Source: an uncultured Candidatus Cloacimonadota bacterium
GTDB lineage: Bacteria > Cloacimonadota > Cloacimonadia > Cloacimonadales > JAJBBL01
Direction: 5' to 3'
NCBI GenBank assembly: GCA_964464175.1
Contig: CAYXFD010000013.1
Coordinates: 8,391-72,390 of the forward strand
Length of the DNA stretch: 64,000 nucleotides
Part shown: one piece after another, positions 1 through 64,000 of the stretch
Numbering within the stretch: the first letter of the stretch is position 1
How the letters are laid out: each line of letters starts with the position of its first letter
Program-made: the position numbers and the translations under genes
Notes under the pieces: generated by a model
The model's database searches: none
What the model was told of the DNA's origin: nothing
The model's input: the letters and a program-made list of their open reading frames with translations, nothing else

Positions 1-156
1 AGCAAAGCAAATATCAATTTTGAGATTATCAGGCATCTGACTCGAATATGGAGCCAAAGGGGGTTTATAAGTATCCGCCAATACGAAGCTTTATCTAATC
101 AAATCAATCTGATCGGGGCTCAGATAGGGGGTTGGAAAAAAAAAGATGGAAAATAA
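1..156 (+). CDS. avd: Accessory variability determinant (Avd-like four-helix-bundle protein), C-terminal fragment; 5' end outside window
   Basis: The frame-1 translation has no stop from base 1: SKANINFEIIRHLTRIWSQRGFISIRQYEALSNQINLIGAQIGGWKKKDGK*. The stop is at 154-156. The helical heptad-like sequence ends in the basic IGxxxGGWxK tail typical of Avd / 23S-rRNA-IVS family proteins. It ends 2 nt before the RT start codon. Confidence 0.65.
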   Translation, partial: SKANINFEIIRHLTRIWSQRGFISIRQYEALSNQINLIGAQIGGWKKKDGK

Positions 157-158
157 CG

Positions 159-1238
159 ATGCCTAAGAGGATTGGCTATCTTTACGAAAAGATTTATGAT
201 TGGAGCAATCTCTTAAACGCTTATCATAAAGCCGGAAGGTCAAAAAAAGAGAGACCGGATGTATTAGGCTTTGAGTTTGATTTAGAGAACCAATTGGTTC
301 TGATCCAAAGAGATTTGAAGGCTCAGGCTTACAGATTCGAGGGGTATCACAAATTCAATATTTATGAACCGAAAGAGCGAACTATCCATTGTGCTCCCTT
401 TAGAGATAGAGTAGTACATCACGCCATTAGCAATATCCTTAATCCGATCCTCGATCGCAGTATGATTCCGGACACTTATGCCTGCAGAAACAATAAAGGA
501 CTCCATCGTGCCTTAAAAAGGGCATTCTACTTCTACAGAAACTCTCGCTACTGCTACAAATTTGACGTCAGGAAGTTTTTCTACACAATTGATCATGAAA
601 TCTTGATGAGGAAAGTTTCCGGAAAAATCAAAGATCCGAAATTGTTGAATCTGCTGAGAGAGCTCCTTAATACATACGATAGCGGTATCGACTACTATTT
701 TCGTTTTGAACAAGATGATCTGATTGATATGATGAGGAACAGGGGTCTTCCCATAGGTAATCTAACAAGCCAAATCTTCGGAAACTTTTTCCTTTCTGAT
801 TTAGATCACTTTATCAAAGAGGATTTGAGACAGAGGTCTTATATACGTTATATGGATGATGCTTTAGTTTTTGCAGAAAACCTGGAAGAGCTTAAAACTG
901 CTAAATCTAAGATCACAAACAAATTAGCTGAAGACCGTCTGTTCATTCATCCCGATAAAAACATAATTAGCAATGTAAAAAGGGGGATCAATTTCTTAGG
1001 GTTCAGATTTTTTCAAGATCAGATCAGACTTCAGAATAAGAATCTCGTTAGATTCAAGAAAAAGCTAAAAAAAAGAGCACAACTGAACCTCTCTTATGCT
1101 GAGCATTTACTTAGTTTAAACGGACATTTGGGGTTTATTTCTGCCGGTAACACATTTAGGATTACGGAGATAGTATTGTCGGAAGTTGAGTTTAACCACA
1201 ACCAAAAAAAATACAGTTTTACTTTACAAAGGGTATGA
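159..1238 (+). CDS. DGR-type reverse transcriptase
   Basis: RT motifs are present: RTIHCAPFRDRVVHHAI, YKFDVRKFFYTIDHEIL, LPIGNLTSQIFGNFFLSDLD and SYIRYMDDALVF (YMDD catalytic box). LPIGNLTSQ is the I/LGxxxSQ motif-4 signature of DGR RTs. The N-terminus MPKRIGYLYEKIYDW is typical, so ATG 159 is preferred over the TTG at 132 given in the ORF track. Confidence 0.9.
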   Translation: MPKRIGYLYEKIYDWSNLLNAYHKAGRSKKERPDVLGFEFDLENQLVLIQRDLKAQAYRFEGYHKFNIYEPKERTIHCAPFRDRVVHHAISNILNPILDRSMIPDTYACRNNKGLHRALKRAFYFYRNSRYCYKFDVRKFFYTIDHEILMRKVSGKIKDPKLLNLLRELLNTYDSGIDYYFRFEQDDLIDMMRNRGLPIGNLTSQIFGNFFLSDLDHFIKEDLRQRSYIRYMDDALVFAENLEELKTAKSKITNKLAEDRLFIHPDKNIISNVKRGINFLGFRFFQDQIRLQNKNLVRFKKKLKKRAQLNLSYAEHLLSLNGHLGFISAGNTFRITEIVLSEVEFNHNQKKYSFTLQRV

Positions 1239-1380
1239 TACGAACATTAGAGCCGTTTTGCGTGGCGGGTCGTGGAACAACAACGACAACAACTGTCGTG
1301 TTGCCAACCGCAATAGGAACAATCGGTCAAACACCAACAACAACAACGGGTTTCGTGTTGCCAAGACTGTTTTTTGCCGG
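1225..1380 (+). repeat. DGR template repeat (TR), approximate boundaries; non-coding RNA template
   Basis: It starts at the RT stop codon. Read in the 1186 frame it gives YDTNIRAVLRGGSWNNNDNNCRVANRNRNNRSNTNNNNGFRVAKT, the C-terminal loop of an FGE-sulfatase/C-type-lectin fold. There are 12 AAC and 2 AAT codons within the 24 codons at 1276-1347, the adenine-rich pattern used by DGR mutagenic retrohoming. Exact ends cannot be set without the VR. Confidence 0.75.
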
Positions 1381-1661
1381 AATCGCTGTTCTAATAAAAC
1401 AGGAGAGAGCAAGAGAAAAGAGTCCAGTATCTTATCCTGTGCCCACAGAGCCGAAGTATATGATGAAGGTTAGTAGCAGAGTCGAAAGCCGGAAATTTTA
1501 TGATGTATTCGATTTTTAAGAATGCAGGCAACTTAGCTTGTTTTTGGAGTTAATAGGTTAACCGGATAGGATTTGCTGAAATTCGGGTGTATTTAAATAA
1601 GGAATGAATTCTTTATTGACGTAAGACGATAGTTATTAGTTCGAGGAATCGGGAGTTATTT

Positions 1662-2603
1662 ATGAAACTGCTATGTGATAATTGTGGTAAAGAGATTTTT
1701 GGTTCGGTAAATTTTTGCCCTTTTTGCGGTGAAGAAGCTCCACGGAAGACTGTTGTTTTTGGTGATTCTGCGAAGAAGATCGAAAATCCCAAATACTGTC
1801 CCGATTGCCGCCAGGCTAATCTTAGAAATGCTATGTTTTGTTCTATTTGTGGAGAAATGATCTATAAGAAACCGGAAAAAGAAGTGATCTTCTGTGGAGA
1901 ATGCGGAGAGAAGAATAAAAGTAAAGCTGTGATCTGCTGCTCTTGCGGCATTTCTTTAGCCGATTGGTTTACAATGAAAGGAAAGGTGGCTGAGGAGTTA
2001 AGTTATAAGGGGAATCTGAAACTGACTGAGAAAATGAACGGTATTACTTACATTTTTCTCTCAAAACCACTCTTTACTATTGGCAGAAGAGAAGAGAATG
2101 ATCTGGTAATCAAATGCCGATGGGTTTCAGGTAAACACTGCTATTTCGACTTACAAAAACAATTATTTATAGATTCCAGCCGGAACGGTACTTTTATCAA
2201 CCGTAACCCTACTCATATCAAGAGTGAAAAGATGCCATTCATTTCAGAGTTTAATGTTGCAGGTTCATTTACCTTTTCTTTTCTAAAGAAAGATAATCTC
2301 TATTGTTTGCACCTGGGTGCCATTTTAGACGAGGAAGAGTGCCGAAGAAATGGTGATGGAGAGAGTTTCGACAGATTAAGAAAAAACTACTATCTGTTCA
2401 CCACGGGAGACTTCAAGGTTGATATCCAAAAGCTCGATGGGGCGATAACATCAAAGAAGAAAAGACCAGGTGTTTCTCTTTATACTATACATCAGGAGAA
2501 TGGTTACTACTACTATACTGACATAGACCGTGGTTTGGAACGAATACTGATCATGAAGGACAATAATATACTACCCGATCATTGGATTATTGACTTCGTA
2601 TGA
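1662..2603 (+). CDS. Triple zinc-ribbon / FHA domain protein
   Basis: Three CxxC...CxxC ribbons are present (CDNCGKEIFGSVNFCPFCG, CPDCRQANLRNAMFCSICG, CGECGEKNKSKAVICCSCG). They are followed by an FHA core, FTIGRREENDLVIKCRWVSGKHCYFDLQKQLFIDSSRNGTFINRNP. The ~110-aa C-terminal region is unassigned. Confidence 0.8.
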   Translation: MKLLCDNCGKEIFGSVNFCPFCGEEAPRKTVVFGDSAKKIENPKYCPDCRQANLRNAMFCSICGEMIYKKPEKEVIFCGECGEKNKSKAVICCSCGISLADWFTMKGKVAEELSYKGNLKLTEKMNGITYIFLSKPLFTIGRREENDLVIKCRWVSGKHCYFDLQKQLFIDSSRNGTFINRNPTHIKSEKMPFISEFNVAGSFTFSFLKKDNLYCLHLGAILDEEECRRNGDGESFDRLRKNYYLFTTGDFKVDIQKLDGAITSKKKRPGVSLYTIHQENGYYYYTDIDRGLERILIMKDNNILPDHWIIDFV

Positions 2604-2807
2604 TAGGGCTACATAAACCGGAAGATTGAGTTATGAGAAAGTATCAATAATTTCGATGGAAGATTAAGAATTCTAAAACTTGGGCACATATTAGGCACAC
2701 AATATTTTGTAATTTAGTCATTAGGTCGGACACAAATACTTGCTAACATATTGATAAAATTATATATAGGCATACATATATAGCAGTCCCCAAAGAGTTG
2801 CTTCTTG

Positions 2808-2856
2808 TGATTCGTAATCAGTAGGTCGGGGGTTCGAATCCCCCTTTTAGCTCCAG
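2808..2856 (+). pseudogene. tRNA-Thr(CGU)-like 3' fragment (anticodon loop to CCA) with no 5' half; putative att-site scar
   Basis: The sequence is tga-TTCGTAA-tca-gt-aggtc-GGGGG-TTCGAAT-CCCCC-ttttagc-t-cca. It has a 7-nt anticodon loop with U33 and A37 and anticodon CGT, an AGGTC variable loop, a perfect T-arm with a TTCGAAT loop, a 7-nt acceptor 3' strand, a discriminator and an encoded CCA. Pairing breaks down upstream of 2808, and no D-arm or 5' acceptor strand (gctaaaa) exists within 120 nt. Confidence 0.55.
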
Positions 2857-3609
2857 TTTTAAATCTCTTCTATTCAGTCACTTATATCACTTCTTAGTCT
2901 AATCATTGCAGTATTTAGGGAATCAATATACAACATGTCAGTAACTATTTCTGAAGATAAGGTACCAGATATCCTGTTTGAACTTGTTGGTCAAATATTC
3001 TGCGGATGCATTCTGGATTAGCTGACAGAATCAAGAATAGGGTAAAAAAACAAGCTTGTGAGGTCTTTTCTGTAGCTGATGCATAGATTGCAGCCTTAAT
3101 CAAGAAAGGTTGGATTTGTCCCGCCACAGGAGCCTATTCAATGCTTCGCTTGCCTATTCCTCTATCATACCTTCTTTAGTTTTTCTTCTTAGTATGGCTC
3201 AAAATATGCCGGGTAGTCTTCTCTCTGAGTGAGTGGATAGGATACCCTTATCGCATTTATCTGAGAGAAGACTCAGCAAAATGTCTGCGAGAAAATGAGT
3301 GTATTCAGTGCTGTAGCTGAACCCATGGAGAAAACAGATAGTATAAGATACGTGATGCCTTATCTAAAACGATAGAGAATCCGGACCAGCGCTCCCTATA
3401 CTCATTATCTATTACTGCATCACAGCTAATAACTGCAACATAGTCAGCCGTTGTTATCTCAATTTTTTCGCGGGGTTTGGGAAGAACATATTCTCCTGTT
3501 CACGTTAACTCTACCCTAAGTAATGGCTCGTTGACGAAGTCATTGATAATAATCTGGTTATCAATGATTTTTCCAATAGTCTGAAGAGTGAAGCGGAGGC
3601 AGATAATCA

Positions 3610-4380
3610 TTATCTCTTTGGGAACCAAGGGAAGAAAACGCTCGTATGTTTAGCATATTCCTGATATTCGGGATTATCGGCGTTCTTCTTCTCTAAAAGA
3701 GGTATCCCTGATACGAACAATAGCAGAGTAGTAATAATCAGAGGGCTGAAGATAGTCAACAGGCCATAGGGCACATTAAGCATTATCAGAAAGATACCCC
3801 ACCACATAGCTGCTTCACCAAAATAGTTAGGGTGGCGCGTGTACCGCCAAAGACCGGACTTCATGACTTTGCCCCTATTTTCATCTTTGCTCTTAAAACA
3901 GGTTTTTTGCAGATCTCCTATAGATTCGAAATAGAAGCCAATGAGCCATATAAACAAACCTAATAGATCGAGCAGAGAAAACGGTTTCCCTTTGTCATAA
4001 TGTAAAACAAAGACGGGATAGGCAATAGTGAGCATAAGAAAGCCTTGAAGCATAAAGACCTGCAGGTAACTACGGATAATCCAATTCTTACCCCAATCCT
4101 GTCGCCATTTAGCATAGCGAAAATCTTCTTTTTTGCCTTTATTTCTGCTATAGATGTAGTTAGCCAATCGTATTCCCCATATAAAAATCAGAGAAGTAAC
4201 TAAGGTTTGTCGAGGATTATAGTCAGAGAACAGCAGGTAGTTCGATAAGAAAATGAGAATAAACCCTAAACCCCAGCCAATATCTACAATTGAGTTATCC
4301 TTAATCAGCAAAGCGAGCACAAAAAGGATACTCATAAACATAAATACCTGCAATACCGTAAACAAAATAATATTCAGCAT
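3610..4380 (-). CDS. DUF1295 / steroid-5-alpha-reductase-like polytopic membrane protein
   Basis: It is multi-pass hydrophobic and carries the family motif [22 protein letters not shown] near the C-terminus. Confidence 0.8.
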
Positions 4381-4392
4381 CTTTCCCCTTTT

Positions 4393-6162
4393 TTATTTGA
4401 TCATTATTCCAATAGCAACGGCACCAATCCCGTTATGGACGCCCAAAACGGGTGATAAAGGCATTACAAAGGCAGGTTCTTTACCCAAAGCTGTGGTCAA
4501 CTTGTCCTGATAGATCAGTGCTCTGTCAAGTGCATCAGCATGAACAATGGCGTATTTCCAGATATCATTATCTTTAGCCATATCGGCGATAGCAGCAGTG
4601 ATTTTTTTCATATTATCTTTTCGGCTGAAAGACTTCCCATAAGCTTTAGCTTTACCCTGTTTATCTACCGAGAGAATCGGTTTTAGATTAAGTGCCTTGG
4701 CAATAATCCCTTTAAAAGGGCTGACCCGTCCACCCCGAACCAAATATTTCAGGGTATTAACATCAGTGAGGATATGGGCTTTATTTATCCAGGTATCTAA
4801 GTTTTCATCAACTTCAGCAGCGGACATGCCGGAACTGATGGCTTCTGCTATTCTTAGTACAATGAGTCCTTGACTAACAGATAGATGACGGGTGTTAACA
4901 GCTTTGATGTTAGTAAACTTAGTTGCATATTTTTGCGCTGTTTGATAGATACCCGTCAGCTCTTTCGAAATATGCACTGCATAGACTCTCTGATAATGGT
5001 TGGACATGAATTCCAGAAGATACTCTATATGTTTGGGACTCGGTTGGGAACTCACCGGATGAACTTTTTCCATTTTCAGCATGCTATAAAACTGCTCGGG
5101 TAGGATTGTTTTCTGATCTAAAAAGATGTTCTCACCAAAGTTTATTCCGAATGATAACCGCTGAATCTGATACTTTTCCAATAATTCTAAAGGTAAGTCA
5201 CAAGCCGAATCGGTGACAATACCCAGAGGAAACTTTCTTTGGTGGCTGATCAGATATTGCATAAGCATATCATCGACCTTGATATTAAGAATTAGTCCGT
5301 AATCTTTGACATCAAAGAAAAAACGAGCAGGGTCATCCGTATGAATATGCAGATGTATCTTTTCAGTAGTACCGGCGACGATAAATGATTGGCCGTATGA
5401 GCGAAACTTCTCTTTAAACTCAGCCAAGCTGAGAGAAGGTTTGCCGATAACTGCCTCAGTACAGTAACGGACACCGGTTGTGTGGTCTGTATGTGCATCT
5501 TTGAGCTCGTCTTCCGGCAGTTTGGTCAGCTTCATCTCCCGGAGCTGATAATTCCCTTTCTTCAGATATTCCAGAATACCTTCTAATAGATAAACAAAAG
5601 CTTTAGCACCGGCATCAACAACCTTCGCATCAGCCAATACCTTTAACTTGGCAGGAGTTTTCTCCAGGGAACTAAGTGCTTCCCGGTAAGCATCCTGCAA
5701 TAGCTCATAGACATCATTTGTCTTATTACTCTGCTTCAATAAAGCATCAGCCCAATCCTTTATGACTGTAAGCATCGTGCCTTCTACCGGTTCGACCAGC
5801 GAGTCATATACATGTTTGATTGCTTTAACAGCAGACTCAGAAAAACTTTGAGCTGTAACACGCAGACTGTCATCCAACTCTAAACTTATCCCTAAGAGAT
5901 ATTGAGTAAAGATAATCCCCGAGTTTCCCCGTGCGCCTGAAAGACCTGAATCGGCCATTGACTGTAAGGTTGATTTTAAAGAACGTGCGGGTTCAGTTCC
6001 TTCTATTATAGAGCTAAGGGTTGAAGCCATATTTGTTCCCGTGTCGGCATCTGCTACTGGGAAAACGTTTATTCTGTTGAGATACTCCCGATTTTTGATT
6101 AGGTTTTCGGCACCATAAATAAAAGCCAGAAAAAAGCCTTTACCATCTATATATTGGATCAT
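4393..6162 (-). CDS. DAK2 (DhaL-like) domain / DegV fatty-acid-binding domain fusion protein
   Basis: The N-terminal half has VFPVADADTGTNMAST and GARGNSGIIFTQ (DhaL/Dak2 nucleotide-binding motifs). The C-terminal half starts LGIVTDSACDLP (DegV). Confidence 0.85.
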   Translation of the reverse strand: MIQYIDGKGFFLAFIYGAENLIKNREYLNRINVFPVADADTGTNMASTLSSIIEGTEPARSLKSTLQSMADSGLSGARGNSGIIFTQYLLGISLELDDSLRVTAQSFSESAVKAIKHVYDSLVEPVEGTMLTVIKDWADALLKQSNKTNDVYELLQDAYREALSSLEKTPAKLKVLADAKVVDAGAKAFVYLLEGILEYLKKGNYQLREMKLTKLPEDELKDAHTDHTTGVRYCTEAVIGKPSLSLAEFKEKFRSYGQSFIVAGTTEKIHLHIHTDDPARFFFDVKDYGLILNIKVDDMLMQYLISHQRKFPLGIVTDSACDLPLELLEKYQIQRLSFGINFGENIFLDQKTILPEQFYSMLKMEKVHPVSSQPSPKHIEYLLEFMSNHYQRVYAVHISKELTGIYQTAQKYATKFTNIKAVNTRHLSVSQGLIVLRIAEAISSGMSAAEVDENLDTWINKAHILTDVNTLKYLVRGGRVSPFKGIIAKALNLKPILSVDKQGKAKAYGKSFSRKDNMKKITAAIADMAKDNDIWKYAIVHADALDRALIYQDKLTTALGKEPAFVMPLSPVLGVHNGIGAVAIGIMIK

Positions 6163-6176
6163 AAATAACGCCTCTG

Positions 6177-6629
6177 TTACTGAAACTGCGGCATAGCAAC
6201 AATCTTTTCCGTATCATACCCTATCTTTTTAAGTCTTGCTATAATCTCTTTATATGTGTTTTCTGCTATCTTTGGAGTCCTGTTCATTATCCAGACAAAT
6301 TTTCTGTTAGGGACGCCAATAACAGTATAACTGTAATCATCTGCCAGGTCAATAATCAGATAAGGAAACCTGATAGGGTAGAAAAATTGCACACGCCATT
6401 CGGCATTAGTCTCTTTATTATAGACCCAAGCTTTGGAGTGTATCACCTTAAGCTTCCCGTCCGGAGAATTTTTTCTAAACTGATACTCAATAGCTATAGA
6501 ACCGTCATCTTTAAGCGTATAAGTCTCTATACCATTGACTGCATTCTTTTCGATAAAATTTGGGATTATCCCCATTACATACCAACTTCCCATAAATCTT
6601 TTTAAATCGACATTTTCAACTGTTTCCAT
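6177..6629 (-). CDS. Lipocalin family protein (Blc-like)
   Basis: It has VDLKRFMGSWYVMGIIPN (lipocalin SCR1-like GxW motif) and is ~150 aa long. ATG 6629 is preceded by gtgagg; the ORF track uses an upstream GTG at 6641. Confidence 0.7.
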   Translation of the reverse strand: METVENVDLKRFMGSWYVMGIIPNFIEKNAVNGIETYTLKDDGSIAIEYQFRKNSPDGKLKVIHSKAWVYNKETNAEWRVQFFYPIRFPYLIIDLADDYSYTVIGVPNRKFVWIMNRTPKIAENTYKEIIARLKKIGYDTEKIVAMPQFQ

Positions 6630-6930
6630 AGATAGCCTCACTGATCAGGATAGGGCAATTAATAATAAAAAAACACAAGTATCAATCTCATCTTAACTTC
6701 CTTCGCTTCTTTCATTCAAGATAAACCAAATATAAATCCAGCAGAGCAACTTTTTTTTGCTTTCACTCCAAAATACCTTTTGCGATGTCTTCGCTCCGTT
6801 ATAGATACGTCTCTTTACGACGCAACTCGATACTTAGATTAGGAGCCTGACCGCTCTGTTTTTTTCTAACGATAACAAAGGCAGAGATGATTGTTATGAT
6901 GAGGATTTGATTTCTGAATTGCACTTCCAT

Positions 6931-8283
6931 TTATTTATCAACAACAGGGAGAACCAGATTTGTGATGATCGCTGTCAGGCCTCCGGTGGTGACAGGTGCA
7001 GAAAAAATATTCCTCAACGTCTCCGGCAGATTGTTCAGAGCTTGCGGTACAAGCTGTACCCCCAATCCCATACTAAACGAGATTGCGATGATCATCATTG
7101 CCCGCCGGTCGATCTTATGAGAGGCGATGATCTTGATACCTGCTGCTGCGACTGTTCCAAACATAATGATCGTAGCCCCGCCCAGTACCGGTTTTGGCAT
7201 CTGCTGAAACACCCCGCCGATCAGAGGGAACAGACCCAAAAGAACAAGAAGACCGGCAATATAGATCCCCACATATCGGCTGGCAACTCCGGTAAGCTGG
7301 ATAACCCCGTTATTCTGACTGAAGGTCGTATTGGGGAAAGTGTTGAATATTGCTGCCAGGGCGGAATTGAAACCGTCTCCTAATACACCCCCTTTGATTC
7401 TTTTGATATATAGATCACCCTGGATCGGTTCCCGGGATACCATTGAAGTTGCAGTCAGATCCCCGATAGACTCAATAGTGGTGATAAGATAAACAAGAGC
7501 AATCGGTACAAAGGCTTCCCAGCGAAACCCAAAACCATATTTAAAGGGGATGGGTATGCTGACAGCAGGCAGGTTACGCAAACTGCTCAGATCAACAATT
7601 CCCAGAAAAAGAGATACTGTATATCCCGCAACCAAGCCTATCACGATGGAACTCATCCGCAAAAACTGATTTCGGCTACGGTTGAAGATAACGATAATAA
7701 TGAGAACCAGAAAAGCCAAACCCAGATTTTCAAAGCTGCCGAACTCTTCCGGTCGGTTATCCAGCAGCCACTGACCTCCCGCCATATCGGTGAGACCAAC
7801 CTTGATCAAGCTCAATCCTATCAAGGAAACAACGATCCCCGTAACGGTGGGAGTGATGACTTTCTTGAGATGATGCAGGAATCTGCTCAAGATCATTTCG
7901 ATGAAAGCACCGAGAAAACACATCCCGAAAATGACTCCGAGTATCTCCTGCGAACTACCCCCTCTGCTTCTAACAAGCAATCCGGCACTCAGAATAGCTC
8001 CCAGAAAGGCAAAACTTGTACCCTGAATACTTAAAAGTCCGGAACCGATAGGTCCGAAACGCTTGATCTGAATAAAAGTAGCCATTCCGGAAACGATGAG
8101 TGACATACTGATAAGATAGGGAATTTCTGCTTCCAGACCCAGAATACCGCCGATCACCAGTGTCGGTGTTATGATACCGACAAAGATAGCCAGCAGATGT
8201 TGAAGGGCAGCAAAGATAGAATCACGAACCGGTGGTCTATCCGCCAGAGTGTAGATGAGATCAGTTTTATACTCTTCTTTCAT
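6931..8283 (-). CDS. NCS2 family nucleobase (xanthine/uracil-type) permease
   Basis: The protein is a ~450-aa polytopic membrane protein. It has IFAALQHLLAIFVGIITPTLVIG near the N-terminus and TTFSQNNGVIQLTGVASRYV later, both typical of uracil-xanthine permeases. Confidence 0.85.
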   Translation of the reverse strand: MKEEYKTDLIYTLADRPPVRDSIFAALQHLLAIFVGIITPTLVIGGILGLEAEIPYLISMSLIVSGMATFIQIKRFGPIGSGLLSIQGTSFAFLGAILSAGLLVRSRGGSSQEILGVIFGMCFLGAFIEMILSRFLHHLKKVITPTVTGIVVSLIGLSLIKVGLTDMAGGQWLLDNRPEEFGSFENLGLAFLVLIIIVIFNRSRNQFLRMSSIVIGLVAGYTVSLFLGIVDLSSLRNLPAVSIPIPFKYGFGFRWEAFVPIALVYLITTIESIGDLTATSMVSREPIQGDLYIKRIKGGVLGDGFNSALAAIFNTFPNTTFSQNNGVIQLTGVASRYVGIYIAGLLVLLGLFPLIGGVFQQMPKPVLGGATIIMFGTVAAAGIKIIASHKIDRRAMMIIAISFSMGLGVQLVPQALNNLPETLRNIFSAPVTTGGLTAIITNLVLPVVDK

Positions 8284-8484
8284 AATCTCTTTTCTCCTTT
8301 CGGCAACATATCTAATTTAGAGCTCAGTTGTCAAAATAAAAAAGGAAATTTCTCTTTATCAAGAACTGCTCCAAAGAAATATCTTGTTCAAATGTTCCTA
8401 TGAGTAGTTTTAGTACAAACAATACCCGTAACTAAACTATCTTTTCCCTGTTAGAGGGATAATTAGATCAGAGGAGAAAAGGAG

Positions 8485-9384
8485 ATGAGTATAACTTGCA
8501 GAAATTACCATAATGACAGAAGGTTTGGAACCGATTATCATAAAGTCTGTGATTTTCTTATCAGGATAAACGAAAGAGCTGTTATCAAACCAAATTTTCT
8601 CTGGGGAAGATGGGTCTGGATGATTAGCCGCCCTGTTGATAATGAGGAGCAGAGAAATCTGATAGGTATCTGGGAGAAGGAGGCGAAAATTGTAGCTCTG
8701 GCTACATTCGAACTGACTTTCGCAGAGATTCATATTTGTCTTGATCCTGATTACCGCTATCTGTTCCCTGAGATCATTGCCTATGCCGAAGAGCATCTTT
8801 CTGCTGAAGGTCTGCTGCATATTCTTCTCCCCGACAATGACCGGGAACTGCAGAAAATTGCTGCCCGGCAGGGATTTACTCCAACCGGGGAAAAGGAGCC
8901 GGTTTCGGTTCTGGATATACCTAAGTATTTGACAATCACTCTGCCGGAAGGATTCGGGATCGTCAGCATGGCAGATAACTGGGATTTTTATCAATACAAC
9001 CGGGTTATGTGGCGTGGTTTCGGTCATGAGGGTGAACCGGCGCAGGAAAAGGAAGATATCGAGTGGCGGGAGACGATGCTGAGCAGTCCTCATCTCCTTC
9101 CTGAACTCGTTCTTGCCGTAGTTTCTCCTCAGAATACTTATGCCTCTCATTGCGGATTGTGGTATATTCCGGGCAGCGATTATGCCTATTTGGAACCTTT
9201 GGTGACCGATCCGGCTTACCGGCAGCTGGGGTTAGGAAAAGCTGTCTTGCTGGAAGCAGCGAGAAGAGCAGCGGAATTAGGAGCAAAAGAGGTTTATGTC
9301 TGTTCCGAACAGCAATTTTACTATAATCTCGGTTTTTATCCCCTCCCCTCCGAAACCTGGTGGAAGAAAAGCAGTTCGGCATAA
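8485..9384 (+). CDS. GNAT family N-acetyltransferase
   Basis: The C-terminal acetyl-CoA binding motif YRQLGLGKAVLLEAARRAAELGAKEVYV is present. A strong RBS (aggagaaaaggag) lies upstream. Confidence 0.7.
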   Translation: MSITCRNYHNDRRFGTDYHKVCDFLIRINERAVIKPNFLWGRWVWMISRPVDNEEQRNLIGIWEKEAKIVALATFELTFAEIHICLDPDYRYLFPEIIAYAEEHLSAEGLLHILLPDNDRELQKIAARQGFTPTGEKEPVSVLDIPKYLTITLPEGFGIVSMADNWDFYQYNRVMWRGFGHEGEPAQEKEDIEWRETMLSSPHLLPELVLAVVSPQNTYASHCGLWYIPGSDYAYLEPLVTDPAYRQLGLGKAVLLEAARRAAELGAKEVYVCSEQQFYYNLGFYPLPSETWWKKSSSA

Positions 9385-10021
9385 AAGTAAAGATACTGAA
9401 GGGGAGTCTCAAAATCATAATCCATAAGACCAGAAAAGGGATCGAGATGATGCATCGTTCGAAGGGACTGGTAACTGTGTAGGAACAGAATGGTTTTGCG
9501 GAGAACATTTTACAGGCTATCACCCAAAGAAGCAATTACCTCAGTGACCAAACATTTTAAGACCCAAGAATAGTCTCCCAAAGTTTGTAAAGAAAAGTTA
9601 TACTGCCGGCATTTGACCCACTTTTTTCCCTGATGACCTGATCAGGGGCGTAATCATGAGAGGTAAATCTCAACAACTCGATGGCTATATTTCTGAGTTC
9701 AGAAGATTTAAATTGACAAAAAAACGTTATAGATATACTTGATATACAGAAGATTTCAAGCTGAGAAGGATATAGTGTAACAGCTTGTGTTAGAAATTTG
9801 TAATTGATTTTTGAGTTAGCAACTCGACTTAGTGCTATTACTGAGGAATTGAGGTGGCTATGAAAAGAGTTAACGTCGCAAATTGTCCAGTGTTAGCGGC
9901 AAATACTTCCTGGTGTATTGGAATGCATCTAATGCTTATTAGTACCCAACATCATAATTAGGCTTTTTTTTCTTCAGGATGTTTCAGAATTAATCTTAGT
10001 TTTTTCTTTTCGGAGGTAAAA

Positions 10022-12820
10022 ATGAAGCATGTTTTTTTATTATCGTTTATCTTATTATTGACAGTAGTCTTGTTTGCAGAATCGGTTGATCATGATACCG
10101 CTCTAACTGCAGCAAGTAACTGGTTGAATCATCAAAACAATTTAAGGGGCAATTACCCGGATCTTTCAGTTAAGGACTTTTACATCCATCGACTTGAAGG
10201 TCAAATAATCTTTTATGTCTTTGATTTCGAACCGCAAGGTTTCGTTATGGTAGCCGGAAGCGATGCCTCAAGTCCAATTCTCGGTTACAGTGTATCGGGT
10301 TCGAGTAGTTTAGGTGATTTCCCTCCTAACGCTGCCTCATTCTTCTCGATCTATGAGAGAGGCATGTTGGATATCAATAATAATGAATTATCAAATGAGT
10401 ATTCTATAGGTGACTGGGAAGCTATTTTGACCGGGAACATTCCTTCTCCCCATCGCTCACGGGCAGTATCACCGCTGTTGTCAACTCAGTGGAATCAGAA
10501 CTATTCATGGAATACATCATGTCCTGCTGATGTCAACGGTCCGGGTGGTTACGTTTATGCCGGATGTCCTGCAGTAGCAGCGGCACAGGTAATGAACTAC
10601 TGGGAGCATCCGGACCAGGGCACCGGTTCACACTCTTATACTCATACCCAATACGGTTTACTCTCGGCAAATTTCGGAACTACTACCTATGATTGGTCAA
10701 GCATGTCTGATACCACTCCCACGAATTCAATCAGACAGCTGCTATTTCATCTTGGTGTTGCAACTGAGATGGACTACGGTCCTTATGGTTCAGGAGCTTA
10801 CTCTTCTGATGCCCGGGATGCTCTGGTAGATTTTTTTGATTATGATGCTTCAGCTTCATTAGAGTGGAAGTATAATTATTCTCACAACGAGTGGATATCG
10901 CTTCTCAAAGAACAGTTAGATAACAGTTACCCTTTATTCTATCATGGTTATGACTCAACTCATAGTTCCGGACATGCCTTTAATTGTGACGGCTATGATG
11001 CCAGTGATAATTTCCATTTCAATTGGGGTTGGAGTGGCAGTTATGACGGATATTTCAACCTCAATAGTCTTAATCCGGGAAGTCATGATTTCAGTTATTT
11101 ACAGGCAGCGATTGTTGATGTATATCCAGCATCGCAGCTTCCCGCTCCCCAGAACTTAACCGGCTATGCAGGCGGGGCAAAGGTATTTCTTTCCTGGTCA
11201 GCTCCCGCTTCCCGTTCCCTCCAGGGATATAACGTTTACCGTTTTGGGACCAAGATCAACCAGAGCCTGATAAACGGGTTGGAATACGAAGATACAGATG
11301 TTATGAGTCCCGGTATTTATCAGTATTATGTAACAGCAGTTTATGATTCGGGAGAATCCGGAGCTTCGAATACTGTTACCATGGAAACCTATAATCCTTT
11401 ATCCCTACCATTTTCGGAGAACTTCGATACAGTTAGTGAAATCCCTGTTTATTGGCATTTAGATGATCACATTGGCAACGGTCAGGTGTGGCAGGTAGGA
11501 ATTGTTTTCGGAGGGTTAGTGACAAGCGGTAATTATGCTTTTCTAAACAGCCATAATTACGGGTCAGGTAATACTCAGAATTGTGACCTGATAACTCCCG
11601 TTTTAGATCTGACGAATTACCGTAATATTCAGCTCTCTTTCAGCCACTATTTCAAACAGAAAGCGCTCTCTTCCACAGCAACTCTGTCTTATAGTTTGGA
11701 TAATGGTGCTTCCTGGACAGCGATAGACTCCTGGACAGACGATACTGCTAATCCGGATTTCTTTAGTTCTTTTATTTCTGCTGTAGATAAGGAATCTGAA
11801 GTCAGATTCAAATGGAATTATACCGGTACATGGGGTAATTACTGGTGTATAGATAATATTGATATAGTCGGGGAGGAATTAGTCATTCCGCCTGAAGGAA
11901 CAATGGTTGAAGGCTTTTTCTTTTCACATGACAATCCAGAATCGATCTCTTACGATCCCGAACCCGCAGATCCGCCGGATCCTCCGGAAGATTACAATAA
12001 TCTACTGTTAATTGGAGTTTCCGGTTCAGGACTAGTTCAGTTCACGATATCGGCAGATCCGCAAACATCTGGGTTTTACTATGTATCAGGAGGATGGTCG
12101 GCACCACATGCCTGTATTGATAACGAGATTGTCTTTAATATCGATTTTGGAAGAGGCGACGCTTATATCTTTCTTGGTGATGAAGATGATCCTCCGCTTC
12201 CGGTAGAGCTTTCTTCCTTCACTGCTAATATTACTGCCGATATGTTTGTGAACCTCGAATGGCGGGCAGAGTCAGAAACTAATATGCTTGGCTATAACGT
12301 GTTTCGCGCTTCGGAAGACAGTGTTACAGAAGCTGCGAAAGTAAATCCGGTTACGATTGAAGCCCATAATGAAAGTGTAGCAACTGACTATTATTATGTT
12401 GATCAGAATGTCTTTAGTGGTCAAGAATACTACTATTGGCTGGAGTTGATCGATCTCGATCTGACAACTAATTTCCATGGTCCTGTTTATGTCTTTGTGA
12501 ACGAAGATGAGGAATCAGGAACAACGCCGGTTCTTCTTGAAACCAGACTGATCGGAGCTTATCCCAATCCTTTCAATCCTGAAACCGCTGTAAGGTTCTC
12601 TGTCGCAGAAACTACAAAGGTATCTATCACAGTTTACAATCTGCTCGGACAAAAGATGCAGTCTCTTTTGATTAACGAACTCTACGATAAAGGAAGACAT
12701 TCAGTTGTCTGGAATGGAAGGGATGCCGATAATCAACCTGCTGCTTCCGGGATTTATTTCTACAGAATGAAAACCGATGACGGTTTTGAGGATTTCAAAA
12801 AAATGCTCTTGCTGAAGTAG
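10022..12820 (+). CDS. Secreted C10-family (streptopain-like) cysteine peptidase with T9SS-type C-terminal sorting domain
   Basis: It has a signal peptide and an N-terminal inhibitor-like prodomain. The catalytic Cys context is YVYAGCPAVAAAQVMNYWEHP and the His context is SSGHAFNCDGYD. The C-terminus is IGAYPNPFNPETAVRFSV...GIYFYRMKTDDGFEDFKKMLLLK. Confidence 0.8.
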   Translation: MKHVFLLSFILLLTVVLFAESVDHDTALTAASNWLNHQNNLRGNYPDLSVKDFYIHRLEGQIIFYVFDFEPQGFVMVAGSDASSPILGYSVSGSSSLGDFPPNAASFFSIYERGMLDINNNELSNEYSIGDWEAILTGNIPSPHRSRAVSPLLSTQWNQNYSWNTSCPADVNGPGGYVYAGCPAVAAAQVMNYWEHPDQGTGSHSYTHTQYGLLSANFGTTTYDWSSMSDTTPTNSIRQLLFHLGVATEMDYGPYGSGAYSSDARDALVDFFDYDASASLEWKYNYSHNEWISLLKEQLDNSYPLFYHGYDSTHSSGHAFNCDGYDASDNFHFNWGWSGSYDGYFNLNSLNPGSHDFSYLQAAIVDVYPASQLPAPQNLTGYAGGAKVFLSWSAPASRSLQGYNVYRFGTKINQSLINGLEYEDTDVMSPGIYQYYVTAVYDSGESGASNTVTMETYNPLSLPFSENFDTVSEIPVYWHLDDHIGNGQVWQVGIVFGGLVTSGNYAFLNSHNYGSGNTQNCDLITPVLDLTNYRNIQLSFSHYFKQKALSSTATLSYSLDNGASWTAIDSWTDDTANPDFFSSFISAVDKESEVRFKWNYTGTWGNYWCIDNIDIVGEELVIPPEGTMVEGFFFSHDNPESISYDPEPADPPDPPEDYNNLLLIGVSGSGLVQFTISADPQTSGFYYVSGGWSAPHACIDNEIVFNIDFGRGDAYIFLGDEDDPPLPVELSSFTANITADMFVNLEWRAESETNMLGYNVFRASEDSVTEAAKVNPVTIEAHNESVATDYYYVDQNVFSGQEYYYWLELIDLDLTTNFHGPVYVFVNEDEESGTTPVLLETRLIGAYPNPFNPETAVRFSVAETTKVSITVYNLLGQKMQSLLINELYDKGRHSVVWNGRDADNQPAASGIYFYRMKTDDGFEDFKKMLLLK

Positions 12821-12849
12821 GATATCTAACTAATTATAATCAGAAACAG

Positions 12850-12880
12850 AGCCCGGATATCATTTTATCCGGGCTTTTTT
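12850..12880 (+). terminator. Rho-independent terminator of the C10 peptidase gene
   Basis: A perfect 10-bp stem pairs agcccggata (12850-12859) with tatccgggct (12866-12875) around a 6-nt loop, followed by a T6 run to 12880. Confidence 0.85.
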
Positions 12881-13059
12881 CGTCCTTTGCTCCCGAAGAG
12901 GGGAGACCTGACTCTTCATCATCTGCTGTCAGACGACCGTTAATGATCTGTACGGCAACTCCATCCTTTTCGTATCTGCTCTTAGTTGTCCATACCTGTC
13001 GTCTTTGGAATGAAGGTTTTGAGAAAATTTGACAGGGAAGAGGGCTTAGCAGCCTGGGA

Positions 13060-13509
13060 TTACCAGTTGTGAGTCAGGTTTGAAGTATCCTCTGCCGGCG
13101 GGAGAAAACCTTGTTCGATAATAGATGCTACATTGGTTGGAATACCGGCAGCCTCCAGTTCTTCTTTCGTTGTTAGTGACAGCTCTATTTCCGGATTATC
13201 CTTCCTGAACCGGTAGATAAACCTGATAAAGTGGGCGAAATTAGTGGAAGCGGGAATTTCCCTGCCGGAATAGAACTTTTTCCGTTGTCCGGCATAGCTT
13301 TTCAGATCATTTTTAAAACCGGTGGAACAGAGTTTCCAGGTATTCACCAGGTTCTTCAGGGAAGAACCGAAGTTATGATGATTCTGTTTTAATTCCGGTC
13401 TGACATATCTTCTGATTACGGCTCTGTTTCCCTCTTTCCATTTGAGATGGACATAGCCGCCGATTTTACCGCTGATCGTTCTTATAGCCATGGTATAGAT
13501 CGCTTTCAT
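13060..13509 (-). CDS. Hypothetical protein (149 aa), no recognisable motif
   Basis: This is an intact ORF with a canonical RBS (aaggagga) upstream of the ATG. It is co-oriented with, and 70 nt downstream of, the 222-aa ORF. Confidence 0.6.
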   Translation of the reverse strand: MKAIYTMAIRTISGKIGGYVHLKWKEGNRAVIRRYVRPELKQNHHNFGSSLKNLVNTWKLCSTGFKNDLKSYAGQRKKFYSGREIPASTNFAHFIRFIYRFRKDNPEIELSLTTKEELEAAGIPTNVASIIEQGFLPPAEDTSNLTHNW

Positions 13510-13579
13510 CTTTGTTTTCCTCCTTGGTTATCCTTTTCTCCCTTATCACATTCTTCATTTAGCAAACGCATAACAAGCT

Positions 13580-14248
13580 TCAGCCGGGGAGTTGCTGAAG
13601 CTCATCACTCCACAGGAAACGGAGTGTATTGGACAGCTCTTTATTGCGGGTGTTTACCGCATAAAAGCACTGTTCATCTTTACCTTCATATTCGAACTTA
13701 ATACTCTTTTTCGGACAATATACTGCTGTCGTTATGAGCAGATCAGAAGCCGGATCAGGTTGATTTCCCACCGTTGTTTCATAGATGTCGAGAGGATCAT
13801 CTCCCCTTACCTTTCTTTCGAACCGGAAATTGAGCAATCTCAGATTGACCGGTTGACTCTTTAAGAGATAATAGGGGTAGGTTGAGTGCAATACTCGTAA
13901 TCTTTCGCTGATACCGGAGCCAGGAGTTTGATGGGCAAGGTGCATGATCATCCTTGTCCTTATTCGCAGTGGTGTGTTGATATGATTCTTGTATTTTTCC
14001 GGTTCATAGAGCTTTATCTGCTGCGAACCATGCGACATCTGGAAGACATATTTATCGGTCTTCCCCCTTAAAGAGATAGTCATTCTCGTTAATCTCTGAT
14101 GCTCAAAGTCCGATTCAAAATAATTCTTCAGCGAGTTTCGTAACTGTTTCCGTAAACTTCTCGGGATCACAGGATTATCCGGAAGAGCTAATCTCTGTTT
14201 TAGCCTTTGTATTTCATATAAGACTAACTTATCTTTTCTTGCTTTCAT
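13580..14248 (-). CDS. Hypothetical protein (222 aa), no recognisable motif
   Basis: This is an intact ORF with a perfect RBS (taaggaggtaagcaATG). A small 5'-UTR hairpin lies at 14271-14289. Confidence 0.65.
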   Translation of the reverse strand: MKARKDKLVLYEIQRLKQRLALPDNPVIPRSLRKQLRNSLKNYFESDFEHQRLTRMTISLRGKTDKYVFQMSHGSQQIKLYEPEKYKNHINTPLRIRTRMIMHLAHQTPGSGISERLRVLHSTYPYYLLKSQPVNLRLLNFRFERKVRGDDPLDIYETTVGNQPDPASDLLITTAVYCPKKSIKFEYEGKDEQCFYAVNTRNKELSNTLRFLWSDELQQLPG

Positions 14249-15004
14249 TGCTTACCTCCTTAAATTGATCGTTCTTCCCAAAAAAGAACCCTCTATATAT
14301 AAAAGGATAACAAATTGACCGGAGAGGAAATCTACATGCTGCTTTTTCCGACTGTGGAATACCTCTCTGGTTTCCCTCATAAGGATCAATAATATCCGAT
14401 ACTTCTATTCCCAGAATTATGCTGTAATGCAGGGGAGAGGGGGGAGACAGACATGTAGGAGTCCTGTCTTGATGAGCTTTGAAAGAAGTTGTATGATTAG
14501 GTAATCAGAATAATGAAGGATTTCTTGTTGGTTCTGAGGTAGGTGTTTTAGTATTGTAAAAGCCACCATTTTTAGCTTCTTTTCTCAATCTCGAGGTAGT
14601 TGATTCGATTTCGGAAAAGCAAGGAGAAAGCTGGTTCATTGGCTCTCTTCAACCAAAATTGATGTATGGGGGGGGAGAATATCAGTTACGAACAGGTAAT
14701 ATCGATTGAATCTGCAATACAAACTATTTCAAGATGAAAAGATGTATGTTTCGAATATCGAAGCATAGAATCTCATTAATGAATTTTTGAACATTACTGA
14801 ATATTATTGAAAAATGGAGCACCAGAATGTAGTCTTTGTTCATCGTCTTTTCGCTGATAAAAAAACTTGACGGTTTATTAAGCTCAACGACTATGACTAT
14901 ATAGTTGATGTTTGTATATTTTTCTATATTTTAACCGATTTCATGAGTTTTCTGCTAATGGCAAACATCATTGCTAAGAACAAATTATTTTGGAGGATTA
15001 GGTA

Positions 15005-15736
15005 ATGAAATGGTTTGTATTTCTTTCAATGCTTTTTTTCTTGACCGGGTCGCTGGCTGCCCTTACAGGTTTTGGAGATTCAACAATAAATGTTGAGTTG
15101 GATGAAACAATACCGGATGATCCTTTACCGGTTGAACTATCGTCATTCACAGCAGCTCTTACTTCTACACGGTTTATTGAGTTACGTTGGGTCTCAGAGG
15201 CTGAGTATAGTATGTTGGGCTATAATGTCTATCGTGGTATAAATGGGGATTTATCGGAAGCACTGAAGATTTCATTAGAGATTATTCCGGCATATAACTA
15301 CTCTTTTTCTACTAACTACAGCTTTGTTGATGAAGACGTAGTTGCGGGGAATGTCTTTTTTTACTGGCTGCAAGCTGTTAATCTCGATTTGACGAACAAG
15401 TATTTCGGTCCTTTATCTGTAATCATTGATGATCAGGAAGAAGATACTCCTTTGATCTTTATCACCTCATTAGGAAAAAACTATCCGAACCCTTTCAATC
15501 CCAACACAATTATTGAATACAGTATTAGAGAAGAGACCGAAGCAGTTTTGAGAATCTATAATGTACGGGGTCAGATTGTAAAGACACTTTTCTCAGGGGT
15601 AAGAGAAGCGGGAAATTACCGGGAAAAATGGAACAGTATTGACAGTCAGGGTAGAGAGGTTGCATCCGGAGTTTATTTATATCGGCTTACGACCGATCAC
15701 TATGACAGAATCAATAAGATGCTACTTGTCAAGTGA
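15005..15736 (+). CDS. Small secreted protein: LPVELSSFT module plus T9SS-type C-terminal sorting domain
   Basis: It has a signal peptide and the module DDPLPVELSSFTAALTSTRFIELRW...GYNVYR...FFYWLQAVNLDLT. The C-terminus is NYPNPFNPNTIIEYSI...GVYLYRLTTDHYDRINKMLLVK. An RBS (ggagga) is present. Confidence 0.75.
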   Translation: MKWFVFLSMLFFLTGSLAALTGFGDSTINVELDETIPDDPLPVELSSFTAALTSTRFIELRWVSEAEYSMLGYNVYRGINGDLSEALKISLEIIPAYNYSFSTNYSFVDEDVVAGNVFFYWLQAVNLDLTNKYFGPLSVIIDDQEEDTPLIFITSLGKNYPNPFNPNTIIEYSIREETEAVLRIYNVRGQIVKTLFSGVREAGNYREKWNSIDSQGREVASGVYLYRLTTDHYDRINKMLLVK

Positions 15737-15754
15737 TTCAAAGGAGGGGTACCA

Positions 15755-18700
15755 ATGAAGCAGTTTCTAATATCGATCTTAGTCGTATTGTATATACCGA
15801 TTCTATTTGCTCAGACAATAGGGGATCCCCCTGTAGTTTCGAACGTAGTCATGTGGCAGAACCAGAACAACGGGTTGATTTATGTTACATATGATTTAAG
15901 TATTCAAGCGAACCCAGTTCCTTGTCATGTGACCCTGGTCATCTCAGGAGATGAAGGAGTGAGTTTCAAAATTCATCCCTTGCCTGAATTTATAGAAGGC
16001 GATTTCGGAGATTATGTAACAGTAGGAACAGGCAAACAGATAATCTGGGACATCTACCGGCAGTCTCAAGCATTAGGTTCTCAGGGTGTATTCGGTAATA
16101 CTTACCGTGCCCGGGTTATAGCCCGCCGCAATGATTTTAATCCCGTTAATCCAGCACCGGCAGGGTTTGTTTCTATCGAGGGTGGTACGTTTCACAATGG
16201 CACGTCCAATATAACGATCAGCAGTTTTTACATTGACCGTTATGAGGTTACCCAAGTCGAATATGAAGCAGTTATGGGTACGAATCCTTCGGATTTCAGC
16301 GGAAGCAGTAATCTCCAGCGTCCGGTGGAGCAGGTATCCTGGTTCAATGCTATCGAATACTGCAACCGAAGAAGTATGCAGGAAGGACTAATACCTTGCT
16401 ATAGTTACAGTACTTTTGGCACTAACCCTGATAACTGGCCAGTAGGATGGGATTTTTTGCCAAACCACACCAATGTAACCTGTAATTGGAACGTTAATGG
16501 GTACCGTTTGCCTACAGAAATGGAATGGATGTTTGTTGCTAAGGGAGGTAATCAGAGCCAGAACTACACCTACAGTGGCAGTAACACAATTGATTTAGTT
16601 GCGTGGTATTATGGTAACTCAGATATCGGTGATGGGCAAGGAAGGCGCTCTCACGAGATAGGCACCAAAACCCCAAACGAATTGGGTATCTATGACATGA
16701 GTGGAAATGTTTGGGAGTGGGTGTGGGATATGTTCAGTTATGATTATCCCAGTAACGATCAGACAAATCCGACGGGTCCAAGTGTTGAAGGAACACGTGT
16801 TGTGCGTGGTGGTTGTTGGAATCAAACAGACAATAATTGTACCAATTCAACTCGAGGTAATAGCAGCGCAACAATTGATTTCAACACTCACGGCTTTCGT
16901 ATTGTCAGAAGGTTTTCTATGGAAACGGTAGCGACCCCTGTATTTTTTCCTTCTCCTGGAACCTATGCCAGTTCTCAGATGGTCAGTATCAGTTGTTCCA
17001 CACCGGGAGCTACGATCTACTACACGACCAATGGTAGCGAGCCAAACACTAATTCCACTATCTATACTGGTGCGATAACGGTGAATTCGAATACCACTGT
17101 CAAAGCCAAAGCTTACAAAGCGTCATTTATTCCTTCGGATGTTGTCGAAGGTATCTACATCATCAATACTGCCCCTGCGAACATGATATTGATATCAGGC
17201 GGAACTTTTACCATGGGCAGAACTACCGGTACAGGAGGCGGCAATGAACTTCCGACGCACAGCATAACTCTGAACTCGTTTTACCTGGGAAAATATGAGA
17301 TTACTCAAGGAGAGTATGAAGCAATCTTGGGCTCTAATCCAGCCTCCGGTGCTGGTGAAGGAGAGGACTTTCCCGTTTATGAGGTGAGTTGGTATTCTGC
17401 TATCAAGTATTGCAATCTTCGCAGTATGGCTGAAGGTCTTGTTCCGGCATATACCATAGATGGCTCTACAGATCCTGGAGATTGGGGAGCAGTTCCTGAG
17501 ACCGGTAATGCCACCTGGGATGCAGTAACTTGTAACTGGAATGCCAATGGTTATCGCTTACCTACAGAAGCGGAATGGGAATATGCCGCCCGGGGAGCAG
17601 TCAACAATCCTGACTATCTCTACAGCGGATCGGATGACATTGACGATGTGGCATGGTTTGAAGGAAACAACAATCCGTGGGGAACAAAACAAATCGGTCT
17701 CAAAGATCCTAATGTATTAGGATTGCATGATCTGAGCGGAAACGTGATTGAATGGTGCTGGGATTGGTATTCCTACTCTTATTATAGTGAAAGCTCAGCA
17801 AATAATCCTACCGGACCTTCCACAGGCACTTACAGGATTGCCAGAGGTGGCGATTGGTCTCTGCCTGAAAACAGCAGCCGTGTTTCAGCTCGAGGTTTTG
17901 CCAATCCTGAGCATAGAAGTCTAAATTTTGGTTTCCGGGTTTGCTTTAATGCGCCAACAGTTGCCACACCTACTATCTTTCCAGTCGGTGGTACTTACTA
18001 CACCAGCCAAAGTGTAACCATCGACTGTTCCACAAATGGTGCTGCTATCTACTATTCCATCAACGGCAGCGATCCCGATGAAAACTCCACCCTTTATAAC
18101 GGGCCAATTTCTCTAAGTTCAGATACAATGCTTAAAGCGAAGGCCTATATGACAAACTGGGAACCGAGTGGCATAGCCAGTGCAGAATATACATTTGATA
18201 CCATACAGGATAGTCTCATATTAGTTCAAGGAGGCACTTTCCACAATGGAGTTTCCAATGTTACTCTCTCATCTTTTTTCATTGATAAATATGAAGTTAC
18301 TCAGTCAGAGTATTTGGCTGTGATGGGAACAAATCCCGGCAGCAATAACTCAGAGCATGGCGATCCGCTTAATCATCCGATCAACAATGTCACTTGGTTC
18401 AATGCTATCGAGTACTGTAACCGCCTGAGTATAATAGAAGGGTTGACTCCGGCATACAGCTACAGTAATTACGGTACTAATCCTGATGATTGGCCTTCCG
18501 GTTGGAATACAAGTAGTGGCAATCATACGAACGTATCCTGTGACTGGTCAGCGGATGGTTATTGTTTACCTACTGAGATGCAGTGGGAGTATGCTGCCCG
18601 TGGTGGGATACCTGCCCAGAATGCAGGGACATTTAACGATACTTATGCCGGAACTGATGTTCAGGGTACTGGAACGGGGCAGTTAGGGGATTATGCCTGG

Positions 18701-19027
18701 TATATAGCTAATGCAGGATTAGATTTACCTGGTGGTAGTACAGCTCCTGATTATGGTACTCATCCAGTTGGGACTAAATTACCTAATGAGTTAGGAATTT
18801 ATGATATGAGCGGCAATGTATGGAACTGGGTATGGGATATTCATGGTTCCTATCCCAGTGGTTCATATACAAATCCGACGGGTTCTGTAAGCGGTGCAGA
18901 GCGTGTGTGTCGCGGCGGCGGCAGTGACGCTCAAGCCGTTAACTGCACTGTTTCGAATCGTGGCGACTACTACGCTACGGGCTACAGTGTCAGCATTGGT
19001 TTCCGGATCAGCAGAAAAGTTCCTTAA
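15755..19027 (+). CDS. Triple FGE-sulfatase (SUMF1) / C-type-lectin-fold domain protein with two chitobiase/FN3-associated-type linkers
   Basis: Three copies of the FGE-domain motif set occur: Y.VTQ.EY, W(F/Y)(N/S)AI(E/K)YCN, NGYRLPTE.EWE, GNVWEW and GFR. The linkers are ATIYYTTNGSEPNTNSTIY...VKAKAY and AAIYYSINGSDPDENSTLY...LKAKAY. It has a signal peptide and a strong RBS (aaaggagg). It lies 19 nt after the preceding gene. Confidence 0.85.
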   Translation: MKQFLISILVVLYIPILFAQTIGDPPVVSNVVMWQNQNNGLIYVTYDLSIQANPVPCHVTLVISGDEGVSFKIHPLPEFIEGDFGDYVTVGTGKQIIWDIYRQSQALGSQGVFGNTYRARVIARRNDFNPVNPAPAGFVSIEGGTFHNGTSNITISSFYIDRYEVTQVEYEAVMGTNPSDFSGSSNLQRPVEQVSWFNAIEYCNRRSMQEGLIPCYSYSTFGTNPDNWPVGWDFLPNHTNVTCNWNVNGYRLPTEMEWMFVAKGGNQSQNYTYSGSNTIDLVAWYYGNSDIGDGQGRRSHEIGTKTPNELGIYDMSGNVWEWVWDMFSYDYPSNDQTNPTGPSVEGTRVVRGGCWNQTDNNCTNSTRGNSSATIDFNTHGFRIVRRFSMETVATPVFFPSPGTYASSQMVSISCSTPGATIYYTTNGSEPNTNSTIYTGAITVNSNTTVKAKAYKASFIPSDVVEGIYIINTAPANMILISGGTFTMGRTTGTGGGNELPTHSITLNSFYLGKYEITQGEYEAILGSNPASGAGEGEDFPVYEVSWYSAIKYCNLRSMAEGLVPAYTIDGSTDPGDWGAVPETGNATWDAVTCNWNANGYRLPTEAEWEYAARGAVNNPDYLYSGSDDIDDVAWFEGNNNPWGTKQIGLKDPNVLGLHDLSGNVIEWCWDWYSYSYYSESSANNPTGPSTGTYRIARGGDWSLPENSSRVSARGFANPEHRSLNFGFRVCFNAPTVATPTIFPVGGTYYTSQSVTIDCSTNGAAIYYSINGSDPDENSTLYNGPISLSSDTMLKAKAYMTNWEPSGIASAEYTFDTIQDSLILVQGGTFHNGVSNVTLSSFFIDKYEVTQSEYLAVMGTNPGSNNSEHGDPLNHPINNVTWFNAIEYCNRLSIIEGLTPAYSYSNYGTNPDDWPSGWNTSSGNHTNVSCDWSADGYCLPTEMQWEYAARGGIPAQNAGTFNDTYAGTDVQGTGTGQLGDYAWYIANAGLDLPGGSTAPDYGTHPVGTKLPNELGIYDMSGNVWNWVWDIHGSYPSGSYTNPTGSVSGAERVCRGGGSDAQAVNCTVSNRGDYYATGYSVSIGFRISRKVP

Positions 19028-19305
19028 CAGTCTAGGAGCTATTCGGATAATTGGCTGCTATTTCCGGGTGAGTATGTGCTAACCTTTTTCAGACAGTTCT
19101 TTTTTCCAAAGTGATTTGATTGACCTTTTCGTTTTCTGCAGAAGTCTAACGGAGTAAAAGAGCAGGTGGTTTTCTATAGACGAAGCATAAATGGTTTGAA
19201 AGGAAAAAAGGGAATACTTCATCACTTCAAGAATTTTTTAGTGGTTTAGAGATTCTGTTTTCGAAATTAGTTTAATCCTGTTTGCCTGAGTAATCTGTTA
19301 GCTTT

Positions 19306-20352
19306 TTACTTCAGCAGCAGCATTTTCCGGGTTTTCTTGGCACCAGAGGAGGATTCCAGAGCATAAATGTAAATACCTGAAGAGAAGCGGGCAGCATTCC
19401 AATGATAGGAATGAGAGCCTTCCCCGAATTGTTTTTGCAGTAATTTCTCTCCTTTCGGATTATAGATAGTGAGTACCCCGGTTTCTCCCCAATTTATCGA
19501 AAAAGCGATTGTTGTTGACGGGTTGAAAGGGTTCGGAGAGTTCTGTAATAATTGAGTTTCGGGAAAATCGATTGAGCTGTCGTCATCACTGCTGTTGGGA
19601 AACCAGATCAGTCCGGCAAATTCCGGGTAATCGATAAAGGGATTTCTGTTTTGCTGATATTGATAATAGATGACATCATTACGGTATAGTTCCCTGTCAT
19701 CAACCGGATCTTCTGTATGCCATTGATAGAGAGTTGACAATACTCCATGGTAAGGCTCATTATTGGGGGATGAGGGGGCATAATCAACAAGTTCCAGGTC
19801 AGGTTCGCCAAAGCCTCCTTCATATCTGACTGCCATGTAGAACATCATTCGGGCAACATCACCCTTGTCTTCAGGGCGCGGTTCCCAGGTATAGGTTGTG
19901 GTATAGCATCCTGTCGGACCGTCAGGATCTATGTATTCAATTCCGCCGTTATCGAAATCCTTGTTACCGCGAGCCGAATTGACCGAAATATCGGAAGCCC
20001 GGACATGATGCACATCTGTTCCGGCTCCCATAGAAGTTCCGAAATCACCGTGGGAAACAGCCCAGACATGTTCCCGGTTCCAACCGTTTCCGTTATTGTA
20101 TTCCTGCGCGGCATCCACCGACCAGCCTGTATAGATGAGAATAACGTTAGCGGGATTATCAGGGTCTCTGTCGGTAACCTTAAGGATATCCCATGTTTGT
20201 GAGTAGGAGAATTGAATATGATCTTTGATGATATGGTGAAGAGCTGATTTCAGTTCACCGCCGGTTAAGTTCTCTGTTCCGTTGTAATAACCTTCCGGGA
20301 TCTGAGCCTGCAACAGTGAACCGAGAAACAACAAAACAACAATATATTTCAC
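19306..20352 (-). CDS. Endonuclease I family extracellular nuclease with T9SS-type C-terminal sorting domain
   Basis: It has NREHVWAVSHGDFG and DVHHVRASDISVNSARGNKDF (Endonuclease I / extracellular RNase active-site motifs). The C-terminus is NSPNPFNPSTTIAFSI...GIYIYALESSSGAKKTRKMLLLK. It uses a GTG start with a gggagg RBS. Confidence 0.8.
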   Translation of the reverse strand: MKYIVVLLFLGSLLQAQIPEGYYNGTENLTGGELKSALHHIIKDHIQFSYSQTWDILKVTDRDPDNPANVILIYTGWSVDAAQEYNNGNGWNREHVWAVSHGDFGTSMGAGTDVHHVRASDISVNSARGNKDFDNGGIEYIDPDGPTGCYTTTYTWEPRPEDKGDVARMMFYMAVRYEGGFGEPDLELVDYAPSSPNNEPYHGVLSTLYQWHTEDPVDDRELYRNDVIYYQYQQNRNPFIDYPEFAGLIWFPNSSDDDSSIDFPETQLLQNSPNPFNPSTTIAFSINWGETGVLTIYNPKGEKLLQKQFGEGSHSYHWNAARFSSGIYIYALESSSGAKKTRKMLLLK

Positions 20353-20673
20353 AAAACCTCCCTTTCGTTGAGGCAGAAAAAAAACATGAGGTTATATTCT
20401 GTCCATAAAAATCTTAAAGGGTCTTTTTTGTTTAATGAGTTGTGAAACCGGTTATGATCTTATTAGATATGCACTTATATGAGTATGTGGCAGGCATAGC
20501 AGGCAAGTCTGTAATGCCTGAACAGTTGGCGGAGAGATAAAGCTGCTGAGATATCTGAAAAATAGAAGAAAAGCAAAAAAAAACTTGACCGATTACTCTC
20601 TATCTTACCAATGAACGGCAAATTGCTGATGGCTTTATTTTTTTATGAATGGAAAAAAGGAAATGATCTAATT

Positions 20674-23600
20674 ATGGGGAGCTGTACGGACAAGGTTATT
20701 CTACTAATTGATAGTGATGATAGAGCTGCGAATGACCTGAGAAGGGTCATCGAGAAGTATGGCTACAGCGTTATAATTGCTGATAGCGGCAAAAAAGCTC
20801 ATGAGGTTATCGACTCCGATACTAATATTGACCTTGTAATGCTTGATGCTTCCCTTGATAAGGGAACAGATGTTATAGCTACGGCACAATCTATACTTGA
20901 TAAAAGAGATTTACCCTTGATTTTTCTGACTACCGAAGGTTCGGAACACGAGATAAGAAAGAGTGAAAATATTGTTACCTACGGGTTTATAGATAAGGGT
21001 TCGAAAGCATATCTTGTTATAGCCACTATAAAGACTGCATTAAGAATATATGAAATACAGCGAAAACTATGGACACATGTCAATCGTAACGCGGCACTCA
21101 TCCGGGTAATCCCCGACCTGCTTTTTGTCATTGACCGGAATGGGTTTTACCGTGAGATTTATGCCTCTGACGATGACTTGCTTGCTCTACCACCGGAAGA
21201 GCTCATCGGGAAGTCACTCTCCGCTGTTTTTTCCCAGGATGCTGTTAATAGTTTTCTGGAATCATTCCGGGTATGCCTGGAGACAGGAAAACTTCAGGCC
21301 TTAGAATACGAGTTAACTGTCAATAAGGAGCGCAGGTTCTTCAGGGCGAGAATAACAAGATTCAATGAGGATAGTGTTTTATCTGTTGTTCAGGATATAA
21401 CAGAGAGCAAAAAGGCAAAGAATAAGATCGAAAGTTTGAACTCGCTGCTTCTGTCCATTCGTAATGTTAATCAGCTAATTGTTCAGGAAGATGATCTTTT
21501 GGCTGTAATGAGAGGAGCGAGTGAGATTCTCGTTGAGACCTGGCAATATCTGAATATCGAGATCTCGCTCATTGATGAGAGGACAGGAAAGATATCTCCG
21601 GTAACCAGTGCCGGAAAGTTAGGACACGGAGACTGGTTTGTTATTCCTGAAGTAGATGGAAATGCTCCCACGTGTATTAACGATGCCGTAAAAGAAAGAA
21701 GGACAATAGAATTAGAAGATTATCAAACATACTGTAAGGACTGTCCCTATTTTAGCATAGCTTTTCCGCATAAAAAAATAGTCATCCCTATGCTTGAAAA
21801 TGATCAACTAATAGGCCTAATGTGTGTCTCCACCACACCCGAACAAGTCTTCTTTGCCGAAGAGATAGAACTGCTGGAAGAGGTTGCAGCCGATCTGGTA
21901 TATGCCGGAAAGAAGCTGAAAGCCGAACAGAAGATCAAAGAGAAGAATCGTCTGTTAACGATCCTGAATGATTATTCAATGGAATTATCCTCCGTTACCG
22001 TATCAAATAATATTTATTCTCTGATTTCGCATAAGCTAAAAGAGATAACTAATGCAAAGTTTGTTTCGATATCGATCTATGAGGAAAAGACTTCGAGTTT
22101 GATTGTAAAGTTTACCACGATATCTGAAGAGAGTAATAAGAAATTGTCCGGAATAATTGGCAGAAAACTGGAAGAACTTCGTATGAAAGTAACACCAGAG
22201 ATGTACCGCCGGATAACTCAGGAAGTTGTTGGTGACGCAGGCTCTCTTGAGGAGACGACTTTTGGGTCTATCCCAAAAGTAGTTAGCAATATGATTCAAA
22301 AGGTTTTCGGTGTCGAGTGGTTTACCGGAATTGCGCTCATGCATAAAGAGAGTCTGGTGGGCACAGTAGTCATCATTGGAGATAAAGAAACAAAAAGACC
22401 GGACAACGAAGATCTAAAGGCTTTTGCCGGAGTTACAGCAAATGCTCTGCAGAGATGGAAAGCCGAAAAATCTCTTCTGGAGAGTCACAGTAAATGGCAA
22501 TTTGCCCTGGAAGGGACTGGTGATGGTATCTGGGACTGGGACATCGAGAATGGAAAGGTTAACTATTCCGCTAATTTGAAGAAAATGCTCGGATATGAAG
22601 ACAATGATCTGGAGAGTACAATGCAGCAAAAGGAAAAACTCATCCACTCCGAGGATCTGTCTCACTACCGGAAGAAACTTCAGAGTCATCTGAAAGATAA
22701 AACAGCATTTTTTTCCGACGAATGCCGGATGCTATGCCGGGACGGCAGCTACAAATGGGTTTTAGACCGGGGAAAAGTAATCAGGAGATCAGCAGGGAAA
22801 AGCCCCTTGAGAATGATCGGAGTTCAGACCGATCTCTCTTATCTAAAGGAGACTGAGCAGGAACTGCGGGAGAGTGAATACCGTTATACTACGATCGTAA
22901 ATAATGCTTATGACGGGATAATTCTGCAGAATGCCCAGGGGGAGATATTAACCTGGAATAAAGCAGCTGCCAGAATACTCGGTATTTCGGAAAAAAGAGT
23001 AGTCGGGCATACTTCACTCAACCGGGAATGGGATACTATCAGAGAAGATGGTTCTGCTTATCCCAAAGAAGAGCATCCCTCCATGATAACCCTCAAAACC
23101 GGCAAGCCGTGCAGGAATGTCATAATGGGATTCAAGAAAAGATCGGGCAAGGTTACCTGGATCAATATCAATACCAGTCCTTTATTCAAAAGCGAGGATC
23201 CCCAACCTTATGCAGTAATTATCTCTCTCTCAGACATTACGGAAATAAAAAAGGCAGATAAATCTTTGAAGGAGAGTGAGTTAAGATACCGCTTGATCTT
23301 TGAAAATTCTAAAGATGCCATGATGACTCTGGAACCACCCACCTGGAGATTTACCTCCGGAAATTCAGCGATCTTCGACATGTTCAAGGCAAAGGATTTA
23401 GCTGAGTTTACAGCCTGTGAACCATGGAAACTCTCTCCTGAAAAACAACCTGACGGAACGTTATCAGAAGAAAAAGCAAAGAGAATGATCGAGATAGCAA
23501 TGCGAAAAGGTTCCAGCTTTTTCGAGTGGACTCATAGAAGACTGACCGGAGAAGAGTTCTCTGCTACTGTCTTGCTGACCAGAATTGAAATGAGCGGGTC

Positions 23601-26600
23601 GAGATTTCTTCATGCAACTGTCCGTGATATCTCCGAACGGAAAAGAGATGAAACGATAAGAATTATCCAGGCTAATATTGCCCATGCTGTTTCTGTTGCT
23701 GAATCACTTTACGAGTTGTATGAGATAGTCCGGGAGGAATTGAGTACTTTACTTGATACCAGGAACTGTTTTATTGCTTTCTACGATGAAACAACCGGTA
23801 TGTTTTCCACTCCTTTCGAGAAAGACGTTAAAGACTCAATAAAATCCTGGGCTGCCGACGGTTCTTTAACAGGATATGTGCTCAAAAGGAAGAGAGCTAT
23901 CCTGCTTAGCAAAGAAAGGATCGAGAAAATGGCAGAAGCCGGCAGGGTCAGGAAGATTGGAACAACGGCAGAAAGCTGGTTAGGGGTACCAATCAAGATC
24001 GACGGTAAATATAAGGCTGTTTTCGTTGTGCAAAATTATAAGAACAAGAATGCTTACGACAAAAACAGTGTAGAGTTGTTAAGACTTATTGCCGAGCAGT
24101 TGAGTATCTATATTGACCATAAGAAGGCAGAAGACAAGCTGGCAGAAGAGAGAAAACAGCTGCTGTCGATATTTGACAGTATCGATGAAGCGATCTATAT
24201 TTCTGATCCTGAGACCTATGAGATATTGTTTGTTAATAAGACCCTAAAATCGGTTTTCGGAAAGGACCTGATCGGTGGGATTTGCTACCGGGAACTACAA
24301 AACCGCGAAACTCCCTGTGAATTTTGCACGAATGACAAAATACTGAAAAATAAGGGTTCATCCTATAATTGGGAACACAATAATCTCCATCTGCAAAGAG
24401 ATTTTCTGATAACCGACAAGATTATCAAATGGACTGACGGGCGTGATGTCCGTTTTGAGATAGCCAGAGATTTTACAGAATCCAAAAAAGCTCAGGAAAG
24501 AGTTAAGGATTTAAACTCATTACTAATGGCAATCCGGAATGTCAATCAGTTGATAGTTCAGGAAGATGATCTGTTCAAGGTGATGCAGAATTCCTGTGAA
24601 ATATTGCTGGAGACCAGACAGTATCTGAATATCGAGATCTCCTTATTAGATGAGAGTGAGGAGTTTATCAGACCTTATGCCACTTCCGGTGAACATGAAA
24701 AATCTGACTGGCAGATTTCTCTCACCGGAGAAGGTTCTGTGCTAAAGTGTATCAAAGAAACGGTATTGACAGGAAAATCAGTTGTTGTCTCTGATCCGGA
24801 TAACTATTGCCGGACATGTCCCGAGATAAATGATGATTCTCTGCATGAAACAGTAGTAATTCCGATAAGCCAGAATGAACGGCCTGTCGGGCTAATGCGC
24901 ACCTGTATGATACAGGGACATAAGATCACTCAGGATGAGATCGATCTGCTGGAGGAAGTAGCCGGTGATCTGGGTTTTGCCCGGGCAAAGATTTTAGCCG
25001 AGAAGAGTCTGCAAAGCAGTGAGGAACTATTCCGGAATCTCTATGAAAACGCTACTATCGGGATTTACCGGACAACCCCTGAGGGGGAGATCCTTTTAGC
25101 CAATCAGTCTTTGATCACGATGCTCGGTTTTGAGTCGTTCGAAGAGCTGAAGAATCGTAATCTGGAAAAAGATTATTTCGAAGCGAGGTACAGCAGAAAG
25201 AGTTTCAGAGAACGGCTTGACCGCGAAGGTTTTGTCAAAGGGTTGGAAACATCCTGGAGACTGATGAACGGCAAGATTATCACAGTCCTGGAAAGTGCCA
25301 GAGTTATCCGTGATAACTCAGGAAATCCTCTTTATTATGAGGGTACTGTGGAAGATATTACTGATAACAAACGGGATGCTGTCATCAAAGAAGTTCAGTA
25401 TAATATAGCCCATGCCGTTGCTTCAGCGAAAGATATCAGTGAACTGTATGAGATAGTAAGAGACGAACTCGCCAAATTGATCGATACTACCAATTTTTAT
25501 ATAGCCCAGTATAATGTAGCTGCCGATGAGTTTTCTTCCCCATACTTCATCGATGAAAGAGATAATATTGCAGTCTGGGATGCGAAGAAATCTTTAACCG
25601 GCTATGTTTTGAAGCAGAAGAAAGCTGTTTTAGTGAATAAAGAAGAACTATTGAAGCTTTATGAAATGAGAGAGGTAGATCTAATCGGGGAAGTGGCTGC
25701 AAACTGGTTAGGTGTACCTGTCAGGATTACCGGAAATGTCTGGGGTGTTATTGTAGTTCAGAGCTATGAAGAAAAGGATATCTATGATGACCACAGCATC
25801 AGAATCCTGGAACTGATAGCCAATCAGTTGAGTATTTATATAGAGCGGAAGCTTGGAGAAGAGAGCCTTCAGGAAAGTGAACGGAAGCAGGCTGCACTTT
25901 TGGCTAATTTACCCGGTATGTCCTATCGTTGTAAGAACGACAGAGATTGGACAATGGAATTTGTTAGTGATGGTTGTCTGGATCTGACGGGTTATAGACA
26001 GGAGGAACTGCTGCTTAATGAGAAATTGTCCTTCAATGAGTTGATTTTTCCCGAGTATAGGGAAATGCTTTGGGAGAAATGGCAGGAAATTTTAGCTCGA
26101 AAGGAAGATTTTGCCGGCGAGTACAAAATCCTAACCAAAGATGGTCAGGAGAAGTGGGTATGGGAACAAGGAAGCGGCGTCTATACGGAAGAGGGTGAAG
26201 TGATAGCTTTGGAGGGGTTTATTACCGATATTACAGAGCGAAAACAAGCAGAAGAGGATAGAGAGGTATTAGAGGCTAAGCTCATTCAGGCTCAGAAGAT
26301 GGATGCAATAGGCAGACTTGCCGGTGGCGTTGCTCACGATTATAATAACATGCTCGGTGTTATTCTTGGTCACACGGAAATGATCCTGGCGGATATGGAT
26401 CCCCATGATCCCAATTATCCTAATCTGAAAGAGATAAAAAAGGCGACGGAGAGATCAGCTGATCTGACTAAACAGCTTCTGGCTTTTGCCCGTAAACAGA
26501 CAATATTCCCTAAAAAACTTAATCTGAACAGCAGTATTGATGATATGCTCAGAATGTTGCAGAGACTGATAGGGGAGAACATAGAGTTATCCTGGAAACC

Positions 26601-27420
26601 GGCAGCAGACCTCTGGTCGATAAAGATCGATCCTACGCAGCTGAACCAGATATTGACCAATCTCTGTATAAATTCCAGAGACGCTATTGAAGGGATTGGA
26701 AAGATAACGATCTTTACTGAGAATGTCACCTTTGATCAAGAATTCTGTGCTGATCATCCCGGTTATAAATGCGGTGAGTTTGTTTTGCTCTCCGTGCAGG
26801 ATAATGGTCACGGGATGGATCAGGAAACTCTTAAGAACATCTTCGAACCCTTCTACACAACCAAGAAAGTCGGTGAAGGATCGGGGCTCGGGCTCTCCAC
26901 GATTTACGGTATCGTTCAGCAGAACGAAGGTTTTGTTAATGTATATAGTGAACTTAATGAAGGGACTATTTTCAAGATCTATCTTCCCCGTGTCGTGAGT
27001 GATGTTACAACTGTTCAAGCGGAGGTAATTCCGGAGAAAGCAGTCCGCTGTGGAAACGAAACAATTCTGTTAGTAGAAGACGAAATGTCTATCTTATCGA
27101 TGCTCAAATCGATGCTTGAAAATTCCGGCTACACTGTCCTGGCGGCAAATTCACCTGAAGAAGCTTTCGGATTGGCAGGTGAGAACAAAGATAAGATCAA
27201 TATGCTGATAACAGATATGATCATGCCCCAAATGAACGGTTATGATCTGGCTCTGAAATTAAAAACCGAGATTTCCGGTTTAAAAGTTCTCTTTATGTCC
27301 GGATACATCGATTATGTTCTTAAAAACGAAAACTCCCTTGATTTCAAGGTTAATTATATTCAAAAGCCATTTTCGTTCAAAGAATTTCTTGCTATGGTTA
27401 GAAATCTTCTGGACAGTTAA
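20674..27420 (+). CDS. Giant hybrid sensor histidine kinase: REC - multiple PAS/GAF modules - HisKA - HATPase - REC
   Basis: The N-terminal receiver is KVILLIDSDD...DLVMLDASL. Repeated PAS and GAF blocks follow. HisKA is AGGVAHDYNNMLGVILGHTEM and the HATPase is GSGLGLSTIYGIVQQNEGF. The C-terminal receiver is ILLVEDEMSILSML...LITDMIMPQMNG. The start at 20674 (MGSCTDKVILL, aaggaa upstream) is preferred; the ORF track start at 20611 is possible. Confidence 0.9.
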   Translation: MGSCTDKVILLIDSDDRAANDLRRVIEKYGYSVIIADSGKKAHEVIDSDTNIDLVMLDASLDKGTDVIATAQSILDKRDLPLIFLTTEGSEHEIRKSENIVTYGFIDKGSKAYLVIATIKTALRIYEIQRKLWTHVNRNAALIRVIPDLLFVIDRNGFYREIYASDDDLLALPPEELIGKSLSAVFSQDAVNSFLESFRVCLETGKLQALEYELTVNKERRFFRARITRFNEDSVLSVVQDITESKKAKNKIESLNSLLLSIRNVNQLIVQEDDLLAVMRGASEILVETWQYLNIEISLIDERTGKISPVTSAGKLGHGDWFVIPEVDGNAPTCINDAVKERRTIELEDYQTYCKDCPYFSIAFPHKKIVIPMLENDQLIGLMCVSTTPEQVFFAEEIELLEEVAADLVYAGKKLKAEQKIKEKNRLLTILNDYSMELSSVTVSNNIYSLISHKLKEITNAKFVSISIYEEKTSSLIVKFTTISEESNKKLSGIIGRKLEELRMKVTPEMYRRITQEVVGDAGSLEETTFGSIPKVVSNMIQKVFGVEWFTGIALMHKESLVGTVVIIGDKETKRPDNEDLKAFAGVTANALQRWKAEKSLLESHSKWQFALEGTGDGIWDWDIENGKVNYSANLKKMLGYEDNDLESTMQQKEKLIHSEDLSHYRKKLQSHLKDKTAFFSDECRMLCRDGSYKWVLDRGKVIRRSAGKSPLRMIGVQTDLSYLKETEQELRESEYRYTTIVNNAYDGIILQNAQGEILTWNKAAARILGISEKRVVGHTSLNREWDTIREDGSAYPKEEHPSMITLKTGKPCRNVIMGFKKRSGKVTWININTSPLFKSEDPQPYAVIISLSDITEIKKADKSLKESELRYRLIFENSKDAMMTLEPPTWRFTSGNSAIFDMFKAKDLAEFTACEPWKLSPEKQPDGTLSEEKAKRMIEIAMRKGSSFFEWTHRRLTGEEFSATVLLTRIEMSGSRFLHATVRDISERKRDETIRIIQANIAHAVSVAESLYELYEIVREELSTLLDTRNCFIAFYDETTGMFSTPFEKDVKDSIKSWAADGSLTGYVLKRKRAILLSKERIEKMAEAGRVRKIGTTAESWLGVPIKIDGKYKAVFVVQNYKNKNAYDKNSVELLRLIAEQLSIYIDHKKAEDKLAEERKQLLSIFDSIDEAIYISDPETYEILFVNKTLKSVFGKDLIGGICYRELQNRETPCEFCTNDKILKNKGSSYNWEHNNLHLQRDFLITDKIIKWTDGRDVRFEIARDFTESKKAQERVKDLNSLLMAIRNVNQLIVQEDDLFKVMQNSCEILLETRQYLNIEISLLDESEEFIRPYATSGEHEKSDWQISLTGEGSVLKCIKETVLTGKSVVVSDPDNYCRTCPEINDDSLHETVVIPISQNERPVGLMRTCMIQGHKITQDEIDLLEEVAGDLGFARAKILAEKSLQSSEELFRNLYENATIGIYRTTPEGEILLANQSLITMLGFESFEELKNRNLEKDYFEARYSRKSFRERLDREGFVKGLETSWRLMNGKIITVLESARVIRDNSGNPLYYEGTVEDITDNKRDAVIKEVQYNIAHAVASAKDISELYEIVRDELAKLIDTTNFYIAQYNVAADEFSSPYFIDERDNIAVWDAKKSLTGYVLKQKKAVLVNKEELLKLYEMREVDLIGEVAANWLGVPVRITGNVWGVIVVQSYEEKDIYDDHSIRILELIANQLSIYIERKLGEESLQESERKQAALLANLPGMSYRCKNDRDWTMEFVSDGCLDLTGYRQEELLLNEKLSFNELIFPEYREMLWEKWQEILARKEDFAGEYKILTKDGQEKWVWEQGSGVYTEEGEVIALEGFITDITERKQAEEDREVLEAKLIQAQKMDAIGRLAGGVAHDYNNMLGVILGHTEMILADMDPHDPNYPNLKEIKKATERSADLTKQLLAFARKQTIFPKKLNLNSSIDDMLRMLQRLIGENIELSWKPAADLWSIKIDPTQLNQILTNLCINSRDAIEGIGKITIFTENVTFDQEFCADHPGYKCGEFVLLSVQDNGHGMDQETLKNIFEPFYTTKKVGEGSGLGLSTIYGIVQQNEGFVNVYSELNEGTIFKIYLPRVVSDVTTVQAEVIPEKAVRCGNETILLVEDEMSILSMLKSMLENSGYTVLAANSPEEAFGLAGENKDKINMLITDMIMPQMNGYDLALKLKTEISGLKVLFMSGYIDYVLKNENSLDFKVNYIQKPFSFKEFLAMVRNLLDS

Positions 27421-27556
27421 AAGACTAGCCCTCCTGCAACTTTACCTGTGATGGGAATTAGATGAAAATAGTTGCTTTCTGGCAACCAATAAGGGGCAAT
27501 TATCATTTCGTCATTCGGTATCCAATAAAGACCTAATAAGTGAGAAAAAAAAGCAA

Positions 27557-28552
27557 ATGCATAGTAACAATAGAGTGTTAGCTCTCTTTTCCGGCGGGCT
27601 TGACAGTGTGTTGAGCATTTTGTGGATGAAAAAGCTCGGTTACGAAGTTTTACCGGTCTTTTTTGAGAGCTTTTTTTTTGGTGCGGAGAACGCTGAAGAA
27701 GCAGCTAAAGCTGCCGGTTTGGAGCTAAAGGTTATCGATATCGGAGAAGAATTACTGGAAGTTCTAAAAAAACCGCGTTACGGCTTCGGAAAGAATATGA
27801 ATCCCTGTATTGACTGTCACTCTCTGATGTTTAAAACCGCGGGGGAACTTCTGGAGAGTGAGGGGAGAGATTTCCTGATTTCGGGGGAGGTCTTAGGACA
27901 ACGTCCGATGTCACAGAGACTTGATGCTATGAATGCCGTAGCGAAAATGAGCGGATTTCGCGATCTTATTGTCAGACCCCTGTCACAGAGATTACTCGCT
28001 GATACATTGCCCATAAAAAAGGGTTGGGTAAAAAAAGAAGAGATGCTCGATATTCAGGGGAGAAGCCGGCAGAGGCAAATAGAACTGGCAAAGGATTTTG
28101 GACTGAAGGAGTATAGCACACCTGGCGGAGGTTGTCTGCTAACGGATAAGGGGTATTCCGAGCGGCTAAAAGATCTTTTCTCATATAACATGCTGGAAGG
28201 GAGATTTATCAAATTTCTCCGCTACGGCAGGCATTTTCGGCTGAGTCCGGAAGTCAAATTGATAATCGGTAGAAATGAGCAGGAACTGGAAAAAATATTC
28301 CGTCTTGTTGAGGATGAGACGGTTATAAAGGCAGCAGACTGTTTGGGACCGGTAGGTGTTATTAACAAAAGCAGAGAGATGAATCCCGGCGAGTTGCATA
28401 GGGCTGCTGAATTGGTTTTAAGTTACACTAATAAAGCTAAGGAAGAGGATACCATTGCTTACGGCTTGAACAACGACCTTCAGGGTAAGGTCAAGGTTCA
28501 TAAACTATCACGTAGCAAGATCGATGACCTGCTGATAAAATCTAATACTTAA
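27557..28552 (+). CDS. PP-loop ATP pyrophosphatase family protein (ThiI/MnmA-like, probable tRNA thiolation enzyme)
   Basis: It has the PP-loop VLALFSGGLDSVLSI, plus NPCIDCHSLMF and GEVLGQRPMSQ, which resemble ThiI-type sulfurtransferase motifs. The exact subfamily is not resolved. Confidence 0.6.
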   Translation: MHSNNRVLALFSGGLDSVLSILWMKKLGYEVLPVFFESFFFGAENAEEAAKAAGLELKVIDIGEELLEVLKKPRYGFGKNMNPCIDCHSLMFKTAGELLESEGRDFLISGEVLGQRPMSQRLDAMNAVAKMSGFRDLIVRPLSQRLLADTLPIKKGWVKKEEMLDIQGRSRQRQIELAKDFGLKEYSTPGGGCLLTDKGYSERLKDLFSYNMLEGRFIKFLRYGRHFRLSPEVKLIIGRNEQELEKIFRLVEDETVIKAADCLGPVGVINKSREMNPGELHRAAELVLSYTNKAKEEDTIAYGLNNDLQGKVKVHKLSRSKIDDLLIKSNT

Positions 28553-28569
28553 AAAGAGTGAGGTAGATA

Positions 28570-29202
28570 ATGAAATTTGAACAATTTGTCCTGCTCAAAG
28601 ATTTCGAAACAAATACCTATCTGTTATGGGATGAAAAGAGCCTCGAAGCCATGCTGTTAGATCCGGGAGCTCCGGGAGAGCAAGTAGTGAAGTCCATAAC
28701 CGATAAGAAATTGACTTTGAAGTATATTGTCAATACTCATGGACATGGTGATCATATCGGAGGAAACCGCTATTTCAAAGGGAAATATCCTGAAGCAAAA
28801 TTATGTATTCATCAAGATGATGAACCGATGCTTTACAAAGCAGATCTGAATCTGAGCCTGTATTATGAGAAAACTACAGTATCTCCTCCGGCTGAGGTTA
28901 TACTGGAAGATGGGATGTCACTTTTTCTGGGGAAAGAGGAGGTGAAGGTCATTCATACTCCTGGGCATACAAAAGGAGGAGTCTGCCTGTTGACGGGTAC
29001 TTTGCTCTTCAGTGGAGATACCCTCTTTGCCGAAAACGTAGGGAGAACTGATCTGCCGGGAGGCAGTTTCTCTGATCTGGCAGCTTCGATAAAGAATAAG
29101 CTTTTCAGCTTAGAGGGGATGGTTCTGGTGCTTCCGGGTCATGGTGAGCAAACTACGATCGGAGAAGAAAAGGAATATAACCCTTATGTGGGTGAAGCCT
29201 AA
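28570..29202 (+). CDS. MBL-fold metallo-hydrolase (glyoxalase II-like)
   Basis: It has the HxHxDH motif VNTHGHGDHIGGN, later HTPGHTKG, and is ~210 aa. Confidence 0.85.
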   Translation: MKFEQFVLLKDFETNTYLLWDEKSLEAMLLDPGAPGEQVVKSITDKKLTLKYIVNTHGHGDHIGGNRYFKGKYPEAKLCIHQDDEPMLYKADLNLSLYYEKTTVSPPAEVILEDGMSLFLGKEEVKVIHTPGHTKGGVCLLTGTLLFSGDTLFAENVGRTDLPGGSFSDLAASIKNKLFSLEGMVLVLPGHGEQTTIGEEKEYNPYVGEA

Positions 29203-29235
29203 AGAGTTTGAAGCTTTAATTACGCAGCAATAATA

Positions 29236-29279
29236 GAAAAAGAGCGGTTACGGAGGGTGGTAACCGCTCTTGTATTTTG
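29236..29279. terminator. Bidirectional rho-independent terminator between convergent genes
   Basis: An 11-bp perfect stem pairs agagcggttac (29241-29251) with gtaaccgctct (29260-29270) around an 8-nt loop. It is flanked by an A-run on the left and tgtattttgt on the right. Confidence 0.8.
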
Positions 29280-29296
29280 TGGGGATCAGTTCGTTT

Positions 29297-31561
29297 TTAC
29301 TTCAACAGCAGTATCTTATGATTAACCTTCAGGTTTTCAGCTGTGAAACGAATAAAATATACTCCGGAAGGAACGTTTCCGGAATTATCATCTACTCCGT
29401 CCCAGACAAATTCTGAGTTTGCAGAGGGAGAACTCTCGATAAGCGTTCTGACTAACTGCCCTTTGGTATTGTAAATCTTCAGGCTGATGGGACTGTTTGG
29501 CGAGTAGTTGATTTTATCCAATGAGATAGTTATGCTGGGATTAAAGGGATTGGGATAAGCTGTTATTCTATCGGAGCGAGAGGGTACCGGTATCAGTATA
29601 TCCTGATCAGTACTTACCCAATACCCGGAACCGGAACCGCCATAAGCTCCCATATCATTTCTTACCGTTCCTTTGGCGGGAAAGAGAGCATATCCGGGAT
29701 TATCCGGATCTTCCGGATCATTATAGGCAACTCCCGGATTACCTGTATCCACAGAGGGTGAACTATCCTCTAAGTACCAGATTGCCGACAAACCGTCAAA
29801 GTTAACACCCGACCCGTCAGAAGGCTGAATGAATAAAGGATCTTCATCAATATTATCTGTTCCTGAAGATCCGCCGCTGATATTGCTGTATTCAATTAGA
29901 GTAACGGAATTGGGGAAACTGGAAAGAGCAGGTTCTGCTCCTCTGATGATGGAGTTACGTATCTGTAAGAAGGAGTTATGGTTGAAGATGTGGAAAGCGT
30001 TAGTTCCCAGGTTTACATTATGGGTAATGGTATTGTTGATAAAATTAACAGCAGCACCTGATTTTACGCCAAAAGCCGAGGAAAATTGCCCGGAGTTGTT
30101 GACGAAGAGATTGTTCTTAACATCAAAGCTTGAAGCATTGATCTCCAGAGCTGCAATTCCGTTTGTGCTCTGATTGTTGGCAAAGATGTTGTTTTGGAGA
30201 GTAATATTATCGGTAGTGCTTATCTTCAAAGCTCCGGGATCATTGCCCCCGGAATTTTGGTAGAAGGTGTTTCCTATTATATTGACCCGGGAACCTGTTA
30301 CGATTAGAGCAGCTTGATTTGCTTTAGAGATATGGCAATTCTTCAGCGTGTTCTCAATCTGGCTGTCTATTATTCTCATCCCCAGCCACCAGGTATCTGA
30401 AGTAAAGACAATCGGTTCCTGCTCTTCAGCGTTAGCATAAAGATACCCTTCAATCGTAATAGAACTCTGACTGGTACGAATTTCAACCCCCGGTTCGATG
30501 ATCAGGAAAGAGTCTTCGGGAACGATAACGTCACCGGAGATAAGATAGGGACTATGAGCTGAATGCCAAGTACCGCCTATGTTTCCGGAGATGCCTTCCG
30601 GGGCTGTCACAACTATGTAGTTTTCCGAAACCAACTCTTCCGTATCAGTTCCGTCAGAGACACGGAGAGTAATGTCATAAGTTCCGGGTTCAGTATAGGT
30701 AAAAGCCGGATTTTGCTCCGTACTGTCGATATTTCCGTCTCCGTTAAGATCCCATTCCCAGGAAACAATATTCTGAGAGGGCATGGAATGGTCATAAAAC
30801 TGAACAGACAGACTGGGTGGTCCCTGATGGACATTGCTCGAAAACATAGGCATAAGCCCGGCAAATGAGGCTTTGGCAGCCTGATGGATAGGGGCATTAC
30901 CGGTCACGAGACTCTGGACAATAACCACTGCGGAAACATTGTATATATCCCAGGAAGTATCAAGATTGAATGTATGCGAGAAGGTTTCGGATTGTCCGGT
31001 TGAGGTCAGATTGAAATTCTGCTGGCTATACGCCTTGACAGAGGCAAAATAGTCAGGATCCATTACTCCGGTCAGGTCGTAAGTCAGAATGAATAATATC
31101 CGGTTGTTGGTTGTCGAAATATTGCCGGTCATAATAGTCTCAGCATTGACGAGTAACTGATTCTGGTCATTAATGGTAAGGTCGAGATTTATCTCGAGGG
31201 GGCTGTTCAGTCCCACTAATTGATTGTAGGCATTCACGTAGTTATTATAGGCATTGGTAGCACCTATAATAGTATTCGTTCCTCCCCATTGAGCATGAGG
31301 CACATATTGTCCGTTATAAAGTCCGAATCTTGTCGAGAAACTGGGGCTGGTGTGAGCACCGTTAGCTTGCCAAATAAGGGGAATGAAATAGGGGAAGTTA
31401 TCAGGGTCATTAAAAAGTTGAGCCAACGCAGACCGCGCTGGGGGGCAACTCGGGCACGTAGTTGACGTGAACATTTCTCCCACGACAAACATCTGTGTGC
31501 CCAGCAACAGAGGTGTCAGCAGGAGAAGAAAGCTTAGAAAAAAGAGAAGCTTCTTCATCAT
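29297..31561 (-). CDS. Secreted protein: N-terminal thioredoxin-like CPxCP module - PKD domain - right-handed beta-helix repeats - T9SS-type sorting domain
   Basis: The N-terminus is VVGEMFTSTTCPSCPPARSALAQL and the PKD domain is WEWDLNGDGNIDSTEQNPAFTYTEPGTYDITLRVSDG. Repeated N-rich beta-helix turns follow (NNIFANN, NNLFVNN, INNTITHN). The C-terminus is AYPNPFNPSITISL...GVYFIRFTAENLKVNHKILLLK. Confidence 0.75.
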   Translation of the reverse strand: MMKKLLFFLSFLLLLTPLLLGTQMFVVGEMFTSTTCPSCPPARSALAQLFNDPDNFPYFIPLIWQANGAHTSPSFSTRFGLYNGQYVPHAQWGGTNTIIGATNAYNNYVNAYNQLVGLNSPLEINLDLTINDQNQLLVNAETIMTGNISTTNNRILFILTYDLTGVMDPDYFASVKAYSQQNFNLTSTGQSETFSHTFNLDTSWDIYNVSAVVIVQSLVTGNAPIHQAAKASFAGLMPMFSSNVHQGPPSLSVQFYDHSMPSQNIVSWEWDLNGDGNIDSTEQNPAFTYTEPGTYDITLRVSDGTDTEELVSENYIVVTAPEGISGNIGGTWHSAHSPYLISGDVIVPEDSFLIIEPGVEIRTSQSSITIEGYLYANAEEQEPIVFTSDTWWLGMRIIDSQIENTLKNCHISKANQAALIVTGSRVNIIGNTFYQNSGGNDPGALKISTTDNITLQNNIFANNQSTNGIAALEINASSFDVKNNLFVNNSGQFSSAFGVKSGAAVNFINNTITHNVNLGTNAFHIFNHNSFLQIRNSIIRGAEPALSSFPNSVTLIEYSNISGGSSGTDNIDEDPLFIQPSDGSGVNFDGLSAIWYLEDSSPSVDTGNPGVAYNDPEDPDNPGYALFPAKGTVRNDMGAYGGSGSGYWVSTDQDILIPVPSRSDRITAYPNPFNPSITISLDKINYSPNSPISLKIYNTKGQLVRTLIESSPSANSEFVWDGVDDNSGNVPSGVYFIRFTAENLKVNHKILLLK

Positions 31562-31574
31562 TACTCCTTTTGAT

Positions 31575-33632
31575 TTAATTAACGATTAACATCTTTCTTA
31601 TTACCGTTTGCTTAGTATTGGTTAGTTTGTAAAAATATACGCCGCTGACAACTTTTCTATTTCTTTCATTTTTCCCATCCCATATAACCTTACCTATATT
31701 ATCGGCTGAAAGCTCCAAACCTGTCAAGGTTTTAATCAACTGTCCTTTGACATTGTGAATAGTAATGACAGCATCGTTAGCGAGTTGACCGTCTGGTACA
31801 GAGAAGGGGATAACGACATAATTACCTGTTGTCCGGTCGGTTCCTGTCTTATTGAGGAAAAAGGGATTGGGATAACTCGGAAGGAGTTTTAGGGAAGTAT
31901 CAGTTAGCGGGAGTGTGTCGTCATCAGTGTTTGTAGTAGAAAACCAGGCTATAGAATTCAAAAGCATATCGGAACGGTCATTGTAGTTGTCAATTGCTTC
32001 GAAACCGAAAGCTAAATAGATAATCTTGGCATTTCTGCCGTAGTGTAGAGAACGAATACCGGCAACTGAGTCGTCTCCGTTATGATAGTGAAGAATGGGA
32101 AAGGAACTATCTCTGAGAGGGGCGATGACTTCCGGTGAATATTGATTATCAGCACCGTCACCCTCGGCGATCGCAAAGTTCAAGCCATCTGTGATTAGAT
32201 CATCTTCCACTCCACTGACAGACCGGCTGTCAGTATCTGCGGTAATTAAGTCGGACTGGAGGTAGTCATGATAAAAAGAGGGATCAGAATAGAGTGGATT
32301 AGAAATCAGGTCTTTTCCGATATTCTGTCCGGAGAGGAATAGGTTGTATCCGTTATCGAGAAACGAACGTAAGAATGATGTTTCTGTGAGGGTCAGGGCA
32401 GGTTCCCGTTCTCCTGTAATCCAGATCAGGGTATCGAAATAAGGGGTTATTGAATCCGAAATATCAGCATAGACCGTGTTCCAAACCCCGTAGGAATATT
32501 GGCTCTCTTCTAATACAGCAGTGGAATAGTCTTCGTAATTCGACCACCCGTCACTGTCAATAATGAGCAGGTCAACATCATTTGTTAGATAGCGGAAGGG
32601 GATGTTATAATCATCAGGGAAAAGAGAGGATTGAACTGTAAAATGATAGTCCATCATTCCGGCTTCGTCGGGGATGACATTAGCATGAAAACTTCTGACT
32701 TCACCTGATTCAAGGGGGAAATCATAAGGTCCAATATAACACAGACCATCTTCGTCACAAAAAGAGGTAAGCCAGCCAGCGGGAGCATTATCGATCATAA
32801 TATTGATTGTCAGATCAATAGAGTCTCCAGGATTGAATAAAGAAAAGTACTCAACTTCAAATAATCCCGTTGCAGGTCCGATATCCATTCTCTTGTTCGG
32901 TACGACTGCTCTCAGGTTATATGCAGGAGAGGGGTAAGTCGAAGCAGCCTGAACAATATCTCCCTCTGAATCAACGACATAGACTAAGGCAGAGAGATTG
33001 TTTTCATCCCAGGAAGGTTCAGTAGAAAAGGAGGTATTCAGGGTAATGGTATTATTCTGACCGGAGAGCGAAAAAATCTCTTGTTCTATCGTCCTTGCTA
33101 AATTTGTCAGTTCATTTGAGACGTTATCTTCTATCAGAATAAAGCGGGTAGTGGCATTTTGAAACTCTTCTGTGTCCGATAACATAGTGATCATGATCTC
33201 AATGTTTCCTGAGGCAGTGTCAAAATTCAAAATCTCTATCTGCAAGGGCGAAGGTGAATAATAATCCTTCTCCACGAGTGCCTGGTAGGGGAGACCATTG
33301 CTGAGCGGAAAATTTACCCCGGTTATTCTTGCCTTGCCGTTAACTATAAAGGAAGGGAATTCGCTGACCGAATATTCCTGGACAAGATTTTCGATTTCCG
33401 GTGCTGAGTACTGACCACTGTTCTGAGAGGTATAATAACGAACAGGAATAACATCTCCGGAGGAATACCTGTTCTGTAATTCATCAATACCGCTATAGGC
33501 TTCGGCAGCATCAGGGCTCCAACTGGCAGTAATCAATTCTGCTACAATCAGTCTCGGCTGGTAAGGGAGTTCCCCAAAGAGAAGGGTGAGTGATATACTA
33601 AAAAGCAGGATGATCAATAAGAAAACTTTCAT
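31575..33632 (-). CDS. Secreted protein with a degenerate (Cys-less) thioredoxin-like N-terminal module and T9SS-type sorting domain
   Basis: The N-terminus LIVAELITASWSPDAAEAYSGIDEL aligns with the CPxCP module of the two neighbouring paralogs but reads WSPD. The C-terminus is SYPNPFFLNK...GVYFYKLTNTKQTVIRKMLIVN. The middle region is unassigned. Confidence 0.65.
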   Translation of the reverse strand: MKVFLLIILLFSISLTLLFGELPYQPRLIVAELITASWSPDAAEAYSGIDELQNRYSSGDVIPVRYYTSQNSGQYSAPEIENLVQEYSVSEFPSFIVNGKARITGVNFPLSNGLPYQALVEKDYYSPSPLQIEILNFDTASGNIEIMITMLSDTEEFQNATTRFILIEDNVSNELTNLARTIEQEIFSLSGQNNTITLNTSFSTEPSWDENNLSALVYVVDSEGDIVQAASTYPSPAYNLRAVVPNKRMDIGPATGLFEVEYFSLFNPGDSIDLTINIMIDNAPAGWLTSFCDEDGLCYIGPYDFPLESGEVRSFHANVIPDEAGMMDYHFTVQSSLFPDDYNIPFRYLTNDVDLLIIDSDGWSNYEDYSTAVLEESQYSYGVWNTVYADISDSITPYFDTLIWITGEREPALTLTETSFLRSFLDNGYNLFLSGQNIGKDLISNPLYSDPSFYHDYLQSDLITADTDSRSVSGVEDDLITDGLNFAIAEGDGADNQYSPEVIAPLRDSSFPILHYHNGDDSVAGIRSLHYGRNAKIIYLAFGFEAIDNYNDRSDMLLNSIAWFSTTNTDDDTLPLTDTSLKLLPSYPNPFFLNKTGTDRTTGNYVVIPFSVPDGQLANDAVITIHNVKGQLIKTLTGLELSADNIGKVIWDGKNERNRKVVSGVYFYKLTNTKQTVIRKMLIVN

Positions 33633-33764
33633 TCCAACCTCCTTCGGTTTTGTTCTCTAAAAAATTATAGCGCTATGGCTTGCAGCCATTTTCTTTCACT
33701 AAGATCGCTGAACTGTGGCATTTGTTCCTTCGGCAGCTTTGTCAGTAAATACCGTTTCCAGTGA

Positions 33765-35207
33765 TCAGAATCTCGTTATCAGGTCTAACCGTAATCCTTG
33801 AAACGGGGTAGTATAATAGCATACTCCGCTTCGGCAAACTTTGCCTCCTCTCTCTTCTCCGACAAATAACTTCAGTTCGGTATGTGAAAAAAGGTCTGCT
33901 GTCGCTTCCAGTCCAAACCAGTTTCGGTTGTCTGCCGGGTTACTTAGTTCATTGAATTCCAACTCTGATATCAAAGAGAGTGACAAGTTCCTGAAAAAGA
34001 TATCGAATTGCAGGAGCGGCTTGTAAATTTCCCTCTCTGAATCCTGCCTGGTCTCTTCCCGATATCCGAATTCAGTGCGAAGATGTACCGGTAAAGTGAA
34101 AAGAGCAAAATCGAAAAGCAGTGCCGGAGTAATCTCCTTGTACCAGAGTTCCCAATCTTTGTCTATTGTCTCGAACTGAGCATATTCCAAACCTAAGATG
34201 AAACTATCAAAATCTTTTCTCCCTTCGATAAAGAGATCACTCTGCCTGATAGAAAAACTGCTGTTCCAGGCTTCGGAATAGATAACTGAAATCTCGGTAG
34301 TGAAGTCGGGAATATATCTGAGTTGCCCGAGTAATCCTTCTTCATCGGCTCCAGGCTGAATCCTCTCGGAGAGAGGTTCTTCACTGGCATTCAGAGTGGG
34401 GAGGTCATTCATTCGATCATCGAAACGGTCATATCTCTTATAACCCGAAGAGATGGTGAAATTTCCAAGATAAGTGTTTGCCATACCGTAAAGAGCTTGT
34501 CCCCGGAATTCGCCGGCTATATTCCTGTAGGTCTTTGTCTCGGCATATTCAGCATAAAAATCGTAGAGATCGGTAAGCAGCTCGATCCTGCTTCCGGCGG
34601 TAATTCTGGTGCTGTACTTACTATCGATTCGTTGAACCTCTTGCCTGGTGAAACTGAAACCTAACTGGTTAAACCAGAGAAAGGGGAGTGAATAATCCAA
34701 CCCCCCGATGATATCCTTGCGGTTAACATTATTCTCACTGGGAAGAGTGGCATATAGTGCCTTTAAATTATGATCTCCTGAACTTAAGCGTAAGTTCAGG
34801 CCGGTTAAGCGGGTATCGTGATCATAAGCCTTATCTCTGAAAGCTCTCATTATAATACCGTTACCGAAGAATTCGGAAAAAGAGCCGGCACGTACTCTGG
34901 AAGCAGGTAAACTGATTTGGATATATCTTTCATCCCAGCGGTAATCAAGGTCACTATGATGTAATACTTCGATAGCCTGAAACTGATCATATTTCGGTAA
35001 TTCGGCGATAAATGACATACCGGCTTCGATATTTTTATAGTTCAATCTTAGGGTAGTTTCGTTGTAGAAGTAATTGGAAAGGGAATCTTCTGCTGCTTTA
35101 TAAATGAACTGAGCTTCATTGATCCCCGACAGGCTGAAGTCTCCGTAACAGAGGCTGAGAGAGAAGAATACCAGTAAGAAGAATGATAAGAATACACTTT
35201 TATTCAT
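33765..35207 (-). CDS. Putative outer-membrane beta-barrel protein (hypothetical)
   Basis: It has a signal peptide and alternating amphipathic, aromatic-rich strands throughout. The C-terminus GLRLDLITRF ends in Phe, the OMP signature. Its start overlaps the TlpA-like gene stop by 4 nt. Confidence 0.55.
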   Translation of the reverse strand: MNKSVFLSFFLLVFFSLSLCYGDFSLSGINEAQFIYKAAEDSLSNYFYNETTLRLNYKNIEAGMSFIAELPKYDQFQAIEVLHHSDLDYRWDERYIQISLPASRVRAGSFSEFFGNGIIMRAFRDKAYDHDTRLTGLNLRLSSGDHNLKALYATLPSENNVNRKDIIGGLDYSLPFLWFNQLGFSFTRQEVQRIDSKYSTRITAGSRIELLTDLYDFYAEYAETKTYRNIAGEFRGQALYGMANTYLGNFTISSGYKRYDRFDDRMNDLPTLNASEEPLSERIQPGADEEGLLGQLRYIPDFTTEISVIYSEAWNSSFSIRQSDLFIEGRKDFDSFILGLEYAQFETIDKDWELWYKEITPALLFDFALFTLPVHLRTEFGYREETRQDSEREIYKPLLQFDIFFRNLSLSLISELEFNELSNPADNRNWFGLEATADLFSHTELKLFVGEERGGKVCRSGVCYYTTPFQGLRLDLITRF

Positions 35208-35761
35208 CTTTCTTTGTTTAACTCCTCTTGCTCTTGGTGAGGTATAGATTCCTGTTGTTCAGACAGGATAGACAATTGCCTGGTGATTTCAGCTTTGAGT
35301 TTTTCTTCGTCTCCGCGGGTGTAACCTGTATGTTCGTACAATATTTCCCCGGAGGGGCTGATAAGAAAAGTATGGGGAACGGTTGTAACCTGAAACTGCT
35401 TCATGATCTCCTGGTTGGTATCAAAGAGAGTGACAAAAGTATATCTTTGTGAACGGATAAGGCTTTTGGCTCTGTTGACGGAACGGGGATTATCTATACT
35501 GATCGCTAAAAGAGTTACTTCATCATTCTCGGAATGAATCTTCTCCAGTTCCGGTAAAAGTCTCAGGCAGGGAGCACACCAGCTTGCCCAGAAATCAATG
35601 ATGATCAGATCAGAACCGAGATAATCGGTAACATTGATCTCCTGATTATTGATATCAGGCAGGGTAAAACTCTGAATAGCCTCCCCCTGAAGCAGAGTTA
35701 TGCTTAGCAAAAGACTGATTGTAAGCAAGATTAAATGACGCATTATTAACCTCCTGTTCAA
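35204..35761 (-). CDS. TlpA-like periplasmic thiol:disulfide oxidoreductase (thioredoxin fold)
   Basis: It has a signal/anchor sequence and the active site IIDFWASWCAPCLRLLPELEK (WCxxC). It is ~185 aa. Confidence 0.85.
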   Translation of the reverse strand: MNRRLIMRHLILLTISLLLSITLLQGEAIQSFTLPDINNQEINVTDYLGSDLIIIDFWASWCAPCLRLLPELEKIHSENDEVTLLAISIDNPRSVNRAKSLIRSQRYTFVTLFDTNQEIMKQFQVTTVPHTFLISPSGEILYEHTGYTRGDEEKLKAEITRQLSILSEQQESIPHQEQEELNKER

Positions 35762-35775
35762 TGCAGGTCAAAATA

Positions 35776-36912
35776 TTAGTGCCGGCTACCCGGTATCTCT
35801 ATTTCATATTCATATACATTATGAACGAAACAGGTATCCTCATCATAGTTATCCTCAACCGTCTGGATCCAGACGACCAGACGAGAATCATTAAAACTGA
35901 AGTCCGGAATCGATAACTCTGCGTTAAGGATACTGTTTAGATCATCGGCAGAGAGTGAAACACTACCTTTGGCTATAACTACATTTCGGCAAGGTTCTCC
36001 AGCTGCATTATTGACGTCTGTCTCCTTATCAATCAAGGCATAACGCAACTGCAGATCCGGCTGGTCTGTGATCATCGTTTCAGCGGTCAGAGCAAAAGAA
36101 AGGACTTCTTGGTTTATGGTGTAATCAAATCCCGTTAGGAGATAATCTGCCTCCAGAGCAAAATACTGAGAGATAGCAAAATTGTAAGCAGGATAACTTT
36201 CTGTGGGATGACCGCCCGAGATCTTAAGCTGTCCCTGAACGATTCCTATTGGTAAGGAAAGAGGCAGTTCATAGTATTCGAGAATGTCGTTGTGACCAAA
36301 AGCAAGCTGGTCGGAAATATGATATTCAATATAATAGAAAGCCTCTCCATAGAGTTGTTTCAAATCATTAAGAGCAGCTTCAACATAAGGACAATTAGGA
36401 CACCAGGTTGCAGTAAACAGTTCTACTAAAACTTTTCTATCAAAGGTTTCAGTCCCATTTTGCCGGTTACCTATGAAAAGAAAGTTATGCTCTTCATCAA
36501 GGCAATATTCAGTGAAAGTTGTATCTATTCCGGCAGTAGTATCCCGGATGATCAGACTGAAGGTGAGTGAAATGCCCCCGCTGTCGGGGAGAACATGGAA
36601 AATCTGGAGCTCTTCCGTTACAAGCTCTGTTAAACCGTGGTAATAGTTTTCAACATCACTTTTTAAGCTCCCGTCATTGAGATAATCATCACTGTAATAA
36701 ACCATTACCGGGGTCAGATCATTCCCGAGAAGAGCAGTCCGCAAGATTTCGGTAAATCCTTCCAGATGTTCGTCAAAAGCCTGAGATATGTCATTTCCGT
36801 TTGGATCAGCGGGCTGGAAAGAATTATCGAATCTGTTGCAGGAAAAAAGCAGCAATGCTATGAGAAATAGGCATAACTTAAAAATATTATTGCTAAACAT
36901 CGATTTATTCAT
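35776..36912 (-). CDS. Lipoprotein with thioredoxin-like CPxCP module (Omp28-related-like)
   Basis: It has the lipobox LIALLLFSC and the module VLVELFTATWCPNCPYVEAALNDLKQLYG, which is paralogous to the N-termini of the 754-aa and 685-aa proteins. Its start overlaps the DsbD 3' end by 8 nt. Confidence 0.65.
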   Translation of the reverse strand: MNKSMFSNNIFKLCLFLIALLLFSCNRFDNSFQPADPNGNDISQAFDEHLEGFTEILRTALLGNDLTPVMVYYSDDYLNDGSLKSDVENYYHGLTELVTEELQIFHVLPDSGGISLTFSLIIRDTTAGIDTTFTEYCLDEEHNFLFIGNRQNGTETFDRKVLVELFTATWCPNCPYVEAALNDLKQLYGEAFYYIEYHISDQLAFGHNDILEYYELPLSLPIGIVQGQLKISGGHPTESYPAYNFAISQYFALEADYLLTGFDYTINQEVLSFALTAETMITDQPDLQLRYALIDKETDVNNAAGEPCRNVVIAKGSVSLSADDLNSILNAELSIPDFSFNDSRLVVWIQTVEDNYDEDTCFVHNVYEYEIEIPGSRH

Positions 36913-38621
36913 CTATTCGCTCCAATACATCAAAGACCATTCTTTTGGTTATTATTTCCGGCAGTAACACCGGCTCTTCAATGCCGGGCAGATAAAAGAC
37001 ATAGACTGGGACACCGACTCTGCCATAACTCTGTATCCAGGAGAATATGGTTTCATCATAACTGGTAAAATCTGCGATAAAGAGCTCTACTCCCTTTCTT
37101 TCAAACGCTGCCTGAACGTCATCAGCATAAAGCACTGTAATCTCATTCGTATAGCAGGTAGTACACCATTTCGCAGTAAAATCTATAAAGACGGGAATTC
37201 CTGCTTCCTGAAGTTCGTGAATTCTTTCGGGTGAAAAAGTCTGCCATCTTCCCTTGACCATACCAGATTCTGATTCCTGTTCGAAAGTCTGTTCCTGAAA
37301 ACGGAGAGTGTTATTGCCTACCATAACGACCAGAAGAATGGCAATCAGCAGGGCGAGAATCTTTTTAAAGGTTGAAAACTCAGGTCGGAAATATCTTCCG
37401 ATTATCCTGAAGGCTACCGCAAGAGAGAGGAGAAAGAAAACTACTGAGAATAATCCGCTTCCGCCCAATTGATAATAGAGAACCTGCAGCATTTTGATAG
37501 CCCAGAAGAGGAGTAAAAATCCCATAAGCTCTTTCAGGACATTCATCCACTCTCCCGGTTTGGGCAGTTTACTAACAAATCTCGGTTTAAAGGCAATGAG
37601 GATAAAGGGCAGAGCCATACCCAAGCCTATAAGCAGGAACATAGCGAGAATTATCACTGGTCTTTGAGCAAAGGCAAAAGCTAAGGCAGCACCAAGGATC
37701 GGGGCAGTACAGGGAGTACCGAGAAGAACAGCAAAAACTCCCATTAAAGAACGAGCCGGCCAATCCTCTTTTACTGGTCATTTTGGCAGTAACTTTAGCA
37801 TCGGGAAGGGAAATGACGAAAACATCGAAGAGCGAAAGCGAGAAGACAAAGATGACAGAGGTAAGAACAAGAACAAAGATCGGGTTCTGGAACTGAAATC
37901 CCCAGCCGACATATTCTCCCGACGCTTTCAGAATGATAACAATTATGGCTAAAGAGAGAAAAGAAAAGAGAATCCCTAAGGAATAGGTGAGAGAATTGAG
38001 GGTAATCTTCTTTTTATCCGCTTGACTGTCCTTGATCAGAGTAAAGGCACGAAGAGAGAGGACAGGAAGGACACAAGGAGTAAGATTGAGTATTATTCCC
38101 CCTAACAAGGCAAAAAGAAGATAGAGCAGGATCGGTTCCTGAGTTGGAGAGGTTGAGGATGGCAGAACTTCCAGGGTCGTCTTCAATTCTTCCTCTTCCG
38201 GCATTATACAGGTGCCTGTGTTATCATAACAGAGCTGGTACCCTGCCGTTATAGCTAACTCGTAACTGCCGGGTTCGGCATCATGAGTGATGTTAAGCTC
38301 CCGGGTTAACACAACTTCTCCATAGAGATGAATGAAACCGTCAGCTTCTATCTTTCCCGTGGGATAGACTATCTCTTCGAGAGTAATTCCCGGTATTTCA
38401 GCAACCTCGAAGAAAAAATAGTCTTCCTGCAGGATCTGGTGCAAACCTTCCGGAAAGACATAGGTTACCTGGATTTTTCCTCTGCTGCCGGTCTCGATTA
38501 CTTCCGGCTCTAATCTTACCGATACTTCAGCTTGTTGTGAAAAAAGAAAGCTGCAGGCGAATAAAAACACTATAATTATGCTGACTCTGTAGCGCAAACT
38601 CTTCATATTACTTAACTCCAT
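36905..38621 (-). pseudogene. dsbD: Thiol:disulfide interchange protein DsbD (alpha-beta-gamma), split by a 1-nt frameshift
   Basis: The upstream ORF (37587-38621) carries the alpha-domain GYQLCYDNTGTCIMPEE and the first TM Cys LNLTPCVLPVLSLR. The downstream ORF (36905-37744) carries the second TM Cys LLGTPCTAPILGAALAF and the gamma thioredoxin VFIDFTAKWCTTCYTNE. The frames join at ...GLAGSFFNG|VFAVLLGTPC if one G is removed from the GGG at 37740-37742 (coding strand). Confidence 0.8.
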
Positions 38622-38643
38622 CTAAAAAATTGTGTCTAAATAT

Positions 38644-40374
38644 TTATTCAGTTTTTTGGTCAGCTTTAAAGAATTCTCCCGCATTCTTTTGCCAACTTAG
38701 TTTGTGAGCGTACTCTCTTGCCTGCTCGTATAGCTGCTTTCTCATTTGTTCATCCTTGGGGAGAAGATCGAAAATATCTCTACCCTGCTTTCTGAACAGC
38801 TTGTTTTCCAAATCTGTTCTTTCCTGGGCAGAGATATTGAGGAGAATCTGGTCGTCAGTGAGGTCAACTTCGGAAAAATCGATCCAATGATAAGGTTTTA
38901 GTGATGTTTCTCTGAAACAGGAATCAAGTAAAAAAGAACATCCGCATTGTCTGCTAAGAATAGCGGTACCTCCAAAGGGAACTGTTTCGATTTGAGCTAT
39001 GCCGAAAGGTTCATAAATAGAAAAGCCAAGTTCGGCATCAGAGCCGTAACGTAAATCGGAAAATGTTGTTCCTTCCGGTATCCTCTTTCCGGTTACTTCC
39101 TGTGAAAAACCGTATTGATTGATGAAAACCCCTTTAATGGATATTGATTTAGCATTGAATAGTTTCAGGGAATTATAAACATCCCTTTCATAATCTATCA
39201 GATCGGGATAACCCTCAGTATGAAGGAGCGGCCAGCCGTATTCTTTCTCCATTCTCATAATATCATTCGGGTCTCTGCCACTGCTGATCAAACTCGATAA
39301 AAGAATATAGAACCCTTTCAAATTATGCTCTGAAAAGTAGTTATCCATCTCTTCCAAAAAACGGATATCCCGCCATAACCCTTTACTGATTACTAATCTT
39401 GTAACATGAGTAAAGATAACTTCCGGAGTGAAATTGAAGAGAGTTTCACAATAATCTGCTAATCTCTGACGCGATACAGTCTTCTTTTCGTAGTCCATAC
39501 TGTTCGTAGGGACGCCGTTATAGACGACATGGATCCTTTCCGCTTTCACTTCAGGCTGTAAATATCTGTATTCTTGCTTTATCCAGTCCCCGACAGCAAT
39601 AATATCATCGAAGTGGATGGCCAGTTTAATTAATTCATTACGGTAATTGTTTTTCTGAGAACCGAATCTCTCTTCCAGAGGAATTTGTCTTTCACTATCC
39701 CTGAGCATTAAGTTGTAAAAAGTGATGTCATGACCCGGAATTCTCTCTACCAAAGCACGAGCAGTGGAAACCTCATGAGCATAGAAATACGTCCGACAGC
39801 TCTTCTTTTCTGTTAACAACAGCTTCAAACAGCTTGGGACCCCCATATATTCATGAGAAAAAGCTGTGATAACGTCTTCAGAACCGGTCAAAGACTGCAT
39901 AATATCAACGAACGGTACTGCCAGCCGCACGTATTGCTCACAATCCCAATCATTATAGGTGTCCGACTGAAACCGGAATTTCTCCCACAGCTGATACTTA
40001 AAAGTGTTAAGAGGCTCAATTCTTAGCCTCTTAATCCCAACTATGAGTAACTCAACTTCCGTACTTTGATCGGGATGGATCTCATCATAGATATCCTTTT
40101 TGCCGTAAACTATATCAATATGATATTGCTGGCACAAATCCCGTAAGTGCGGAAAATCTTCTTCGATACCGTCTAATGAAGAGAACAGGACTCGAGAGTC
40201 TTTGCCTAATCTTTCCGGATGTAAAGAACTCTGATCATCGAAAAGAGGTCCGTAAAAGATCGTTCGGGAGAAATTCTGCTGATAAGCTTCAGTGTTACAT
40301 AAACCGCTCAGAACTGAACCGATACCCCCGATTTTTTTGGCAGCCTCATGACTGATATGTATTCCGATATTCAT
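38644..40374 (-). CDS. Glycosyltransferase, glycogen-synthase-like (GT-B fold)
   Basis: The N-terminus MNIGIHISHEAAKKIGGIGSVLSGL resembles the E-x-A-x-K-(V/I)-GG-(I/L) start of GT3-type glycogen synthases. It is 576 aa. The family assignment is tentative. Confidence 0.45.
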   Translation of the reverse strand: MNIGIHISHEAAKKIGGIGSVLSGLCNTEAYQQNFSRTIFYGPLFDDQSSLHPERLGKDSRVLFSSLDGIEEDFPHLRDLCQQYHIDIVYGKKDIYDEIHPDQSTEVELLIVGIKRLRIEPLNTFKYQLWEKFRFQSDTYNDWDCEQYVRLAVPFVDIMQSLTGSEDVITAFSHEYMGVPSCLKLLLTEKKSCRTYFYAHEVSTARALVERIPGHDITFYNLMLRDSERQIPLEERFGSQKNNYRNELIKLAIHFDDIIAVGDWIKQEYRYLQPEVKAERIHVVYNGVPTNSMDYEKKTVSRQRLADYCETLFNFTPEVIFTHVTRLVISKGLWRDIRFLEEMDNYFSEHNLKGFYILLSSLISSGRDPNDIMRMEKEYGWPLLHTEGYPDLIDYERDVYNSLKLFNAKSISIKGVFINQYGFSQEVTGKRIPEGTTFSDLRYGSDAELGFSIYEPFGIAQIETVPFGGTAILSRQCGCSFLLDSCFRETSLKPYHWIDFSEVDLTDDQILLNISAQERTDLENKLFRKQGRDIFDLLPKDEQMRKQLYEQAREYAHKLSWQKNAGEFFKADQKTE

Positions 40375-40651
40375 CTATTACAACCATGCTTTTTTTTAAT
40401 GGATATTCTGTTGTCACTTAATATCCGGTCAAGAAAAATTATCGGGAGAAGATTTGCCGGGAATAAGCAAATTCATTAAAAGACTCTAAAGATCCGCAGA
40501 TAGCCGAGAGAATAGTGTCTCATAATCATTATACCTGAACAGGACAACCGGAGAAAATTTTTCATTGACAATTATTGTATTATTTTGAGACAGTATATGA
40601 TGATGAGTTGTAAGTTAGAAGACTCATGAGAAACAGATTTACGGGGGAGTT

Positions 40652-42412
40652 ATGAAAATTAGTACAAGATTTTCTTTCTTTATTTTACTCTTGGTTTTAT
40701 TGCTTGGAAGTTCTACTTTTTTATGGTCTCAATCACTTACTTTTGATATTACCGATCTTCAGGGAGTGCACCGTTGGGCTCCGATAAAAGGACCTCATAT
40801 CTTTACTGTCTATACCCCGGCTCCCGTGATGGTTTTTGCCTGGTCAGGTTTTGACTGGTTAGATGGGGTTACAGAGTCGGTGTTTATCGAATCAGAAGGG
40901 GTTGATGATCTATTGGGAGTTGATCCGGTAGTTGAAATGTATGTTAGCGGCTTTGATCTGCACTCTCTGGAATTCGTCAATGTCGTAAATTTTGGGGGTG
41001 ATCCCTTTACCCCGGGCGAGAGAGGGGATTTCCGTATTTATACAGGCGGCACAGCAACTATGCATTTGAACGGGGTCAAGATCGCCGAAGCTTCTAATTT
41101 TCAGGTAGATATCCTGGTCTCATATCCTGTTATCGGCGGAGGTCCCGGACAGCTTGCTCAAGCAGTCGGGGTAGCAGATATAAACATGGCAGAGACAGAT
41201 CCTGATTGGGTAGTGAGATTTGATAACGGAAGCGGACAGTTTGAATTCGAATTTGAAAACTTTACTGCCGGGATCGGTCCTAATCACGATACAACCGTAA
41301 CAATTTTAAGCAGGGATGTTCACACAACAGTTGATGATGCTATTTTAGTTGCCGACGATACGGTTGATTTTGATGCCTCAATAGGCGTAGTAGTAGATTT
41401 TGAATTCACTGATCCGATGGTCTATGATGAAGGGGCTGGTGAGGTAGAAGTTGTTAAAACGCTAACGGTAAATAAAATATATGGAGATGCAGGTGGAGTA
41501 CTTCCTGCAGAAGTACTTTCCTTCAATAGCCAATTTTATTACCGTTTCGGAGCTGTTTTAGATGGTTTTCAATGTGATATTACTTTTGATCTTTCTGAAG
41601 TTCCTAATCTTCCCACTGATCTGGAAGATGTTGTGTTTATGAGAAGACCGAAACGAGCACCTCAGGATTATGTTTGGGAAGTTATACCTAATGAGATAGA
41701 AATTCTCTCAGTCACACCACCAAGACTGTTAGTAAAGGATGTTACCGGTTTTAGCGAGTGGGGAATCGGCTTCTTAACAGACGATTCATTACCGGTAGAA
41801 TTGAGTTCTTTTACCAGCAGTGTTACGGCTAACGGTTTTGTAGAGCTGACCTGGATAACAGAAAGTGAAAGCAATATGCTCGGTTATCATATTCATCGGG
41901 CTGAAGATAACAATGTAGCCTTGGCAGAAAAGATTACCGGCGAGGTAATTAATGCCGAAAATTCATCGACCACGGTTTATTACAACTATACCGACAAAAA
42001 TTTACCTACAGCCGGTACTTACTACTATTGGTTAGAGTTTGTGGAGTTAGACCTGACTTCCGGTTTCCACGGACCAATCTCTGCAGTAGTATCTTTTGAT
42101 AATGATGATGATACTCCGGGAATAGTATATAGAACAGAGTTGATCGGTGCTTTCCCTAATCCTTTCAATCCTGAAACTTCGATCGAGTTCACTTTAGCTG
42201 ATCCTTCCCATGTTACTTTGAGAATCTTTAACAGCAGGGGACAATTGGTTAAGGAGTTACTTGCCAATGATCAATTAGCTGCAGGTTTTTACTCGGAAGT
42301 TTGGGATGGAAGGGATAACTCAGGGGCTTCAGTAGGCTCAGGAGTATATTTCTACCGGATGAAGGTTGATAATAGTTACGATATGATTAAGAAGATGGTG
42401 CTTGTTAAGTAA
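40652..42412 (+). CDS. Secreted hypothetical protein: LPVELSSFT module plus T9SS-type sorting domain
   Basis: It has a signal peptide and SLPVELSSFTSSVTANGFVELTW...GYHIHR...YYYWLEFVELDLT. The C-terminus is IGAFPNPFNPETSIEFTL...GVYFYRMKVDNSYDMIKKMVLVK. Confidence 0.75.
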   Translation: MKISTRFSFFILLLVLLLGSSTFLWSQSLTFDITDLQGVHRWAPIKGPHIFTVYTPAPVMVFAWSGFDWLDGVTESVFIESEGVDDLLGVDPVVEMYVSGFDLHSLEFVNVVNFGGDPFTPGERGDFRIYTGGTATMHLNGVKIAEASNFQVDILVSYPVIGGGPGQLAQAVGVADINMAETDPDWVVRFDNGSGQFEFEFENFTAGIGPNHDTTVTILSRDVHTTVDDAILVADDTVDFDASIGVVVDFEFTDPMVYDEGAGEVEVVKTLTVNKIYGDAGGVLPAEVLSFNSQFYYRFGAVLDGFQCDITFDLSEVPNLPTDLEDVVFMRRPKRAPQDYVWEVIPNEIEILSVTPPRLLVKDVTGFSEWGIGFLTDDSLPVELSSFTSSVTANGFVELTWITESESNMLGYHIHRAEDNNVALAEKITGEVINAENSSTTVYYNYTDKNLPTAGTYYYWLEFVELDLTSGFHGPISAVVSFDNDDDTPGIVYRTELIGAFPNPFNPETSIEFTLADPSHVTLRIFNSRGQLVKELLANDQLAAGFYSEVWDGRDNSGASVGSGVYFYRMKVDNSYDMIKKMVLVK

Positions 42413-42443
42413 GCATAGCTTTTATAGTTAACAAACAAGATTA

Positions 42444-42488
42444 AAACTAACCACCCCAGATAACCTCTGGAGTGGTTAGTTTCTTTTT
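42444..42488. terminator. Rho-independent terminator between convergent genes
   Basis: A stem of about 15 bp with one mismatch pairs 42444-42459 with 42467-42482 around the loop ataacct, followed by ttctttttgg. Confidence 0.75.
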
Positions 42489-42512
42489 GGCTACCAGGTG
42501 TCTGTCTCATTC

Positions 42513-43139
42513 TCAAAAAGAGTATTCTATCCCGAGATTTGCTCCCATACCGCTGACATTCTGTTTGTTTTCGATATGTCCGAAGGTCTTCAGAGCAATC
42601 GTACTTTTTAACTCATTGTGGCGATAGAATACTTTACTCAGAAAGTTGAGCTTAGGGCTAAGATCATATTTAAAACCAGTCCAAATCAGAGCATTCAAAC
42701 CACTGTAATCTTCAAAGCTTTCAAATTCATCTTCTAATTCTATATTTAACGGGGTGACTTCTTCTCTTAGGAAGCTCATTCCTAACCCGGCTCCAATTAT
42801 TGGAATAATTCTTGGTGTAAGAGAGAAGTTATGCTGCACATTAAAGGATATCGGAATGATATTCAGTTTCACATCGCTCAGTTCATTACTTGATTCGTAT
42901 GGAGTTGCAGTCTGGATGAGTTTTCTGGTAAGAAGAGAGTTTTGCTGATGATAATCTATGCTTAGCTGTGCTTCTATTGCCGGAAAAATTTCATATCCCA
43001 GGGTTAATCCGGTTATCAGTCCGTTATCAAGGCCATCATCGGGGAGAATCATTCCTGTTCTCAGAGAAAGATTCACCGGGTTTGCTGACAAAGCTGTTAT
43101 CAATGAGATCAAAACGAGCAAGATGAAGCATTTAGACAT
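42513..43139 (-). CDS. Small outer-membrane beta-barrel protein (OmpW/porin-family-like)
   Basis: It has a signal peptide, is ~190 aa when mature with alternating strands, and ends GANLGIEYSF (terminal Phe). Confidence 0.6.
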   Translation of the reverse strand: MSKCFILLVLISLITALSANPVNLSLRTGMILPDDGLDNGLITGLTLGYEIFPAIEAQLSIDYHQQNSLLTRKLIQTATPYESSNELSDVKLNIIPISFNVQHNFSLTPRIIPIIGAGLGMSFLREEVTPLNIELEDEFESFEDYSGLNALIWTGFKYDLSPKLNFLSKVFYRHNELKSTIALKTFGHIENKQNVSGMGANLGIEYSF

Positions 43140-43290
43140 ATTTACCTCCCGAAAATCTATTTCGGTATATATAACTGAAAACCAGGCATAATATTACATT
43201 CTAAATGTTGTTTTGTTTTTAAAATATATTGGCATGGAAGTTGCTTCATAACTGACAATGAAGCCTATATTATATACTACAGGAGAGAAA

Positions 43291-44625
43291 ATGGGAAATA
43301 GTTTCATTAAACTGCTTGAGGATATCTGTAAGGAGAATACAGAAGTTAAATTCGATTTTCATTATGAAGAATGGGAGACAGATTTTCTTCGTTTTTTTCG
43401 AAGCGAGATTAACTACAATATCTCAAAAAAACTGATCACTCTTGATGCTTCTCTTTACAAAGGGAAGAAGCAATATGCATTTCAAATCGCCAATCCGACA
43501 GAAGAACAACTCCGGATAAATATTGAACAGGCACTTTCGGTTATAGACAGACTACCGGAAGACCCTGATTTCGTTGACCTGGAGGATAACAAAGAAGCAG
43601 CAGCGGAGATGGTTAAAGAGAATAATATTCTGAAAGTACCTTTAGAGAAAAAAATTGAGATATTGAGCAGGATCTCAGAAACGGTAGAACCTTATGGTTT
43701 TAAAATATTCGGAACGTTCATCTGTAATTATCAGATTGACTATATTGTTAACAGTAATGGTGTTAACAAGCGGATGACAAATTCTCCGATAATGCTGGAA
43801 TTGAAGGCAATGTCCGATAAGAATGAAGTCACAGTGATTGAATCATTTGGAAGTGAGGATATTTCTGCTTTTAATCTTGCTGCCTTTATTGAGCAATTGG
43901 AAAAGAAGGTACAGATCGCGACTAAGGATGTTGTAGATGTTGAACCTGACAGCTACGAAGTTATTCTTGCTCCGAGATGCCTTGCTGAATTCTATGGTTA
44001 TCTTGTCTGGGGTGGTTTGACTGCTTCAGTTTATGACCGGAAGAACAGTTATTTTGAAGATAAACTTGATAAGCAGGTGTTTCCGGAGATCATCAATCTG
44101 GCAGATGACCCCAATTACCCGGGAATAATAAACTTTGCCTATAATTCTGACGGACATATTTACCGGTGCTTGGAACTGATCAAGAATGGAGTTTTCAAAA
44201 ATTTCCTCGTAGATAATTATTACAGCCACAAAACCGGTATGAAGAAGAACGGTGCTGAAGCCGAATGTCTTGTTATGCAACCCGGGGAGAGCAGCTTAGA
44301 AGAGATGATAAAGGGTGTAAGAAAAGGGCTTTATATCTCAAGCCTGCATTATATGAATTTTATAAACATGAAAGAGACCTCAGTGACCGGTTTGACCAGG
44401 GACGGAACTTTTCTGATTGAGAATGGAGAGTTTAAGAAAGTTGTGAATAATCTGAGATATACGGTCAGAATAGTCGATGTCATAAAGAGTATAACCGAGA
44501 TAGAGAATAGAACATCCCTTGTTCCCATGTCAGATAATTACGGAGCCTTTGGGATCAACAGCTATGCGATGCCCCATGTCAAGGTATCGGCATTTAAGAT
44601 AAGCTCATCAACAAAAACAATATAG
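43291..44625 (+). CDS. pmbA: PmbA/TldE-family metalloprotease subunit (TldD/PmbA superfamily)
   Basis: It is ~445 aa, lies directly upstream (10-nt gap) of a TldD homolog and lacks the HExxxH motif, as PmbA does. ATG 43291 has an aggaga RBS; the ORF track start at 43258 is possible. Confidence 0.65.
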   Translation: MGNSFIKLLEDICKENTEVKFDFHYEEWETDFLRFFRSEINYNISKKLITLDASLYKGKKQYAFQIANPTEEQLRINIEQALSVIDRLPEDPDFVDLEDNKEAAAEMVKENNILKVPLEKKIEILSRISETVEPYGFKIFGTFICNYQIDYIVNSNGVNKRMTNSPIMLELKAMSDKNEVTVIESFGSEDISAFNLAAFIEQLEKKVQIATKDVVDVEPDSYEVILAPRCLAEFYGYLVWGGLTASVYDRKNSYFEDKLDKQVFPEIINLADDPNYPGIINFAYNSDGHIYRCLELIKNGVFKNFLVDNYYSHKTGMKKNGAEAECLVMQPGESSLEEMIKGVRKGLYISSLHYMNFINMKETSVTGLTRDGTFLIENGEFKKVVNNLRYTVRIVDVIKSITEIENRTSLVPMSDNYGAFGINSYAMPHVKVSAFKISSSTKTI

Positions 44626-44635
44626 GAAAAAGAGA

Positions 44636-46075
44636 ATGAAGATATTAGTAAACGACATAATTAAGAAAATGGACATCCCTGATGTACAGTTTGCCGATGT
44701 ACGGGTTACTTCTACAGATAGTCAGGCTATTGCCTTTGAAAAGGGTGTTTTAAAGCGAATAAGTTCCACGAAAGATTCTCTGGCCATTGGGATAAGAGTT
44801 CTTGTGGATGGCTGCTGGGGATTTGCCGGTACGAATGATCTCGATCCCTTAAATATTGAAAGAATGATAAAACGGGCAATGAAGAATGCCCGGGCAGGAA
44901 AGAGTTTCAAAAATGATAAGGTAGTTTTTCCTGCAGTGAAACCGACAGTAGCAAGTTATGTTTATCAACCTGTTGAGGATCCTTTCTTAATGAGCGATGA
45001 GGAGAAACTGGAATATTTGGGAAAGATCGCCGGGAAGCTTACCGGTAATGATAAAATAGTATATTCTTTTCTCTATTGCGTTTTTTACCGGCAGCATAAG
45101 ATATACGCTAATACAGAGGGGACACTGACCGATATGACCGTATATGATACAATGCCTATGATGGAAGTCGTTTCTTCTGATGGAACACAGGTAATGAGCC
45201 GTAACTATCCCGGACACATGTCAGCCCAGAGAGGTGGTTTTGAAGTTATCCGTGAGTATGATTTTAATCATAACACGGATGTTATTATCAAGGAAGCAAT
45301 TGATCTTTTGACTGCCCCGGAGATTAGTGAAGAGAGAGCAGATTTGATAATAGGAGGCGGACATCTTGCCTTACAGCTGCACGAGTCTGTTGGTCATGCC
45401 ACAGAGGCAGACCGGATATTCGGGATGGAGGTTTCTTACGCAGGTAAAACCTTCATCAAACCTGAAATGCTCGGCTCTTTTCGTTACGGTTCGGAGATAG
45501 TAAATATCTACAGTGATAGTACCGATCCCAAGGGTATTGGCTTCCATCCCGTAGATGATGAAGGCATTCCCGGCAGAAGAGTAGATATCATCAAAGATGG
45601 AATCTTAGTTAATCAGCAGACTTCCCGGGAAGTTGCCCATCGGCTTGGTTTAGAACCGAGTTCGAACATGAAGGCCTCATTTGCCGAAGACTATCCTTTG
45701 GTCAGAATGACCAACTTCTGTTTAGCACCTGGGAAGGGGTCTTTAGAAGACCTGATCAAAGAGACCGAAAACGGTTATCTGGTTGATTTTACTAAAACCT
45801 GGTCAATCGATGACAATCGTAACAATTTTCAGTTTACTACTGAGATCGGCTGGAAGATAAAGAATGGCCGGATAACCGGGATTGTAAAAGAACCTACATA
45901 TTACGGGATTACTCCCGAGTTCTGGAATTCTTGTGACCGGATCTGCGGACAGGAAGAATGGAGATATTTCGGAACATATCATTGTGGCAAGGGAGAACCG
46001 GGACAATCAATGCATCTTTCTCATGGAATAGCTCCAGCCCGTTTCAAGAACGTTGTGGTTAATGTTAAAGCATAG
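44636..46075 (+). CDS. tldD: TldD-family zinc metalloprotease
   Basis: It has the metal-binding motif LALQLHESVGHATEADR (HExxGH), a glycine-rich C-terminal half, and is 479 aa. Confidence 0.8.
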   Translation: MKILVNDIIKKMDIPDVQFADVRVTSTDSQAIAFEKGVLKRISSTKDSLAIGIRVLVDGCWGFAGTNDLDPLNIERMIKRAMKNARAGKSFKNDKVVFPAVKPTVASYVYQPVEDPFLMSDEEKLEYLGKIAGKLTGNDKIVYSFLYCVFYRQHKIYANTEGTLTDMTVYDTMPMMEVVSSDGTQVMSRNYPGHMSAQRGGFEVIREYDFNHNTDVIIKEAIDLLTAPEISEERADLIIGGGHLALQLHESVGHATEADRIFGMEVSYAGKTFIKPEMLGSFRYGSEIVNIYSDSTDPKGIGFHPVDDEGIPGRRVDIIKDGILVNQQTSREVAHRLGLEPSSNMKASFAEDYPLVRMTNFCLAPGKGSLEDLIKETENGYLVDFTKTWSIDDNRNNFQFTTEIGWKIKNGRITGIVKEPTYYGITPEFWNSCDRICGQEEWRYFGTYHCGKGEPGQSMHLSHGIAPARFKNVVVNVKA

Positions 46076-46115
46076 CAGAATGAAAGGGATTTCAATGCCG
46101 GCACTTATTTTTTGT

Positions 46116-46153
46116 TTGACAATTCGAGAATGAGTTATATATTATTCTCGAAT
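46116..46153 (+). promoter_or_regulatory. Sigma70-like promoter overlapped by a perfect 10-bp inverted repeat (candidate operator)
   Basis: TTGACA (46116-46121) is followed by 16 nt and then TATATT (46138-46143). The repeat attcgagaat (46122-46131) and attctcgaat (46144-46153) brackets the -10 element. It lies 170 nt upstream of the REC-PP2C gene. Confidence 0.5.
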
Positions 46154-46323
46154 ACGCAGGGCAGGTAGATAGGGATGACCGATGTTATTTAGTCTTGATT
46201 CTCTGATATTATTGCCAGATAGAGAAATTATATGGTGTTTTTATCTTTTGCTGTGTTATTTTTTAGATAGTTTTGGGCTTTAGGAAGGGACTATCTCATT
46301 TTTTACTATAGTGGAGTATCCTG

Positions 46324-47484
46324 ATGGATTATAGTGTTGGCAGTTGTAAAGTACTTATTATCGAAGATGGTAGGTTGTTTGCCGATTTTCTGAAGATGTT
46401 TTTGAAAAAAAAGGGTTATCAATCTCTAACTGCTGAGACTGGCAGAGAAGGGTTAAAAGAGTTTGACCGCTCTAATCCAGATTTAGTTCTTGTGGACATA
46501 TCCCTTCCTGATATCAATGGTCTGGAAGTTATAAAGAGAATCAGGAAGAAAGCCGAGTTCATTCCAATTATAGTTGTCACCGGAACCTCAGACATCAATA
46601 TAGCTATCGAAGCAGTCAGGTCAGGTGCCTGGGACTATATTTTAAAACCGGTAGATGATCTCAAGAAATTTGATAAGATAATTCAGAAAGCCCTTGATAA
46701 ATCCTATTATCAGAAAAAGGAGCAATATTACCGGGAGAGGTTAAAGCGGCATTCATTGGCGGCGAAAGAGATGCAGGAGAGTTTGTTTCCGCAGGAGAGG
46801 GAAGAGTGGAATGGCTATGTTTTAGGAAGGCATATCATCCCTTCCATCGATACAAGTGGTGATTTTATCGATTATTTCCTGATAGATTCAGAACATTTCG
46901 GCTTTTATATCGCTGATGTTGCAGGGCATGGAGTAGCTGCTGCTTTTTTAACGATCATCCTCAAGGGATTCTTTAATCTGTACCGGGAAAAATATAATCA
47001 GATGCAGGATAATACGGTTCTCAACCCTTCCAAAATATTAGAGTTGCTAAATAAAGAGCTATTACAGGAAAACTACCGCAGGCATATTACCCTGTTTTAT
47101 GGGGTGATCAATATGACAGAAAACCGGATTACTTTTTCCAATGCCGGGCTTTATCCTCTACCGATTATTTTCGATGGCGAGAAGAGTTGTTTTATTGAAC
47201 AAAAGGGCTTACCACTTGGTTTTGTTCAGCAAACAGATTATGAATCGGTAACCCAGGAGCTTCCTTCGGTTTTTTCACTGCTCTTTTTCTCCGATGGGGT
47301 TCTTGAGATTTATCAGACCGAAGACCCTGAAGAGCAGAAATCACAACTATTGAGTTATATCGATAGTTTGCGGGATGATGAAAAAGCCATTCTCGATAAA
47401 ATAAACCGCATCATAGTAAAGCATTACAGCAGAGAGATTCCCGATGATATTTCCTTCCTGCTGATAAGAAAACCGGAAGCCTAA
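46324..47484 (+). CDS. Response regulator receiver fused to PP2C/SpoIIE-type phosphatase (RsbU-like)
   Basis: The REC domain has VLIIEDGRLFADFL and DLVLVDISLPDINGLEV. The PP2C domain has SGDFIDYF...FYIADVAGHGVAAAFLT and FFSDGVLE. Confidence 0.85.
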   Translation: MDYSVGSCKVLIIEDGRLFADFLKMFLKKKGYQSLTAETGREGLKEFDRSNPDLVLVDISLPDINGLEVIKRIRKKAEFIPIIVVTGTSDINIAIEAVRSGAWDYILKPVDDLKKFDKIIQKALDKSYYQKKEQYYRERLKRHSLAAKEMQESLFPQEREEWNGYVLGRHIIPSIDTSGDFIDYFLIDSEHFGFYIADVAGHGVAAAFLTIILKGFFNLYREKYNQMQDNTVLNPSKILELLNKELLQENYRRHITLFYGVINMTENRITFSNAGLYPLPIIFDGEKSCFIEQKGLPLGFVQQTDYESVTQELPSVFSLLFFSDGVLEIYQTEDPEEQKSQLLSYIDSLRDDEKAILDKINRIIVKHYSREIPDDISFLLIRKPEA

Positions 47485-47601
47485 AGTCACAGATGAGCTG
47501 AGACTTATGTCTGGACTAACAGTTTAGATTTAACTAATTTGAGCTTTGTTTACAGATAGATATAATATCAAGATTGAAGTAGTAATGAGCTCAGAAATGA
47601 T

Positions 47602-47630
47602 TTGACAATAAAGGACTTCATACCTATAAA
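47602..47630 (+). promoter_or_regulatory. Sigma70-like promoter of the SNF2 helicase gene
   Basis: TTGACA (47602-47607) is followed by 17 nt and then TATAAA (47625-47630). It ends 31 nt upstream of ATG 47661. Confidence 0.6.
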
Positions 47631-47660
47631 TTTTCAATCAACCTTTCAAAGGTAGTATCT

Positions 47661-50600
47661 ATGGCGAGATTGTTCAGCAAAGAGTATCATGAATTATCCA
47701 ATACCTGGTATTTCAAGACCAAAATTTTTCCCTTCGAGAAAGGAGAACTAAGGTATCAGGCTGTGGAGGATGAAGAAGGAAATCTTTTAATCCGGTTTTT
47801 TGCTGCTGCTGAAAAGAAAAAATATCTGCCGGAAGACCTCATTATAGTTTATGATCCCAGGGAATTGAAGATTCTTGATCATAGCTGTTTGAATTGTTCA
47901 AAGGAAATTGGTTGTAATCATTACTTAACTGTGATTGACTATGCTTATAACTATATCTCAACTGAAATCCAAAAGGTTGAGGATACTGAGCCAATAATTG
48001 ACTCTGCCCTGAAGGTGGACAGTTCTCTTTCAGTTTTTAGTAAAAAGCTACTGGAATATTCTGCCTACTGGCAATTGCTGATAATCAATGGTAAGATTCA
48101 CATTGAAGGTATCTATAACAGGGATAATGACAAGATCCGGTTTTATTTTTCAGGTTATAAAGACATTGACCTGCGGTTAATTGCTATCAATAATCTTAAC
48201 AGAAGTTTTCCGGTGAGAACCATGGAATTGGGCAAACGGAATCAGATTAAATCAGGACAATCCGAGTCAGGGGAGATCAGTCTGATCCCTGAGCAAACAG
48301 CAGCTTTTAAAGATAGCGAGCTGGGCCTGTTATCTCTATTACAGAAAATTAAGTGCTCATACAGTAAAAAGCATAAGTACTATACGATCTACAAGAAGGA
48401 TTTTGTCAGTACTTTTCCGTACTTACAGGACTTGTCCTCAAAAGTGCTGATAAAAGAAACGGGGGAGAGGCTGATCTTCTCCGAAGATGATTATTCATTA
48501 TCGCTTCAGGTTCAAAGAGAGAACGAAGAAAATTATAGGATAAAGGCAGCCTCAGGTAGTTTTATTTCAGCCTTTTATTCAGGGAATGAGAGTTTCATCT
48601 TTATCGAAAATGTAGTCAACAGATTGCAGTTACCATTTTCTGATCGAATTCTTAAGCAAATATTAGAAGAGGGCTATCTGTTTCCTGAGGAAGATTTGAT
48701 TTTCTTTGCTTCCATAGCGGCAAAGCAGGCTGGAATGAGTAAATGCTATATCGACTTTGCTTCCGACATTGATCTTCCACCCCATTATACCTCTTCTCCC
48801 ACCGTTATTCTCAAGGTAGCTAAAGGTCATAATAAAGAAGAACAAGGAATGATTAGGCTTTACGGTGGTCTGATCTATCAAAGTGATACGATTTCACCTC
48901 AGGTTTTGTCTGAAGCAGGCAGTGAAACAGATGTACCGACCAGGGGTAAGGAGATCCCTTTAAGTTCAATCTTTTTTTCGACAGAATTGGTTTGCTTTAA
49001 GAGTGCCGCAAAAGTGAAAGAATGGTTCTACATACCCTATGATAAGAGGGTAGAGGTGCTGAATTTCCTCAATATTCTCCCCTATCCGGATGAAGATCTG
49101 ATGGCCGGTAAATCGGAGTATCTCTATAGTTCTGAAGAGAAAAAAGAGAGACTGAAAAAAGTCCTCTATGAGAATATCCCCGACGACTGGATATTGGAAC
49201 TGGATGATTCCCTAAAAAAGGAATTCGTGTATCGTATTGAATTGAAACCGGAAGTAACTATTAAGCCTACCGATAAGATAGACTGGTTTGAATATGAGGT
49301 TATATATAAGTATCAGGATTTGACTTTTAGCCATGAAGAGCTCCGGAAGTTTTTTGCTGCTAAGGAGAAATATCTTAAATTAGAGGATAACAGACTGGTC
49401 TATTTTACCGGAAAGAATAAGTTTTCTCAATTGGATAAATACTTATCTCATACCAGAAAGCAGTTAAAGAACAGAGATCTTATCTCCAATTATAATCTTT
49501 CTTATCTTTATATACTCTCAGAGCTGAACGAAGATATGAAGATCAGGGGTGATACTTATCTGAGTAAGATGTACAAGGAGTTATTGCGAAGGCATCCTGA
49601 GGACACCACTCCAATACCGAGAGCATTAGTCAATATCATGAGGAGTTATCAGAAGGCAGGGTTCTATTGGTTAAAGATGTTACAAAAGTATAAACTGGGT
49701 GGATTACTGGCTGATGATATGGGATTAGGAAAAACCCTCCAGTCTCTGGCAATTCTCTCTGACTATTATGAAAACTCTCATCCTGTAAGGAAGATATCCT
49801 TAGTCATTTGCCCCAAGACGCTTCTTTATAACTGGTCTATGGAGATCGAGAAGTTTCATCCGAATCTGACCTATACTATATATGAGGGGAATCCTAAAGA
49901 ACGCCTACCTCTGCTGGAAAACACTGAAAGTGATGTCATCATTGTTTCTTATTCGCTGATTCAAATGGATATAAATCATTTCATGCAGAGGAGTTATGCT
50001 TATGTCATTCTCGACGAGGCTCAACACATCAAAAATCCACTTACTCTTCGGAGTAAGGGTGTGAAAAAGCTTCAGGTTGACCACCGTCTTGCTTTGACCG
50101 GAACACCTATTGAAAATAGCCTGATTGATATCTGGTCGATATTTGATTTTCTTATGCCCGGGTATTTACTCTCTTTACGCTCTTTCCGCAAAGAATATAC
50201 AGAAGATGAAGAGACAGCTGAGAAGAAAAAAAAACGTCTTTCCGGAATTATCTCACCTTTTATCTTGAGGAGAAGGAAGAGTGAAGTGCTACTTGAACTC
50301 CCTGATAAGCAGGAACAGTATGTTTATAATAAAATGACCCCCTTACAGGAAAAGACCTATATAAAGATCCTGGCACTGGCAAAGGAGAGATTATTCTCAG
50401 AAAAAGAAGAGGAGATCAAATCCGATTATATAAACATCTTAACTGCTCTGATCAGACTAAGACAGACTTGTAACCATCCGGGATTAGTTGATAAAGAACT
50501 GGTAGCAAAAGAGAATATATCCGGAAAGATGGAGCTATTACGGGAACTGGTCCAGGATGCGGTAGAGAACGGCAGGAAGATACTTGTATTCAGTCAATTC

Positions 50601-51032
50601 GCGATGATGTTAAAACTTATAGCCGGAGAGTTGGATAAAATAGGTTTACTATATGAGTATATGGATGGAAAGACCAGCCACCGTCAGCAAAGGATAGAGC
50701 ACTTTACCAAGAATGAAAAGATCAGGGTTTTTCTTCTGACTTTAAAAGTAGGGGGGCTCGGTTTAAATCTGACAGCTGCCGACACGGTAATTATAGTTGA
50801 CCCTTGGTGGAATCCTATGAGTGAGAATCAATCGATTGACCGGGTTTACCGGATAGGACAGACAAAAAAAGTGCTTGTTTACAAAATCATTACTAAAGGA
50901 ACGGTCGAAGAAAAGATTCTCAAACTCCAGGAACAAAAGAGGCATGTTTTCAAGTCTGTCGTGGAGGGGAGTCAATCTCTGATCAAGAAAATGTCGATAG
51001 AGGATATTCGCAATCTCTTCGAATATGTTTGA
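47661..51032 (+). CDS. SNF2-family helicase/ATPase with long N-terminal region containing a SWIM-like zinc finger
   Basis: Helicase motifs are present: LADDMGLGKTLQSLA (I), VILDEAQHIKNP (II), LALTGTPIENSL (III) and DPWWNPMSENQSIDRVYRIGQTK (VI). The N-terminal HSCLNCSKEIGCNHYLTV is SWIM-like (C..C...CxH). Confidence 0.85.
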   Translation: MARLFSKEYHELSNTWYFKTKIFPFEKGELRYQAVEDEEGNLLIRFFAAAEKKKYLPEDLIIVYDPRELKILDHSCLNCSKEIGCNHYLTVIDYAYNYISTEIQKVEDTEPIIDSALKVDSSLSVFSKKLLEYSAYWQLLIINGKIHIEGIYNRDNDKIRFYFSGYKDIDLRLIAINNLNRSFPVRTMELGKRNQIKSGQSESGEISLIPEQTAAFKDSELGLLSLLQKIKCSYSKKHKYYTIYKKDFVSTFPYLQDLSSKVLIKETGERLIFSEDDYSLSLQVQRENEENYRIKAASGSFISAFYSGNESFIFIENVVNRLQLPFSDRILKQILEEGYLFPEEDLIFFASIAAKQAGMSKCYIDFASDIDLPPHYTSSPTVILKVAKGHNKEEQGMIRLYGGLIYQSDTISPQVLSEAGSETDVPTRGKEIPLSSIFFSTELVCFKSAAKVKEWFYIPYDKRVEVLNFLNILPYPDEDLMAGKSEYLYSSEEKKERLKKVLYENIPDDWILELDDSLKKEFVYRIELKPEVTIKPTDKIDWFEYEVIYKYQDLTFSHEELRKFFAAKEKYLKLEDNRLVYFTGKNKFSQLDKYLSHTRKQLKNRDLISNYNLSYLYILSELNEDMKIRGDTYLSKMYKELLRRHPEDTTPIPRALVNIMRSYQKAGFYWLKMLQKYKLGGLLADDMGLGKTLQSLAILSDYYENSHPVRKISLVICPKTLLYNWSMEIEKFHPNLTYTIYEGNPKERLPLLENTESDVIIVSYSLIQMDINHFMQRSYAYVILDEAQHIKNPLTLRSKGVKKLQVDHRLALTGTPIENSLIDIWSIFDFLMPGYLLSLRSFRKEYTEDEETAEKKKKRLSGIISPFILRRRKSEVLLELPDKQEQYVYNKMTPLQEKTYIKILALAKERLFSEKEEEIKSDYINILTALIRLRQTCNHPGLVDKELVAKENISGKMELLRELVQDAVENGRKILVFSQFAMMLKLIAGELDKIGLLYEYMDGKTSHRQQRIEHFTKNEKIRVFLLTLKVGGLGLNLTAADTVIIVDPWWNPMSENQSIDRVYRIGQTKKVLVYKIITKGTVEEKILKLQEQKRHVFKSVVEGSQSLIKKMSIEDIRNLFEYV

Positions 51033-51198
51033 TAATTTCTACCAAGAGGAAGTTTCTGCTGCAATTATTGTTACAGCTTATTCTTTGAATACCGGGCAAA
51101 TCATCCCGCTTAACAGAAGCTTACGAAGAAGGGAACTTTAATGACAATCCGAGGGCAGCTCCGAGTTTAGTATCAAACGGTTAAGCAGATAATGCTTG

Positions 51199-52890
51199 TC
51201 AAAATCTCCAAATAAGACCGGCACGGAACTGCAGAGGTTCTTCGGGTATCTGATTACATATAGTGTCCGGATTGACGATCAACGGTTCTGATAGTTCAAA
51301 CTTGCGATAAGGTTCTTGCAGAATGTTCTGGACACTAAGCTCTGCAGATAGGCTTTTTAGTATTCTTTTCCGCCCTGAAAATGAAAGAAGAGCGACATCA
51401 GGCATATCGTTACCGGTTAAGTTCTTTCTGCCAAAGATGTATTTCAGATCAGTGCGGAGAGTCAGCGAATCGGCAAACCAACCGAGGGTTGTTATGTTAT
51501 TCCATTCCGGGAGGAAGGGGATCTCATCACGTTTAGCAGTCAAGTTTCCGGATGATCCGGTAGTTTCCTTATAGAGATAATAATCAAAGTTATTACGGAA
51601 CTGCAAATGGTGATAAGAATAGCTAAAGGAGAAGGAAATCTGCTGCTCCAAAAGATCTATCATGTTCTGGGTGAAGAAGTATTGTGTATTTGAGTCATTA
51701 TAGAAGAGATAATCTTTATGCCATCTGATGTTATAGGAGAGAGATAAGGGAATAAAGCGGTCGTTTTCGAAAACAACAGAACCATTCAGGGGTGTTTTAA
51801 CAAGCCGTTTATTCACAGCAAGAAACTGATCGGGGTTTTCTGTTAAGAGGTTAAAGCGTGTTCTGGTATCAATTTGGGGATCGTTACTGATAATAAAGCG
51901 AATGAATCGGGACATTTCGAGTTTGCTGTGAAAACCAAGAGCTGGAAGAGCATAATAGCTGTCGGCGACAACATGAAGAGCCAGGTGATCAAGAAAAGAG
52001 AGATTATCTTTCCTTATAGCGGCGTTGAAGCCGAGAGTATTATTCTTTAGCAGCACGAATTCCAGGGGGAATGCAACTTCAAAATCATCGATAGGGAGAG
52101 TAATCCGGGTCTGAAGATCAACATCATCTGCCTTCTCTTTAACATTGGAGAGAGGTAAACTACTTTGCTCATAAGTAGTATATGCTGCTTTAAGAAAGAA
52201 ATCTCTGTAGGGGAGAAACAGGCGGGCAGAATCTTTTTGGGTCAGCGAAAAAGACAAACCTGTAATCTCAAGGTCGTATAGTTCTGAGGGGTCACCGATA
52301 AGCATGCCATGCTCTTTCTCGGTTTCAGTATAATTAGAATAGAAGAATTCTAAGGCCAGGAAGCTTCTCTGATACTCCGGAACCCAACAAATCCGGAAAG
52401 ACCGGGATAAGCGGTCTTCAATGATCTCATCGTATTTTAATTCTGTGAAGAATGCTAACCATTTATTCCGGAGAGAATGAAGACGGCCACGAAGATTAAG
52501 AAAGAGTTCGTTACCTCCGTGGAGTGATAGATAGCCGTTATCATCTTTGCTGCTTTTATGATGAACCTTTACCTGTTCAGGCGTCAGAAAGGGTTTATAC
52601 CGGAACGCCTCGAGTGTTGATAGATTCCAATAAGGCCGCAGTCTCTCTTCTAAGGAGATTGTGTCAATGAGCTTGTCTGTTTCACCAAAGATAATAACAT
52701 CAGGAAGTTCGATCTGCTCTTCGACAGTTTGTGCTCTTAAACAGGGGTTTATCAATACTGACAGGATGATCAGGAAGATATAGATTAATGAAATCCTGGC
52801 AATTGAATTGTTTGGAAACAAACCGATATCATAAGCTGTAACTACTGCTGAAGTTAGGGAGCTCGAGGAATTAGCGTTGTAGTTTCTCAT
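51199..52890 (-). CDS. Putative outer-membrane beta-barrel protein (hypothetical)
   Basis: It is rich in aromatic, alternating strands and ends LQFRAGLIWRF (terminal Phe). Its ATG lies 4 nt after the stop of the TPR gene, implying coupled translation. Confidence 0.5.
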   Translation of the reverse strand: MRNYNANSSSSLTSAVVTAYDIGLFPNNSIARISLIYIFLIILSVLINPCLRAQTVEEQIELPDVIIFGETDKLIDTISLEERLRPYWNLSTLEAFRYKPFLTPEQVKVHHKSSKDDNGYLSLHGGNELFLNLRGRLHSLRNKWLAFFTELKYDEIIEDRLSRSFRICWVPEYQRSFLALEFFYSNYTETEKEHGMLIGDPSELYDLEITGLSFSLTQKDSARLFLPYRDFFLKAAYTTYEQSSLPLSNVKEKADDVDLQTRITLPIDDFEVAFPLEFVLLKNNTLGFNAAIRKDNLSFLDHLALHVVADSYYALPALGFHSKLEMSRFIRFIISNDPQIDTRTRFNLLTENPDQFLAVNKRLVKTPLNGSVVFENDRFIPLSLSYNIRWHKDYLFYNDSNTQYFFTQNMIDLLEQQISFSFSYSYHHLQFRNNFDYYLYKETTGSSGNLTAKRDEIPFLPEWNNITTLGWFADSLTLRTDLKYIFGRKNLTGNDMPDVALLSFSGRKRILKSLSAELSVQNILQEPYRKFELSEPLIVNPDTICNQIPEEPLQFRAGLIWRF

Positions 52891-52893
52891 CTT

Positions 52894-55764
52894 CTAACCC
52901 TCCAGCAGAGCATTGATTTCTTCTCGTTGAGCAGGTGAAAGACTGTTCCTGATAGCATCATACAGCTTTCGGGCATTTTCTTTATCGTTTGTTTCGATAT
53001 AAGCCTGAATAGCAAGTAGCTCGGCCTCGAGCCTGACATCTTCTATCCTGGGATAGAGATATCTGACTCTTAACAGCTCCGGAATGGCAGCAGAGGGATT
53101 TCCGGTTTGGTAGAGATGAACACCTTTGTAGTATTGAGCTTTTGCTTTGATCGGTTCATAACTGCTTTGTAACAGAGTTTCTATAGTTCTCAGAGCACTG
53201 TCGTAATTTTCTTTCCGTAGATTCCATCTCACCAGTAACAACATTGCCTGTTCTTTTTCGACATTGCGGGCAAACTGAAGATATCTCTCATAGTTTCTGA
53301 GAAAGTTCTGATCATTAAGGGTAACTGAGAGAGTAAGAAACTCAAGCCAGATCTGGCTGTCATTTGTCAGTTGAACAGCCTGCTGCATCTTAGCCAGAGC
53401 TGCTGCTCTGTCCTCCCTGGCCAGTTCGAGTTTTGCCCAGGCGTAGAGTACTGCCGGATCAGATTTTTCGCTGTGCAAACTACTGAAGATCCTTTCTGCA
53501 TCATAGTATTGATTGAGCCGGGTATGAGAGATAGCCATCATTCTCCTGTATTCGAAGAGCTGAGGCTCGGAAGGGCTTAATTGCTGAATAAAACGAACGT
53601 TATTGATAACCTCGTTCCACTCTTCCTGAGAATAGTAATAACTTATCTTTCTGCCATAAAGCATAACAAGAAAATCATTCGGGCTTTCCGGAGTTATCGA
53701 TTCATTCAGGAGCTGGATAAAATCAACATCATCGCTTTGCAATGCTGACCATTCCAATCCGTTAAGACTGTTGACCAGGATCGAATGAGTCATATCAGGT
53801 ATAATCAATTCCCGGTACTTGAGAGCAGCCATCACATAATCTTTCAGATTATAATAGGAATCAGCAATATGCAGTCTGATCTGGTTTAGATTTCTCTCTT
53901 CGGGATAGTCTTCCACATATCGTTCATAAAAACTGATAGCTGTGCGATAATCCTCATTAGTGAAAGCTGCTGTTGCAGCCATAAGAAGATACTGCTTGTC
54001 CGGAGTTCTTTCATAGAGACTGTTGTAGAGTTTAGTTGCCTCCCGGTACTCTTTTAACTGATATAGGGTTCTTGCCTGCCGTAGAATGGAGTCTTCCCAT
54101 TGGCGGTCGTTAGTACTTCTTTTCGCTGCTTCGTCAAAATTCCTCAGAGCCTGGAGATAACTACGCTTAGCGAAATGAACATTCCCAGTAATGATGTGTT
54201 TCTCAAACAGAAATTCCGGTGTGTCCGGAACATTGCTCAGTTCGAGCAAAGCCTGGTCATAATCTCCCTGCAGGAAATTAATCTGGGCTAATCTCATCCT
54301 CAACAAGCCCTGATCTTCGAAAGCCGGAAGGGCAGCCTGATACTTACTAATTGCAATGTCATATTGCTGATTCTCTGTGAAGATCTCACCCTGATAGAAA
54401 TAAGCCATACTCAATCTGGAGGAACCAGGAAATTCGGTTATCAGCCGTTCAAACTGCACAAGAGCATTGGGATAATCAGCTCTTTCATAATGATAAAGAC
54501 CGGTTTTGAAGAGAGCTTCGTCAATGAAACTTCCCTGAGGATAGTCTGTAAGATACTCTTTGTACCATTTCATTGCTTCTTGCCGTTGCTGTAGTTGAAA
54601 ATATGATTCTGCAGTCAGAAAGCGGGCTTTTTCAGTAAACTCATTTGATATCCCTTTATTCAAAGCATTGGCAAAACCGGCAAGAGCATCAGAGAATCTA
54701 TCGGTGAGGAAATGATTCAAAGCCAATTGATAAAAAGCAGCTCCGGTAAAAGAGTGTTCGGGGTTTTCCCGGATAAACTGTTCGAGCATCTTATTGGCAG
54801 CATCTATATCGTTTCTTCCCTTCAATCCGGCAAGATAAAAATAGCTGTTTGATTTGATCTCGATATTAAGAGCATCCTTGCTCAACTTGGAAAAAAGAGG
54901 TTCAGCCCTGTCAAGATGACCGAGTTCCAGATAGCAGAGAGCTTTCAGATATTCGGCTCGTTCACGCTCATTTTCAATCAGTTGCAGAGTAGATAGAGCC
55001 TTTTCATAGTTGCCTGTTTCGTATTTAGCTTCACTGAGAATGAGTAGGTAGTCATCGTAGTATTGAGAAGAACTGGGGATGTAGTGATAAGCATAGCTGA
55101 GGATGGGTTGGAAATTATGTGACTTGAGAAGATAATTTAGATAAAGAACGATCATTCTGTAAAGGTTTTCCTCTTTTGTCTCCGCAGCGATGTAGTTATC
55201 AATAATCAGTTTAACTTCTTCAGCTCTTTCCAAAGCGAGCAGGGTCTCTGTTTTAGCAACCCGGATCAACCAATCCGCAGATAGCCGTTCGGCATTGTTC
55301 AAGTTATTGAGTGAAACGGGAAAGTTACCTCTTTGGAATTCGATCCGACCCAGAAAGTAGAAAGCTTTCCAGGCATTCTTATGCTGTTTGAATTCTCTCA
55401 GATAACGGGTGAAGATTTCGTAAGCCCTATCCGGCCGGTTAGTAAAGAAGTAGCATTGAGCCAGGCCTAGATAGACTTCAGGTCTTATTACCGGATCAGT
55501 TTCCGAATTGAATAGTTGTTCAAAAAGAGGTAATGATTCTGAGTAGTTTTTCTCATTCAGATTGATATTGGCTAACAGGAATCTTACATTGTCCAGCATC
55601 TCGCTGTCCGGATATTGTTTGATAAAGCTTCTGAGTTCGGTTTTGGCTAAAGAATAGTTTTGATCAGAATATAATCCCAAAGCAAAGCGAAAATCATCAA
55701 TCTCTCCCGAATAGATTAAGGTTGCTGCTAAAAGCAGGAAGATGAAAGGTAGTTTTTTCTTCAT
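52894..55764 (-). CDS. Large tetratricopeptide-repeat (TPR) protein, secreted/periplasmic
   Basis: It has a signal peptide (MKKKLPFIFLLLAATLIYS). Dozens of 34-residue A/Y/L-patterned repeats occur, for example YSLAKTELRSFIKQYPDS, YEKALSTLQLI and YDQALLELSNV. Confidence 0.8.
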   Translation of the reverse strand: MKKKLPFIFLLLAATLIYSGEIDDFRFALGLYSDQNYSLAKTELRSFIKQYPDSEMLDNVRFLLANINLNEKNYSESLPLFEQLFNSETDPVIRPEVYLGLAQCYFFTNRPDRAYEIFTRYLREFKQHKNAWKAFYFLGRIEFQRGNFPVSLNNLNNAERLSADWLIRVAKTETLLALERAEEVKLIIDNYIAAETKEENLYRMIVLYLNYLLKSHNFQPILSYAYHYIPSSSQYYDDYLLILSEAKYETGNYEKALSTLQLIENERERAEYLKALCYLELGHLDRAEPLFSKLSKDALNIEIKSNSYFYLAGLKGRNDIDAANKMLEQFIRENPEHSFTGAAFYQLALNHFLTDRFSDALAGFANALNKGISNEFTEKARFLTAESYFQLQQRQEAMKWYKEYLTDYPQGSFIDEALFKTGLYHYERADYPNALVQFERLITEFPGSSRLSMAYFYQGEIFTENQQYDIAISKYQAALPAFEDQGLLRMRLAQINFLQGDYDQALLELSNVPDTPEFLFEKHIITGNVHFAKRSYLQALRNFDEAAKRSTNDRQWEDSILRQARTLYQLKEYREATKLYNSLYERTPDKQYLLMAATAAFTNEDYRTAISFYERYVEDYPEERNLNQIRLHIADSYYNLKDYVMAALKYRELIIPDMTHSILVNSLNGLEWSALQSDDVDFIQLLNESITPESPNDFLVMLYGRKISYYYSQEEWNEVINNVRFIQQLSPSEPQLFEYRRMMAISHTRLNQYYDAERIFSSLHSEKSDPAVLYAWAKLELAREDRAAALAKMQQAVQLTNDSQIWLEFLTLSVTLNDQNFLRNYERYLQFARNVEKEQAMLLLVRWNLRKENYDSALRTIETLLQSSYEPIKAKAQYYKGVHLYQTGNPSAAIPELLRVRYLYPRIEDVRLEAELLAIQAYIETNDKENARKLYDAIRNSLSPAQREEINALLEG

Positions 55765-55893
55765 TAAATCCTCTTATCTTGTTTCCTAAAAAAAATTACT
55801 CGAAATTCTGACAGATCATTGCTGTTTTCGATATCAGACAATCAGTCCCGTCTGGTAGAGATAACCCTATAACTATTAGGTTTGTTACTCTTT

Positions 55894-56838
55894 TCATCCC
55901 GATATTTTTACTAATCCTCTTCGATTTATAAACCTGGTAACTTCTTCCTTCGTGATAGATTTATCGTAAAGTAAAACTTTTTCCCTTAACCGGAAATCCA
56001 GAAGCAGCTCATAAAATGGTCGATAATCAGTAATGATACCGTTTGCTTTAAGTGAATACTGCAAAATTTCCAGCAGGTCTAATCTCGAAACACTATTGCT
56101 TTTCTCAACTGCAGGCTGCCTCTGTGCTGAGTTCTTATCGGTTATTGGTGGTAAACTCTCCCGGGGAGAGTCATTATCTGCTGCAGCAGAACGAATTACC
56201 GTTAGGCAGCTTTTTTTGGAGAAATTAGTCGTTCTGATAGTCAGGTAACTGCAAGGAGGATTAAGTTTTTTTACTATGGAAGATATCCTGAATCGACTCA
56301 GTACGGTATTAAAATCGAAGATAAACCTTAGTTCCAATTCAATATCATTTTTTATTCTGGAAGGATGAGCAGTGAGCGATGAAATATCGATATTTTCTTG
56401 CTTCCCCGTATGAGGCAGCTTCAATAAAGCAGCTATCTGTTGGCATAACTCCAAAGGAGAACTCGGAAAGGGAAGCAAACGGACGTTTACTCTCTTGCCG
56501 TATCCGGCCACGGCATCCGCTCCTTTCATTAATGCCATTTTTTGAGCTTTTTTGTCTTCGGACAACAAAAGCAAAAGATCAGTCTGTTTGTCAGCAGACA
56601 TCTTATCAAAAGCTGAAACTCTTATCTTTGGTTCTGTAACGATTTCCTTAAAAAGCCTGTACTGGAAATCAGGATAATAGAAACAGAGTGCTTGAAAGTC
56701 AGCTGACCAGGCATTGAGAAACTCGGTCAAACGGAAACTTTGATGGAAATCAGAAGGAAATACAACAGCAATATCTCTCTTATCCGTAAAGATTTTGGAA
56801 AAGGATATACTTCCGGTTCGTTGTGCTAAAAGGTTCAT
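55894..56838 (-). CDS. Hypothetical protein (314 aa)
   Basis: This is an intact ORF, co-oriented between the kinase fusion and the TPR gene. No recognisable motif. Confidence 0.5.
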   Translation of the reverse strand: MNLLAQRTGSISFSKIFTDKRDIAVVFPSDFHQSFRLTEFLNAWSADFQALCFYYPDFQYRLFKEIVTEPKIRVSAFDKMSADKQTDLLLLLSEDKKAQKMALMKGADAVAGYGKRVNVRLLPFPSSPLELCQQIAALLKLPHTGKQENIDISSLTAHPSRIKNDIELELRFIFDFNTVLSRFRISSIVKKLNPPCSYLTIRTTNFSKKSCLTVIRSAAADNDSPRESLPPITDKNSAQRQPAVEKSNSVSRLDLLEILQYSLKANGIITDYRPFYELLLDFRLREKVLLYDKSITKEEVTRFINRRGLVKISG

Positions 56839-57106
56839 ATCTATTCGAATCTCTCTTGGTTAGTTATGTTTTGCTTTCTTGTTTTCTTATTAGTTGAAAG
56901 CTTCATAGTTATGTATCAAGGGCAAGAATACTATTTGCAAGACAAACCTGGCTGAAATGAGGAATGAAATTGCCGGTATGATAACAGCCGAAGCTGTTGG
57001 TTATTGACAGCCTGATTTTTGCCAAAAAGACTATCATTTGTTCTAATCCGGTTTTAGTCATATAGTACTTAAGCCCCAAGTTAAGGGTCTCATAATCCTT
57101 TTTTTC

Positions 57107-60100
57107 TTACTCCTTACCAGAGGCATCTATACTCCCATTCAGAGTCGAAAAGGGGATCATGATAAATACCGTTGTTCCTTCACCTTCAATACTCTTAATG
57201 CTTATTGCACCTGAATGCAGCTCAGCAATCTTTTTTGCTGTTGCCAGACCCAGACCTAACCCCCCTGACTTAAACTCGACGGTACCGGAGTGATGAGCCA
57301 GAAGGTCACCGATCTCATGGAAGGGAATAAAGATATTCTCCAGTTCCTTTTCAGGAATACCAATCCCGTAATCCTGAACATAGATAACCACAGTCTCTTT
57401 ATTATCAATCTCTTCATTCTGGAAGGAAGATTTGCGAGCTCCTACTTTGATGGTGCCGAAGTCTTTGGAATAGCGAATAGCATTGAGGATGATCTGATAT
57501 ATCATCAAATAGAAAGCTTCCCAGTTCCCTTCAATAAGCGGAAGATCATCCTTAACTTCCAGGGAGAAGATCATGTTTCTCTCTTTGGCCAGAATCTCTG
57601 CCTCTTTGACCATGATCTGCAGCAGGTCTTTGACGTTCATCTTATTTTTATTAATAGTAGAGGGGAGACTGTATTTGGTGAAATTGAAGATATCATTGAT
57701 CTTATCAGTTATCCTCTTCAAAAAATTATCAGCTTTAATAGTGATACTCTCTTTTTCTTCCCGGCTGGGGAAGTCATTGTGCCGGAGCTGAGTAACATAT
57801 TTTTGGAGAACCATGAGAGGAGTACTAAGTTCATGGGAGATTAATCCCATGAACTCTGTTTTAGCCAGATCAAGAGACTGGAGCTCCAGATTCTTTTTCA
57901 TCAGATTTTTGTATTGACGGGCATTTTTTAAGGCAATCGAAAACTGCAGAAGCATGATACCGATTAAATCATTGTTGACAATCAATTCCCTTGGGGTTTC
58001 TCCAAAATTATCGATGTATAAAAGACTATGAACTTCATCATTAATAATCAGGGGAGCACAGAAGATGGAATGAAGCTGATAGTCCTGAACACTGATCGAA
58101 TTTTTAAAAGTATTATCTTCCATGGCATTCATCGTATAGACATAGCGGCGGGTATTATAGACTTCGCTCAGTACGGTCTTACTGATATAGGCATGATCCT
58201 GAATAAGATTTTGACTGCTATCCATGGCTATCTGATAAATGAAATTTCCATATAAGTCTTTCTTTATCATAAAAGCCCTGTTTCCTTTCACGAAATCGAT
58301 GCTGAAAGAGATAATTTCCTGTTCGATCTTTTCGATCTCTTTCAAAGAATATATCTCATTAGAAGCAATCATTAACTGCTTCATCTGACTGATATCCTTG
58401 CTTATAGCAGATATGTCCCTGATCCTGATTAGTAATGAGGTCAAATGCAGGCGAAGTTCTCGGGCTGCTTTCAGTTCTGTTCTGGTAAATGCCAATTCCC
58501 CCTGATCTCCTATAACCAGACATCCGACAATGATGCTTTTAAATCTGAGAGGGATATAAAGAAGGTGTTTTCCCAGTTGTTCTTGTTGAATAATTACGTT
58601 TGCCCGGATGCTCTCTTTCATCAATTTCTCATTCTCTGTCGAGTATACATCTTTTTCTTTGAAGTTATGAAGAAAAAAGGGTCTTTGCCCTTTATTGTAA
58701 TCGTCTATCAGAACGAGTAAATAGCTATGAGGTGCAAATAATTTGTTAAGCATTCTGCCGATGAAAAACTTGAAACGTTCCACATCATCAAGTTTCAGCA
58801 ACTCATACAATTGTTCCTGCCAGGGAAGAAAGGAGTAGAGATTTCTGCCGGCTATCGGAATCTGAGGCAGAGAGCCCGGACTCTCTTCTTCAATTCCGGT
58901 AATATCTTTATAGTGTCTCTGATACTTTTTGGGCAGTCCTTCAATGGCAGATATAGCGGTCTGACGGTATAATTTCAAGTATTTTTTGGCCTGCCTTTTG
59001 ATATTCAGTTCCCAGTAGATAAGTGTCAATAATTTGGTTACTCTCAGTTCCAAATGATAAAGCCTGTTCTCCCTGATCTCCTCGAGAATTCCAAAAAGTG
59101 AACGGAGAACGATTCTGAGATTAATATTCTCATCCTGTAAATCGATCTGAGCGTTCAAAATTTGTAGAACGAGCTTCCAATATGAATAGTTGTAGGTTTT
59201 GGTTAGTTTCAGTGCTTTATCAAAGAGTTCCCTTGCCTTAGTAATATTTTTCAAAGCCAGATAACACTCTATCATCTTGGTATATAATATACTTTGGGCG
59301 TAGTAACTGCGATTTCTTTGGGCAAACTCCAGGGAATTAGCAAAGTGTTCCAGGGCGGCATTGTAGTCTTCGTTATGAAGGCAGAGTAAGCCTAAAGAGT
59401 GAAAATAGAATTCCTCTTCCTGACTGCTTAAATAATCGAGTTTAGTATTTTTTATCAGGATCTCGGAGACCAGATCAAAAAGACCGAGGTCTATGAGAAA
59501 ATGGACGTAAGTCTTGATCAGTGGGTTAATCTCGGTAATGTCGTTTTTAAGCAGTTCAGGTTTGTTCTCTTTAATGAATTGATAGTAGTTGTTAAAACCC
59601 TCCACCTTGCTCTTAACAATTGCCAGGTTGTGAATAATCGCCCCTTTGAATGATTTGTCACGACAATCAGCAAGTAATAGCTTAGCTTTTAGAAGATATC
59701 GCTCTGCAGTTTGATAATTGCCGAGTTTAATATAGGCCTCCCCAAAGTTGAGATTTGTTAAGAGCTCGCATCTGGTATGCTCGATAGAACGGCATAATTT
59801 CAAAGCTTTCTCAAAGTTTTTTAACGCTTCATTGGTATTCCCCTGGCGGAGGGCAAGGTCCCCGATATTGTTGTAGATCATGCCAAGATAACGGACATAA
59901 TTTATTCTTTCCCACATTTTTTTTGCTATGATGAAGTACTGCAATGCTTCGTCATAAGCCTTCTCATTACTATAATAAAAGGCGAGATTATTATAAAAAC
60001 TGCCAAGTTTAGCATAGTAAGCGGCGGATTCCATCGGTTGGATATTTTTCTTGAAATCTTCCAACAGCTGTATCGCCTCCTTTCTCTTTCCGATTTTGTT

Positions 60101-62593
60101 AAAAAACAAAGCTTTGCGATCCATGAAGGCAACCCTGAGATCGTGAGCCATATTCAGAGGTTCGAGTCTCTCTAAATACTCACCGGCTTTGTCGATTTCC
60201 TTGAGCATCAGATGTGTCCATGCCAGGTTGATCATGACGCTGATCTGCTGCCTTCCGGTAATGGCTATCTTTAGAGCCTGTTCCAGATCTTTGAGGCTTT
60301 CGGTGTATTTCTCACAACCGTTTTTTAAAATGCCTCTAATGTAATATTTTTCAAAGATATCAGGAACGTTCTTTATTGAGTTAAAGAGCTGAAGAGCTGT
60401 TTTTACTCTTCCGGTCAGTTCCGAAATCTCCTGAAAGAGCATCAGGTCAGCAAGTACATCTTTTCTCAGAATATTCAGTTTTCCGGAAAAATCTAGAGAG
60501 ATAATTCCGGAGATTAGCTCGAAAGACTTTTCATGATTCCCTGTATTAGAGTAGAGATTGACTAAAAGAAGAGAGTAATTGTGGATTTTTTCATAATCAC
60601 CGGCTAATTTAGCATTGTCAATTATCCCTTCACAGATATGGATATCACTGATTGTTTCCTTCTTAAAATAATCGAGAGTCTGGCAAGCTATTTCTTTACG
60701 GGTTTTGCTGTGCGTTTCTGAATACAGCCTGTCTCTTGCTTCTTCAAATGCAAAATAGTAATAATCACCTTTCTTGATCAGGATATGATTGTTGATACAT
60801 TCCTTCAATAAAAAGAACAACTCTTTGTTCTTAATTTCGAGCAGAAATTTTATCAGATTGTTTGATAAAGGTGTATGGGTTACAGAAAGAATTTGCAGCC
60901 GCTCATAATTCTTAGCAGAGATATGACTTAATTTTGCATATATCTGATGTACGATCCTCTCGGGGAGGAAGTAATTATTCCAGTTGATCTTAAAATAAAA
61001 GCCATTCTTCTTCCAAAGTAGTTTGTTATTGATCAAATCTATTAATACTTCCCTGATATAACTCGGATTGCCATTAGTTTTCTCCTGGAGCTCTTGCGAA
61101 AAAGAATCAGGAACATTCGTGTTGAGCAGTGTTTCGACATAAGCTTTTGTCTGTTGGAAGTCAAAAGGAGCAACTTCAATATGAATCGGATGAATTAGTC
61201 CGCTGACACTGCCCGGATTGTCAACACTGAGGATGATCATTATCCGGCTGAGTCTGACAGTTTTCGAAACGGAGTTGATAAAATCAATTGTTTCCTGGGT
61301 TAGATAGTGTCCTGCCCTGATTATGAAGATCAGAGGTTTTTCTTCGGACAAGCTCTCCATAAAATTCTTAGCAAAAGAAAAATCCTTTGCCAGATCCTTG
61401 CTGTTTTCAGTTAGTCTGGCTGCAACTTCTTCCGATTCATAAAGGAATTTATTCAGTTTGTCAGAGATGTTAACCAGATTTTTAGATATCTTGCTGTTAT
61501 TGTCCAGGGAGGAAAGATACTCTTTTATCAGGGCAAAGAAAGGGTCTTTAAGCTGCGGGGAACAAGTATAGTCAAAAACATGATACTCATTAGTTAATAG
61601 GTGATAACTAAAAAGAGTCAGAATATCTGCCTTTCCTATTCCCTCTTCTCCGGAGAGAACAATAACCTTACCATTTTTTGCTTTTACCAGAGGGAGATAA
61701 TCAAGCAGGTCATGCGTATTCTCTTCCCGGATTAAATAACTGCTGTTGCGTATCGAGTTTACCAGAGAGTACTTCAGAGAATAAGGGTATTGTTTTGTCT
61801 GAATTCTGTTAATATAGGAGATTATACTGGCGGAATCGGGGAAACGGTCTTCGACATTTTTTTCCATCAGTTTCAGGATCAACTTCTCCAGCTTGGGTGG
61901 GACCGAGGGGTTGATCTCACTCGGGAATTTCGGGAAAAGACTCCCTTTGCTTCCGGTAATCATATCCGACAACTGCTCTAAAGAATAAGGTAAAGTGCCT
62001 GTTGTTACTTTATATAATGTTACCCCCAAAGCATAGAAGTCACTCGCCGGAACTCCCTTTTTACCCCGGTAGATCTCGGGTGCGATATAGGGTAAAGTTC
62101 CTGATACATGCTGCTGGTTTTTATGAACATCAACTTTGGTGAAACCGTAATCAAGGATCTTTACCATTGTACCGCCCTCTTCCAGGCTGTACATGATATT
62201 ATCGGGTTTAATATCCTTATGAATAATATTCAACCGGTGTAATTCATCTAACCCGTAACAGGTTTGCATAATGATTTGATACAAAGTATTCAGGGATGCG
62301 GTTGAGAAACTAAACTGGGAAAGGGTTTTACCTTCGTAAAACTCGCTCAGATAGTAGATGTGCCGATCACTGTGACCGAATTTTTTCACCTTTATCAGAT
62401 TAGGATGCTCAATCTGAGTTATCAGAAACATATCTTCTGCTGAAAATTTTTCGTAAAGACTCTCAGAATCAAGTCTCTGAAAGACTTTCAGGGCGAATAT
62501 CTTATCTGTTCGCAGGTCTTTAACTTTATATACTATTGCCCAAGCACCCATGCCAAGGCGTTCTATCACCTGATAGCGACTATCAATGATCAT
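57107..62593 (-). CDS. Ser/Thr protein kinase - P-loop NTPase (STAND-like) - TPR - GAF - histidine kinase fusion protein
   Basis: The Hanks kinase has LGMGAWAIVYKVKD, FALKVF, IIHKDIKPDNIMY, ILDYGFTK and GTLPYIAPEIY. The P-loop is VIVLSGEEGIGKADILT, followed by long TPR-like arrays. The C-terminus has HisKA FMGLISHELSTPLMVL and HATPase GGLGLGLATAKKIAELHSGAISIKS. Confidence 0.85.
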   Translation of the reverse strand: MIIDSRYQVIERLGMGAWAIVYKVKDLRTDKIFALKVFQRLDSESLYEKFSAEDMFLITQIEHPNLIKVKKFGHSDRHIYYLSEFYEGKTLSQFSFSTASLNTLYQIIMQTCYGLDELHRLNIIHKDIKPDNIMYSLEEGGTMVKILDYGFTKVDVHKNQQHVSGTLPYIAPEIYRGKKGVPASDFYALGVTLYKVTTGTLPYSLEQLSDMITGSKGSLFPKFPSEINPSVPPKLEKLILKLMEKNVEDRFPDSASIISYINRIQTKQYPYSLKYSLVNSIRNSSYLIREENTHDLLDYLPLVKAKNGKVIVLSGEEGIGKADILTLFSYHLLTNEYHVFDYTCSPQLKDPFFALIKEYLSSLDNNSKISKNLVNISDKLNKFLYESEEVAARLTENSKDLAKDFSFAKNFMESLSEEKPLIFIIRAGHYLTQETIDFINSVSKTVRLSRIMIILSVDNPGSVSGLIHPIHIEVAPFDFQQTKAYVETLLNTNVPDSFSQELQEKTNGNPSYIREVLIDLINNKLLWKKNGFYFKINWNNYFLPERIVHQIYAKLSHISAKNYERLQILSVTHTPLSNNLIKFLLEIKNKELFFLLKECINNHILIKKGDYYYFAFEEARDRLYSETHSKTRKEIACQTLDYFKKETISDIHICEGIIDNAKLAGDYEKIHNYSLLLVNLYSNTGNHEKSFELISGIISLDFSGKLNILRKDVLADLMLFQEISELTGRVKTALQLFNSIKNVPDIFEKYYIRGILKNGCEKYTESLKDLEQALKIAITGRQQISVMINLAWTHLMLKEIDKAGEYLERLEPLNMAHDLRVAFMDRKALFFNKIGKRKEAIQLLEDFKKNIQPMESAAYYAKLGSFYNNLAFYYSNEKAYDEALQYFIIAKKMWERINYVRYLGMIYNNIGDLALRQGNTNEALKNFEKALKLCRSIEHTRCELLTNLNFGEAYIKLGNYQTAERYLLKAKLLLADCRDKSFKGAIIHNLAIVKSKVEGFNNYYQFIKENKPELLKNDITEINPLIKTYVHFLIDLGLFDLVSEILIKNTKLDYLSSQEEEFYFHSLGLLCLHNEDYNAALEHFANSLEFAQRNRSYYAQSILYTKMIECYLALKNITKARELFDKALKLTKTYNYSYWKLVLQILNAQIDLQDENINLRIVLRSLFGILEEIRENRLYHLELRVTKLLTLIYWELNIKRQAKKYLKLYRQTAISAIEGLPKKYQRHYKDITGIEEESPGSLPQIPIAGRNLYSFLPWQEQLYELLKLDDVERFKFFIGRMLNKLFAPHSYLLVLIDDYNKGQRPFFLHNFKEKDVYSTENEKLMKESIRANVIIQQEQLGKHLLYIPLRFKSIIVGCLVIGDQGELAFTRTELKAARELRLHLTSLLIRIRDISAISKDISQMKQLMIASNEIYSLKEIEKIEQEIISFSIDFVKGNRAFMIKKDLYGNFIYQIAMDSSQNLIQDHAYISKTVLSEVYNTRRYVYTMNAMEDNTFKNSISVQDYQLHSIFCAPLIINDEVHSLLYIDNFGETPRELIVNNDLIGIMLLQFSIALKNARQYKNLMKKNLELQSLDLAKTEFMGLISHELSTPLMVLQKYVTQLRHNDFPSREEKESITIKADNFLKRITDKINDIFNFTKYSLPSTINKNKMNVKDLLQIMVKEAEILAKERNMIFSLEVKDDLPLIEGNWEAFYLMIYQIILNAIRYSKDFGTIKVGARKSSFQNEEIDNKETVVIYVQDYGIGIPEKELENIFIPFHEIGDLLAHHSGTVEFKSGGLGLGLATAKKIAELHSGAISIKSIEGEGTTVFIMIPFSTLNGSIDASGKE

Positions 62594-62927
62594 TCCTCAG
62601 TCATCCTCCGTTGAAATCTTACCTAATAATCTTCTTTGCCTTTGTTTGTCAAGATTTCATCTGTTTTGGAGCCAGAGAGTGATAAACGACCCAAAAGCTG
62701 ATGATTCATGGGAGGAGAAAAGGGTTGCAATGCCCGGCAGTTTGGTCAGTTCATTCCCAGCAGAAAAATCGCTCCTATCTCACGGTTGGAGATAAAATGG
62801 ACACCTGAGCTCGATTTTCTCTCTGCTAACAAACATAGAGTCCAACTGCTACTCAGGATTAAGATAACTGAGTAGAATAGTCCCGGTAAAAATGTATCAC
62901 TGTTTGTTCGGTAAAACCTACCTCCGT

Positions 62928-64000
62928 TTATTTGATCAAAAGCATCTTTCGTGTTTCAGTCTGTTTATCCGTGCTCAATCTGTAGAGATAGATACCACTC
63001 GCTACCGGTTTATTGTTACTGTCTTTACCGTTCCAGACGGAATAATGTTCTCCTGAAACAAGATAATCGTCAATAAGAGTAGTGATAAGCTGCCCTTTCA
63101 GGTTATATATCTGAAGCGAAACCTGCATCTCATCAGGAAGAAGAAATCTGATAGTCGTGTCCGGATTAAAGGGATTAGGGAAGTTTTGATCCAGCATTCC
63201 GGAAGGTATAGTGACAATTTCTTCGGCATAGGGAGGAGGAGACCAGGTAAAATCGAGATCCAGAGAGGTGTACATAATAGTACCCCCTGTTGCAGGTCCA
63301 TTACCGAGAATAGAGGAACCGAAATCGTTATCATCAAAGAACATCAAATGTATTCTGTGCCAGTCATCATAAAGGTGTTCCACACTATCGGCAAGATACC
63401 AGTAAACAGGTAGCATGCCCGATAATTCGGGAGTTTCCGAAGAGTTGAGATTAATCGCTTCGCTCCAGCTCTCACCATAATCAGCGGAGAGAAAAATCAG
63501 GGTGTTGACAGCTGACCGGCTCCCTCCGGAATCAGCGGAGCTGCTATTATCGGAACTGGTTATCGCATATGTCTGGAACAGTGCTATCAGTTTGTTGTCT
63601 CTTTGAACGATACGGAAGTAGTTTTCGTGATAGGCATCTTCCGGATCGGGCCAATATACTGGCCAGCTCGGATTGATGATCAGACTACCATTATTATCAA
63701 ACTCCGGGGGTATGCTCCAGGGCAGATATAATGATTCTCCGTCTTCGTGCCGGGGAAAGATATCCTTAAGGTAAAATGTTTCGGTGTTACGCTCAAATTT
63801 AACATGTTTTGTTGTCGTCATGCTGGGAAACCAACTGTTATCTTCAGCAAACAAGGCAAACATACCCTGGAAATGATAATTTCCCTGATCATCAATGATC
63901 GCGTTATGCCTATTCATATATATTGTATAACGCATATCCTGATAGGGTTGATTACTATCATCCAGGAAATAGTTATCCGGATTCGCGACAGGAATAGTCG
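62928..64000 (-). CDS. Secreted protein with T9SS-type sorting domain; 5' end outside window
   Basis: The reading frame stays open upstream of the ORF-track Met (63935) to the window edge (...TIPVANPDNYFLDDSNQPYQDMRYT...). The C-terminus is NFPNPFNPDTTIRFLL...GIYLYRLSTDKQTETRKMLLIK. Confidence 0.7.
   Translation of the reverse strand, partial: TIPVANPDNYFLDDSNQPYQDMRYTIYMNRHNAIIDDQGNYHFQGMFALFAEDNSWFPSMTTTKHVKFERNTETFYLKDIFPRHEDGESLYLPWSIPPEFDNNGSLIINPSWPVYWPDPEDAYHENYFRIVQRDNKLIALFQTYAITSSDNSSSADSGGSRSAVNTLIFLSADYGESWSEAINLNSSETPELSGMLPVYWYLADSVEHLYDDWHRIHLMFFDDNDFGSSILGNGPATGGTIMYTSLDLDFTWSPPPYAEEIVTIPSGMLDQNFPNPFNPDTTIRFLLPDEMQVSLQIYNLKGQLITTLIDDYLVSGEHYSVWNGKDSNNKPVASGIYLYRLSTDKQTETRKMLLIK

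Follow-up and report, generated by a model that had tools for sequence, protein, structure and literature searches.

Diversity-generating retroelements (DGRs) in which the accessory gene avd is followed by the reverse transcriptase (RT) gene and then by the template repeat (TR), Avd being the single accessory protein, constitute architecture B2 of Wu et al. 2018 (PMC5758913), whereas the cassette of Treponema falls under an architecture that includes an accessory gene of the HRDC type (PMC5758913). At the RNA level, a published model of the DGR RNA (bioRxiv 10.1101/2023.10.23.563531) features a stem-loop with adenosines after it, together with a duplex between upstream and downstream segments, the 'cPRT Stop' duplex. 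The kind of system described below is already well known, since the avd–RT–TR order, kinase targets, remote targets and silent variable repeats (VRs) have all been published. The preliminary description of this DNA implied that the gene order is unusual and that DGRs of this lineage are poorly characterised. Neither statement survives comparison: the order is that of architecture B2, the TR lies after the RT in 16 of the 54 related loci in which a TR/VR pair is detectable, and earlier surveys (PMC11661182, PMC7517822) cover DGRs of Cloacimonadota-like lineages as well as Ser/Thr-kinase targets. The RT→TR order is also found in a 53%-identical Cloacimonadota relative (L005) and in 14 other related loci.

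The window, i.e. the whole stretch of 64,000 nucleotides analysed here, very probably starts with the right-hand half of a complete DGR of order target(VR)–avd–RT–TR, working by the mechanism proposed below. Public contigs that match the window without a single mismatch over 2.8–11.2 kb reach further left and reveal the missing half. All the elements on which the preliminary description had based its DGR reading (Avd, RT, TR and a VR lying off the window) have held, and the DGR is genuine and, judging from the sequences, probably operating. This view draws on the parts themselves, on TR/VR differences confined to adenines, on VR versions that differ on an otherwise identical background and on conserved RNA elements. 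The avd, RT and TR segments follow one another on the forward strand (Table 1).

Table 1. Features at the left end of the window, with the evidence for each
Feature	Position	Strand	Evidence
avd, 3' third (last 51 codons + stop)	1..156	+	Frame-1 translation; Pfam/NCBIfam matches of full ORF
DGR reverse transcriptase, 359 aa	159..1238	+	Pfam RVT_1 2e-24; YMDD and IGNLTSQ intact
TR-enclosing duplex, 5' strand GGGTATGATAC (includes RT stop codon)	1231..1241	+	Pairing with 1427-1437
Template repeat (TR), 117 nt	1252..1368	+	Homology to variable repeats
TR-specific 3' flank GTTTTTTGCCGGAATCG	1369..1385	+	TR/VR alignments
Stem-loop CTGTT-CTAATAA-AACAG	1386..1402	+	Fold; same-position hairpin in related loci
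Purine/A-rich linker GGAGAGAGCAAGAGAAAAGA	1402..1421	+	Sequence; A-rich in relatives too
GTCCAG motif and duplex 3' strand GTATCTTATCC (1427-1437)	1422..1437	+	Alignment of 12 loci
Rest of presumed DGR RNA, spacer-like, 3' boundary approximate	1438..1510	+	Weak similarity to relatives
Zinc-ribbon/FHA-domain protein, 313 aa	1662..2603	+	Pfam FHA 1e-8, DZR, Zn_Ribbon_1

Positions 1–153 of the window translate in frame 1 to ...QINLIGAQIGGWKKKDGK, with the stop at 154–156. The full avd gene, which starts 177 nt left of the window (L002, positions 8286–8618), encodes a 110-aa protein that matches both the Pfam bAvd family (PF22296, 7e-21) and the NCBIfam model DivGenRetAVD (NF033474, 96.7 bits, above the cut-off of 80). 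As had been claimed, this Avd-like tail ends 2 nt before the RT, the reading frame of which runs from the ATG at 159 to the TGA at 1236–1238 and contains the announced YMDD and LPIGNLTSQ motifs (in IRYMDDALVF and GLPIGNLTSQIF, respectively). The top match of the RT in the PDB is the Bordetella phage DGR enzyme bRT (8ub7; E = 2e-47, 165 bits, residues 2–333), as compared to 7e-21 and 78 bits for the best group II intron RT (GsI-IIC RT); among GTDB representatives, the closest RT, 53% identical, is that of a Cloacimonadota MAG. Motif 4 (IGxxxSQ) and the YMDD box would place the protein in the DGR clade.

The TR comprises 117 nt, including 35 adenines and 14 AAY codons, and corresponds, as a non-coding copy, to the final 39 codons of an FGE/C-type-lectin domain, one frame downstream of the RT stop codon spelling AVLRGGSWNNNDNNCRVANRNRNNRSNTNNNNGFRVAKT, in agreement with the FGE/C-type-lectin segment noticed earlier. 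The Asn-codon-rich template was thus correctly recognised, except that it starts 13 nt beyond the RT stop codon and not right at it; likewise, the span first assigned to it (1225–1380) does contain the TR but is too long, homology to the VRs delimiting 1252–1368 and the remainder corresponding to flanking RNA elements. The final TR adenine (1364) is a G in every VR. The 3' end of the TR reads ...GCCAAGACT-GTTTTTTGCCGGA, as against ...GCCAGGACT-CGTTTATGATTAC in all four VRs, so that CGTTTATGATTAC occupies in every VR copy the place of the TR-specific flank GTTTTTTGCCGGAATCG, an IMH*/IMH-like asymmetry that may play a part in directionality.

No cognate VR is present in the window: an ungapped, adenine-tolerant scan of both strands of the 64 kb gave about 28 non-A mismatches or more for any candidate copy, in keeping with the earlier statement that no VR is in view. 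The three FGE domains of the protein encoded at 15755–19027 were considered as cognate VRs and rejected, each showing at least 30 non-A mismatches. The diversified target had been predicted to lie upstream of avd, outside the window, or else to be remote, and both turn out to be the case. Extending the locus leftward uncovers a copy, VR1, whose end lies 347 nt to the left of window position 1 and 9 nt ahead of the stop codon of a kinase gene; it differs from the TR at 20 of the 35 adenines and at none of the 82 other positions (Fisher p = 2e-13). Two further cognate copies are found on another contig (L092/L093), which shares with L002 both the metagenome of origin and the GC content: VR3 (14/35 A and 0/82 non-A mismatches) and VR4 (20/35 and 1/82), the adenine bias of the three VRs being significant at p values from 2e-13 to 5e-9. 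No end-to-end overlap connects L092/L093 with L002; we infer that they belong to the genome of the window from their common sample and GC content, their paralogy and their TR cognacy and not from a physical join. The paralogous DNA around the VRs is just 78–92% identical, while VR1, VR3 and VR4 carry only 0–1 non-A differences per 82 positions, which argues that they were copied recently from the TR. Of the five distinct VR peptides, P0001, P0003, P0007 and P0008 are fully reachable from the TR by adenine changes alone, as are all residues but one of P0035, the exception resulting from a single C→G change in VR4.

The fourth repeat, VR2, lies in the upstream paralog of the main target and differs from the TR by indels of +2 and +1 nt. 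It looks frozen and is apparently no longer updated; a second TR that would account for its three extra nucleotides was sought without success in the window, in L002 and in L092/L093. A strong GC-rich hairpin, probably a terminator, follows VR1 and VR4 and is absent after VR2 and VR3. Its absence was discarded as an explanation for the inactivity of VR2, as VR3, which is fully cognate, lacks it as well.

A comparison between assemblies reveals a second version of the main target. A 77-kb NCBI contig encodes an identical RT and six downstream proteins identical to those of the window; the target that it carries, P0003, differs from P0001 at 14 residues, all within 689–712 and all at codons containing a TR adenine (comparison made at the protein level only). 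By contrast with the protein that bears it, which differs at 10 other positions, VR2 is identical in the two assemblies. The FGE scaffold of P0003 (residues 501–680) is 100% identical to that of the paralog P0035; therefore, the assembly of P0003 may be recombinant or chimeric. Four contigs of the locus, from four samples, are base-identical, VRs included.

Several RNA elements surround the TR. Positions 1231–1241 pair with positions 1427–1437 at 10 of 11 positions, forming the outermost helix of both the MFE and the centroid folds of segment 1226–1445. The stability of this TR-enclosing duplex (dG = −14.7) is marginal, being attained by 19 of 500 shuffled sequences, and the z-score for folding of the whole RNA is −1.7. 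An equivalent, covarying duplex with the same spacing is present in 9 of 11 related RT→TR loci, the 5' strand in the window lying 10 nt farther from the TR than in the relatives. We propose, by analogy, that this duplex is the counterpart of the 'cPRT Stop' duplex and that the stem-loop 1386–1402 may be that of the Avd-binding stem-loop. A hairpin occupies the same position in related loci and shows compensatory changes, 6 of its 11 predicted pairs being doubly changed. In an alignment of 12 loci, CCAG is the sole near-invariant block, and the conserved motif sits +49 to +57 nt past the TR end in 10 loci. A local CAGG/CCTG hairpin suggested by RNAalifold at this motif was dropped, and the long-range duplex with the TR 5' flank, which covaries, was preferred. 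Neither the TR-flanking RNA nor the kinase leaders matched any Rfam family. Beyond the duplex, segment 1438–1510 is weakly similar to its counterparts in relatives (GGTTAGTAG... / GGTGAGTAGG...). The spacer of the BPP-1 DGR is about 140 nt long, and it is from this length that the 3' end of the DGR RNA can tentatively be placed near 1510. The fixed spacing and the covariation of the stem-loop, A-rich linker and TR-enclosing duplex in RT→TR relatives agree with the published model, thereby providing independent comparative support for this recent proposal in an RT-before-TR order unlike that of the Bordetella phage.

Transcription, priming, cDNA homing and the nature of what the kinases sense are deduced, and the following scheme can be proposed: (i) an RNA of roughly 1226–1510 would be transcribed, probably on the avd–RT message; (ii) the long-range duplex between 1231–1241 and 1427–1437 would bracket the TR, while the stem-loop and the A-rich tract just 3' of it would recruit and position the RT–Avd complex; (iii) the RT would copy the TR into cDNA with misincorporation opposite adenines; (iv) the cDNA would substitute for the homologous 117-nt VR at the 3' ends of the target genes, so that as many as 20 codons containing A (including 14 AAY codons), presumably forming the ligand-binding face of the FGE-type C-type-lectin domain, would be re-randomised. 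The same TR would serve the main receptor kinase and at least two remote targets.

If the DGR had decayed, the RT, Avd and TR would be survivors and the VRs fossils of past diversification. The identity of the VRs on all the contigs from the four samples fits such a scenario, as does VR2, clearly a fossil given its indels and its invariance between assemblies that differ elsewhere in the protein. Decay is nevertheless improbable: the RT, Avd and TR have remained intact, as have the flanking RNA elements, the near absence of non-A differences in the other three VRs amid diverged surroundings points to recent copying, and another version of VR1 stands on a background where the RT and six downstream proteins are identical. 

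The two remaining explanations dispense with a DGR altogether, and we give them next to no credence. The RT might be that of a group II intron, a retron or a DRT/UG system, with the Asn-rich segment being a degraded fragment of an FGE gene. Indeed, the protein is labelled 'retron-type reverse transcriptase' by JGI, its top NCBIfam match is the group II intron RT/maturase model TIGR04416, PADLOC RT models match it too, and no DGR-specific RT model is among its NCBIfam matches. Yet these matches are domain-level only and fall short of every curated cut-off (129 bits against 300 for TIGR04416, 50 against 235 for retron_St85_RT, and 55 against 390 and 200 for the Drt2 and Drt3a models); BPP-1 bRT is by far the closest solved relative; no group II intron or retron RNA is detected by Rfam in L002 or the window, which together with the TIGR04416 score speaks against a group II intron; and the neighbours of the RT are Avd and a TR, unlike what is expected of a retron or a defence RT. 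Moreover, a degraded fragment would not differ from three intact copies solely at its own adenines (p about 1e-13), so that the A-only mismatch pattern by itself already refutes this explanation. Ordinary gene conversion among FGE-domain paralogs, without reverse transcription, is just as hard to credit. Paralogs do exchange sequence, the kinase paralogs here are 78–92% identical and the scaffold shared by P0003 and P0035 could be a case in point, but conversion does not confine differences to sites at which a non-coding copy has an A and leaves unexplained an adenine-loaded (AAY)n template beside an RT–Avd pair. An operating DGR remains our preferred reading.

The main target, a 721-aa protein, consists of a zinc ribbon, a Hanks-type Ser/Thr kinase domain, a TM helix (residues 356–380), a single PASTA domain and an FGE-lectin domain, the latter matching Pfam FGE-sulfatase (1e-57) and Treponema TvpA (2y3c, 3e-50). 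This arrangement predicts a membrane receptor kinase with an extracellular FGE-lectin domain. Its topology resembles that of the PknB/Stk1 PASTA receptor kinases, yet it is not an equivalog, scoring 260 bits against the PknB/Stk1-type model NF033483 (cut-off, 450). Among its 120 best homologs, the Pkinase+PASTA+FGE combination occurs only in its own cluster, and a search for kinases among the 57 ORFs that bear a VR in related RT loci found them at this locus only. The remote cognate targets on L092/L093 are a cytosolic kinase–FGE protein and a secreted PEGA/CarboxypepD_reg–FGE protein. The closest kinase homologs with a name belong to MAGs of Delongbacteria and Cloacimonetes; the kinase–FGE homologs in these MAGs (L094, L095) have C-termini too diverged to be judged as DGR targets, and there is no RT near them. 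Domain-level resemblance was noted between the kinase domains and PD-T4-6, Mad6 and Stk2, which are anti-phage kinases.

Upstream of the kinases (L002, 183–3544) are genes for a further FHA protein and for a PP2C phosphatase. The FHA protein encoded downstream of the TR is likely a phospho-Thr reader and a putative partner of the diversified kinases, outside the DGR proper. Housekeeping-type genes come after the DGR, and the locus looks chromosomal, not phage-borne. T9SS tails are found in the window, and the lineage is FCB-like; NCBIfam scans of ten proteins encoded in the window yielded no marker of the organism.

A speculative view, to which we assign a low probability, is that one TR programmes phospho-signalling sensor paralogs in three compartments which, together with the flanking FHA readers and a PP2C eraser, would make up a Ser/Thr network, tunable by the DGR, for signalling or anti-invader sensing. 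The compartments would be represented, with equal doubt, by the outward-facing PASTA/FGE receptor kinase, cytosolic zinc-ribbon kinase–FGE proteins and the secreted PEGA–FGE protein. If true, such a network would be analogous, on the bacterial side, to diversified immune receptors placed on a kinase cascade, in an uncultivated lineage of the FCB group.

The locus does not alter the general understanding of DGRs. It is a clean, multi-target addition to the small set of those that diversify signalling enzymes instead of surface adhesins or phage tail fibres, with a single template that serves a PASTA receptor kinase in the membrane, another kinase in the cytosol and a protein that is secreted, and with an adjacent paralog that illustrates how a VR is lost from the system. 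The Thiohalocapsa PB-PSB1 DGRs (Dore et al. 2024, PMC10907252) similarly have trans targets, VRs of unequal activity per DGR and Pkinase/FGE-CLec domains; however, they belong to a multicellular purple sulfur bacterium and their targets are mostly STAND-NTPase conflict-system proteins, whereas no NTPase or effector domains were seen here. The cyanobacterial Ser/Thr-kinase–CLec DGRs (Vallota-Eastman et al. 2020, PMC7517822) share with it targets made of an N-terminal Hanks-type kinase and a C-terminal, VR-bearing CLec domain, as well as paralog families whose members occur both within and beyond the DGR locus and vary in TR/VR homology; the differences are the FCB-like lineage, the TM-PASTA receptor kinase target and the flanking FHA and PP2C genes found here. 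Treponema denticola TvpA (2Y3C), the best solved match to the target, has the same FGE-sulfatase subtype of the C-type-lectin fold but is a lipoprotein without a kinase domain.

The BPP-1 DGR (mtd–avd–TR–brt; 8ub7–8ube) has a homologous RT and Avd, the same A-specific transfer from TR to VR in the last ~40 codons of a protein with a C-type-lectin fold and, according to the published model, a stem-loop, adenosines and an upstream/downstream duplex around the TR. Its TR, however, lies between avd and the RT gene instead of after the latter, and its target is a phage tail fibre, as opposed to a kinase and several targets, some of them remote. Finally, the layout of the locus is wholly that of architecture B2 (PMC5758913), from which it differs only in the domain composition of its targets.

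The left end of the window holds the avd tail, reverse transcriptase (RT) gene, template repeat (TR) and spacer-like RNA of a genuine and probably active diversity-generating retroelement (DGR). Translation of the window bears out the preliminary description of an Avd-like tail, an RT with a YMDD motif and a lectin-like segment past the RT stop, the one-frame translation of which is AVLRGGSWNNNDNNCRVANRNRNNRSNTNNNNGFRVAKT. The full Avd ORF passes the NCBI curated DGR-Avd model (96.7 bits, cut-off 80) and also matches Pfam bAvd. The best solved relative of the RT is the Bordetella phage bRT (8ub7, 2e-47), which far outscores group II intron RTs (7e-21) and retron-type RTs (2e-17); assignment to the group II, retron or Drt types was rejected, the RT falling below the curated cut-offs of all those models. 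Note that public annotations call a 94-aa ORF over the TR and spacer (window 1235–1519 and 1186–1473, both on the + strand), which has no family match; it is a by-product of the TR copying coding sequence and is not to be treated as a gene.

As described earlier, no variable repeat (VR) is in view: an ungapped scan that tolerated changes at A, run over the full window on both strands, returned no second copy of the TR, and a general repeat search gave nothing beyond a short internal echo inside the TR segment itself. Sixteen public contigs encode the exact RT protein, four of which were compared with the window, namely L001 (ENA, a 72.9-kb contig, whose position 3886 is window position 1), L002 and L003 (JGI metagenomes 3300034686 and 3300033178) and L004 (Logan). 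Every base is identical across the 2.8–11.2 kb of overlap, and their upstream parts are also mutually identical. Two tandem paralogous genes, with products of 721 and 605 aa, lie upstream of avd, and a PP2C phosphatase and an FHA protein are encoded farther upstream. The C-terminal domain of the 721-aa protein (P0001) matches FGE-sulfatase (1e-57), its best solved-structure match being the Treponema denticola DGR variable protein TvpA (2y3c, 3e-50). The stop codon of its gene lies 9 nt past the end of a repeat, VR1, in which 20 of the 35 TR adenines are changed and all 82 other positions match the TR (Fisher p = 2e-13). The repeat expected upstream of avd, outside the window, thus exists, with mismatches confined to TR adenines.

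The suggestion that a target might be remote also holds, further cognate repeats (VR3 and VR4) being found on a second locus, L092/L093, reached through a homolog search with the target protein. This locus, from metagenome 3300034686 (the sample of L002) and a sister sample, has a GC content of 40.5% (vs 41.3% for the window) and no RT, and its paralogs share 78–92% DNA identity with the kinases of the window locus. VR2, in the 605-aa paralog, shows 20 A mismatches and one non-A mismatch at its 5' edge, and insertions of +2 and +1 nt frame-shift a 10-nt block. The 3' flank reads CGTTTATGATTAC in all VRs vs GTTTTTTGCCGGA in the TR, and the last TR adenine is a G in every VR; at the level of sequence, this flank contrast and shared G are an IMH/IMH*-like asymmetry. 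Arrays of 2–6 zinc-ribbon–kinase–FGE paralogs, which may or may not include remote DGR targets, also occur on L094 (Delongbacteria MAG JAFGEE010000191) and L095 (Cloacimonetes MAG JAIORE010000260), interspersed with PP2C, FHA, SLT, LpoB-like and Peptidase_C1 genes and with no RT in view, a neighbourhood like that of L092/L093.

Judged codon by codon, adenine changes alone suffice to derive from the TR the whole VR peptide of P0001, P0003, P0007 and P0008; that of P0035, the secreted paralog with VR4, has one residue (W for S) that is not, its source being the lone C→G difference in VR4. P0003, the counterpart of P0001, is carried by an NCBI contig of 77,433 bp that matches window proteins exactly (RT, FHA protein, FakA-like, permease, RsbU-like regulator, TldD and DUF1295). 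Compared at the protein level, P0003 and P0001 show 14 differences within residues 689–712, all at TR-adenine codons. These assemblies also differ at 10 residues of the 605-aa paralog, all outside VR2, which fits a frozen VR2. The first 517 residues of P0003 are those of P0001, but its FGE scaffold (residues 501–680) is 100% identical to that of P0035 (L092 1–2107), so recombination of FGE modules among DGR targets, or a chimeric assembly of the contig, is possible.

Scanning metagenome contigs with an RT alignment yielded 80 related loci. A TR/VR pair was detected in 54 loci in total (TR after the RT in 16, before it in 38). In RT→TR loci, the conservation visible 3' of the TR consists of a hairpin, which displays compensatory changes, an A-rich linker and a GTCCAG motif. 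In 9 of 11 RT→TR relatives, the motif region, 49–57 nt past the TR end, pairs (10–13 bp) with the sequence directly 5' of the TR, and pairs in this TR-enclosing duplex covary (e.g. GGGGATAAGCCC/GGGCTTATTCC, AGGTCAAAGCGC/GCGCTTTGACCT and GGGTAGTCGCC/GGCGACTATCC). The equivalent duplex predicted in the window is the outermost helix in both the MFE and centroid folds of 1226–1445; taken alone, its gain over shuffles is marginal (19/500). An Rfam search found no family matching the TR-flanking RNA. The layout around the TR agrees with elements described for BPP-1 and 207 other DGRs, namely a stem-loop that binds Avd, adenosines and a 'cPRT Stop' duplex (bioRxiv 10.1101/2023.10.23.563531).

Features of the window and related contigs
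Feature	Location	Strand	Description
avd 3' end	window 1–153, stop 154–156	+	frame 1 translates to ...QYEALSNQINLIGAQIGGWKKKDGK
RT ORF	window, ATG at 159, TGA at 1236–1238	+	359 aa; contains IRYMDDALVF and GLPIGNLTSQIF
TR	window 1252–1368	+	117 nt, 35 A; bounds set by homology to 3' end of 721-aa gene
Predicted duplex	window 1231–1241 with 1427–1437		GGGTATGATAC (over RT stop codon) with GTATCTTATCC
721-aa protein	upstream of avd		N-terminal zinc ribbon, Hanks-type Ser/Thr kinase, hydrophobic helix 356–380, PASTA, C-terminal FGE-sulfatase
605-aa protein	upstream of avd		zinc ribbon, kinase, FGE domain; without TM helix or PASTA
VR1	L001 3422–3538		1715 nt upstream of TR; end lies 347 nt before the left window edge
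VR3	L092/L093		0 non-A + 14 A mismatches; in 624-aa cytosolic kinase-FGE protein
VR4	L092/L093		1 non-A + 20 A mismatches; in 739-aa signal-peptide PEGA/CarboxypepD_reg-FGE protein
Hairpin leader copies	L002 3655–3860, 5765–5958; L093 8551–8681, 15853–15978		all left of or outside window
Zinc-ribbon/FHA protein	window 1662–2603		downstream of TR
1090-aa protein	window 15755–19027	+	three FGE-sulfatase domains + CHB_HEX_C_1/Fn3_assoc
PAS/GAF hybrid histidine kinase	window 20611–27420	+	2269 aa; internal duplication, spacing 3075 nt
Ser/Thr kinase-TPR-HATPase_c fusion	window 57107–62593	-	1828 aa
Type IX secretion sorting tails (Por_Secre_tail / CHU_C)	window 12428–12609, 42020–42201; 15469–15501, 19520–19552, 63150–63182		repeated C-terminal segments, several large proteins

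Kinase paralogs T2, T1 and P0006 are preceded by a hairpin leader of ~190 nt, of which one further copy lies downstream of P0007. It comprises 4–5 consecutive perfect hairpins with repeated units CAATGTATCAAAGGC...GCCTTTGACCAA and CCAGAGCATCCTGCTCTGG, and its MFE of -74.8 kcal/mol (z = -8.0) was reached by 0/200 shuffles. The leader has no Rfam match, is absent from the window and distant homolog loci, and is either a candidate cis-regulatory RNA or a palindromic repeat element; the 77-aa ORF that gene callers annotate there is spurious.

Elsewhere in the window, the gene-free stretch 2604–3609 includes a fragment resembling a tRNA 3' half (2805–2851, + strand), with a T-arm (GGGGGTTCGAATCCCCC), a 3' acceptor strand and CCA. 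ARAGORN found no complete tRNA in the whole window, and Rfam gave only a weak match of this fragment to the tmRNA 3' end (E = 1e-3). The fragment could be the remnant of an attachment site where an element integrated, in which case the DGR and kinase cluster would sit on an island. The 1090-aa protein was rejected as a DGR target: despite the shared fold, each domain end has ~30 or more non-A mismatches to the TR. Signal-transduction genes are abundant in the region, and the type IX sorting tails point to an FCB-group organism.

What makes the system interesting is its kinase/FHA/PP2C signalling setting and the contrast of probably active VRs with one that looks frozen, rather than the layout of the cassette. 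We think it unlikely that the system amounts to a network of DGR-programmable kinase sensors, for which a defensive role could be suggested by the domain-level resemblance of the kinase domains to PD-T4-6, Mad6 and Stk2. Wu et al. 2018 (PMC5758913) catalogue the avd-RT-TR order of the window as architecture B2 and include a kinase-domain class among the targets. Cyanobacterial DGRs commonly have Ser/Thr-kinase–CLec targets with dispersed paralogs (PMC7517822), and Thiohalocapsa offers documented cases of remote targets and of VRs that differ in activity (PMC10907252). Pkn1/PknD-annotated targets, along with a clustering of Cloacimonadota DGR RTs, are reported in a survey from 2024 (PMC11661182). 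The nearest RT among GTDB representative genomes (53% identity) belongs to a Cloacimonadota MAG, where the order is likewise target-avd-RT-TR but the target is a lipoprotein. Among 57 VR-bearing ORFs of related RT loci, kinase targets occur at this locus only, and within the 120 best homologs of P0001 the Pkinase+PASTA+FGE combination is confined to its own cluster. Both are variations in target domain composition, the fastest-changing feature of DGRs according to Wu et al. (PMC5758913).

Follow-up and report, generated by a model that had tools for sequence, protein, structure and literature searches.

Several described diversity-generating retroelements (DGRs) already join targeted protein diversification to signalling domains. 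DGR-diversified kinases, with kinase-CLec fusions as the targets, have been reported (PMC5758913; PMC7517822), and in the cyanobacterial examples (Vallota-Eastman et al. 2020, PMC7517822; composition b12, PMC5758913) a Hanks-type kinase carries a C-terminal CLec domain that contains the variable repeat (VR), more than one kinase paralog bears such a VR-type domain, and the variable proteins are mostly predicted to be cytosolic. In other systems (PMC10907252, 2024; Kaur et al. 2020, PMC7159879) a diversified CLec/FGS domain is fused to a signalling domain, and one template repeat (TR) serves several targets that are predicted to reside in different cell compartments. The codon AAC is exceptionally common in TRs; it is the commonest TR codon, often stands in tandem and gives 15 amino acids, and the theoretical diversities of DGRs span 1e5-1e30 (Wu et al. 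2018, PMC5758913).

How does the locus analysed here compare with these systems? We consider it very probable, from the sequence comparisons described below, that positions 1252-1368 of the window (the whole 64-kb stretch of DNA under analysis) are the TR of a chromosomal Cloacimonadota DGR that diversifies two upstream kinases, with the gene order target, target, avd, reverse transcriptase (RT), TR. The features of the locus are collected in Table 1.

Table 1. Features of the DGR locus; plain numbers are window positions, and L001 and L002 are public contigs that overlap the window.
Feature	Location	Strand	Remarks
avd, 3' end	1..156	+	last 51 codons and stop; window begins inside the gene; Pfam bAvd E = 1.2e-7 on the fragment
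avd, full gene (110 aa)	L001 3709-4041		NCBIfam NF033474 and Pfam bAvd 7.4e-21
DGR reverse transcriptase (359 aa)	159..1238	+	Pfam RVT_1 2.3e-24; IGNLTSQ and YMDD
Incidental open frame (Asn frame), not a gene	1186..1473	+	only Pfam match is to the FGE-sulfatase C-terminus
TR	1252..1368	+	117 nt; ungapped match to VR1 with mismatches at TR adenines alone
RGGSW..GFR unit within TR	1261..1356	+	12 AAC and 2 AAT
3' edge, IMH*-like boundary	1369..1376	+	TR GTTTTTTG versus VRs CGTTTATG; non-A divergence
Conserved non-coding region	1375..1495	+	GCCGGAA, hairpin, AGTCCAG (1421-1427), second hairpin, GGTTAGTAG..TCGAAAGCCGGA (1468-1493)
Zinc-ribbon and FHA protein (313 aa)	1662..2603	+	Pfam FHA 1.3e-8, DZR 1.8e-8, Zn_Ribbon_1 1.1e-8
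721-aa target gene	L001 1382-3547		upstream of avd, outside the window
721-aa protein, zinc ribbon	N-terminus		
721-aa protein, Hanks-type kinase (Pkinase)	residues 76-321		
721-aa protein, hydrophobic helix	residues 358-378		Lys/Arg-rich stretch just before
721-aa protein, PASTA domain	residues 406-466		
721-aa protein, FGE-sulfatase/CLec domain	residues 478-718		Pfam E = 1.4e-57
VR1	L001 3422-3538		348-464 nt upstream of window base 1; 3' end of the 721-aa gene; ungapped match to 1252-1368
VR2	L002 5552-5671		outside the window; 3' end of the 605-aa kinase-lectin paralog

Within the window the TR stands alone. No second copy was found in the 64 kb on either strand in a search that left TR adenines free to vary and tolerated up to 12 mismatches elsewhere, a search of the window for the RGGSW anchor returned only the TR, and the 3' flank that the VRs share, sought across the window with a tolerance of three mismatches, led to no VR; a generic repeat finder reported only the internal AAC self-similarity of the TR (family D20). 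An exact look-up of the RT protein led to four public contigs (L001-L004) that are 100% identical to the window in the overlap, which extends up to 11,238 nt, and window base 1 corresponds to L001 3886. There, VR1 forms the last 117 nt of the 721-aa coding sequence ahead of the final two codons (codons 681-719 of 721). TR and VR1 differ at 20 positions, every one of them a TR adenine, with no mismatch at the 82 non-A positions (hypergeometric P = 1.9e-13); 10 of the substitutions are to G, eight to T and two to C, and 12 of the 14 Asn codons are replaced. It is because all 20 mismatches fall on its own adenines that we assign the role of TR to 1252-1368. An earlier note, made from the letters of the window, had named this segment a TR and proposed that differences from a VR be tabulated position by position; the VR exists, outside the window, and the tabulation places its differences at adenines alone.

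The 32 codons of the Asn-rich unit read RGGSW NNNDNN CRVA N R N R N N R S N T NNNN GFR. The count given previously is exact in number and position, with 12 AAC codons (6, 7, 8, 10, 11, 16, 20, 24 and 26-29) and two AAT codons (18 and 21), and the frame in which it was made is the real VR frame, since the matching VR starts at codon 684 of its gene. Over six frames of the whole 64-kb window, 32-codon stretches contain a mean of 1.34 AAY codons (sd 1.21), and the top unrelated stretch contains nine, against 14 in this unit. Of the 35 adenines in the TR, which starts 14 nt past the RT stop codon, the first codon position holds 18, the second 16 and the third one; thus 34 of the 35 sit at positions 1 or 2, and 28 lie in the 14 AAY codons. 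Besides AAY, five codons can be recoded (GAC, AGG, ACC, AAG and ACT), while TCA permits only a silent change. With adenines placed in this way, therefore, 19 codons are recodable per round, and codon arithmetic gives a theoretical diversity of 7.3e19 protein variants and 1.2e21 DNA variants.

Some broader statements about the TR hold only in part. The scaffold codons had been described as free of A, and codons 12-15 (tgt cgt gtt gcc) are, but six other non-Asn codons of the TR contain A (GAC, AGG, TCA, ACC, AAG and ACT). Similarly, the rule that adenine mutagenesis never yields a stop codon applies to the AAY codons but not to the whole TR, in which mutation of AAG at 1363-1365 to TAG is possible, four codons ahead of the natural stop. 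Finally, the diversity had been called very high, which is a relative matter: in nine related DGRs the same positions hold 13-17 Asn codons (hand-counted from TR translations, in the unit equivalent to RGGSW..GFR), and 7.3e19 lies inside the published range of 1e5-1e30.

These nine relatives define what is normal for the clade. Their RTs are 48-62% identical to the window RT, they share the order target-avd-RT-TR, and their TRs follow the design W-NNNxNN-CRVxxR-...-NNNN-G[F/L]R; one further contig (L020) was left out of both this count and the RNA alignment described below because it has no TR directly after the RT. More distant DGRs have 6-13 AAY codons. Fourteen Asn codons are unexceptional, and the window TR is the norm for its clade. 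The TR itself is nothing new: AAC-rich templates are textbook DGR design, and the relatives have the same. The RT relatives are mostly annotated as Cloacimonetes/Cloacimonadota, and the best match among GTDB representative genomes is a Cloacimonadota MAG whose RT is 53% identical. In distant members of the RT clade the DGR adjoins or diversifies Peptidase_C14 or DUF4384 genes, and this RT lineage is therefore coupled to differing signalling or effector domains. The caspase-like Peptidase_C14 proteins and DUF4384 genes lie at L019 3679-6869, L020 1459-2988 and 4903-5751, and L021 4400-7066.

In DGRs, an IMH at the VR 3' end and a differing IMH* at the TR 3' end determine the direction of transfer. 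Here an A-free stretch, GGGTTTCGTGTTGCC, is common to TR and VR, and non-A divergence runs from 1369 onward; a 62-nt 3' flank (GGGTTTCGTGTTGCCAGGACTCGTTTATGATTACCC...) is identical in VR1 and VR2 and is absent from the TR beyond 1368. We read 1369 onward as marking an IMH*-like 3' boundary of the TR.

The remaining DGR parts are present and intact, with a full-length RT and a full-length avd. Against the model NF033474 ('diversity-generating retroelement protein Avd'; cutoff 80), the complete Avd reaches 96.7 bits. The RT has the features of the DGR clade, namely the [I/L]GxxxSQ motif and YxDD, and among solved structures its closest match is a 328-aa chain named 'Reverse transcriptase' (8ub7 series, E = 2.2e-47), which we take to be the Bordetella phage bRT; IGNLTSQ of the window RT aligns to IGSLTSQ of this chain, and YMDD aligns to YMDD. 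Among solved relatives, group II intron RTs match at 7e-21 or weaker. A group II intron RT/maturase was considered and rejected (TIGR04416, 129.3 bits against a cutoff of 300; Rfam reported no group II intron in 1-3200), as were Drt2-5 and retron St85 RTs (all at or below 55 bits against NCBIfam cutoffs of 200-550). All of the defining features of a DGR that can be examined in sequence are found at this locus: an RT, TR/VR differences at adenines, Avd, and a VR at the 3' end of the target.

What does this DGR diversify? The targets are two Ser/Thr kinases, neither of them a phage protein or a surface adhesin. The kinase of the 721-aa protein reads as intact, as GKGGFG, AIK, HKDIKPQN and DFG are all present when its motifs are read from the sequence, and the PASTA and C-type-lectin/FGE-sulfatase part of this transmembrane protein is predicted to be extracellular. 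A lectin-fold target had been anticipated from the TR, and the C-terminal FGE-sulfatase/CLec domain agrees, both by its Pfam match (Table 1) and by a match to Treponema denticola TvpA (PDB 2Y3C, E = 3.7e-50) that is gapless across the VR. The match to 2Y3C settles the fold, and, to judge from TvpA and further DGR variable proteins of known structure, the 14 Asn positions would line the binding surface. The 721-aa protein shares the layout of Stk1/PknB, which have a cytoplasmic Hanks kinase, one membrane helix and extracellular PASTA repeats; its Pkinase and single PASTA domain pass their Pfam cutoffs, yet it is no equivalog, because it scores 260 bits against NF033483 (Stk1/PknB) where the cutoff is 450; its C-terminal lectin domain is an addition to that layout. 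Kinase-FGE-sulfatase fusions are common in the protein database. The combination kinase-PASTA-FGE-sulfatase occurs only in the protein's own cluster among its best 120 database relatives.

The second target is a 605-aa paralog encoded directly upstream of the 721-aa gene. In this protein the kinase is joined straight to the lectin domain, neither a hydrophobic helix nor a PASTA domain was found, and it is predicted to be soluble. Further genes of the neighbourhood encode signalling domains. The zinc-ribbon-FHA gene comes after the DGR in all four of the identical contigs, and FHA and PP2C genes lie farther upstream in L002. Judging by gene neighbourhood, the 313-aa FHA protein is a possible phospho-threonine-binding partner of the diversified kinases.

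Comparison of VRs between and within contigs provides a record of past change. The 90% protein cluster of the 721-aa target contains three sequences, of which P0003 carries a different VR, and the same VR is present on metagenome contig L005 (VR5; the allele DNA was read from 1,144 nt of this contig, 1-1144). VR5 differs from the TR at 16 positions, all 16 at TR adenines, and from VR1 at 23 positions, again all at TR adenines, and between them VR1 and VR5 replace all 14 Asn codons. The lectin-domain DNA beside the VRs is about 11-14% diverged between the two alleles. As the 82 non-A positions are identical amid this divergence, both VRs appear to have been overwritten from the same template after the alleles diverged, which argues that homing has happened in nature. 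The two alleles are not a simple before-and-after pair, because they also differ outside the VR and in the downstream flank. Relative to the TR, VR2 has 20 A-to-N changes, a single G-to-A change at the 5' edge and, adjoining AAY codons, an indel of net +3 nt; indels beside AAC have been described for DGRs (PMC5758913). Given its indel and non-A mismatch, VR2 could be an older or less efficient target. Contigs L001, L002 and L003, from three samples, show 0 mismatches over the 3.9 kb upstream of the window, VR included; they are one clone, and hence there is no within-population VR variation among them.

Side by side with these VR comparisons, the P0003 protein is the same as the first allele over residues 1-517, and its lectin domain is a mosaic with patches like the 605-aa paralog. 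Likewise, the downstream flank of L005 matches the DNA after the 605-aa paralog in L001 (97.8% over 91 nt). Mosaic and flank together suggest gene conversion or rearrangement between the two targets.

Three other explanations of the Asn-rich segment and its surroundings deserve consideration. The element could be a fossil, in which TR, RT and Avd remain, retrohoming has ceased and the VR differences are old. The identical VRs of L001, L002 and L003, the presence of only three distinct target sequences in the 90% cluster, and the indel and non-A mismatch of VR2 all speak for such a history, which we nevertheless think unlikely: the identical contigs are merely one clone, the RT (YMDD, IGNLTSQ) and avd are full-length and intact, and the agreement of VR1 and VR5 with the TR at all 82 non-A positions, set against lectin DNA that has diverged between the alleles, argues for overwriting after they diverged. 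The chance is far smaller that the window segment is a duplicate of the kinase gene's 3' end that has decayed, lacks template function and is rich in adenine through drift or mutational bias. It is true that the segment is a partial copy of nearby coding sequence and that the rest of the gene is absent, but decay would have to account for 20 of 20 differences falling on adenines of the window copy, for a position directly after an Avd-RT pair, and for nine DGRs, with RTs only 48-62% identical to the window RT, that repeat its position, order and Asn pattern, and we give this idea next to no credence.

Hardly more credible is a real, small, low-complexity protein encoded by the Asn-rich frame (1186-1473) or by the publicly called frame (1235-1519). 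Both frames are open, and the gene callers used on the public contigs predict a product of 94 aa, but that ORF lies in a frame other than the Asn frame. The product of the Asn frame does match Pfam FGE-sulfatase (1.7e-5), over just the last 47 model positions, as a VR copy would; the match is there because the TR copies the VR. After GFR, the open stretch in the nine relatives ranges from six to 96 codons of unrelated sequence, the TR part alone being conserved, and the conservation that is seen 3' of the TR resides in base-paired blocks with compensatory changes, not in codons. The earlier note had held that translation of 1186-1473 would count against a template, and no sign of translation was found. 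Gene calls over TRs are found in inconsistent frames (window 1235-1519, L015 8068-8289, L019 3334-3624 and L021 3063-3482), and one of these ORFs has a weak FGE-sulfatase match. Public ORFs over DGR TRs are annotation artefacts, and the lesson for annotation is a practical one, given that spurious ORFs lie over the TRs in the four public contigs here and in several relatives.

What lies 3' of the TR? Blocks spanning about 120 nt (1375-1495) are conserved in 10 DGRs of the RT clade, the window and relatives with RTs 48-62% identical to its own. We propose 18 base pairs, which make up two hairpins and a three-base contact between the last bases of the TR, [A/G]CU, and a conserved AG[U/C]. In the alignment 92% of cells are paired under this proposal, compared with 22-52% in slid controls; compensatory changes occur in seven of the 18 pairs, and the observed covariation score was reached by no shuffle. 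The change from ACU/AGU to GCU/AGC covaries in 10 of 10 sequences between the TR 3' end (1366-1368) and the AGTCCAG block (1421-1427). These observations, from ten sequences in two subclades, are suggestive of a structured RNA 3' of the TR. By minimum free energy, 1369-1661 folds no more stably than its shuffled versions (z = 0.01), and a Rfam search of 1-3200 gave no family matching the region 3' of the TR. A scan of viral contigs for the GGTTAGTAG..TCGAAARCCGGA motif found nothing, and for a duplex between the two flanks of the TR, of the kind called 'cPRT stop' in BPP-1, there was only a weak 8-bp match containing G-U pairs. BPP-1 requires RNA on both sides of its TR, including the Sp segment for cis-priming, and 207 of 278 Avd-type DGRs are predicted to form stem-loops just 3' of the TR (Handa et al., bioRxiv 10.1101/2023.10.23.563531). 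In view of these stem-loops and of the need in BPP-1, an RNA element 3' of the TR is expected in kind, and by analogy 1375-1495 is probably the counterpart of the Sp RNA needed by the Bordetella RT-Avd.

Other parts of the window contain features of separate interest. At 2814-2852 (core 2827-2844) there is a fragment resembling the 3' end of a tRNA or tmRNA, with a T-arm (GGGGGTTCGAATCCCCC), an acceptor strand and CCA. It matches Rfam tmRNA at E = 3e-4, far under the gathering score, and ARAGORN found no complete gene in it; the fragment could be an integration-site remnant. Repeats at 12428-12609, 42020-42201, 15469-15501, 19520-19552 and 63150-63182 (D4, D6, I1 and I2) encode ...YPNPFNPET... 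at the ends of several large genes, a motif that we presume to be a T9SS C-terminal sorting domain, and a neighbouring C10 peptidase has a Por_Secre_tail match, in keeping with a host from the FCB group or Cloacimonadota. Direct repeats of 75-86% identity (D2, D7 and D12), at 21466-21581 and 24541-24656 (spacing 3075) and at 24084-24134 and 25812-25862, suggest tandem paralogous genes.

How might the DGR and its kinases work together? Following the Bordetella model, one transcript would span the TR and its conserved 3' flank, RT-Avd would reverse-transcribe the TR and misincorporate opposite adenines, and the cDNA would replace the last ~117 nt of the target genes. The A-free codons (RGGSW, CRVA, GFRVA) keep the lectin fold constant. 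Domain content and gene neighbourhood further suggest that the diversified lectin tip may be a ligand-sensing surface coupled to kinase output, with the products of the neighbouring FHA and PP2C genes as possible signalling partners. We tentatively propose, and rate the proposal at somewhat below an even chance, that one template reprograms two paralogous Ser/Thr kinases, one displaying its lectin tip outside the cell behind a PASTA domain and the other in the cytoplasm, and that together with the FHA/PP2C cluster they would form a receptor-kinase sensor pair in phospho-Ser/Thr signalling, comparable to the DGR 'antigen sensors' that have been proposed, except that the output is a kinase. As part of the same proposal, the contact of AG[U/C] (1421-1423) with [A/G]CU (1366-1368) could show where template and primer pair in DGRs of this clade.

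In this little-studied uncultured phylum, the locus provides a clean natural case of a DGR whose targets are signalling kinases and not adhesins or the receptor-binding proteins of phages, and its single template serves both a predicted extracellular sensor and a predicted cytosolic one. Should the kinases prove to be genuine ligand sensors, the locus would lend weight to the view that targeted hypermutation is a means by which bacteria evolve recognition of new signals or antigens. Furthermore, avd, the RT, the TR and about 130 nt of flanking RNA could serve as a compact module for engineering.

Finally, we compare the locus with known systems feature by feature. Like Bordetella phage BPP-1 (mtd, avd, TR, brt), it has an Avd and RT pair, adenine-only TR/VR differences, a VR at the 3' end of a target with a CLec fold, and a conserved RNA segment 3' of the TR. 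The number of variable codons in Mtd is about 12, and the window TR has 14 AAY codons. In BPP-1 the TR lies between avd and brt, whereas here it comes after the RT in the order target-avd-RT-TR, and BPP-1 is phage-borne with a tail-fibre receptor-binding target, whereas this DGR is chromosomal with kinase targets. TvpA of T. denticola is the best solved relative of the window target's lectin domain, with the RGGSW..C..GFR frame aligned without gaps; in both, the VR occupies the extreme C-terminus of a C-type-lectin domain of the FGE-sulfatase type, and the diversities are of similar order, about 6e20 for TvpA (PMC4891356) and 7.3e19 here. TvpA, however, is a single-domain lipoprotein whose locus has an HRDC-type accessory gene (PMC4891356), while at this locus Ser/Thr kinases carry the lectin domain as a fusion and Avd is the accessory protein. 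The locus resembles the systems of PMC10907252 and PMC7159879 in fusing a diversified CLec domain to a signalling domain and in its use of one TR for targets in different predicted compartments; in place of the STAND NTPase, MoxR and vWA components of those systems, none of which was seen near the window DGR, its neighbours are FHA, PP2C and zinc-ribbon-FHA genes. The cyanobacterial kinase-CLec DGRs share with it both the domain pairing and the presence of kinase paralogs. They differ in host lineage, as the RT clade here is mostly from Cloacimonadota, and in their mostly cytosolic variable proteins, in contrast to the membrane helix and PASTA domain found in one of the two targets described here.

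Follow-up and report, generated by a model that had tools for sequence, protein, structure and literature searches.

Elements that carry a tyrosine integrase and target tRNA genes, including the P4-type islands and the NBU-type elements of Bacteroides, insert in the 3' end of the tRNA gene. The attP site of such an element repeats the 3' portion of its target tRNA, and the recombinase acts inside the sequence common to both partners. One product, attL, runs from the 5' part of the tRNA through the core into the P' arm; the functional gene is restored, with the integrase gene lying just inside the element. In the other, attR, the P arm and the core are joined to the native downstream flank. In attP sites of the phage lambda type, the core is flanked by arm-type integrase binding sites. 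DGRs are found on genomic islands in Legionella pneumophila, and integrase-dependent excision of Legionella islands is the subject of reference 32 of PMC5758913. Among cellular DGRs, kinases form target class b12 (PMC5758913), in which C-type-lectin/FGE-sulfatase domains are fused to signaling domains, and the targets of cellular DGRs have been viewed as putative antigen sensors (PMC10907252). Previous descriptions cover tRNA-gene integrase islands, chromosomal-island DGRs, kinase-linked CLec/FGE-sulfatase targets, and transposase genes in DGR loci (PMC5758913, PMC10907252).

The locus described here lies at the left end of a 64-kb window (the whole stretch of DNA that was analyzed), which starts within an island, at the end of avd. 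Same-species contigs from other assemblies reach 8.5 kb farther left than the window; the coordinates of this extension are given on contig L084. The window features that define the DGR cassette and its right-hand boundary are as follows.

1..156, plus strand: 3' end of avd (last 51 codons), the C-terminus of a 110-aa protein encoded at L084 8286-8618
159..1238, plus strand: DGR reverse transcriptase (RT), 359 aa, Pfam RVT_1 (E=2.4e-24), with IGNLTSQ and YMDD in the translation
1251..1376, plus strand: DGR template repeat (TR), a direct repeat with the 3' end of a kinase gene
1662..2603, plus strand: zinc-ribbon and FHA protein, 313 aa, Pfam Zn_Ribbon_1, DZR, and FHA
2604..2807, no strand: AT-rich arm, 204 nt, GC 0.324, unrelated to the tRNA 5' half; the probable element-side arm (P arm) of attR
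2680..2701, plus strand: tandem 11-nt motif TTGGGCACATA-TTAGGCACACA, candidate arm-type integrase binding site
2808..2855, plus strand: orphan 3' segment of tRNA-Thr(CGU), tRNA positions 29-76; very probably the attR core direct repeat
2856..3609, no strand: non-coding flank, 754 nt, presumed native downstream flank of the tRNA (B' arm)
3610..4380, minus strand: DUF1295 gene (Pfam), first of a conserved chromosomal block of DUF1295, FakA/DegV, and lipocalin

We consider it very likely that positions 2808-2855 are an attR core and mark the right junction of a tyrosine-recombinase island inserted in the 3' part of a tRNA-Thr(CGU) gene of a Cloacimonadota-like host. The segment consists of 3 nt of the 5' strand of the anticodon stem (TGA), a 7-base loop with the CGT anticodon (TTCGTAA), the 3' strand of that stem (TCAGT), a 5-base variable loop (AGGTC), a complete T-arm (GGGGG-TTCGAAT-CCCCC), the 3' strand of the acceptor (TTTTAGC), the discriminator (T), and CCA. 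The bases to its left (…GCTTCTTG) do not extend the anticodon stem, and the D-arm and the 5' acceptor strand are absent at 2808-2855. The preliminary description of this DNA, which reported the 3' portion of a tRNA-Thr(CGU) with 3 bp of anticodon stem and neither D-arm nor 5' acceptor strand, is therefore accurate, except that it placed the end at 2856; the last tRNA-derived base is 2855, and the flank begins with the G at 2856. The spacer upstream is AT rich, as had been stated, with a GC content of 0.324 over 2604-2807 compared with 0.415 in the remaining window.

The segment is not a functional tRNA gene, in that neither ARAGORN nor the Rfam tRNA models recognize a complete cloverleaf here. 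ARAGORN reports no tRNA gene in the whole 64-kb window, an Rfam scan of the window gives no match at the gathering score, and a permissive Rfam scan (E<=10, positions 2650-2950) returns only sub-threshold partial matches to the T-arm, the best of the tRNA clan scoring 13.7 bits. An exact-match scan of JGI metagenome contigs with the 3' 45 nt (2811-2855) found eight places, of which seven are intact tRNA-Thr(CGT) genes and one is a further orphan. When the intact genes, which read GCTAAAATAGCTCAGTCGGTAGAGCAACTGATTCGTAATCAG…, are aligned with the window, identity grows to 48 nt, from position 29 through CCA; it sets in at the TGA of the anticodon stem and is lost abruptly at tRNA position 28. 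Because its 3' 45 nt are present exactly in seven intact tRNA-Thr(CGT) genes, the segment is genuine tRNA sequence and not a chance resemblance; a search of the window for a 32-nt sub-pattern of it, with as many as 3 mismatches allowed, gives a single match, where 0 are expected. None of these seven contigs has window DNA in common past the tRNA segment. Involvement of the tRNA in priming DGR reverse transcription, or an origin of the segment as a CCA-bearing retro-copy, was also considered and rejected, as CCA is encoded in all of the intact genomic copies.

A 3' segment displaced in this orientation had been taken to predict an element lying to the left, with an intact tRNA-Thr(CGU) of identical 3' segment and an adjacent integrase at the far end. 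This arrangement is indeed present, on a separate contig (L071, extended as L099) from the same JGI sample series as the window's species, and the contig was recognized as the partner solely through its integrase and its DGR variable region (VR3). The order on L099 is a PNPOx gene, an intact tRNA-Thr(CGT) at 9698-9773 (ARAGORN), and a tyrosine integrase gene at 10001-11101. L099 9726-9773 and window 2808-2855 are identical at 48 of 48 positions, and the integrase ORF (366 aa) starts 227 nt downstream of the tRNA. Its product matches Pfam Phage_integrase (2e-23, 83.5 bits, with a cut-off of 27.1) and Phage_int_SAM_5 (7.6e-17, 61.9 bits), its catalytic residues (R, H-x-x-R, H, and Y) are matched in an alignment with a XerC-like structure, and its closest PDB match has E=1e-6; the N-terminus has a weak match to Arm-DNA-bind_5 that is below the Pfam cut-off (E=0.0018). 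Three features of tRNA-gene integrase islands are thus seen across the two contigs: an intact tRNA, the tRNA 3' repeat, and a tyrosine recombinase gene adjacent to the intact tRNA. None of the findings that had been named in advance as contrary to this interpretation (a complete tRNA at this position, lack of an intact tRNA and integrase partner, or conservation of the fragment where the DGR is missing) was made.

Additional observations bear on whether L099 and the window derive from the same organism. The exact integrase protein is found in ERZ27252301, JGI 3300033178, and SRR10872664, all of which are samples that also have the window's DGR and DUF1295 contigs. Among the Logan k=31 unitigs of SRR10872664, those running from the DGR to the core, from the core to DUF1295, and from the core to the integrase all end within the 48-nt repeat, which is the expected product of a repeat common to two junctions. 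The tetranucleotide profile of the L099 left flank correlates with that of the window at r=0.963, close to the values of 0.966-0.976 obtained for 10-kb pieces of the window itself, and the figure for most related species is 0.87-0.92; yet L107, which may be from another species, gives 0.960, and we regard the compositional match as soft evidence with poor discrimination.

The two ends also have a short motif in common. A tandem TTGGGCACATA-TTGGGCACACA is located at L099 9902-9923, between the intact tRNA and the integrase gene, and the window tandem is 106 nt left of the orphan, such that the motif is about 105-150 nt from the core in both arms. The consensus TTRGGCACAYA has just two matches in the 64-kb window, adjacent to each other, with 0.06 expected. 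Across 108 fetched loci, it is confined to copies of the window and L099 sites and to the equivalent place on a contig of another species (L106), which has one exact copy and one near-copy. Such a location, orientation, and restricted occurrence are consistent with the two arms of a single attP, and the tandem repeats are therefore probably arm-type binding sites for the integrase, although as candidates recognized from sequence.

The DGR itself extends leftward out of the window, and the partner contig carries a further target, with the following gene order and targets.

L084, left to right: 42-codon ORF tail, FHA protein (623 aa), PP2C phosphatase, two kinase-FGE-sulfatase targets, avd
Left of the window: kinase-FGE-sulfatase target, 605 aa, carrying VR1
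Left of the window: kinase-PASTA-FGE-sulfatase target, 721 aa, carrying VR2
L099 13737-15728, outside the window: third DGR target, 663 aa, with VR3 at 15602-15719, the coding 3' end

This is a DGR in that RT and Avd are both present and that TR/VR pairs (VR2 and VR3) differ at TR adenines alone. The 110-aa Avd passes the NCBIfam DivGenRetAVD equivalog cut-off (96.7 bits versus 80); avd had been named in the preliminary description as part of the terminal cargo, and only its last 156 nt are in the window, with the remainder to the left. Over 118 nt, TR and VR2 differ at 21 positions and TR and VR3 at 17, every one of them a TR adenine, and all non-A positions of the TR/VR3 pair are identical; VR1 additionally has indels totaling 3 nt. 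The 663-aa protein is assigned as the third target of the window's DGR because all 17 differences between VR3 and TR are at TR adenines. A single TR therefore diversifies two cytoplasmic-type kinases and one protein that is probably extracytoplasmic. The zinc-ribbon-FHA gene adjoins the DGR in all 16 contigs (16/16) and is the last gene of the island.

We note that VR1, VR2, and TR are identical base for base in six independent assemblies (L084, L001, L003, L076, L077, and L078), and no between-sample diversification is visible at the consensus level in these assemblies, even though RT, Avd, and TR are intact. A 94-aa ORF at window 1235-1519, which is called in all assemblies, overlaps TR and has no family match; this ORF, 3' of RT, is probably spurious and not a gene. 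A palindromic intergenic module of ~90 nt (CCTTTGACC…GGTCTCCAGACCTTCCAGGTCTGG…) is present at L084 3686-3775 and 5777-5867 and at L099 15916-16006, placing a copy before each of the kinase genes and one after VR3. The copies are 96-98% identical and overlap called ORFs of 77 and 79 aa, and the module could be a regulatory or retrohoming-related structure.

At least 17.7 kb of the island is seen, plus one unassembled gap, and we estimate its length at roughly 18-20 kb. The left half codes for the integrase, a 598-aa protein without assigned function 3' of it, and the 663-aa PEGA/CarboxypepD_reg/FGE-sulfatase protein with VR3, followed by an IS1182-like transposase gene at the gap. The right half codes for FHA and PP2C proteins, the two Ser/Thr kinase-FGE-sulfatase targets (VR1 and VR2), Avd, RT, and the zinc-ribbon-FHA protein, with TR between the last two. 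The GC content of the island (0.40-0.41) differs little from that of the flanks (0.415-0.428). The 17.7 kb contains only the integrase, signaling proteins, DGR parts, and unknowns, and no mobilization, excision, or transfer genes were recognized in the island. Matches of the kinases to PADLOC models (PD-T4-6, mad6, and Stk2) were considered as evidence of a defense role and rejected, as these are generic kinase-domain matches.

No contig joining the right end of L099 (16192) to the left end of L084 was retrieved, and the two ends do not overlap. L099 breaks off 77 nt into an ORF (16116-16192), and the matches of its 26-aa N-terminus are weak (E 0.06-8) and consistently to the N-termini of annotated IS1182-family transposases; an IS present in multiple copies could plausibly have interrupted the assembly here. 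There are no terminal inverted repeats and no target duplication linking the L099 end with the L084 start. On the other side of the gap, three JGI assemblies end at the identical left base (L084 position 1), look-ups with RT and with the zinc-ribbon-FHA protein gave no contig past this position, and a leftward walk with the 623-aa FHA protein gave no extension, this protein being located on one contig only. Neither an integrase nor a tRNA is present in the 11.3 kb of left-extended contigs. The 42-aa tail at the start of L084 (1-129) has no family match, and the 623-aa FHA protein (L084 192-2063) has no homologue at E<=1e-10 in a collection of 5.8 billion proteins. We infer that the L099 and L084 halves are contiguous and that the island was acquired by integration and is not ancestral.

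Relatives of the integrase are found with other cargo. In another species (L106), an integrase that is 86% identical is coded directly 3' of an intact tRNA-Thr(CGT), the integrase-proximal arm is conserved, and the cargo includes a Type I restriction enzyme (Type I R-M). A second relative (L107/L108), with 73% identity, heads an island with Type I R-M, GmrSD, and DUF1016 genes; it has no tRNA upstream, and this relative therefore uses another attachment site. The tRNA is thus reused by the 86% identical sister integrase, and the cargo of both sister islands is different from that of the window's island. A second type of element also appears to use tRNA-Thr(CGU) in the same community, as another orphan, of 52 nt and starting from tRNA position 25, is located at L074 331-382 (Ga0334884_1057579). 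It lacks TTRGGCACAYA, and an FGE-sulfatase-domain gene encoded on the other strand has its 3' end 65 nt away. In a distant relative (L070 4677-6324), an intact tRNA-Thr(CGU) is directly followed by homologues, at about 50% aa identity, of the adjacent gene pair at window 27452-29199. In the window, this pair and the orphan are 25 kb apart, and the arrangement in the relative may be left over from an earlier order at the tRNA locus or may be a coincidence.

To the right of the orphan, the flank starts with GTTTT after CCA, which resembles what follows the intact genes of relatives (CCA-GTTTA and CCA-GGTTTT), whereas the integrase-side junction reads CCA-TCTTTT. Beyond the flank are genes for DUF1295, FakA/DegV, lipocalin, permease, GNAT, and T9SS-sorted C10 peptidase proteins (Pfam). 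The DUF1295/FakA/lipocalin block is syntenic with Cloacimonadota MAG contigs (L005 and L008) at 49-75% aa identity and with the closest relative (L081) at 87% aa and 83% nt identity, and this synteny implies that the host is Cloacimonadota-like and that the right side is core chromosome. When GTDB genomes were scanned with the DUF1295 protein, this species was not among them; the most similar protein is 71% identical, with no tRNA nearby. The closest relative (L081/L082) has neither the DGR nor the tRNA fragment. A 397-nt spacer separates its DUF1295 gene from der (EngA), which comes next, with no tRNA-Thr, and the predicted attB arrangement is thus absent. Its homology with the window stops at the DUF1295 stop codon and not at the orphan, and is uninformative about the junction; no similarity is seen between the window flank (2856..3609) and the spacer that takes its place in this relative. 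In more distant relatives there is likewise no tRNA beside DUF1295, and among the contigs of this species that were retrieved, none is island free and neither polymorphism nor a sign of current mobility is seen.

The integration mechanism we propose is a textbook one, and the finding is solid but ordinary. The attachment site of the island would have carried a copy of tRNA positions 29-76; recombination within the 48-nt identity would have rebuilt an intact tRNA at the left junction (attL), beside the integrase gene. The right junction (attR) would have retained the displaced 3' copy, now seen as window 2808-2855. L099 is tied to the window's DGR by the VR3/TR relationship, the common intergenic module, and the arm motif, and by co-occurrence in the same samples. 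The most serious alternative is that the orphan is what remains of an earlier, or a different, element with an integrase of this family and that the DGR kinase cassette is not part of the integrase segment's mobile unit, the two being separate loci or having been joined by rearrangement or an IS. The gap between L099 and L084 is unbridged, with an IS1182-like transposase gene starting at the break, DGR targets may be far from their RT (PMC5758913), and on L074 there is a second orphan of this tRNA in other surroundings. We nonetheless think this explanation unlikely. Identity at 48 of 48 positions in an unselected fragment speaks against great age, and the arm motif beside the orphan matches that beside this particular integrase. 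Moreover, VR3 and the common module put part of the same DGR system directly behind the integrase, and both contig ends point one way, as would those of one interrupted segment.

The element had been described as a prophage or island, and of these it is the small integrase island that the evidence favors. That it is a prophage or prophage remnant with the DGR as terminal cargo is highly improbable: many DGRs are phage borne and phages classically integrate at tRNA genes (PMC5758913), but there are no capsid, tail, terminase, portal, or lysis genes in the 17.7 kb seen. The nearest relatives in IMG/VR are distant (37% identity for RT and 26% for the integrase), neither the tRNA fragment nor the arm motif is present in IMG/VR, and the sister islands carry R-M genes. 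Hardly any weight attaches to explanations unrelated to site-specific integration, in which the fragment would be a tRNA pseudogene in decay, a tRNA-like hairpin formed by chance, or a terminator that has been domesticated. The T-arm followed by TTTT does match the terminator consensus, just 3' of the last island gene, but the 48-nt identity ends exactly at CCA and breaks off sharply at position 28, and there is an intact copy beside an integrase with a common arm motif. A terminator role may be incidental and secondary, and would leave the origin of the fragment unexplained.

With this interpretation as an integrase island, the DGR locus has a definite right boundary and probably a definite left one as well. 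A cellular DGR with kinase, FHA, and PP2C signaling partners is then the cargo of a small integrase island and not of a phage, which offers a specific means by which cellular DGRs could be spread horizontally within an uncultured phylum, and testable att sites are supplied in the form of the 48-nt core and the 11-nt arm motif. The R-M cargo of the sister islands hints at a cargo slot for conflict-related functions. A more speculative extension, which we hold to be rather doubtful, is that the integrase/att module defines a Cloacimonadota family of small tRNA-Thr(CGU) islands that exchange their cargo, and that in this member the DGR kinase/FHA/PP2C module replaces the Type I R-M, GmrSD, and DUF1016 defense genes of the sister islands. 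If this were true, the hypervariable kinase module might itself be a horizontally mobile sensor or defense system acting against phages or other invaders.

Among known systems, the P4-type and NBU-type elements are the closest in architecture: the intact tRNA lies beside the integrase gene, the tRNA 3' repeat is at the other end, the element is small, and cargo differs between sister elements. The differences are the uncultured, Cloacimonadota-like host and an integrase that is distant from those that have been solved or named (PDB E=1e-6). As in the lambda attP, both element-side arms contain a short repeated motif, here separated from the core by about 105-150 nt; unlike lambda, the motif sequence is unrelated, binding is predicted, and the element is not a phage. 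The Legionella islands are similar in having a cellular DGR as cargo on an integrase-dependent chromosomal island and not on a phage, although they belong to another phylum, their target is a lipoprotein instead of kinase and PEGA/FGE-sulfatase proteins, and the island described here is much smaller. With the class b12 and antigen-sensor DGRs the locus has in common VRs at the C-terminus of FGE-sulfatase domains fused to Pkinase, several targets per TR, and a transposase gene inside the locus. In contrast to the antigen-sensor DGRs, the host is not known to be multicellular, the partners are FHA, PP2C, and zinc-ribbon-FHA proteins and not STAND NTPases, and the locus has boundaries that are defined by the integrase and the att sites. 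The new features are the Cloacimonadota-like host, the defined att core and arm motif, and the presence of a DGR signaling cassette on an integrase family that elsewhere carries R-M.

What the first reader, a model, noticed from the sequence alone, without database searches (positions are those of the whole stretch)
15755..19027. Triple FGE/C-type-lectin protein whose C-terminal loop is codon-for-codon colinear with the DGR template but fails the adenine-only test
Seen: the R...C...GFR loops of domain 1 (16805-16900, RGGCWNQTDNNCTNSTRGNSSATIDFNTHGFR) and domain 3 (18911-19006, RGGGSDAQAVNCTVSNRGDYYATGYSVSIGFR) are each exactly 32 codons. So is the TR unit 1261-1356, and the Cys is at codon 12 in all three. 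Domain 2 has the same 32-codon R-to-GFR span but no Cys at codon 12 and a conventional sequence. Domain 3 is at the extreme C-terminus, 7 codons before the stop, which is where VRs reside. At the 14 TR Asn positions it reads D A Q V N N G Y Y G S V S I, so 12 of 14 are changed, mostly to residues reachable from AAC. Against a direct relationship, only 6 of the 12 TR-AAC positions carry NNC codons in domain 3. TR bases that are not adenine also differ (for example tcg tgg versus ggc agt at codons 4-5, and cgt versus act at codon 13). Inference: this is a paralog of the DGR target family. It could be a relic or remote target of a diverged or second TR, or the undiversified ancestor type. Three lectin-fold heads in one polypeptide is itself an unusual architecture.
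Basis: partly seen in the sequence, partly recalled or inferred. Interest (0 to 1): 0.65.

Follow-up and report, generated by a model that had tools for sequence, protein, structure and literature searches.

The report
Static triple lectin-fold secreted protein
This is a secreted bacterial protein with three lectin-like binding heads that shares fold and loop length with the hypervariable targets of the nearby mutagenic retroelement, but the element does not rewrite it, so it is an ordinary fixed member of a large family.

Summary
ORF 15755-19027 encodes a 1090-aa signal-peptide protein with three FGE-sulfatase (C-type-lectin-fold) domains. Each ends in a 32-codon R..GFR loop, and D1, D3 and the TR have Cys at codon 12.

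The colinearity is a family trait, not a link to this template. Of 254 loops in 125 homologues, 173 are 32 residues long. TvpA and all four TRs of this RT clade share the geometry.

D1 and D3 differ from the TR at 30 and 31 of 64 non-adenine bases. The real targets lie just upstream of the window: two Ser/Thr-kinase-FGE proteins with 0 and 1 non-adenine mismatches. A strain with a rewritten kinase VR has an identical triple-FGE protein. D3 has no downstream hairpin like the one beside the kinase VR.

Multi-FGE architectures are common here.

Best reading: a static, non-catalytic, multivalent binding protein.

One nuance concerns D3 only. It shows NNC-codon excess (17/32, z 3.8), and its closest paralogue (P0027, another contig) carries clear VR signatures. 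D3 may therefore be a faded former VR.

A genome-wide search for a second TR could not be done, because my two large scans were wasted on poly-A matches.

The parts
15755..19027 (+). Whole gene: 1090-aa secreted protein with three FGE-sulfatase domains
   Evidence: The ORF is intact. The AF2 model has pLDDT 86.8 and pTM 0.44, i.e. confident domains with an uncertain mutual arrangement.
15755..15814 (+). Signal peptide (MKQFLISILVVLYIPILFAQ). There is no lipobox Cys.
   Evidence: Read from the translation. The model shows helix 2-19 followed by a low-pLDDT linker. The cleavage site is inferred.
15815..16135 (+). N-terminal all-beta domain with no named family
   Evidence: No Pfam or NCBIfam hit. 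It recurs in 38 homologues at 35-45% identity. The model shows beta strands 27-125.
16160..16912 (+). FGE-sulfatase domain 1 (D1)
   Evidence: Pfam PF03781. It is 60-65% identical to domains of Cloacimonadota homologues.
16805..16900 (+). D1 loop, 32 codons (RGGCWNQTDNNCTNSTRGNSSATIDFNTHGFR)
   Evidence: It has 30/64 non-A mismatches to the TR. There is no NNC excess: 8/32 observed against 8.3 expected, z -0.13.
16949..17146 (+). CHB_HEX_C_1 / Fn3_assoc Ig-like spacer 1
   Evidence: Pfam PF13290 covers residues 399-464.
17177..17941 (+). FGE-sulfatase domain 2 (D2)
   Evidence: Pfam best stretch covers residues 475-729.
17843..17938 (+). D2 loop, 32 codons, Ser instead of Cys at codon 12
   Evidence: It has 33/64 non-A mismatches to the TR and no NNC excess, z -0.40.
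17957..18190 (+). CHB_HEX_C_1 / Fn3_assoc Ig-like spacer 2
   Evidence: This is the second Pfam stretch. It is 54% identical to spacer 1.
18206..19012 (+). FGE-sulfatase domain 3 (D3), C-terminal
   Evidence: It matches TvpA (2y3c) at E 6.2e-30 across the whole domain, loop included. It is 71% aa and 79% nt identical to the C-terminal domain of P0027.
18911..19006 (+). D3 loop, 32 codons (RGGGSDAQAVNCTVSNRGDYYATGYSVSIGFR)
   Evidence: It has 31/64 non-A mismatches to the TR. NNC codons are 17/32 against 7.9 expected, z 3.84. It has 15/58 non-A mismatches to a template inferred from the P0027 loops. No inverted repeat lies within 180 nt downstream.
1..156 (+). 3' end of avd (context: the DGR in this window)
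   Evidence: A 110-aa bAvd gene ends here in the longer contigs L007-L010.
159..1238 (+). DGR reverse transcriptase, 359 aa (context)
   Evidence: RVT_1 hit at E 2.4e-24. Relatives at 50-62% identity sit in Cloacimonadota DGR loci.
1251..1368 (+). Template repeat TR (context)
   Evidence: This 118-nt run is identical to the VR of the upstream kinase gene (L007:3421-3538) except at 21 of its 36 adenines.

Best explanation
The gene encodes a static, secreted, multivalent binding protein that the DGR in this window does not diversify.

**Architecture.** A Sec signal peptide is followed by a small beta domain. Then come three FGE-type C-type-lectin-fold modules, separated by Ig-like CHB_HEX_C_1 spacers, like beads on a string.

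**Binding surface.** Each module ends in a fixed 32-residue loop, R-G-G-x-W-...-C12-[R/T]-V-...-R17-...-G-F-R. This loop corresponds to the ligand-binding surface that DGRs diversify in TvpA-type proteins.

**Specificity (inferred).** The three loops are different and unchanging. The protein therefore probably binds up to three fixed ligands, or one ligand multivalently, outside the cytoplasm of a Cloacimonadota-like bacterium.

**Not an enzyme.** It is not a formylglycine-generating enzyme.

**Relation to the TR.** The resemblance reflects common descent of the domain family. The 32-codon, Cys12 geometry is the family norm.

**Shown:** architecture, fold, lack of the adenine-only relationship, lack of the target hairpin, and invariance across the available assemblies.

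**Inferred:** extracytoplasmic location, binding function, and the nature of the ligand (unknown).

**Secondary historical inference, about 35-40% confidence.** D3 alone descends from a once-diversified VR, shared with the ancestor of paralogue P0027, and has since decayed.
For: **Not a VR of this TR**
- D1, D2 and D3 mismatch the TR at 30, 33 and 31 of 64 non-adenine bases.
- The true targets found just upstream of the window mismatch at 0 of 82 (K721) and at 1 plus a 3-nt insertion (K605).
- No sequence in the window relates to D1 or D3 by adenine-only differences. None does in 286 kb of related loci either.

**Geometry is generic**
- 173/254 loops in 125 homologues are 32 aa, and Cys12 is present in about 126/173.
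- The TvpA loop is 32 aa with Cys12.
- The TRs of three other DGRs of this RT clade are 32 codons with Cys12.

**No target cis-element**
- The K721 VR is followed by a 15-nt-arm hairpin.
- The motif GTGAAAT-N(5-35)-ATTTCAC is absent from the whole window.
- The D3 3' flank shows no similarity to target flanks (p 0.32 and 0.77).

**Invariance**
- The 90% cluster of the protein holds a single sequence. That sequence was seen on 23 contigs from JGI, ENA, Logan and NCBI.
- The K721 cluster includes a variant (P0123, seen only on one 77,433-bp NCBI contig, the length also listed as the longest contig for the RT and the triple-FGE protein) with 14 VR substitutions. All are at codons containing TR adenines and reachable by adenine changes.
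- In related multi-FGE clusters the loops are mostly invariant while the rest of the protein varies, for example 0 loop differences against 19-31 elsewhere.

**Fold and lack of catalysis**
- TvpA is the best sequence hit (E 6.2e-30) and the best fold hit (E 4.3e-24, TM 0.82).
- The position aligned to human FGE residue 336 is Ala in D3. The same loop position is Gln in D1 and Leu in D2.

**Architecture is common**
- 41 other homologue clusters have 3-7 loops.
- Source names point to Candidatus Cloacimonadota.
Against: - The rest of the genome was not scanned for a second TR, because both large-collection scans were wasted.
- All fetched contigs are 100% identical in DNA to the window. The '23 contigs' are therefore one clone. 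The evidence for invariance beside a changing VR rests on one variant strain.
- The D3 loop has an NNC-codon excess (z 3.84), and its closest paralogue looks like a real DGR target. A past or present DGR link for D3 is therefore not absurd.
- No ligand, localisation or expression data exist. The protein lacks the T9SS C-terminal domain that its neighbours carry, so its route to the surface is unknown.
Confidence: 0.8

Rival explanations
1. D3 is a fossil VR. The C-terminal domain was once diversified by a DGR with a template of the 'CTVSNR' type, shared with paralogue P0027. It lost its cis-elements or its template and has since drifted. This concerns history and is compatible with the protein being static today.
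For: - The D3 loop has 17/32 NNC codons against 7.9 expected given its amino acids (p 3e-4, z 3.84). At the 15 family-variable positions 9 are NNC against 4.0 expected (p 0.006) and 14 are NNY. The NNC-excess peak in the D3 region coincides exactly with the R..GFR loop.
- D1 and D2 show no excess.
- The closest relative of D3 is the C-terminal domain of P0027 (71% aa, 79% nt). Both P0027 loops have 14/15 variable codons NNC (p<1e-4). They differ from each other at codon positions 1/2/3 = 13/11/3.
- The C-terminal P0027 loop is followed by the same hairpin stem as the K721 VR.
- D3 shares scaffold codons with the P0027 loops (GCC, TGC, GTT TCG, ACG).
Against: - A non-loop segment of the same gene (17996-18091, in spacer 2) is equally NNC-rich (z 4.03). 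Local codon heterogeneity can therefore produce such a signal.
- The D3 3' flank has no inverted repeat and no significant similarity to the P0027 or K721 flanks.
- D3 differs from the inferred P0027 template at 15/58 non-A sites.
- The template for P0027 was never found, so its own status is inferred from codon signature and hairpin only.
Confidence: 0.35
2. D3 (or D1) is a currently active remote target of a second, unlinked template repeat elsewhere in the genome.
For: - Remote targets are documented for non-phage DGRs, with seven for Treponema (PMC5758913).
- D3 is at the extreme C-terminus, where VRs sit.
- D3 has NNC excess.
- A paralogue (P0027) appears to be a target whose template is not within 10 kb.
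Against: - No candidate template was found in the window, in 286 kb of related loci or in viral contigs.
- D3 lacks the hairpin present at both confirmed or likely targets.
- One third of D3's variable codons are not NNC, and Gln CAA cannot derive from AAC by adenine changes.
- The protein has a single sequence across all assemblies, including the strain whose kinase VR was rewritten.
- D1 is internal and shows no codon signal.
Confidence: 0.04
3. The protein is an enzyme or a secretion-machine part of the FGE superfamily, such as a formylglycine-generating enzyme, an EgtB/PvdO-like enzyme, or a PorK/GldK/GldJ-like T9SS component, rather than a binding protein.
For: - NCBIfam gives partial hits to GldK (186.8 bits), EgtB, PvdO and GldJ.
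- Sources annotate the protein as 'formylglycine-generating enzyme required for sulfatase activity' or 'SUMF1/EgtB/PvdO family nonheme iron enzyme'.
- T9SS cargo genes flank it.
Against: - All NCBIfam scores are far below the curated cut-offs: 186.8 against 350, 93.7 against 360, 93 against 500, and 80.2 against 458.
- The CxxxxC catalytic pair of FGE is absent from all three loops.
- There is no lipoprotein Cys after the signal peptide.
- TvpA outranks every enzyme by sequence and by fold.
Confidence: 0.04

Closest known systems
TvpA, Treponema denticola variable protein 1 (PDB 2Y3C), the archetypal FGE-type C-type-lectin DGR target
   Same: - It is the best solved relative of D3 by sequence (E 6.2e-30, aligned through the whole domain).
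- It is also the best fold match for the model (E 4.3e-24, TM 0.82, rmsd 3.0 A).
- It has the same 32-residue R..GFR loop with Cys at position 12 and the same C-terminal placement.
- It is non-catalytic (PMC5758913).
   Different: - TvpA has one domain and its loop is a VR with an adenine-only relationship to a TR.
- Here there are three domains, no such relationship, no downstream hairpin and no variants.
DGR target category 'b' of Wu et al. 2018 (CLec1 VR inside an FGE-sulfatase domain), which includes one target with three tandem FGE-sulfatase domains and one with a kinase domain
   Same: - Same domain family and the same tandem-FGE architecture.
- The kinase-FGE type is what this window's DGR actually diversifies: K721 and K605, just upstream of the window.
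   Different: - In the published triple-FGE target all three domains appear diversified.
- Here none of the three loops matches the TR at non-adenine sites.
Multi-FGE-sulfatase + CHB_HEX_C_1 proteins of Candidatus Cloacimonadota (e.g. P0002, P0006, P0044, P0064 clusters; annotated 'SUMF1/EgtB/PvdO family nonheme iron enzyme' or 'chitobiase/beta-hexosaminidase C-terminal domain-containing protein')
   Same: - Same domain vocabulary and order, with 41-65% identity per domain.
- 2-7 FGE modules per protein.
- Loops are mostly invariant within 90% clusters.
- Many share a conserved C-terminal ending just after GFR.
   Different: - No orthologue above about 50% identity over the full length exists in the collection.
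- The exact combination (N-terminal beta domain, then FGE-spacer-FGE-spacer-FGE in 1090 aa) is specific to this organism.
Formylglycine-generating enzyme (SUMF1/FGE) and PorK/GldK
   Same: Same superfamily fold.
   Different: - The catalytic Cys pair is absent.
- Scores are below the family cut-offs.
- There is no lipobox.

Membership tests
DGR variable region (target of the TR at 1251-1368) | VR differs from the TR only at positions where the TR has adenine | tested here: not met
   D1, D2 and D3 have 30, 33 and 31 mismatches at 64 non-A template bases. The positive controls K721 and K605 have 0 and 1.
DGR variable region (target of the TR at 1251-1368) | Target cis-elements at the 3' end of the VR: TR-identical IMH-like end plus a downstream hairpin/cruciform | tested here: not met
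   - K721 has a TR-identical 3' end and a hairpin with 15-nt arms.
- There is no inverted repeat within 180 nt of D3 or D1.
- The hairpin motif is absent from the whole window.
DGR variable region (target of the TR at 1251-1368) | VR lies at the C-terminus of a C-type-lectin/FGE fold | tested here: met
   This is met for D3 only, which ends 6 codons before the stop. D1 and D2 are internal.
DGR variable region (any TR, including an unseen one) | Variable codons carry the AAY-derived signature (NNC/NNT), with differences confined to codon positions 1-2 | tested here: inconclusive
   - D3 has 9/15 NNC against 4.0 expected (p 0.006).
- D1 has 5/15 and D2 has 3/15, so neither shows a signal.
- The P0027 loops show what a full signature looks like, with 14/15 NNC.
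- An unrelated segment of the gene is equally NNC-rich.
DGR variable region (any TR, including an unseen one) | A cognate TR exists somewhere in the genome | not testable with these tools
   - None was found in the window, in 286 kb of loci, or in viral contigs.
DGR variable region (any TR, including an unseen one) | Population-level hypervariability of the loop | tested here: inconclusive
   - There is one sequence in the 90% cluster across 23 contigs and several sources.
- It is unchanged in the strain whose K721 VR differs at 14 residues.
- However, the contigs are clonal and no read data are available.
FGE-sulfatase domain family (PF03781; FGE-type C-type-lectin fold) | Significant match to the Pfam model and the fold | tested here: met
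   There are three stretches, totalling 406 bits against a cut-off of 23.3. The model matches TvpA and FGE structures.
Formylglycine-generating enzyme (catalytic FGE/SUMF1) | Catalytic Cys pair (human Cys336/Cys341, CxxxxC) in the C-terminal loop | tested here: not met
   - Loop position 7, which aligns to residue 336 of 2AFT, is Gln in D1, Leu in D2 and Ala in D3.
- D2 has no Cys in the loop at all.
- The identity of the catalytic residues comes from established knowledge of FGE.
PorK/GldK, GldJ (T9SS lipoproteins of the FGE fold) | Score above the NCBIfam equivalog cut-off; lipoprotein signal | tested here: not met
   GldK scores 186.8 bits against 350, and GldJ scores 80.2 against 458.2. 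There is no Cys after the signal peptide.
T9SS cargo (type A C-terminal sorting domain) | Por_Secre_tail / TIGR04183 domain at the C-terminus | tested here: not met
   This protein has no such hit. Both neighbours (15005-15736 and 19306-20352) have one.

The most novel reading that the evidence does not exclude
The DGR of this organism may serve a wider network than the two adjacent kinase genes. In this reading an unlinked second template diversifies secreted multi-lectin proteins. These would include P0027, whose two loops carry a full NNC signature and whose 3' flank carries the same hairpin as the kinase VR. They would also include D3 of this protein. One retroelement would then tune both intracellular signalling receptors and surface binding proteins.
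Probability: 0.05. Interest if true: 0.6.

Novelty: new member of a known kind. Interest (0 to 1): 0.2.

Why it matters
As it stands, the result is mainly a caution. Equal loop length and a shared Cys position between a TR and an FGE-sulfatase domain do not indicate a DGR relationship, because that geometry is the default of the family. The adenine-only test and the 3' hairpin are what discriminate.

The useful by-products lie outside the finding:
- The real targets of this DGR are two Ser/Thr kinases with FGE sensor domains.
- A paralogue on another contig looks like an orphan double-VR target.

If the faded NNC signature in D3 is real, the protein would be an example of how DGR targets retire into fixed-specificity binding modules. 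That would be of modest interest for the evolution of these families.

Tried and rejected
1. **Genome-wide search for a second TR (wasted).** I turned D3 and D1 into degenerate patterns (C->M, G->R, T->W). The positive control on held loci worked. This was my design error, because every code includes A. Both scans are capped at one, so the test could not be repeated. Corrected patterns with fixed third positions were run on viral contigs only and found nothing, not even the locus itself. That result is uninformative.

2. **Invariance in 23 contigs as evidence against diversification (downgraded).** All contigs are 100% identical in DNA to the window, and the true VR is also identical among them. 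Only the variant listed on the 77,433-bp NCBI contig is informative.

3. **Hunt for the template of the P0027 loops (not found).**
   - Nothing within 10 kb of P0027.
   - Nothing in viral contigs.
   - Three related RT loci (P0215, P0213, P0214) come from other organisms. They carry CRVANR-type TRs that do not fit.
   - P0093, which has the same loop scaffold, has no RT nearby and no NNC signature.

4. **Apparent remnant of the target hairpin downstream of D3 (rejected).** It appeared in a MAFFT alignment. Local alignment against shuffles gives p 0.32 and 0.77.

5. **Conserved gene pair with the upstream 243-aa T9SS protein (rejected).** The upstream neighbours of P0093 and P0027 are unrelated to it.

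6. **tRNA and Rfam scans of the window.** Nothing reached threshold.


Full report
**What is there**

ORF 15755-19027 (+) is intact and encodes 1090 aa. It starts with a typical signal peptide, MKQFLISILVVLYIPILFAQ, with no lipobox Cys. A beta domain of about 110 aa follows; it has no named family but recurs in 38 homologues. Then come three PF03781 FGE-sulfatase domains (total E 9.7e-122), separated by two CHB_HEX_C_1/Fn3_assoc Ig-like modules.

An AlphaFold2 model built on 40 homologues has mean pLDDT 86.8 but pTM 0.44. The domains are confident and their mutual arrangement is not, which suggests beads on a string. The three loops are predicted with pLDDT above 90.

**Check of the observation**

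- D1 (16805-16900), D2 (17843-17938), D3 (18911-19006) and the TR unit (1261-1356) are each 32 codons from Arg to Gly-Phe-Arg.
- Cys is at codon 12 in the TR, D1 and D3, and Ser in D2.
- D3 reads D A Q V N N G Y Y G S V S I at the 14 TR Asn positions.
- Six of the 12 TR-AAC positions are NNC in D3.
- Non-adenine template bases differ.

Quantitatively, D1, D2 and D3 mismatch the TR at 30, 33 and 31 of 64 non-adenine bases, and at 13, 21 and 21 of 32 adenines. Overall identity is 44-55%.

**Is the colinearity meaningful?**

No, it is the family default.
- Among 125 homologous proteins I extracted 254 R-G-G...G-F-R loops. Of these, 173 are exactly 32 residues. Within those, position 12 is Cys in about 126, position 17 is Arg in 166 and position 5 is Trp in 117.
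- The VR loop of TvpA (PDB 2Y3C) is also 32 residues with Cys12.
- Three further DGRs with RTs 61% identical to this one have TR units of 32 codons with Cys12. They read RGGSWNNNDNNCRVANR....
- D1 and D3 belong to a different loop subtype, C-T-[V/N]-S-x-R....A-T, from the TR's C-R-V-A-N-R....R-S.

**The real targets of this DGR**

The window starts inside avd. It contains the RT (159-1238) and the TR (1251-1368). No VR of the TR exists in the window.

Longer contigs carrying the identical RT show two Ser/Thr-kinase genes immediately upstream of avd. Each ends in an FGE-sulfatase domain.
- **K721** (721 aa, Pkinase-PASTA-FGE) has a VR at L007:3421-3538. It differs from the TR at 21 of 36 adenines and at 0 other bases.
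- **K605** (605 aa) aligns to the TR with 21 adenine-site changes, 1 non-adenine change and 3 inserted bases.

These positive controls make the failure of D1 and D3 unambiguous.

**Target cis-elements**

The K721 VR is followed by a strong hairpin, TTCACCCTGTGAAAT/ATTTCACGGGGTGAA (-32 kcal/mol with RNA parameters). The motif GTGAAAT-N(5-35)-ATTTCAC does not occur anywhere in the 64-kb window. No inverted repeat of 8 nt or more lies within 180 nt downstream of D3 or D1.

A MAFFT alignment suggested a hairpin remnant after D3. Local alignment against dinucleotide shuffles gives p 0.32 and 0.77, so I reject it.

**Variation between assemblies**

The exact 1090-aa sequence sits on 23 contigs from several JGI, ENA and Logan samples and in an NCBI assembly. 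Its 90%-identity cluster has one member.

By itself this is weak evidence. All fetched contigs are 100% identical in DNA to the window, and the K721 VR is also identical among them.

The informative comparison is with the variants found on a 77,433-bp NCBI contig, the length also listed as the longest contig for the RT and the triple-FGE protein. There K721 (P0123) has 14 substitutions in the VR. All are at codons containing TR adenines and reachable by adenine changes. It also has 22 substitutions elsewhere, and K605 (P0125) has 10. The triple-FGE protein and the RT have no variant form anywhere in the collection.

In 90% clusters of related multi-FGE proteins the loops are usually invariant while the scaffold varies. 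Examples are the P0044 cluster, with 0 loop differences against 19-31 elsewhere, and the P0064 cluster, with 0 against up to 90. This is the opposite of DGR behaviour.

**Architecture**

In this family that is not so: 25 homologue clusters have 3 loops, 11 have 4, and 6 have 5-7. The set is biased towards multi-domain hits. Source names place them in Candidatus Cloacimonadota, Cloacimonadaceae and Syntrophosphaera.

Wu et al. 2018 (PMC5758913, read) report FGE-sulfatase CLec1 proteins as the largest DGR target class. That class includes one target with three tandem FGE domains, one with a kinase domain, and remote targets for Treponema.

**What it is and how it probably works**

TvpA is the best solved relative of D3 by sequence (E 6.2e-30, aligned through the loop). 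It is also the best fold match for the model (Foldseek E 4.3e-24, TM 0.82, rmsd 3.0 A), ahead of true FGEs at TM 0.62-0.70.

The protein is not a catalytic FGE. The loop position aligned to human residue 336 is Ala in D3, Gln in D1 and Leu in D2, so the CxxxxC pair is missing (the identity of the catalytic pair is established knowledge). NCBIfam scores for GldK, GldJ, EgtB and PvdO are far below the cut-offs. The protein has no T9SS C-terminal domain, although both flanking genes have one.

I therefore read it as a secreted, non-catalytic, multivalent binding protein with three fixed, different binding loops. The ligand and the final location are unknown and inferred only by analogy with TvpA.

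**A nuance for D3**

Conditioning on amino acid and on the window's codon usage, the D3 loop has 17 NNC codons where 7.9 are expected (z 3.84). In the D3 region the NNC-excess peak coincides exactly with R..GFR. D1 and D2 are at z -0.13 and -0.40.

The closest relative of D3 (71% aa, 79% nt) is the C-terminal domain of P0027. This is a 1718-aa protein on a different contig of one of the same samples.
- Both P0027 loops have 14 of 15 variable codons NNC (p<1e-4).
- They share their scaffold codons and differ from each other at codon positions 1/2/3 = 13/11/3.
- The C-terminal loop is followed by the same hairpin stem as the K721 VR. Their flanks are significantly similar (0 of 1000 shuffles reach the score).

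P0027 therefore looks like a genuine DGR target whose template I could not find.

D3 differs from a template inferred from the two P0027 loops at 15 of 58 non-adenine sites. That is about what the 21% nucleotide divergence of the domains predicts. So D3 is not kept in register with that template.

Taken together, this is compatible with D3 being a faded former VR. A segment of spacer 2 (17996-18091) is just as NNC-rich (z 4.03), so I give the idea only about 35-40%.

**What I could not do**

The decisive genome-wide scan for a second TR failed through my own pattern design. No read-level data are accessible. Both remain the tests that could overturn the verdict.

**Verdict**

The protein is a paralogue of the target family and not a target of this TR.
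- The colinearity and the triple architecture are ordinary.
- The protein is a new member of a known kind.
- Interest is low (0.2).
- There is a small residual chance (about 5%) that D3 belongs to a wider, unlinked DGR target network.

Noticed in passing
L007:1382-3547 (VR L007:3421-3538) and L008:3863-5680 (VR about L008:5551-5671); both lie immediately upstream of window position 1: The real targets of the DGR in this window are two paralogous Ser/Thr protein kinases with C-terminal FGE-sulfatase domains. K721 also has a PASTA domain. FHA, PP2C and FHA/zinc-ribbon genes sit around them, so this is a signalling cassette. The K605 VR carries 3 inserted bases relative to the TR and lacks the downstream hairpin.
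   Followed up: yes
L251:10001-15157 (P0027); loops at L251:13925-14020 and 15041-15136; hairpin at L251:15165-15197: A 1718-aa multi-FGE paralogue lies on another contig of sample ERZ27252301. Two of its loops have 14/15 NNC variable codons and differ from each other almost only at codon positions 1-2. Its 3' flank carries the same hairpin stem (CCCNGTGAAAT/ATTTCACGGGG) as the kinase VR. No RT or template lies within 10 kb. It looks like an orphan, double-VR remote target.
   Followed up: partly
P0123 versus P0121 (K721 variants), residues 518-667: Besides 14 VR changes, the variant listed on the 77,433-bp NCBI contig has 22 substitutions in the FGE domain upstream of the TR-homologous stretch. 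The RT and the triple-FGE protein have no variant form. Gene conversion between paralogues or a mixed assembly are possible causes. This is unexplained.
   Followed up: no
window 17996-18091: A 32-codon segment of the second CHB_HEX_C_1 spacer has 19 NNC codons where 9.0 are expected (z 4.03). This is the strongest codon-composition outlier in the gene, and it is not in an FGE loop. It is unexplained and weakens the D3 codon argument.
   Followed up: no
L007:3545-3580, L008:5685-5715, L255:9530-9565, L251:15200-15225: Short TTACCC(T)TTT repeats recur downstream of the VRs in three DGR loci of this RT clade and after the P0027 hairpin. They could be a clade-specific target-flank element.
   Followed up: no
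window 2814-2855: An isolated T-arm-like fragment (CGGGGGTTCGAATCCCCC) lies about 200 nt downstream of the DGR cassette. It matches the 3' end of the tmRNA/tRNA models only weakly (13.7 bits), and ARAGORN calls no gene. It may be an attachment-site remnant.
   Followed up: partly
window 18563-18583 and 18911-18925: D3 departs from two near-invariant family residues. It has Cys for Arg in the GYRLPTE motif, and Ser for the aromatic at loop position 5 (Trp, Phe or Tyr in 157 of 173 loops).
   Followed up: no
window 10022-12820, 15005-15736, 19306-20352: Several neighbouring genes carry T9SS type-A sorting domains: a C10 peptidase, a 243-aa protein 18 nt upstream of the triple-FGE gene, and an Endonuclease_1 protein on the opposite strand. 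The triple-FGE protein itself has none.
   Followed up: partly
P0112 versus P0166 (639 aa), residues 354-385: Within one 90% cluster of a related FGE protein, one member differs at 14 of 32 loop residues against 17 elsewhere. It is a candidate diversified internal loop in another organism.
   Followed up: no
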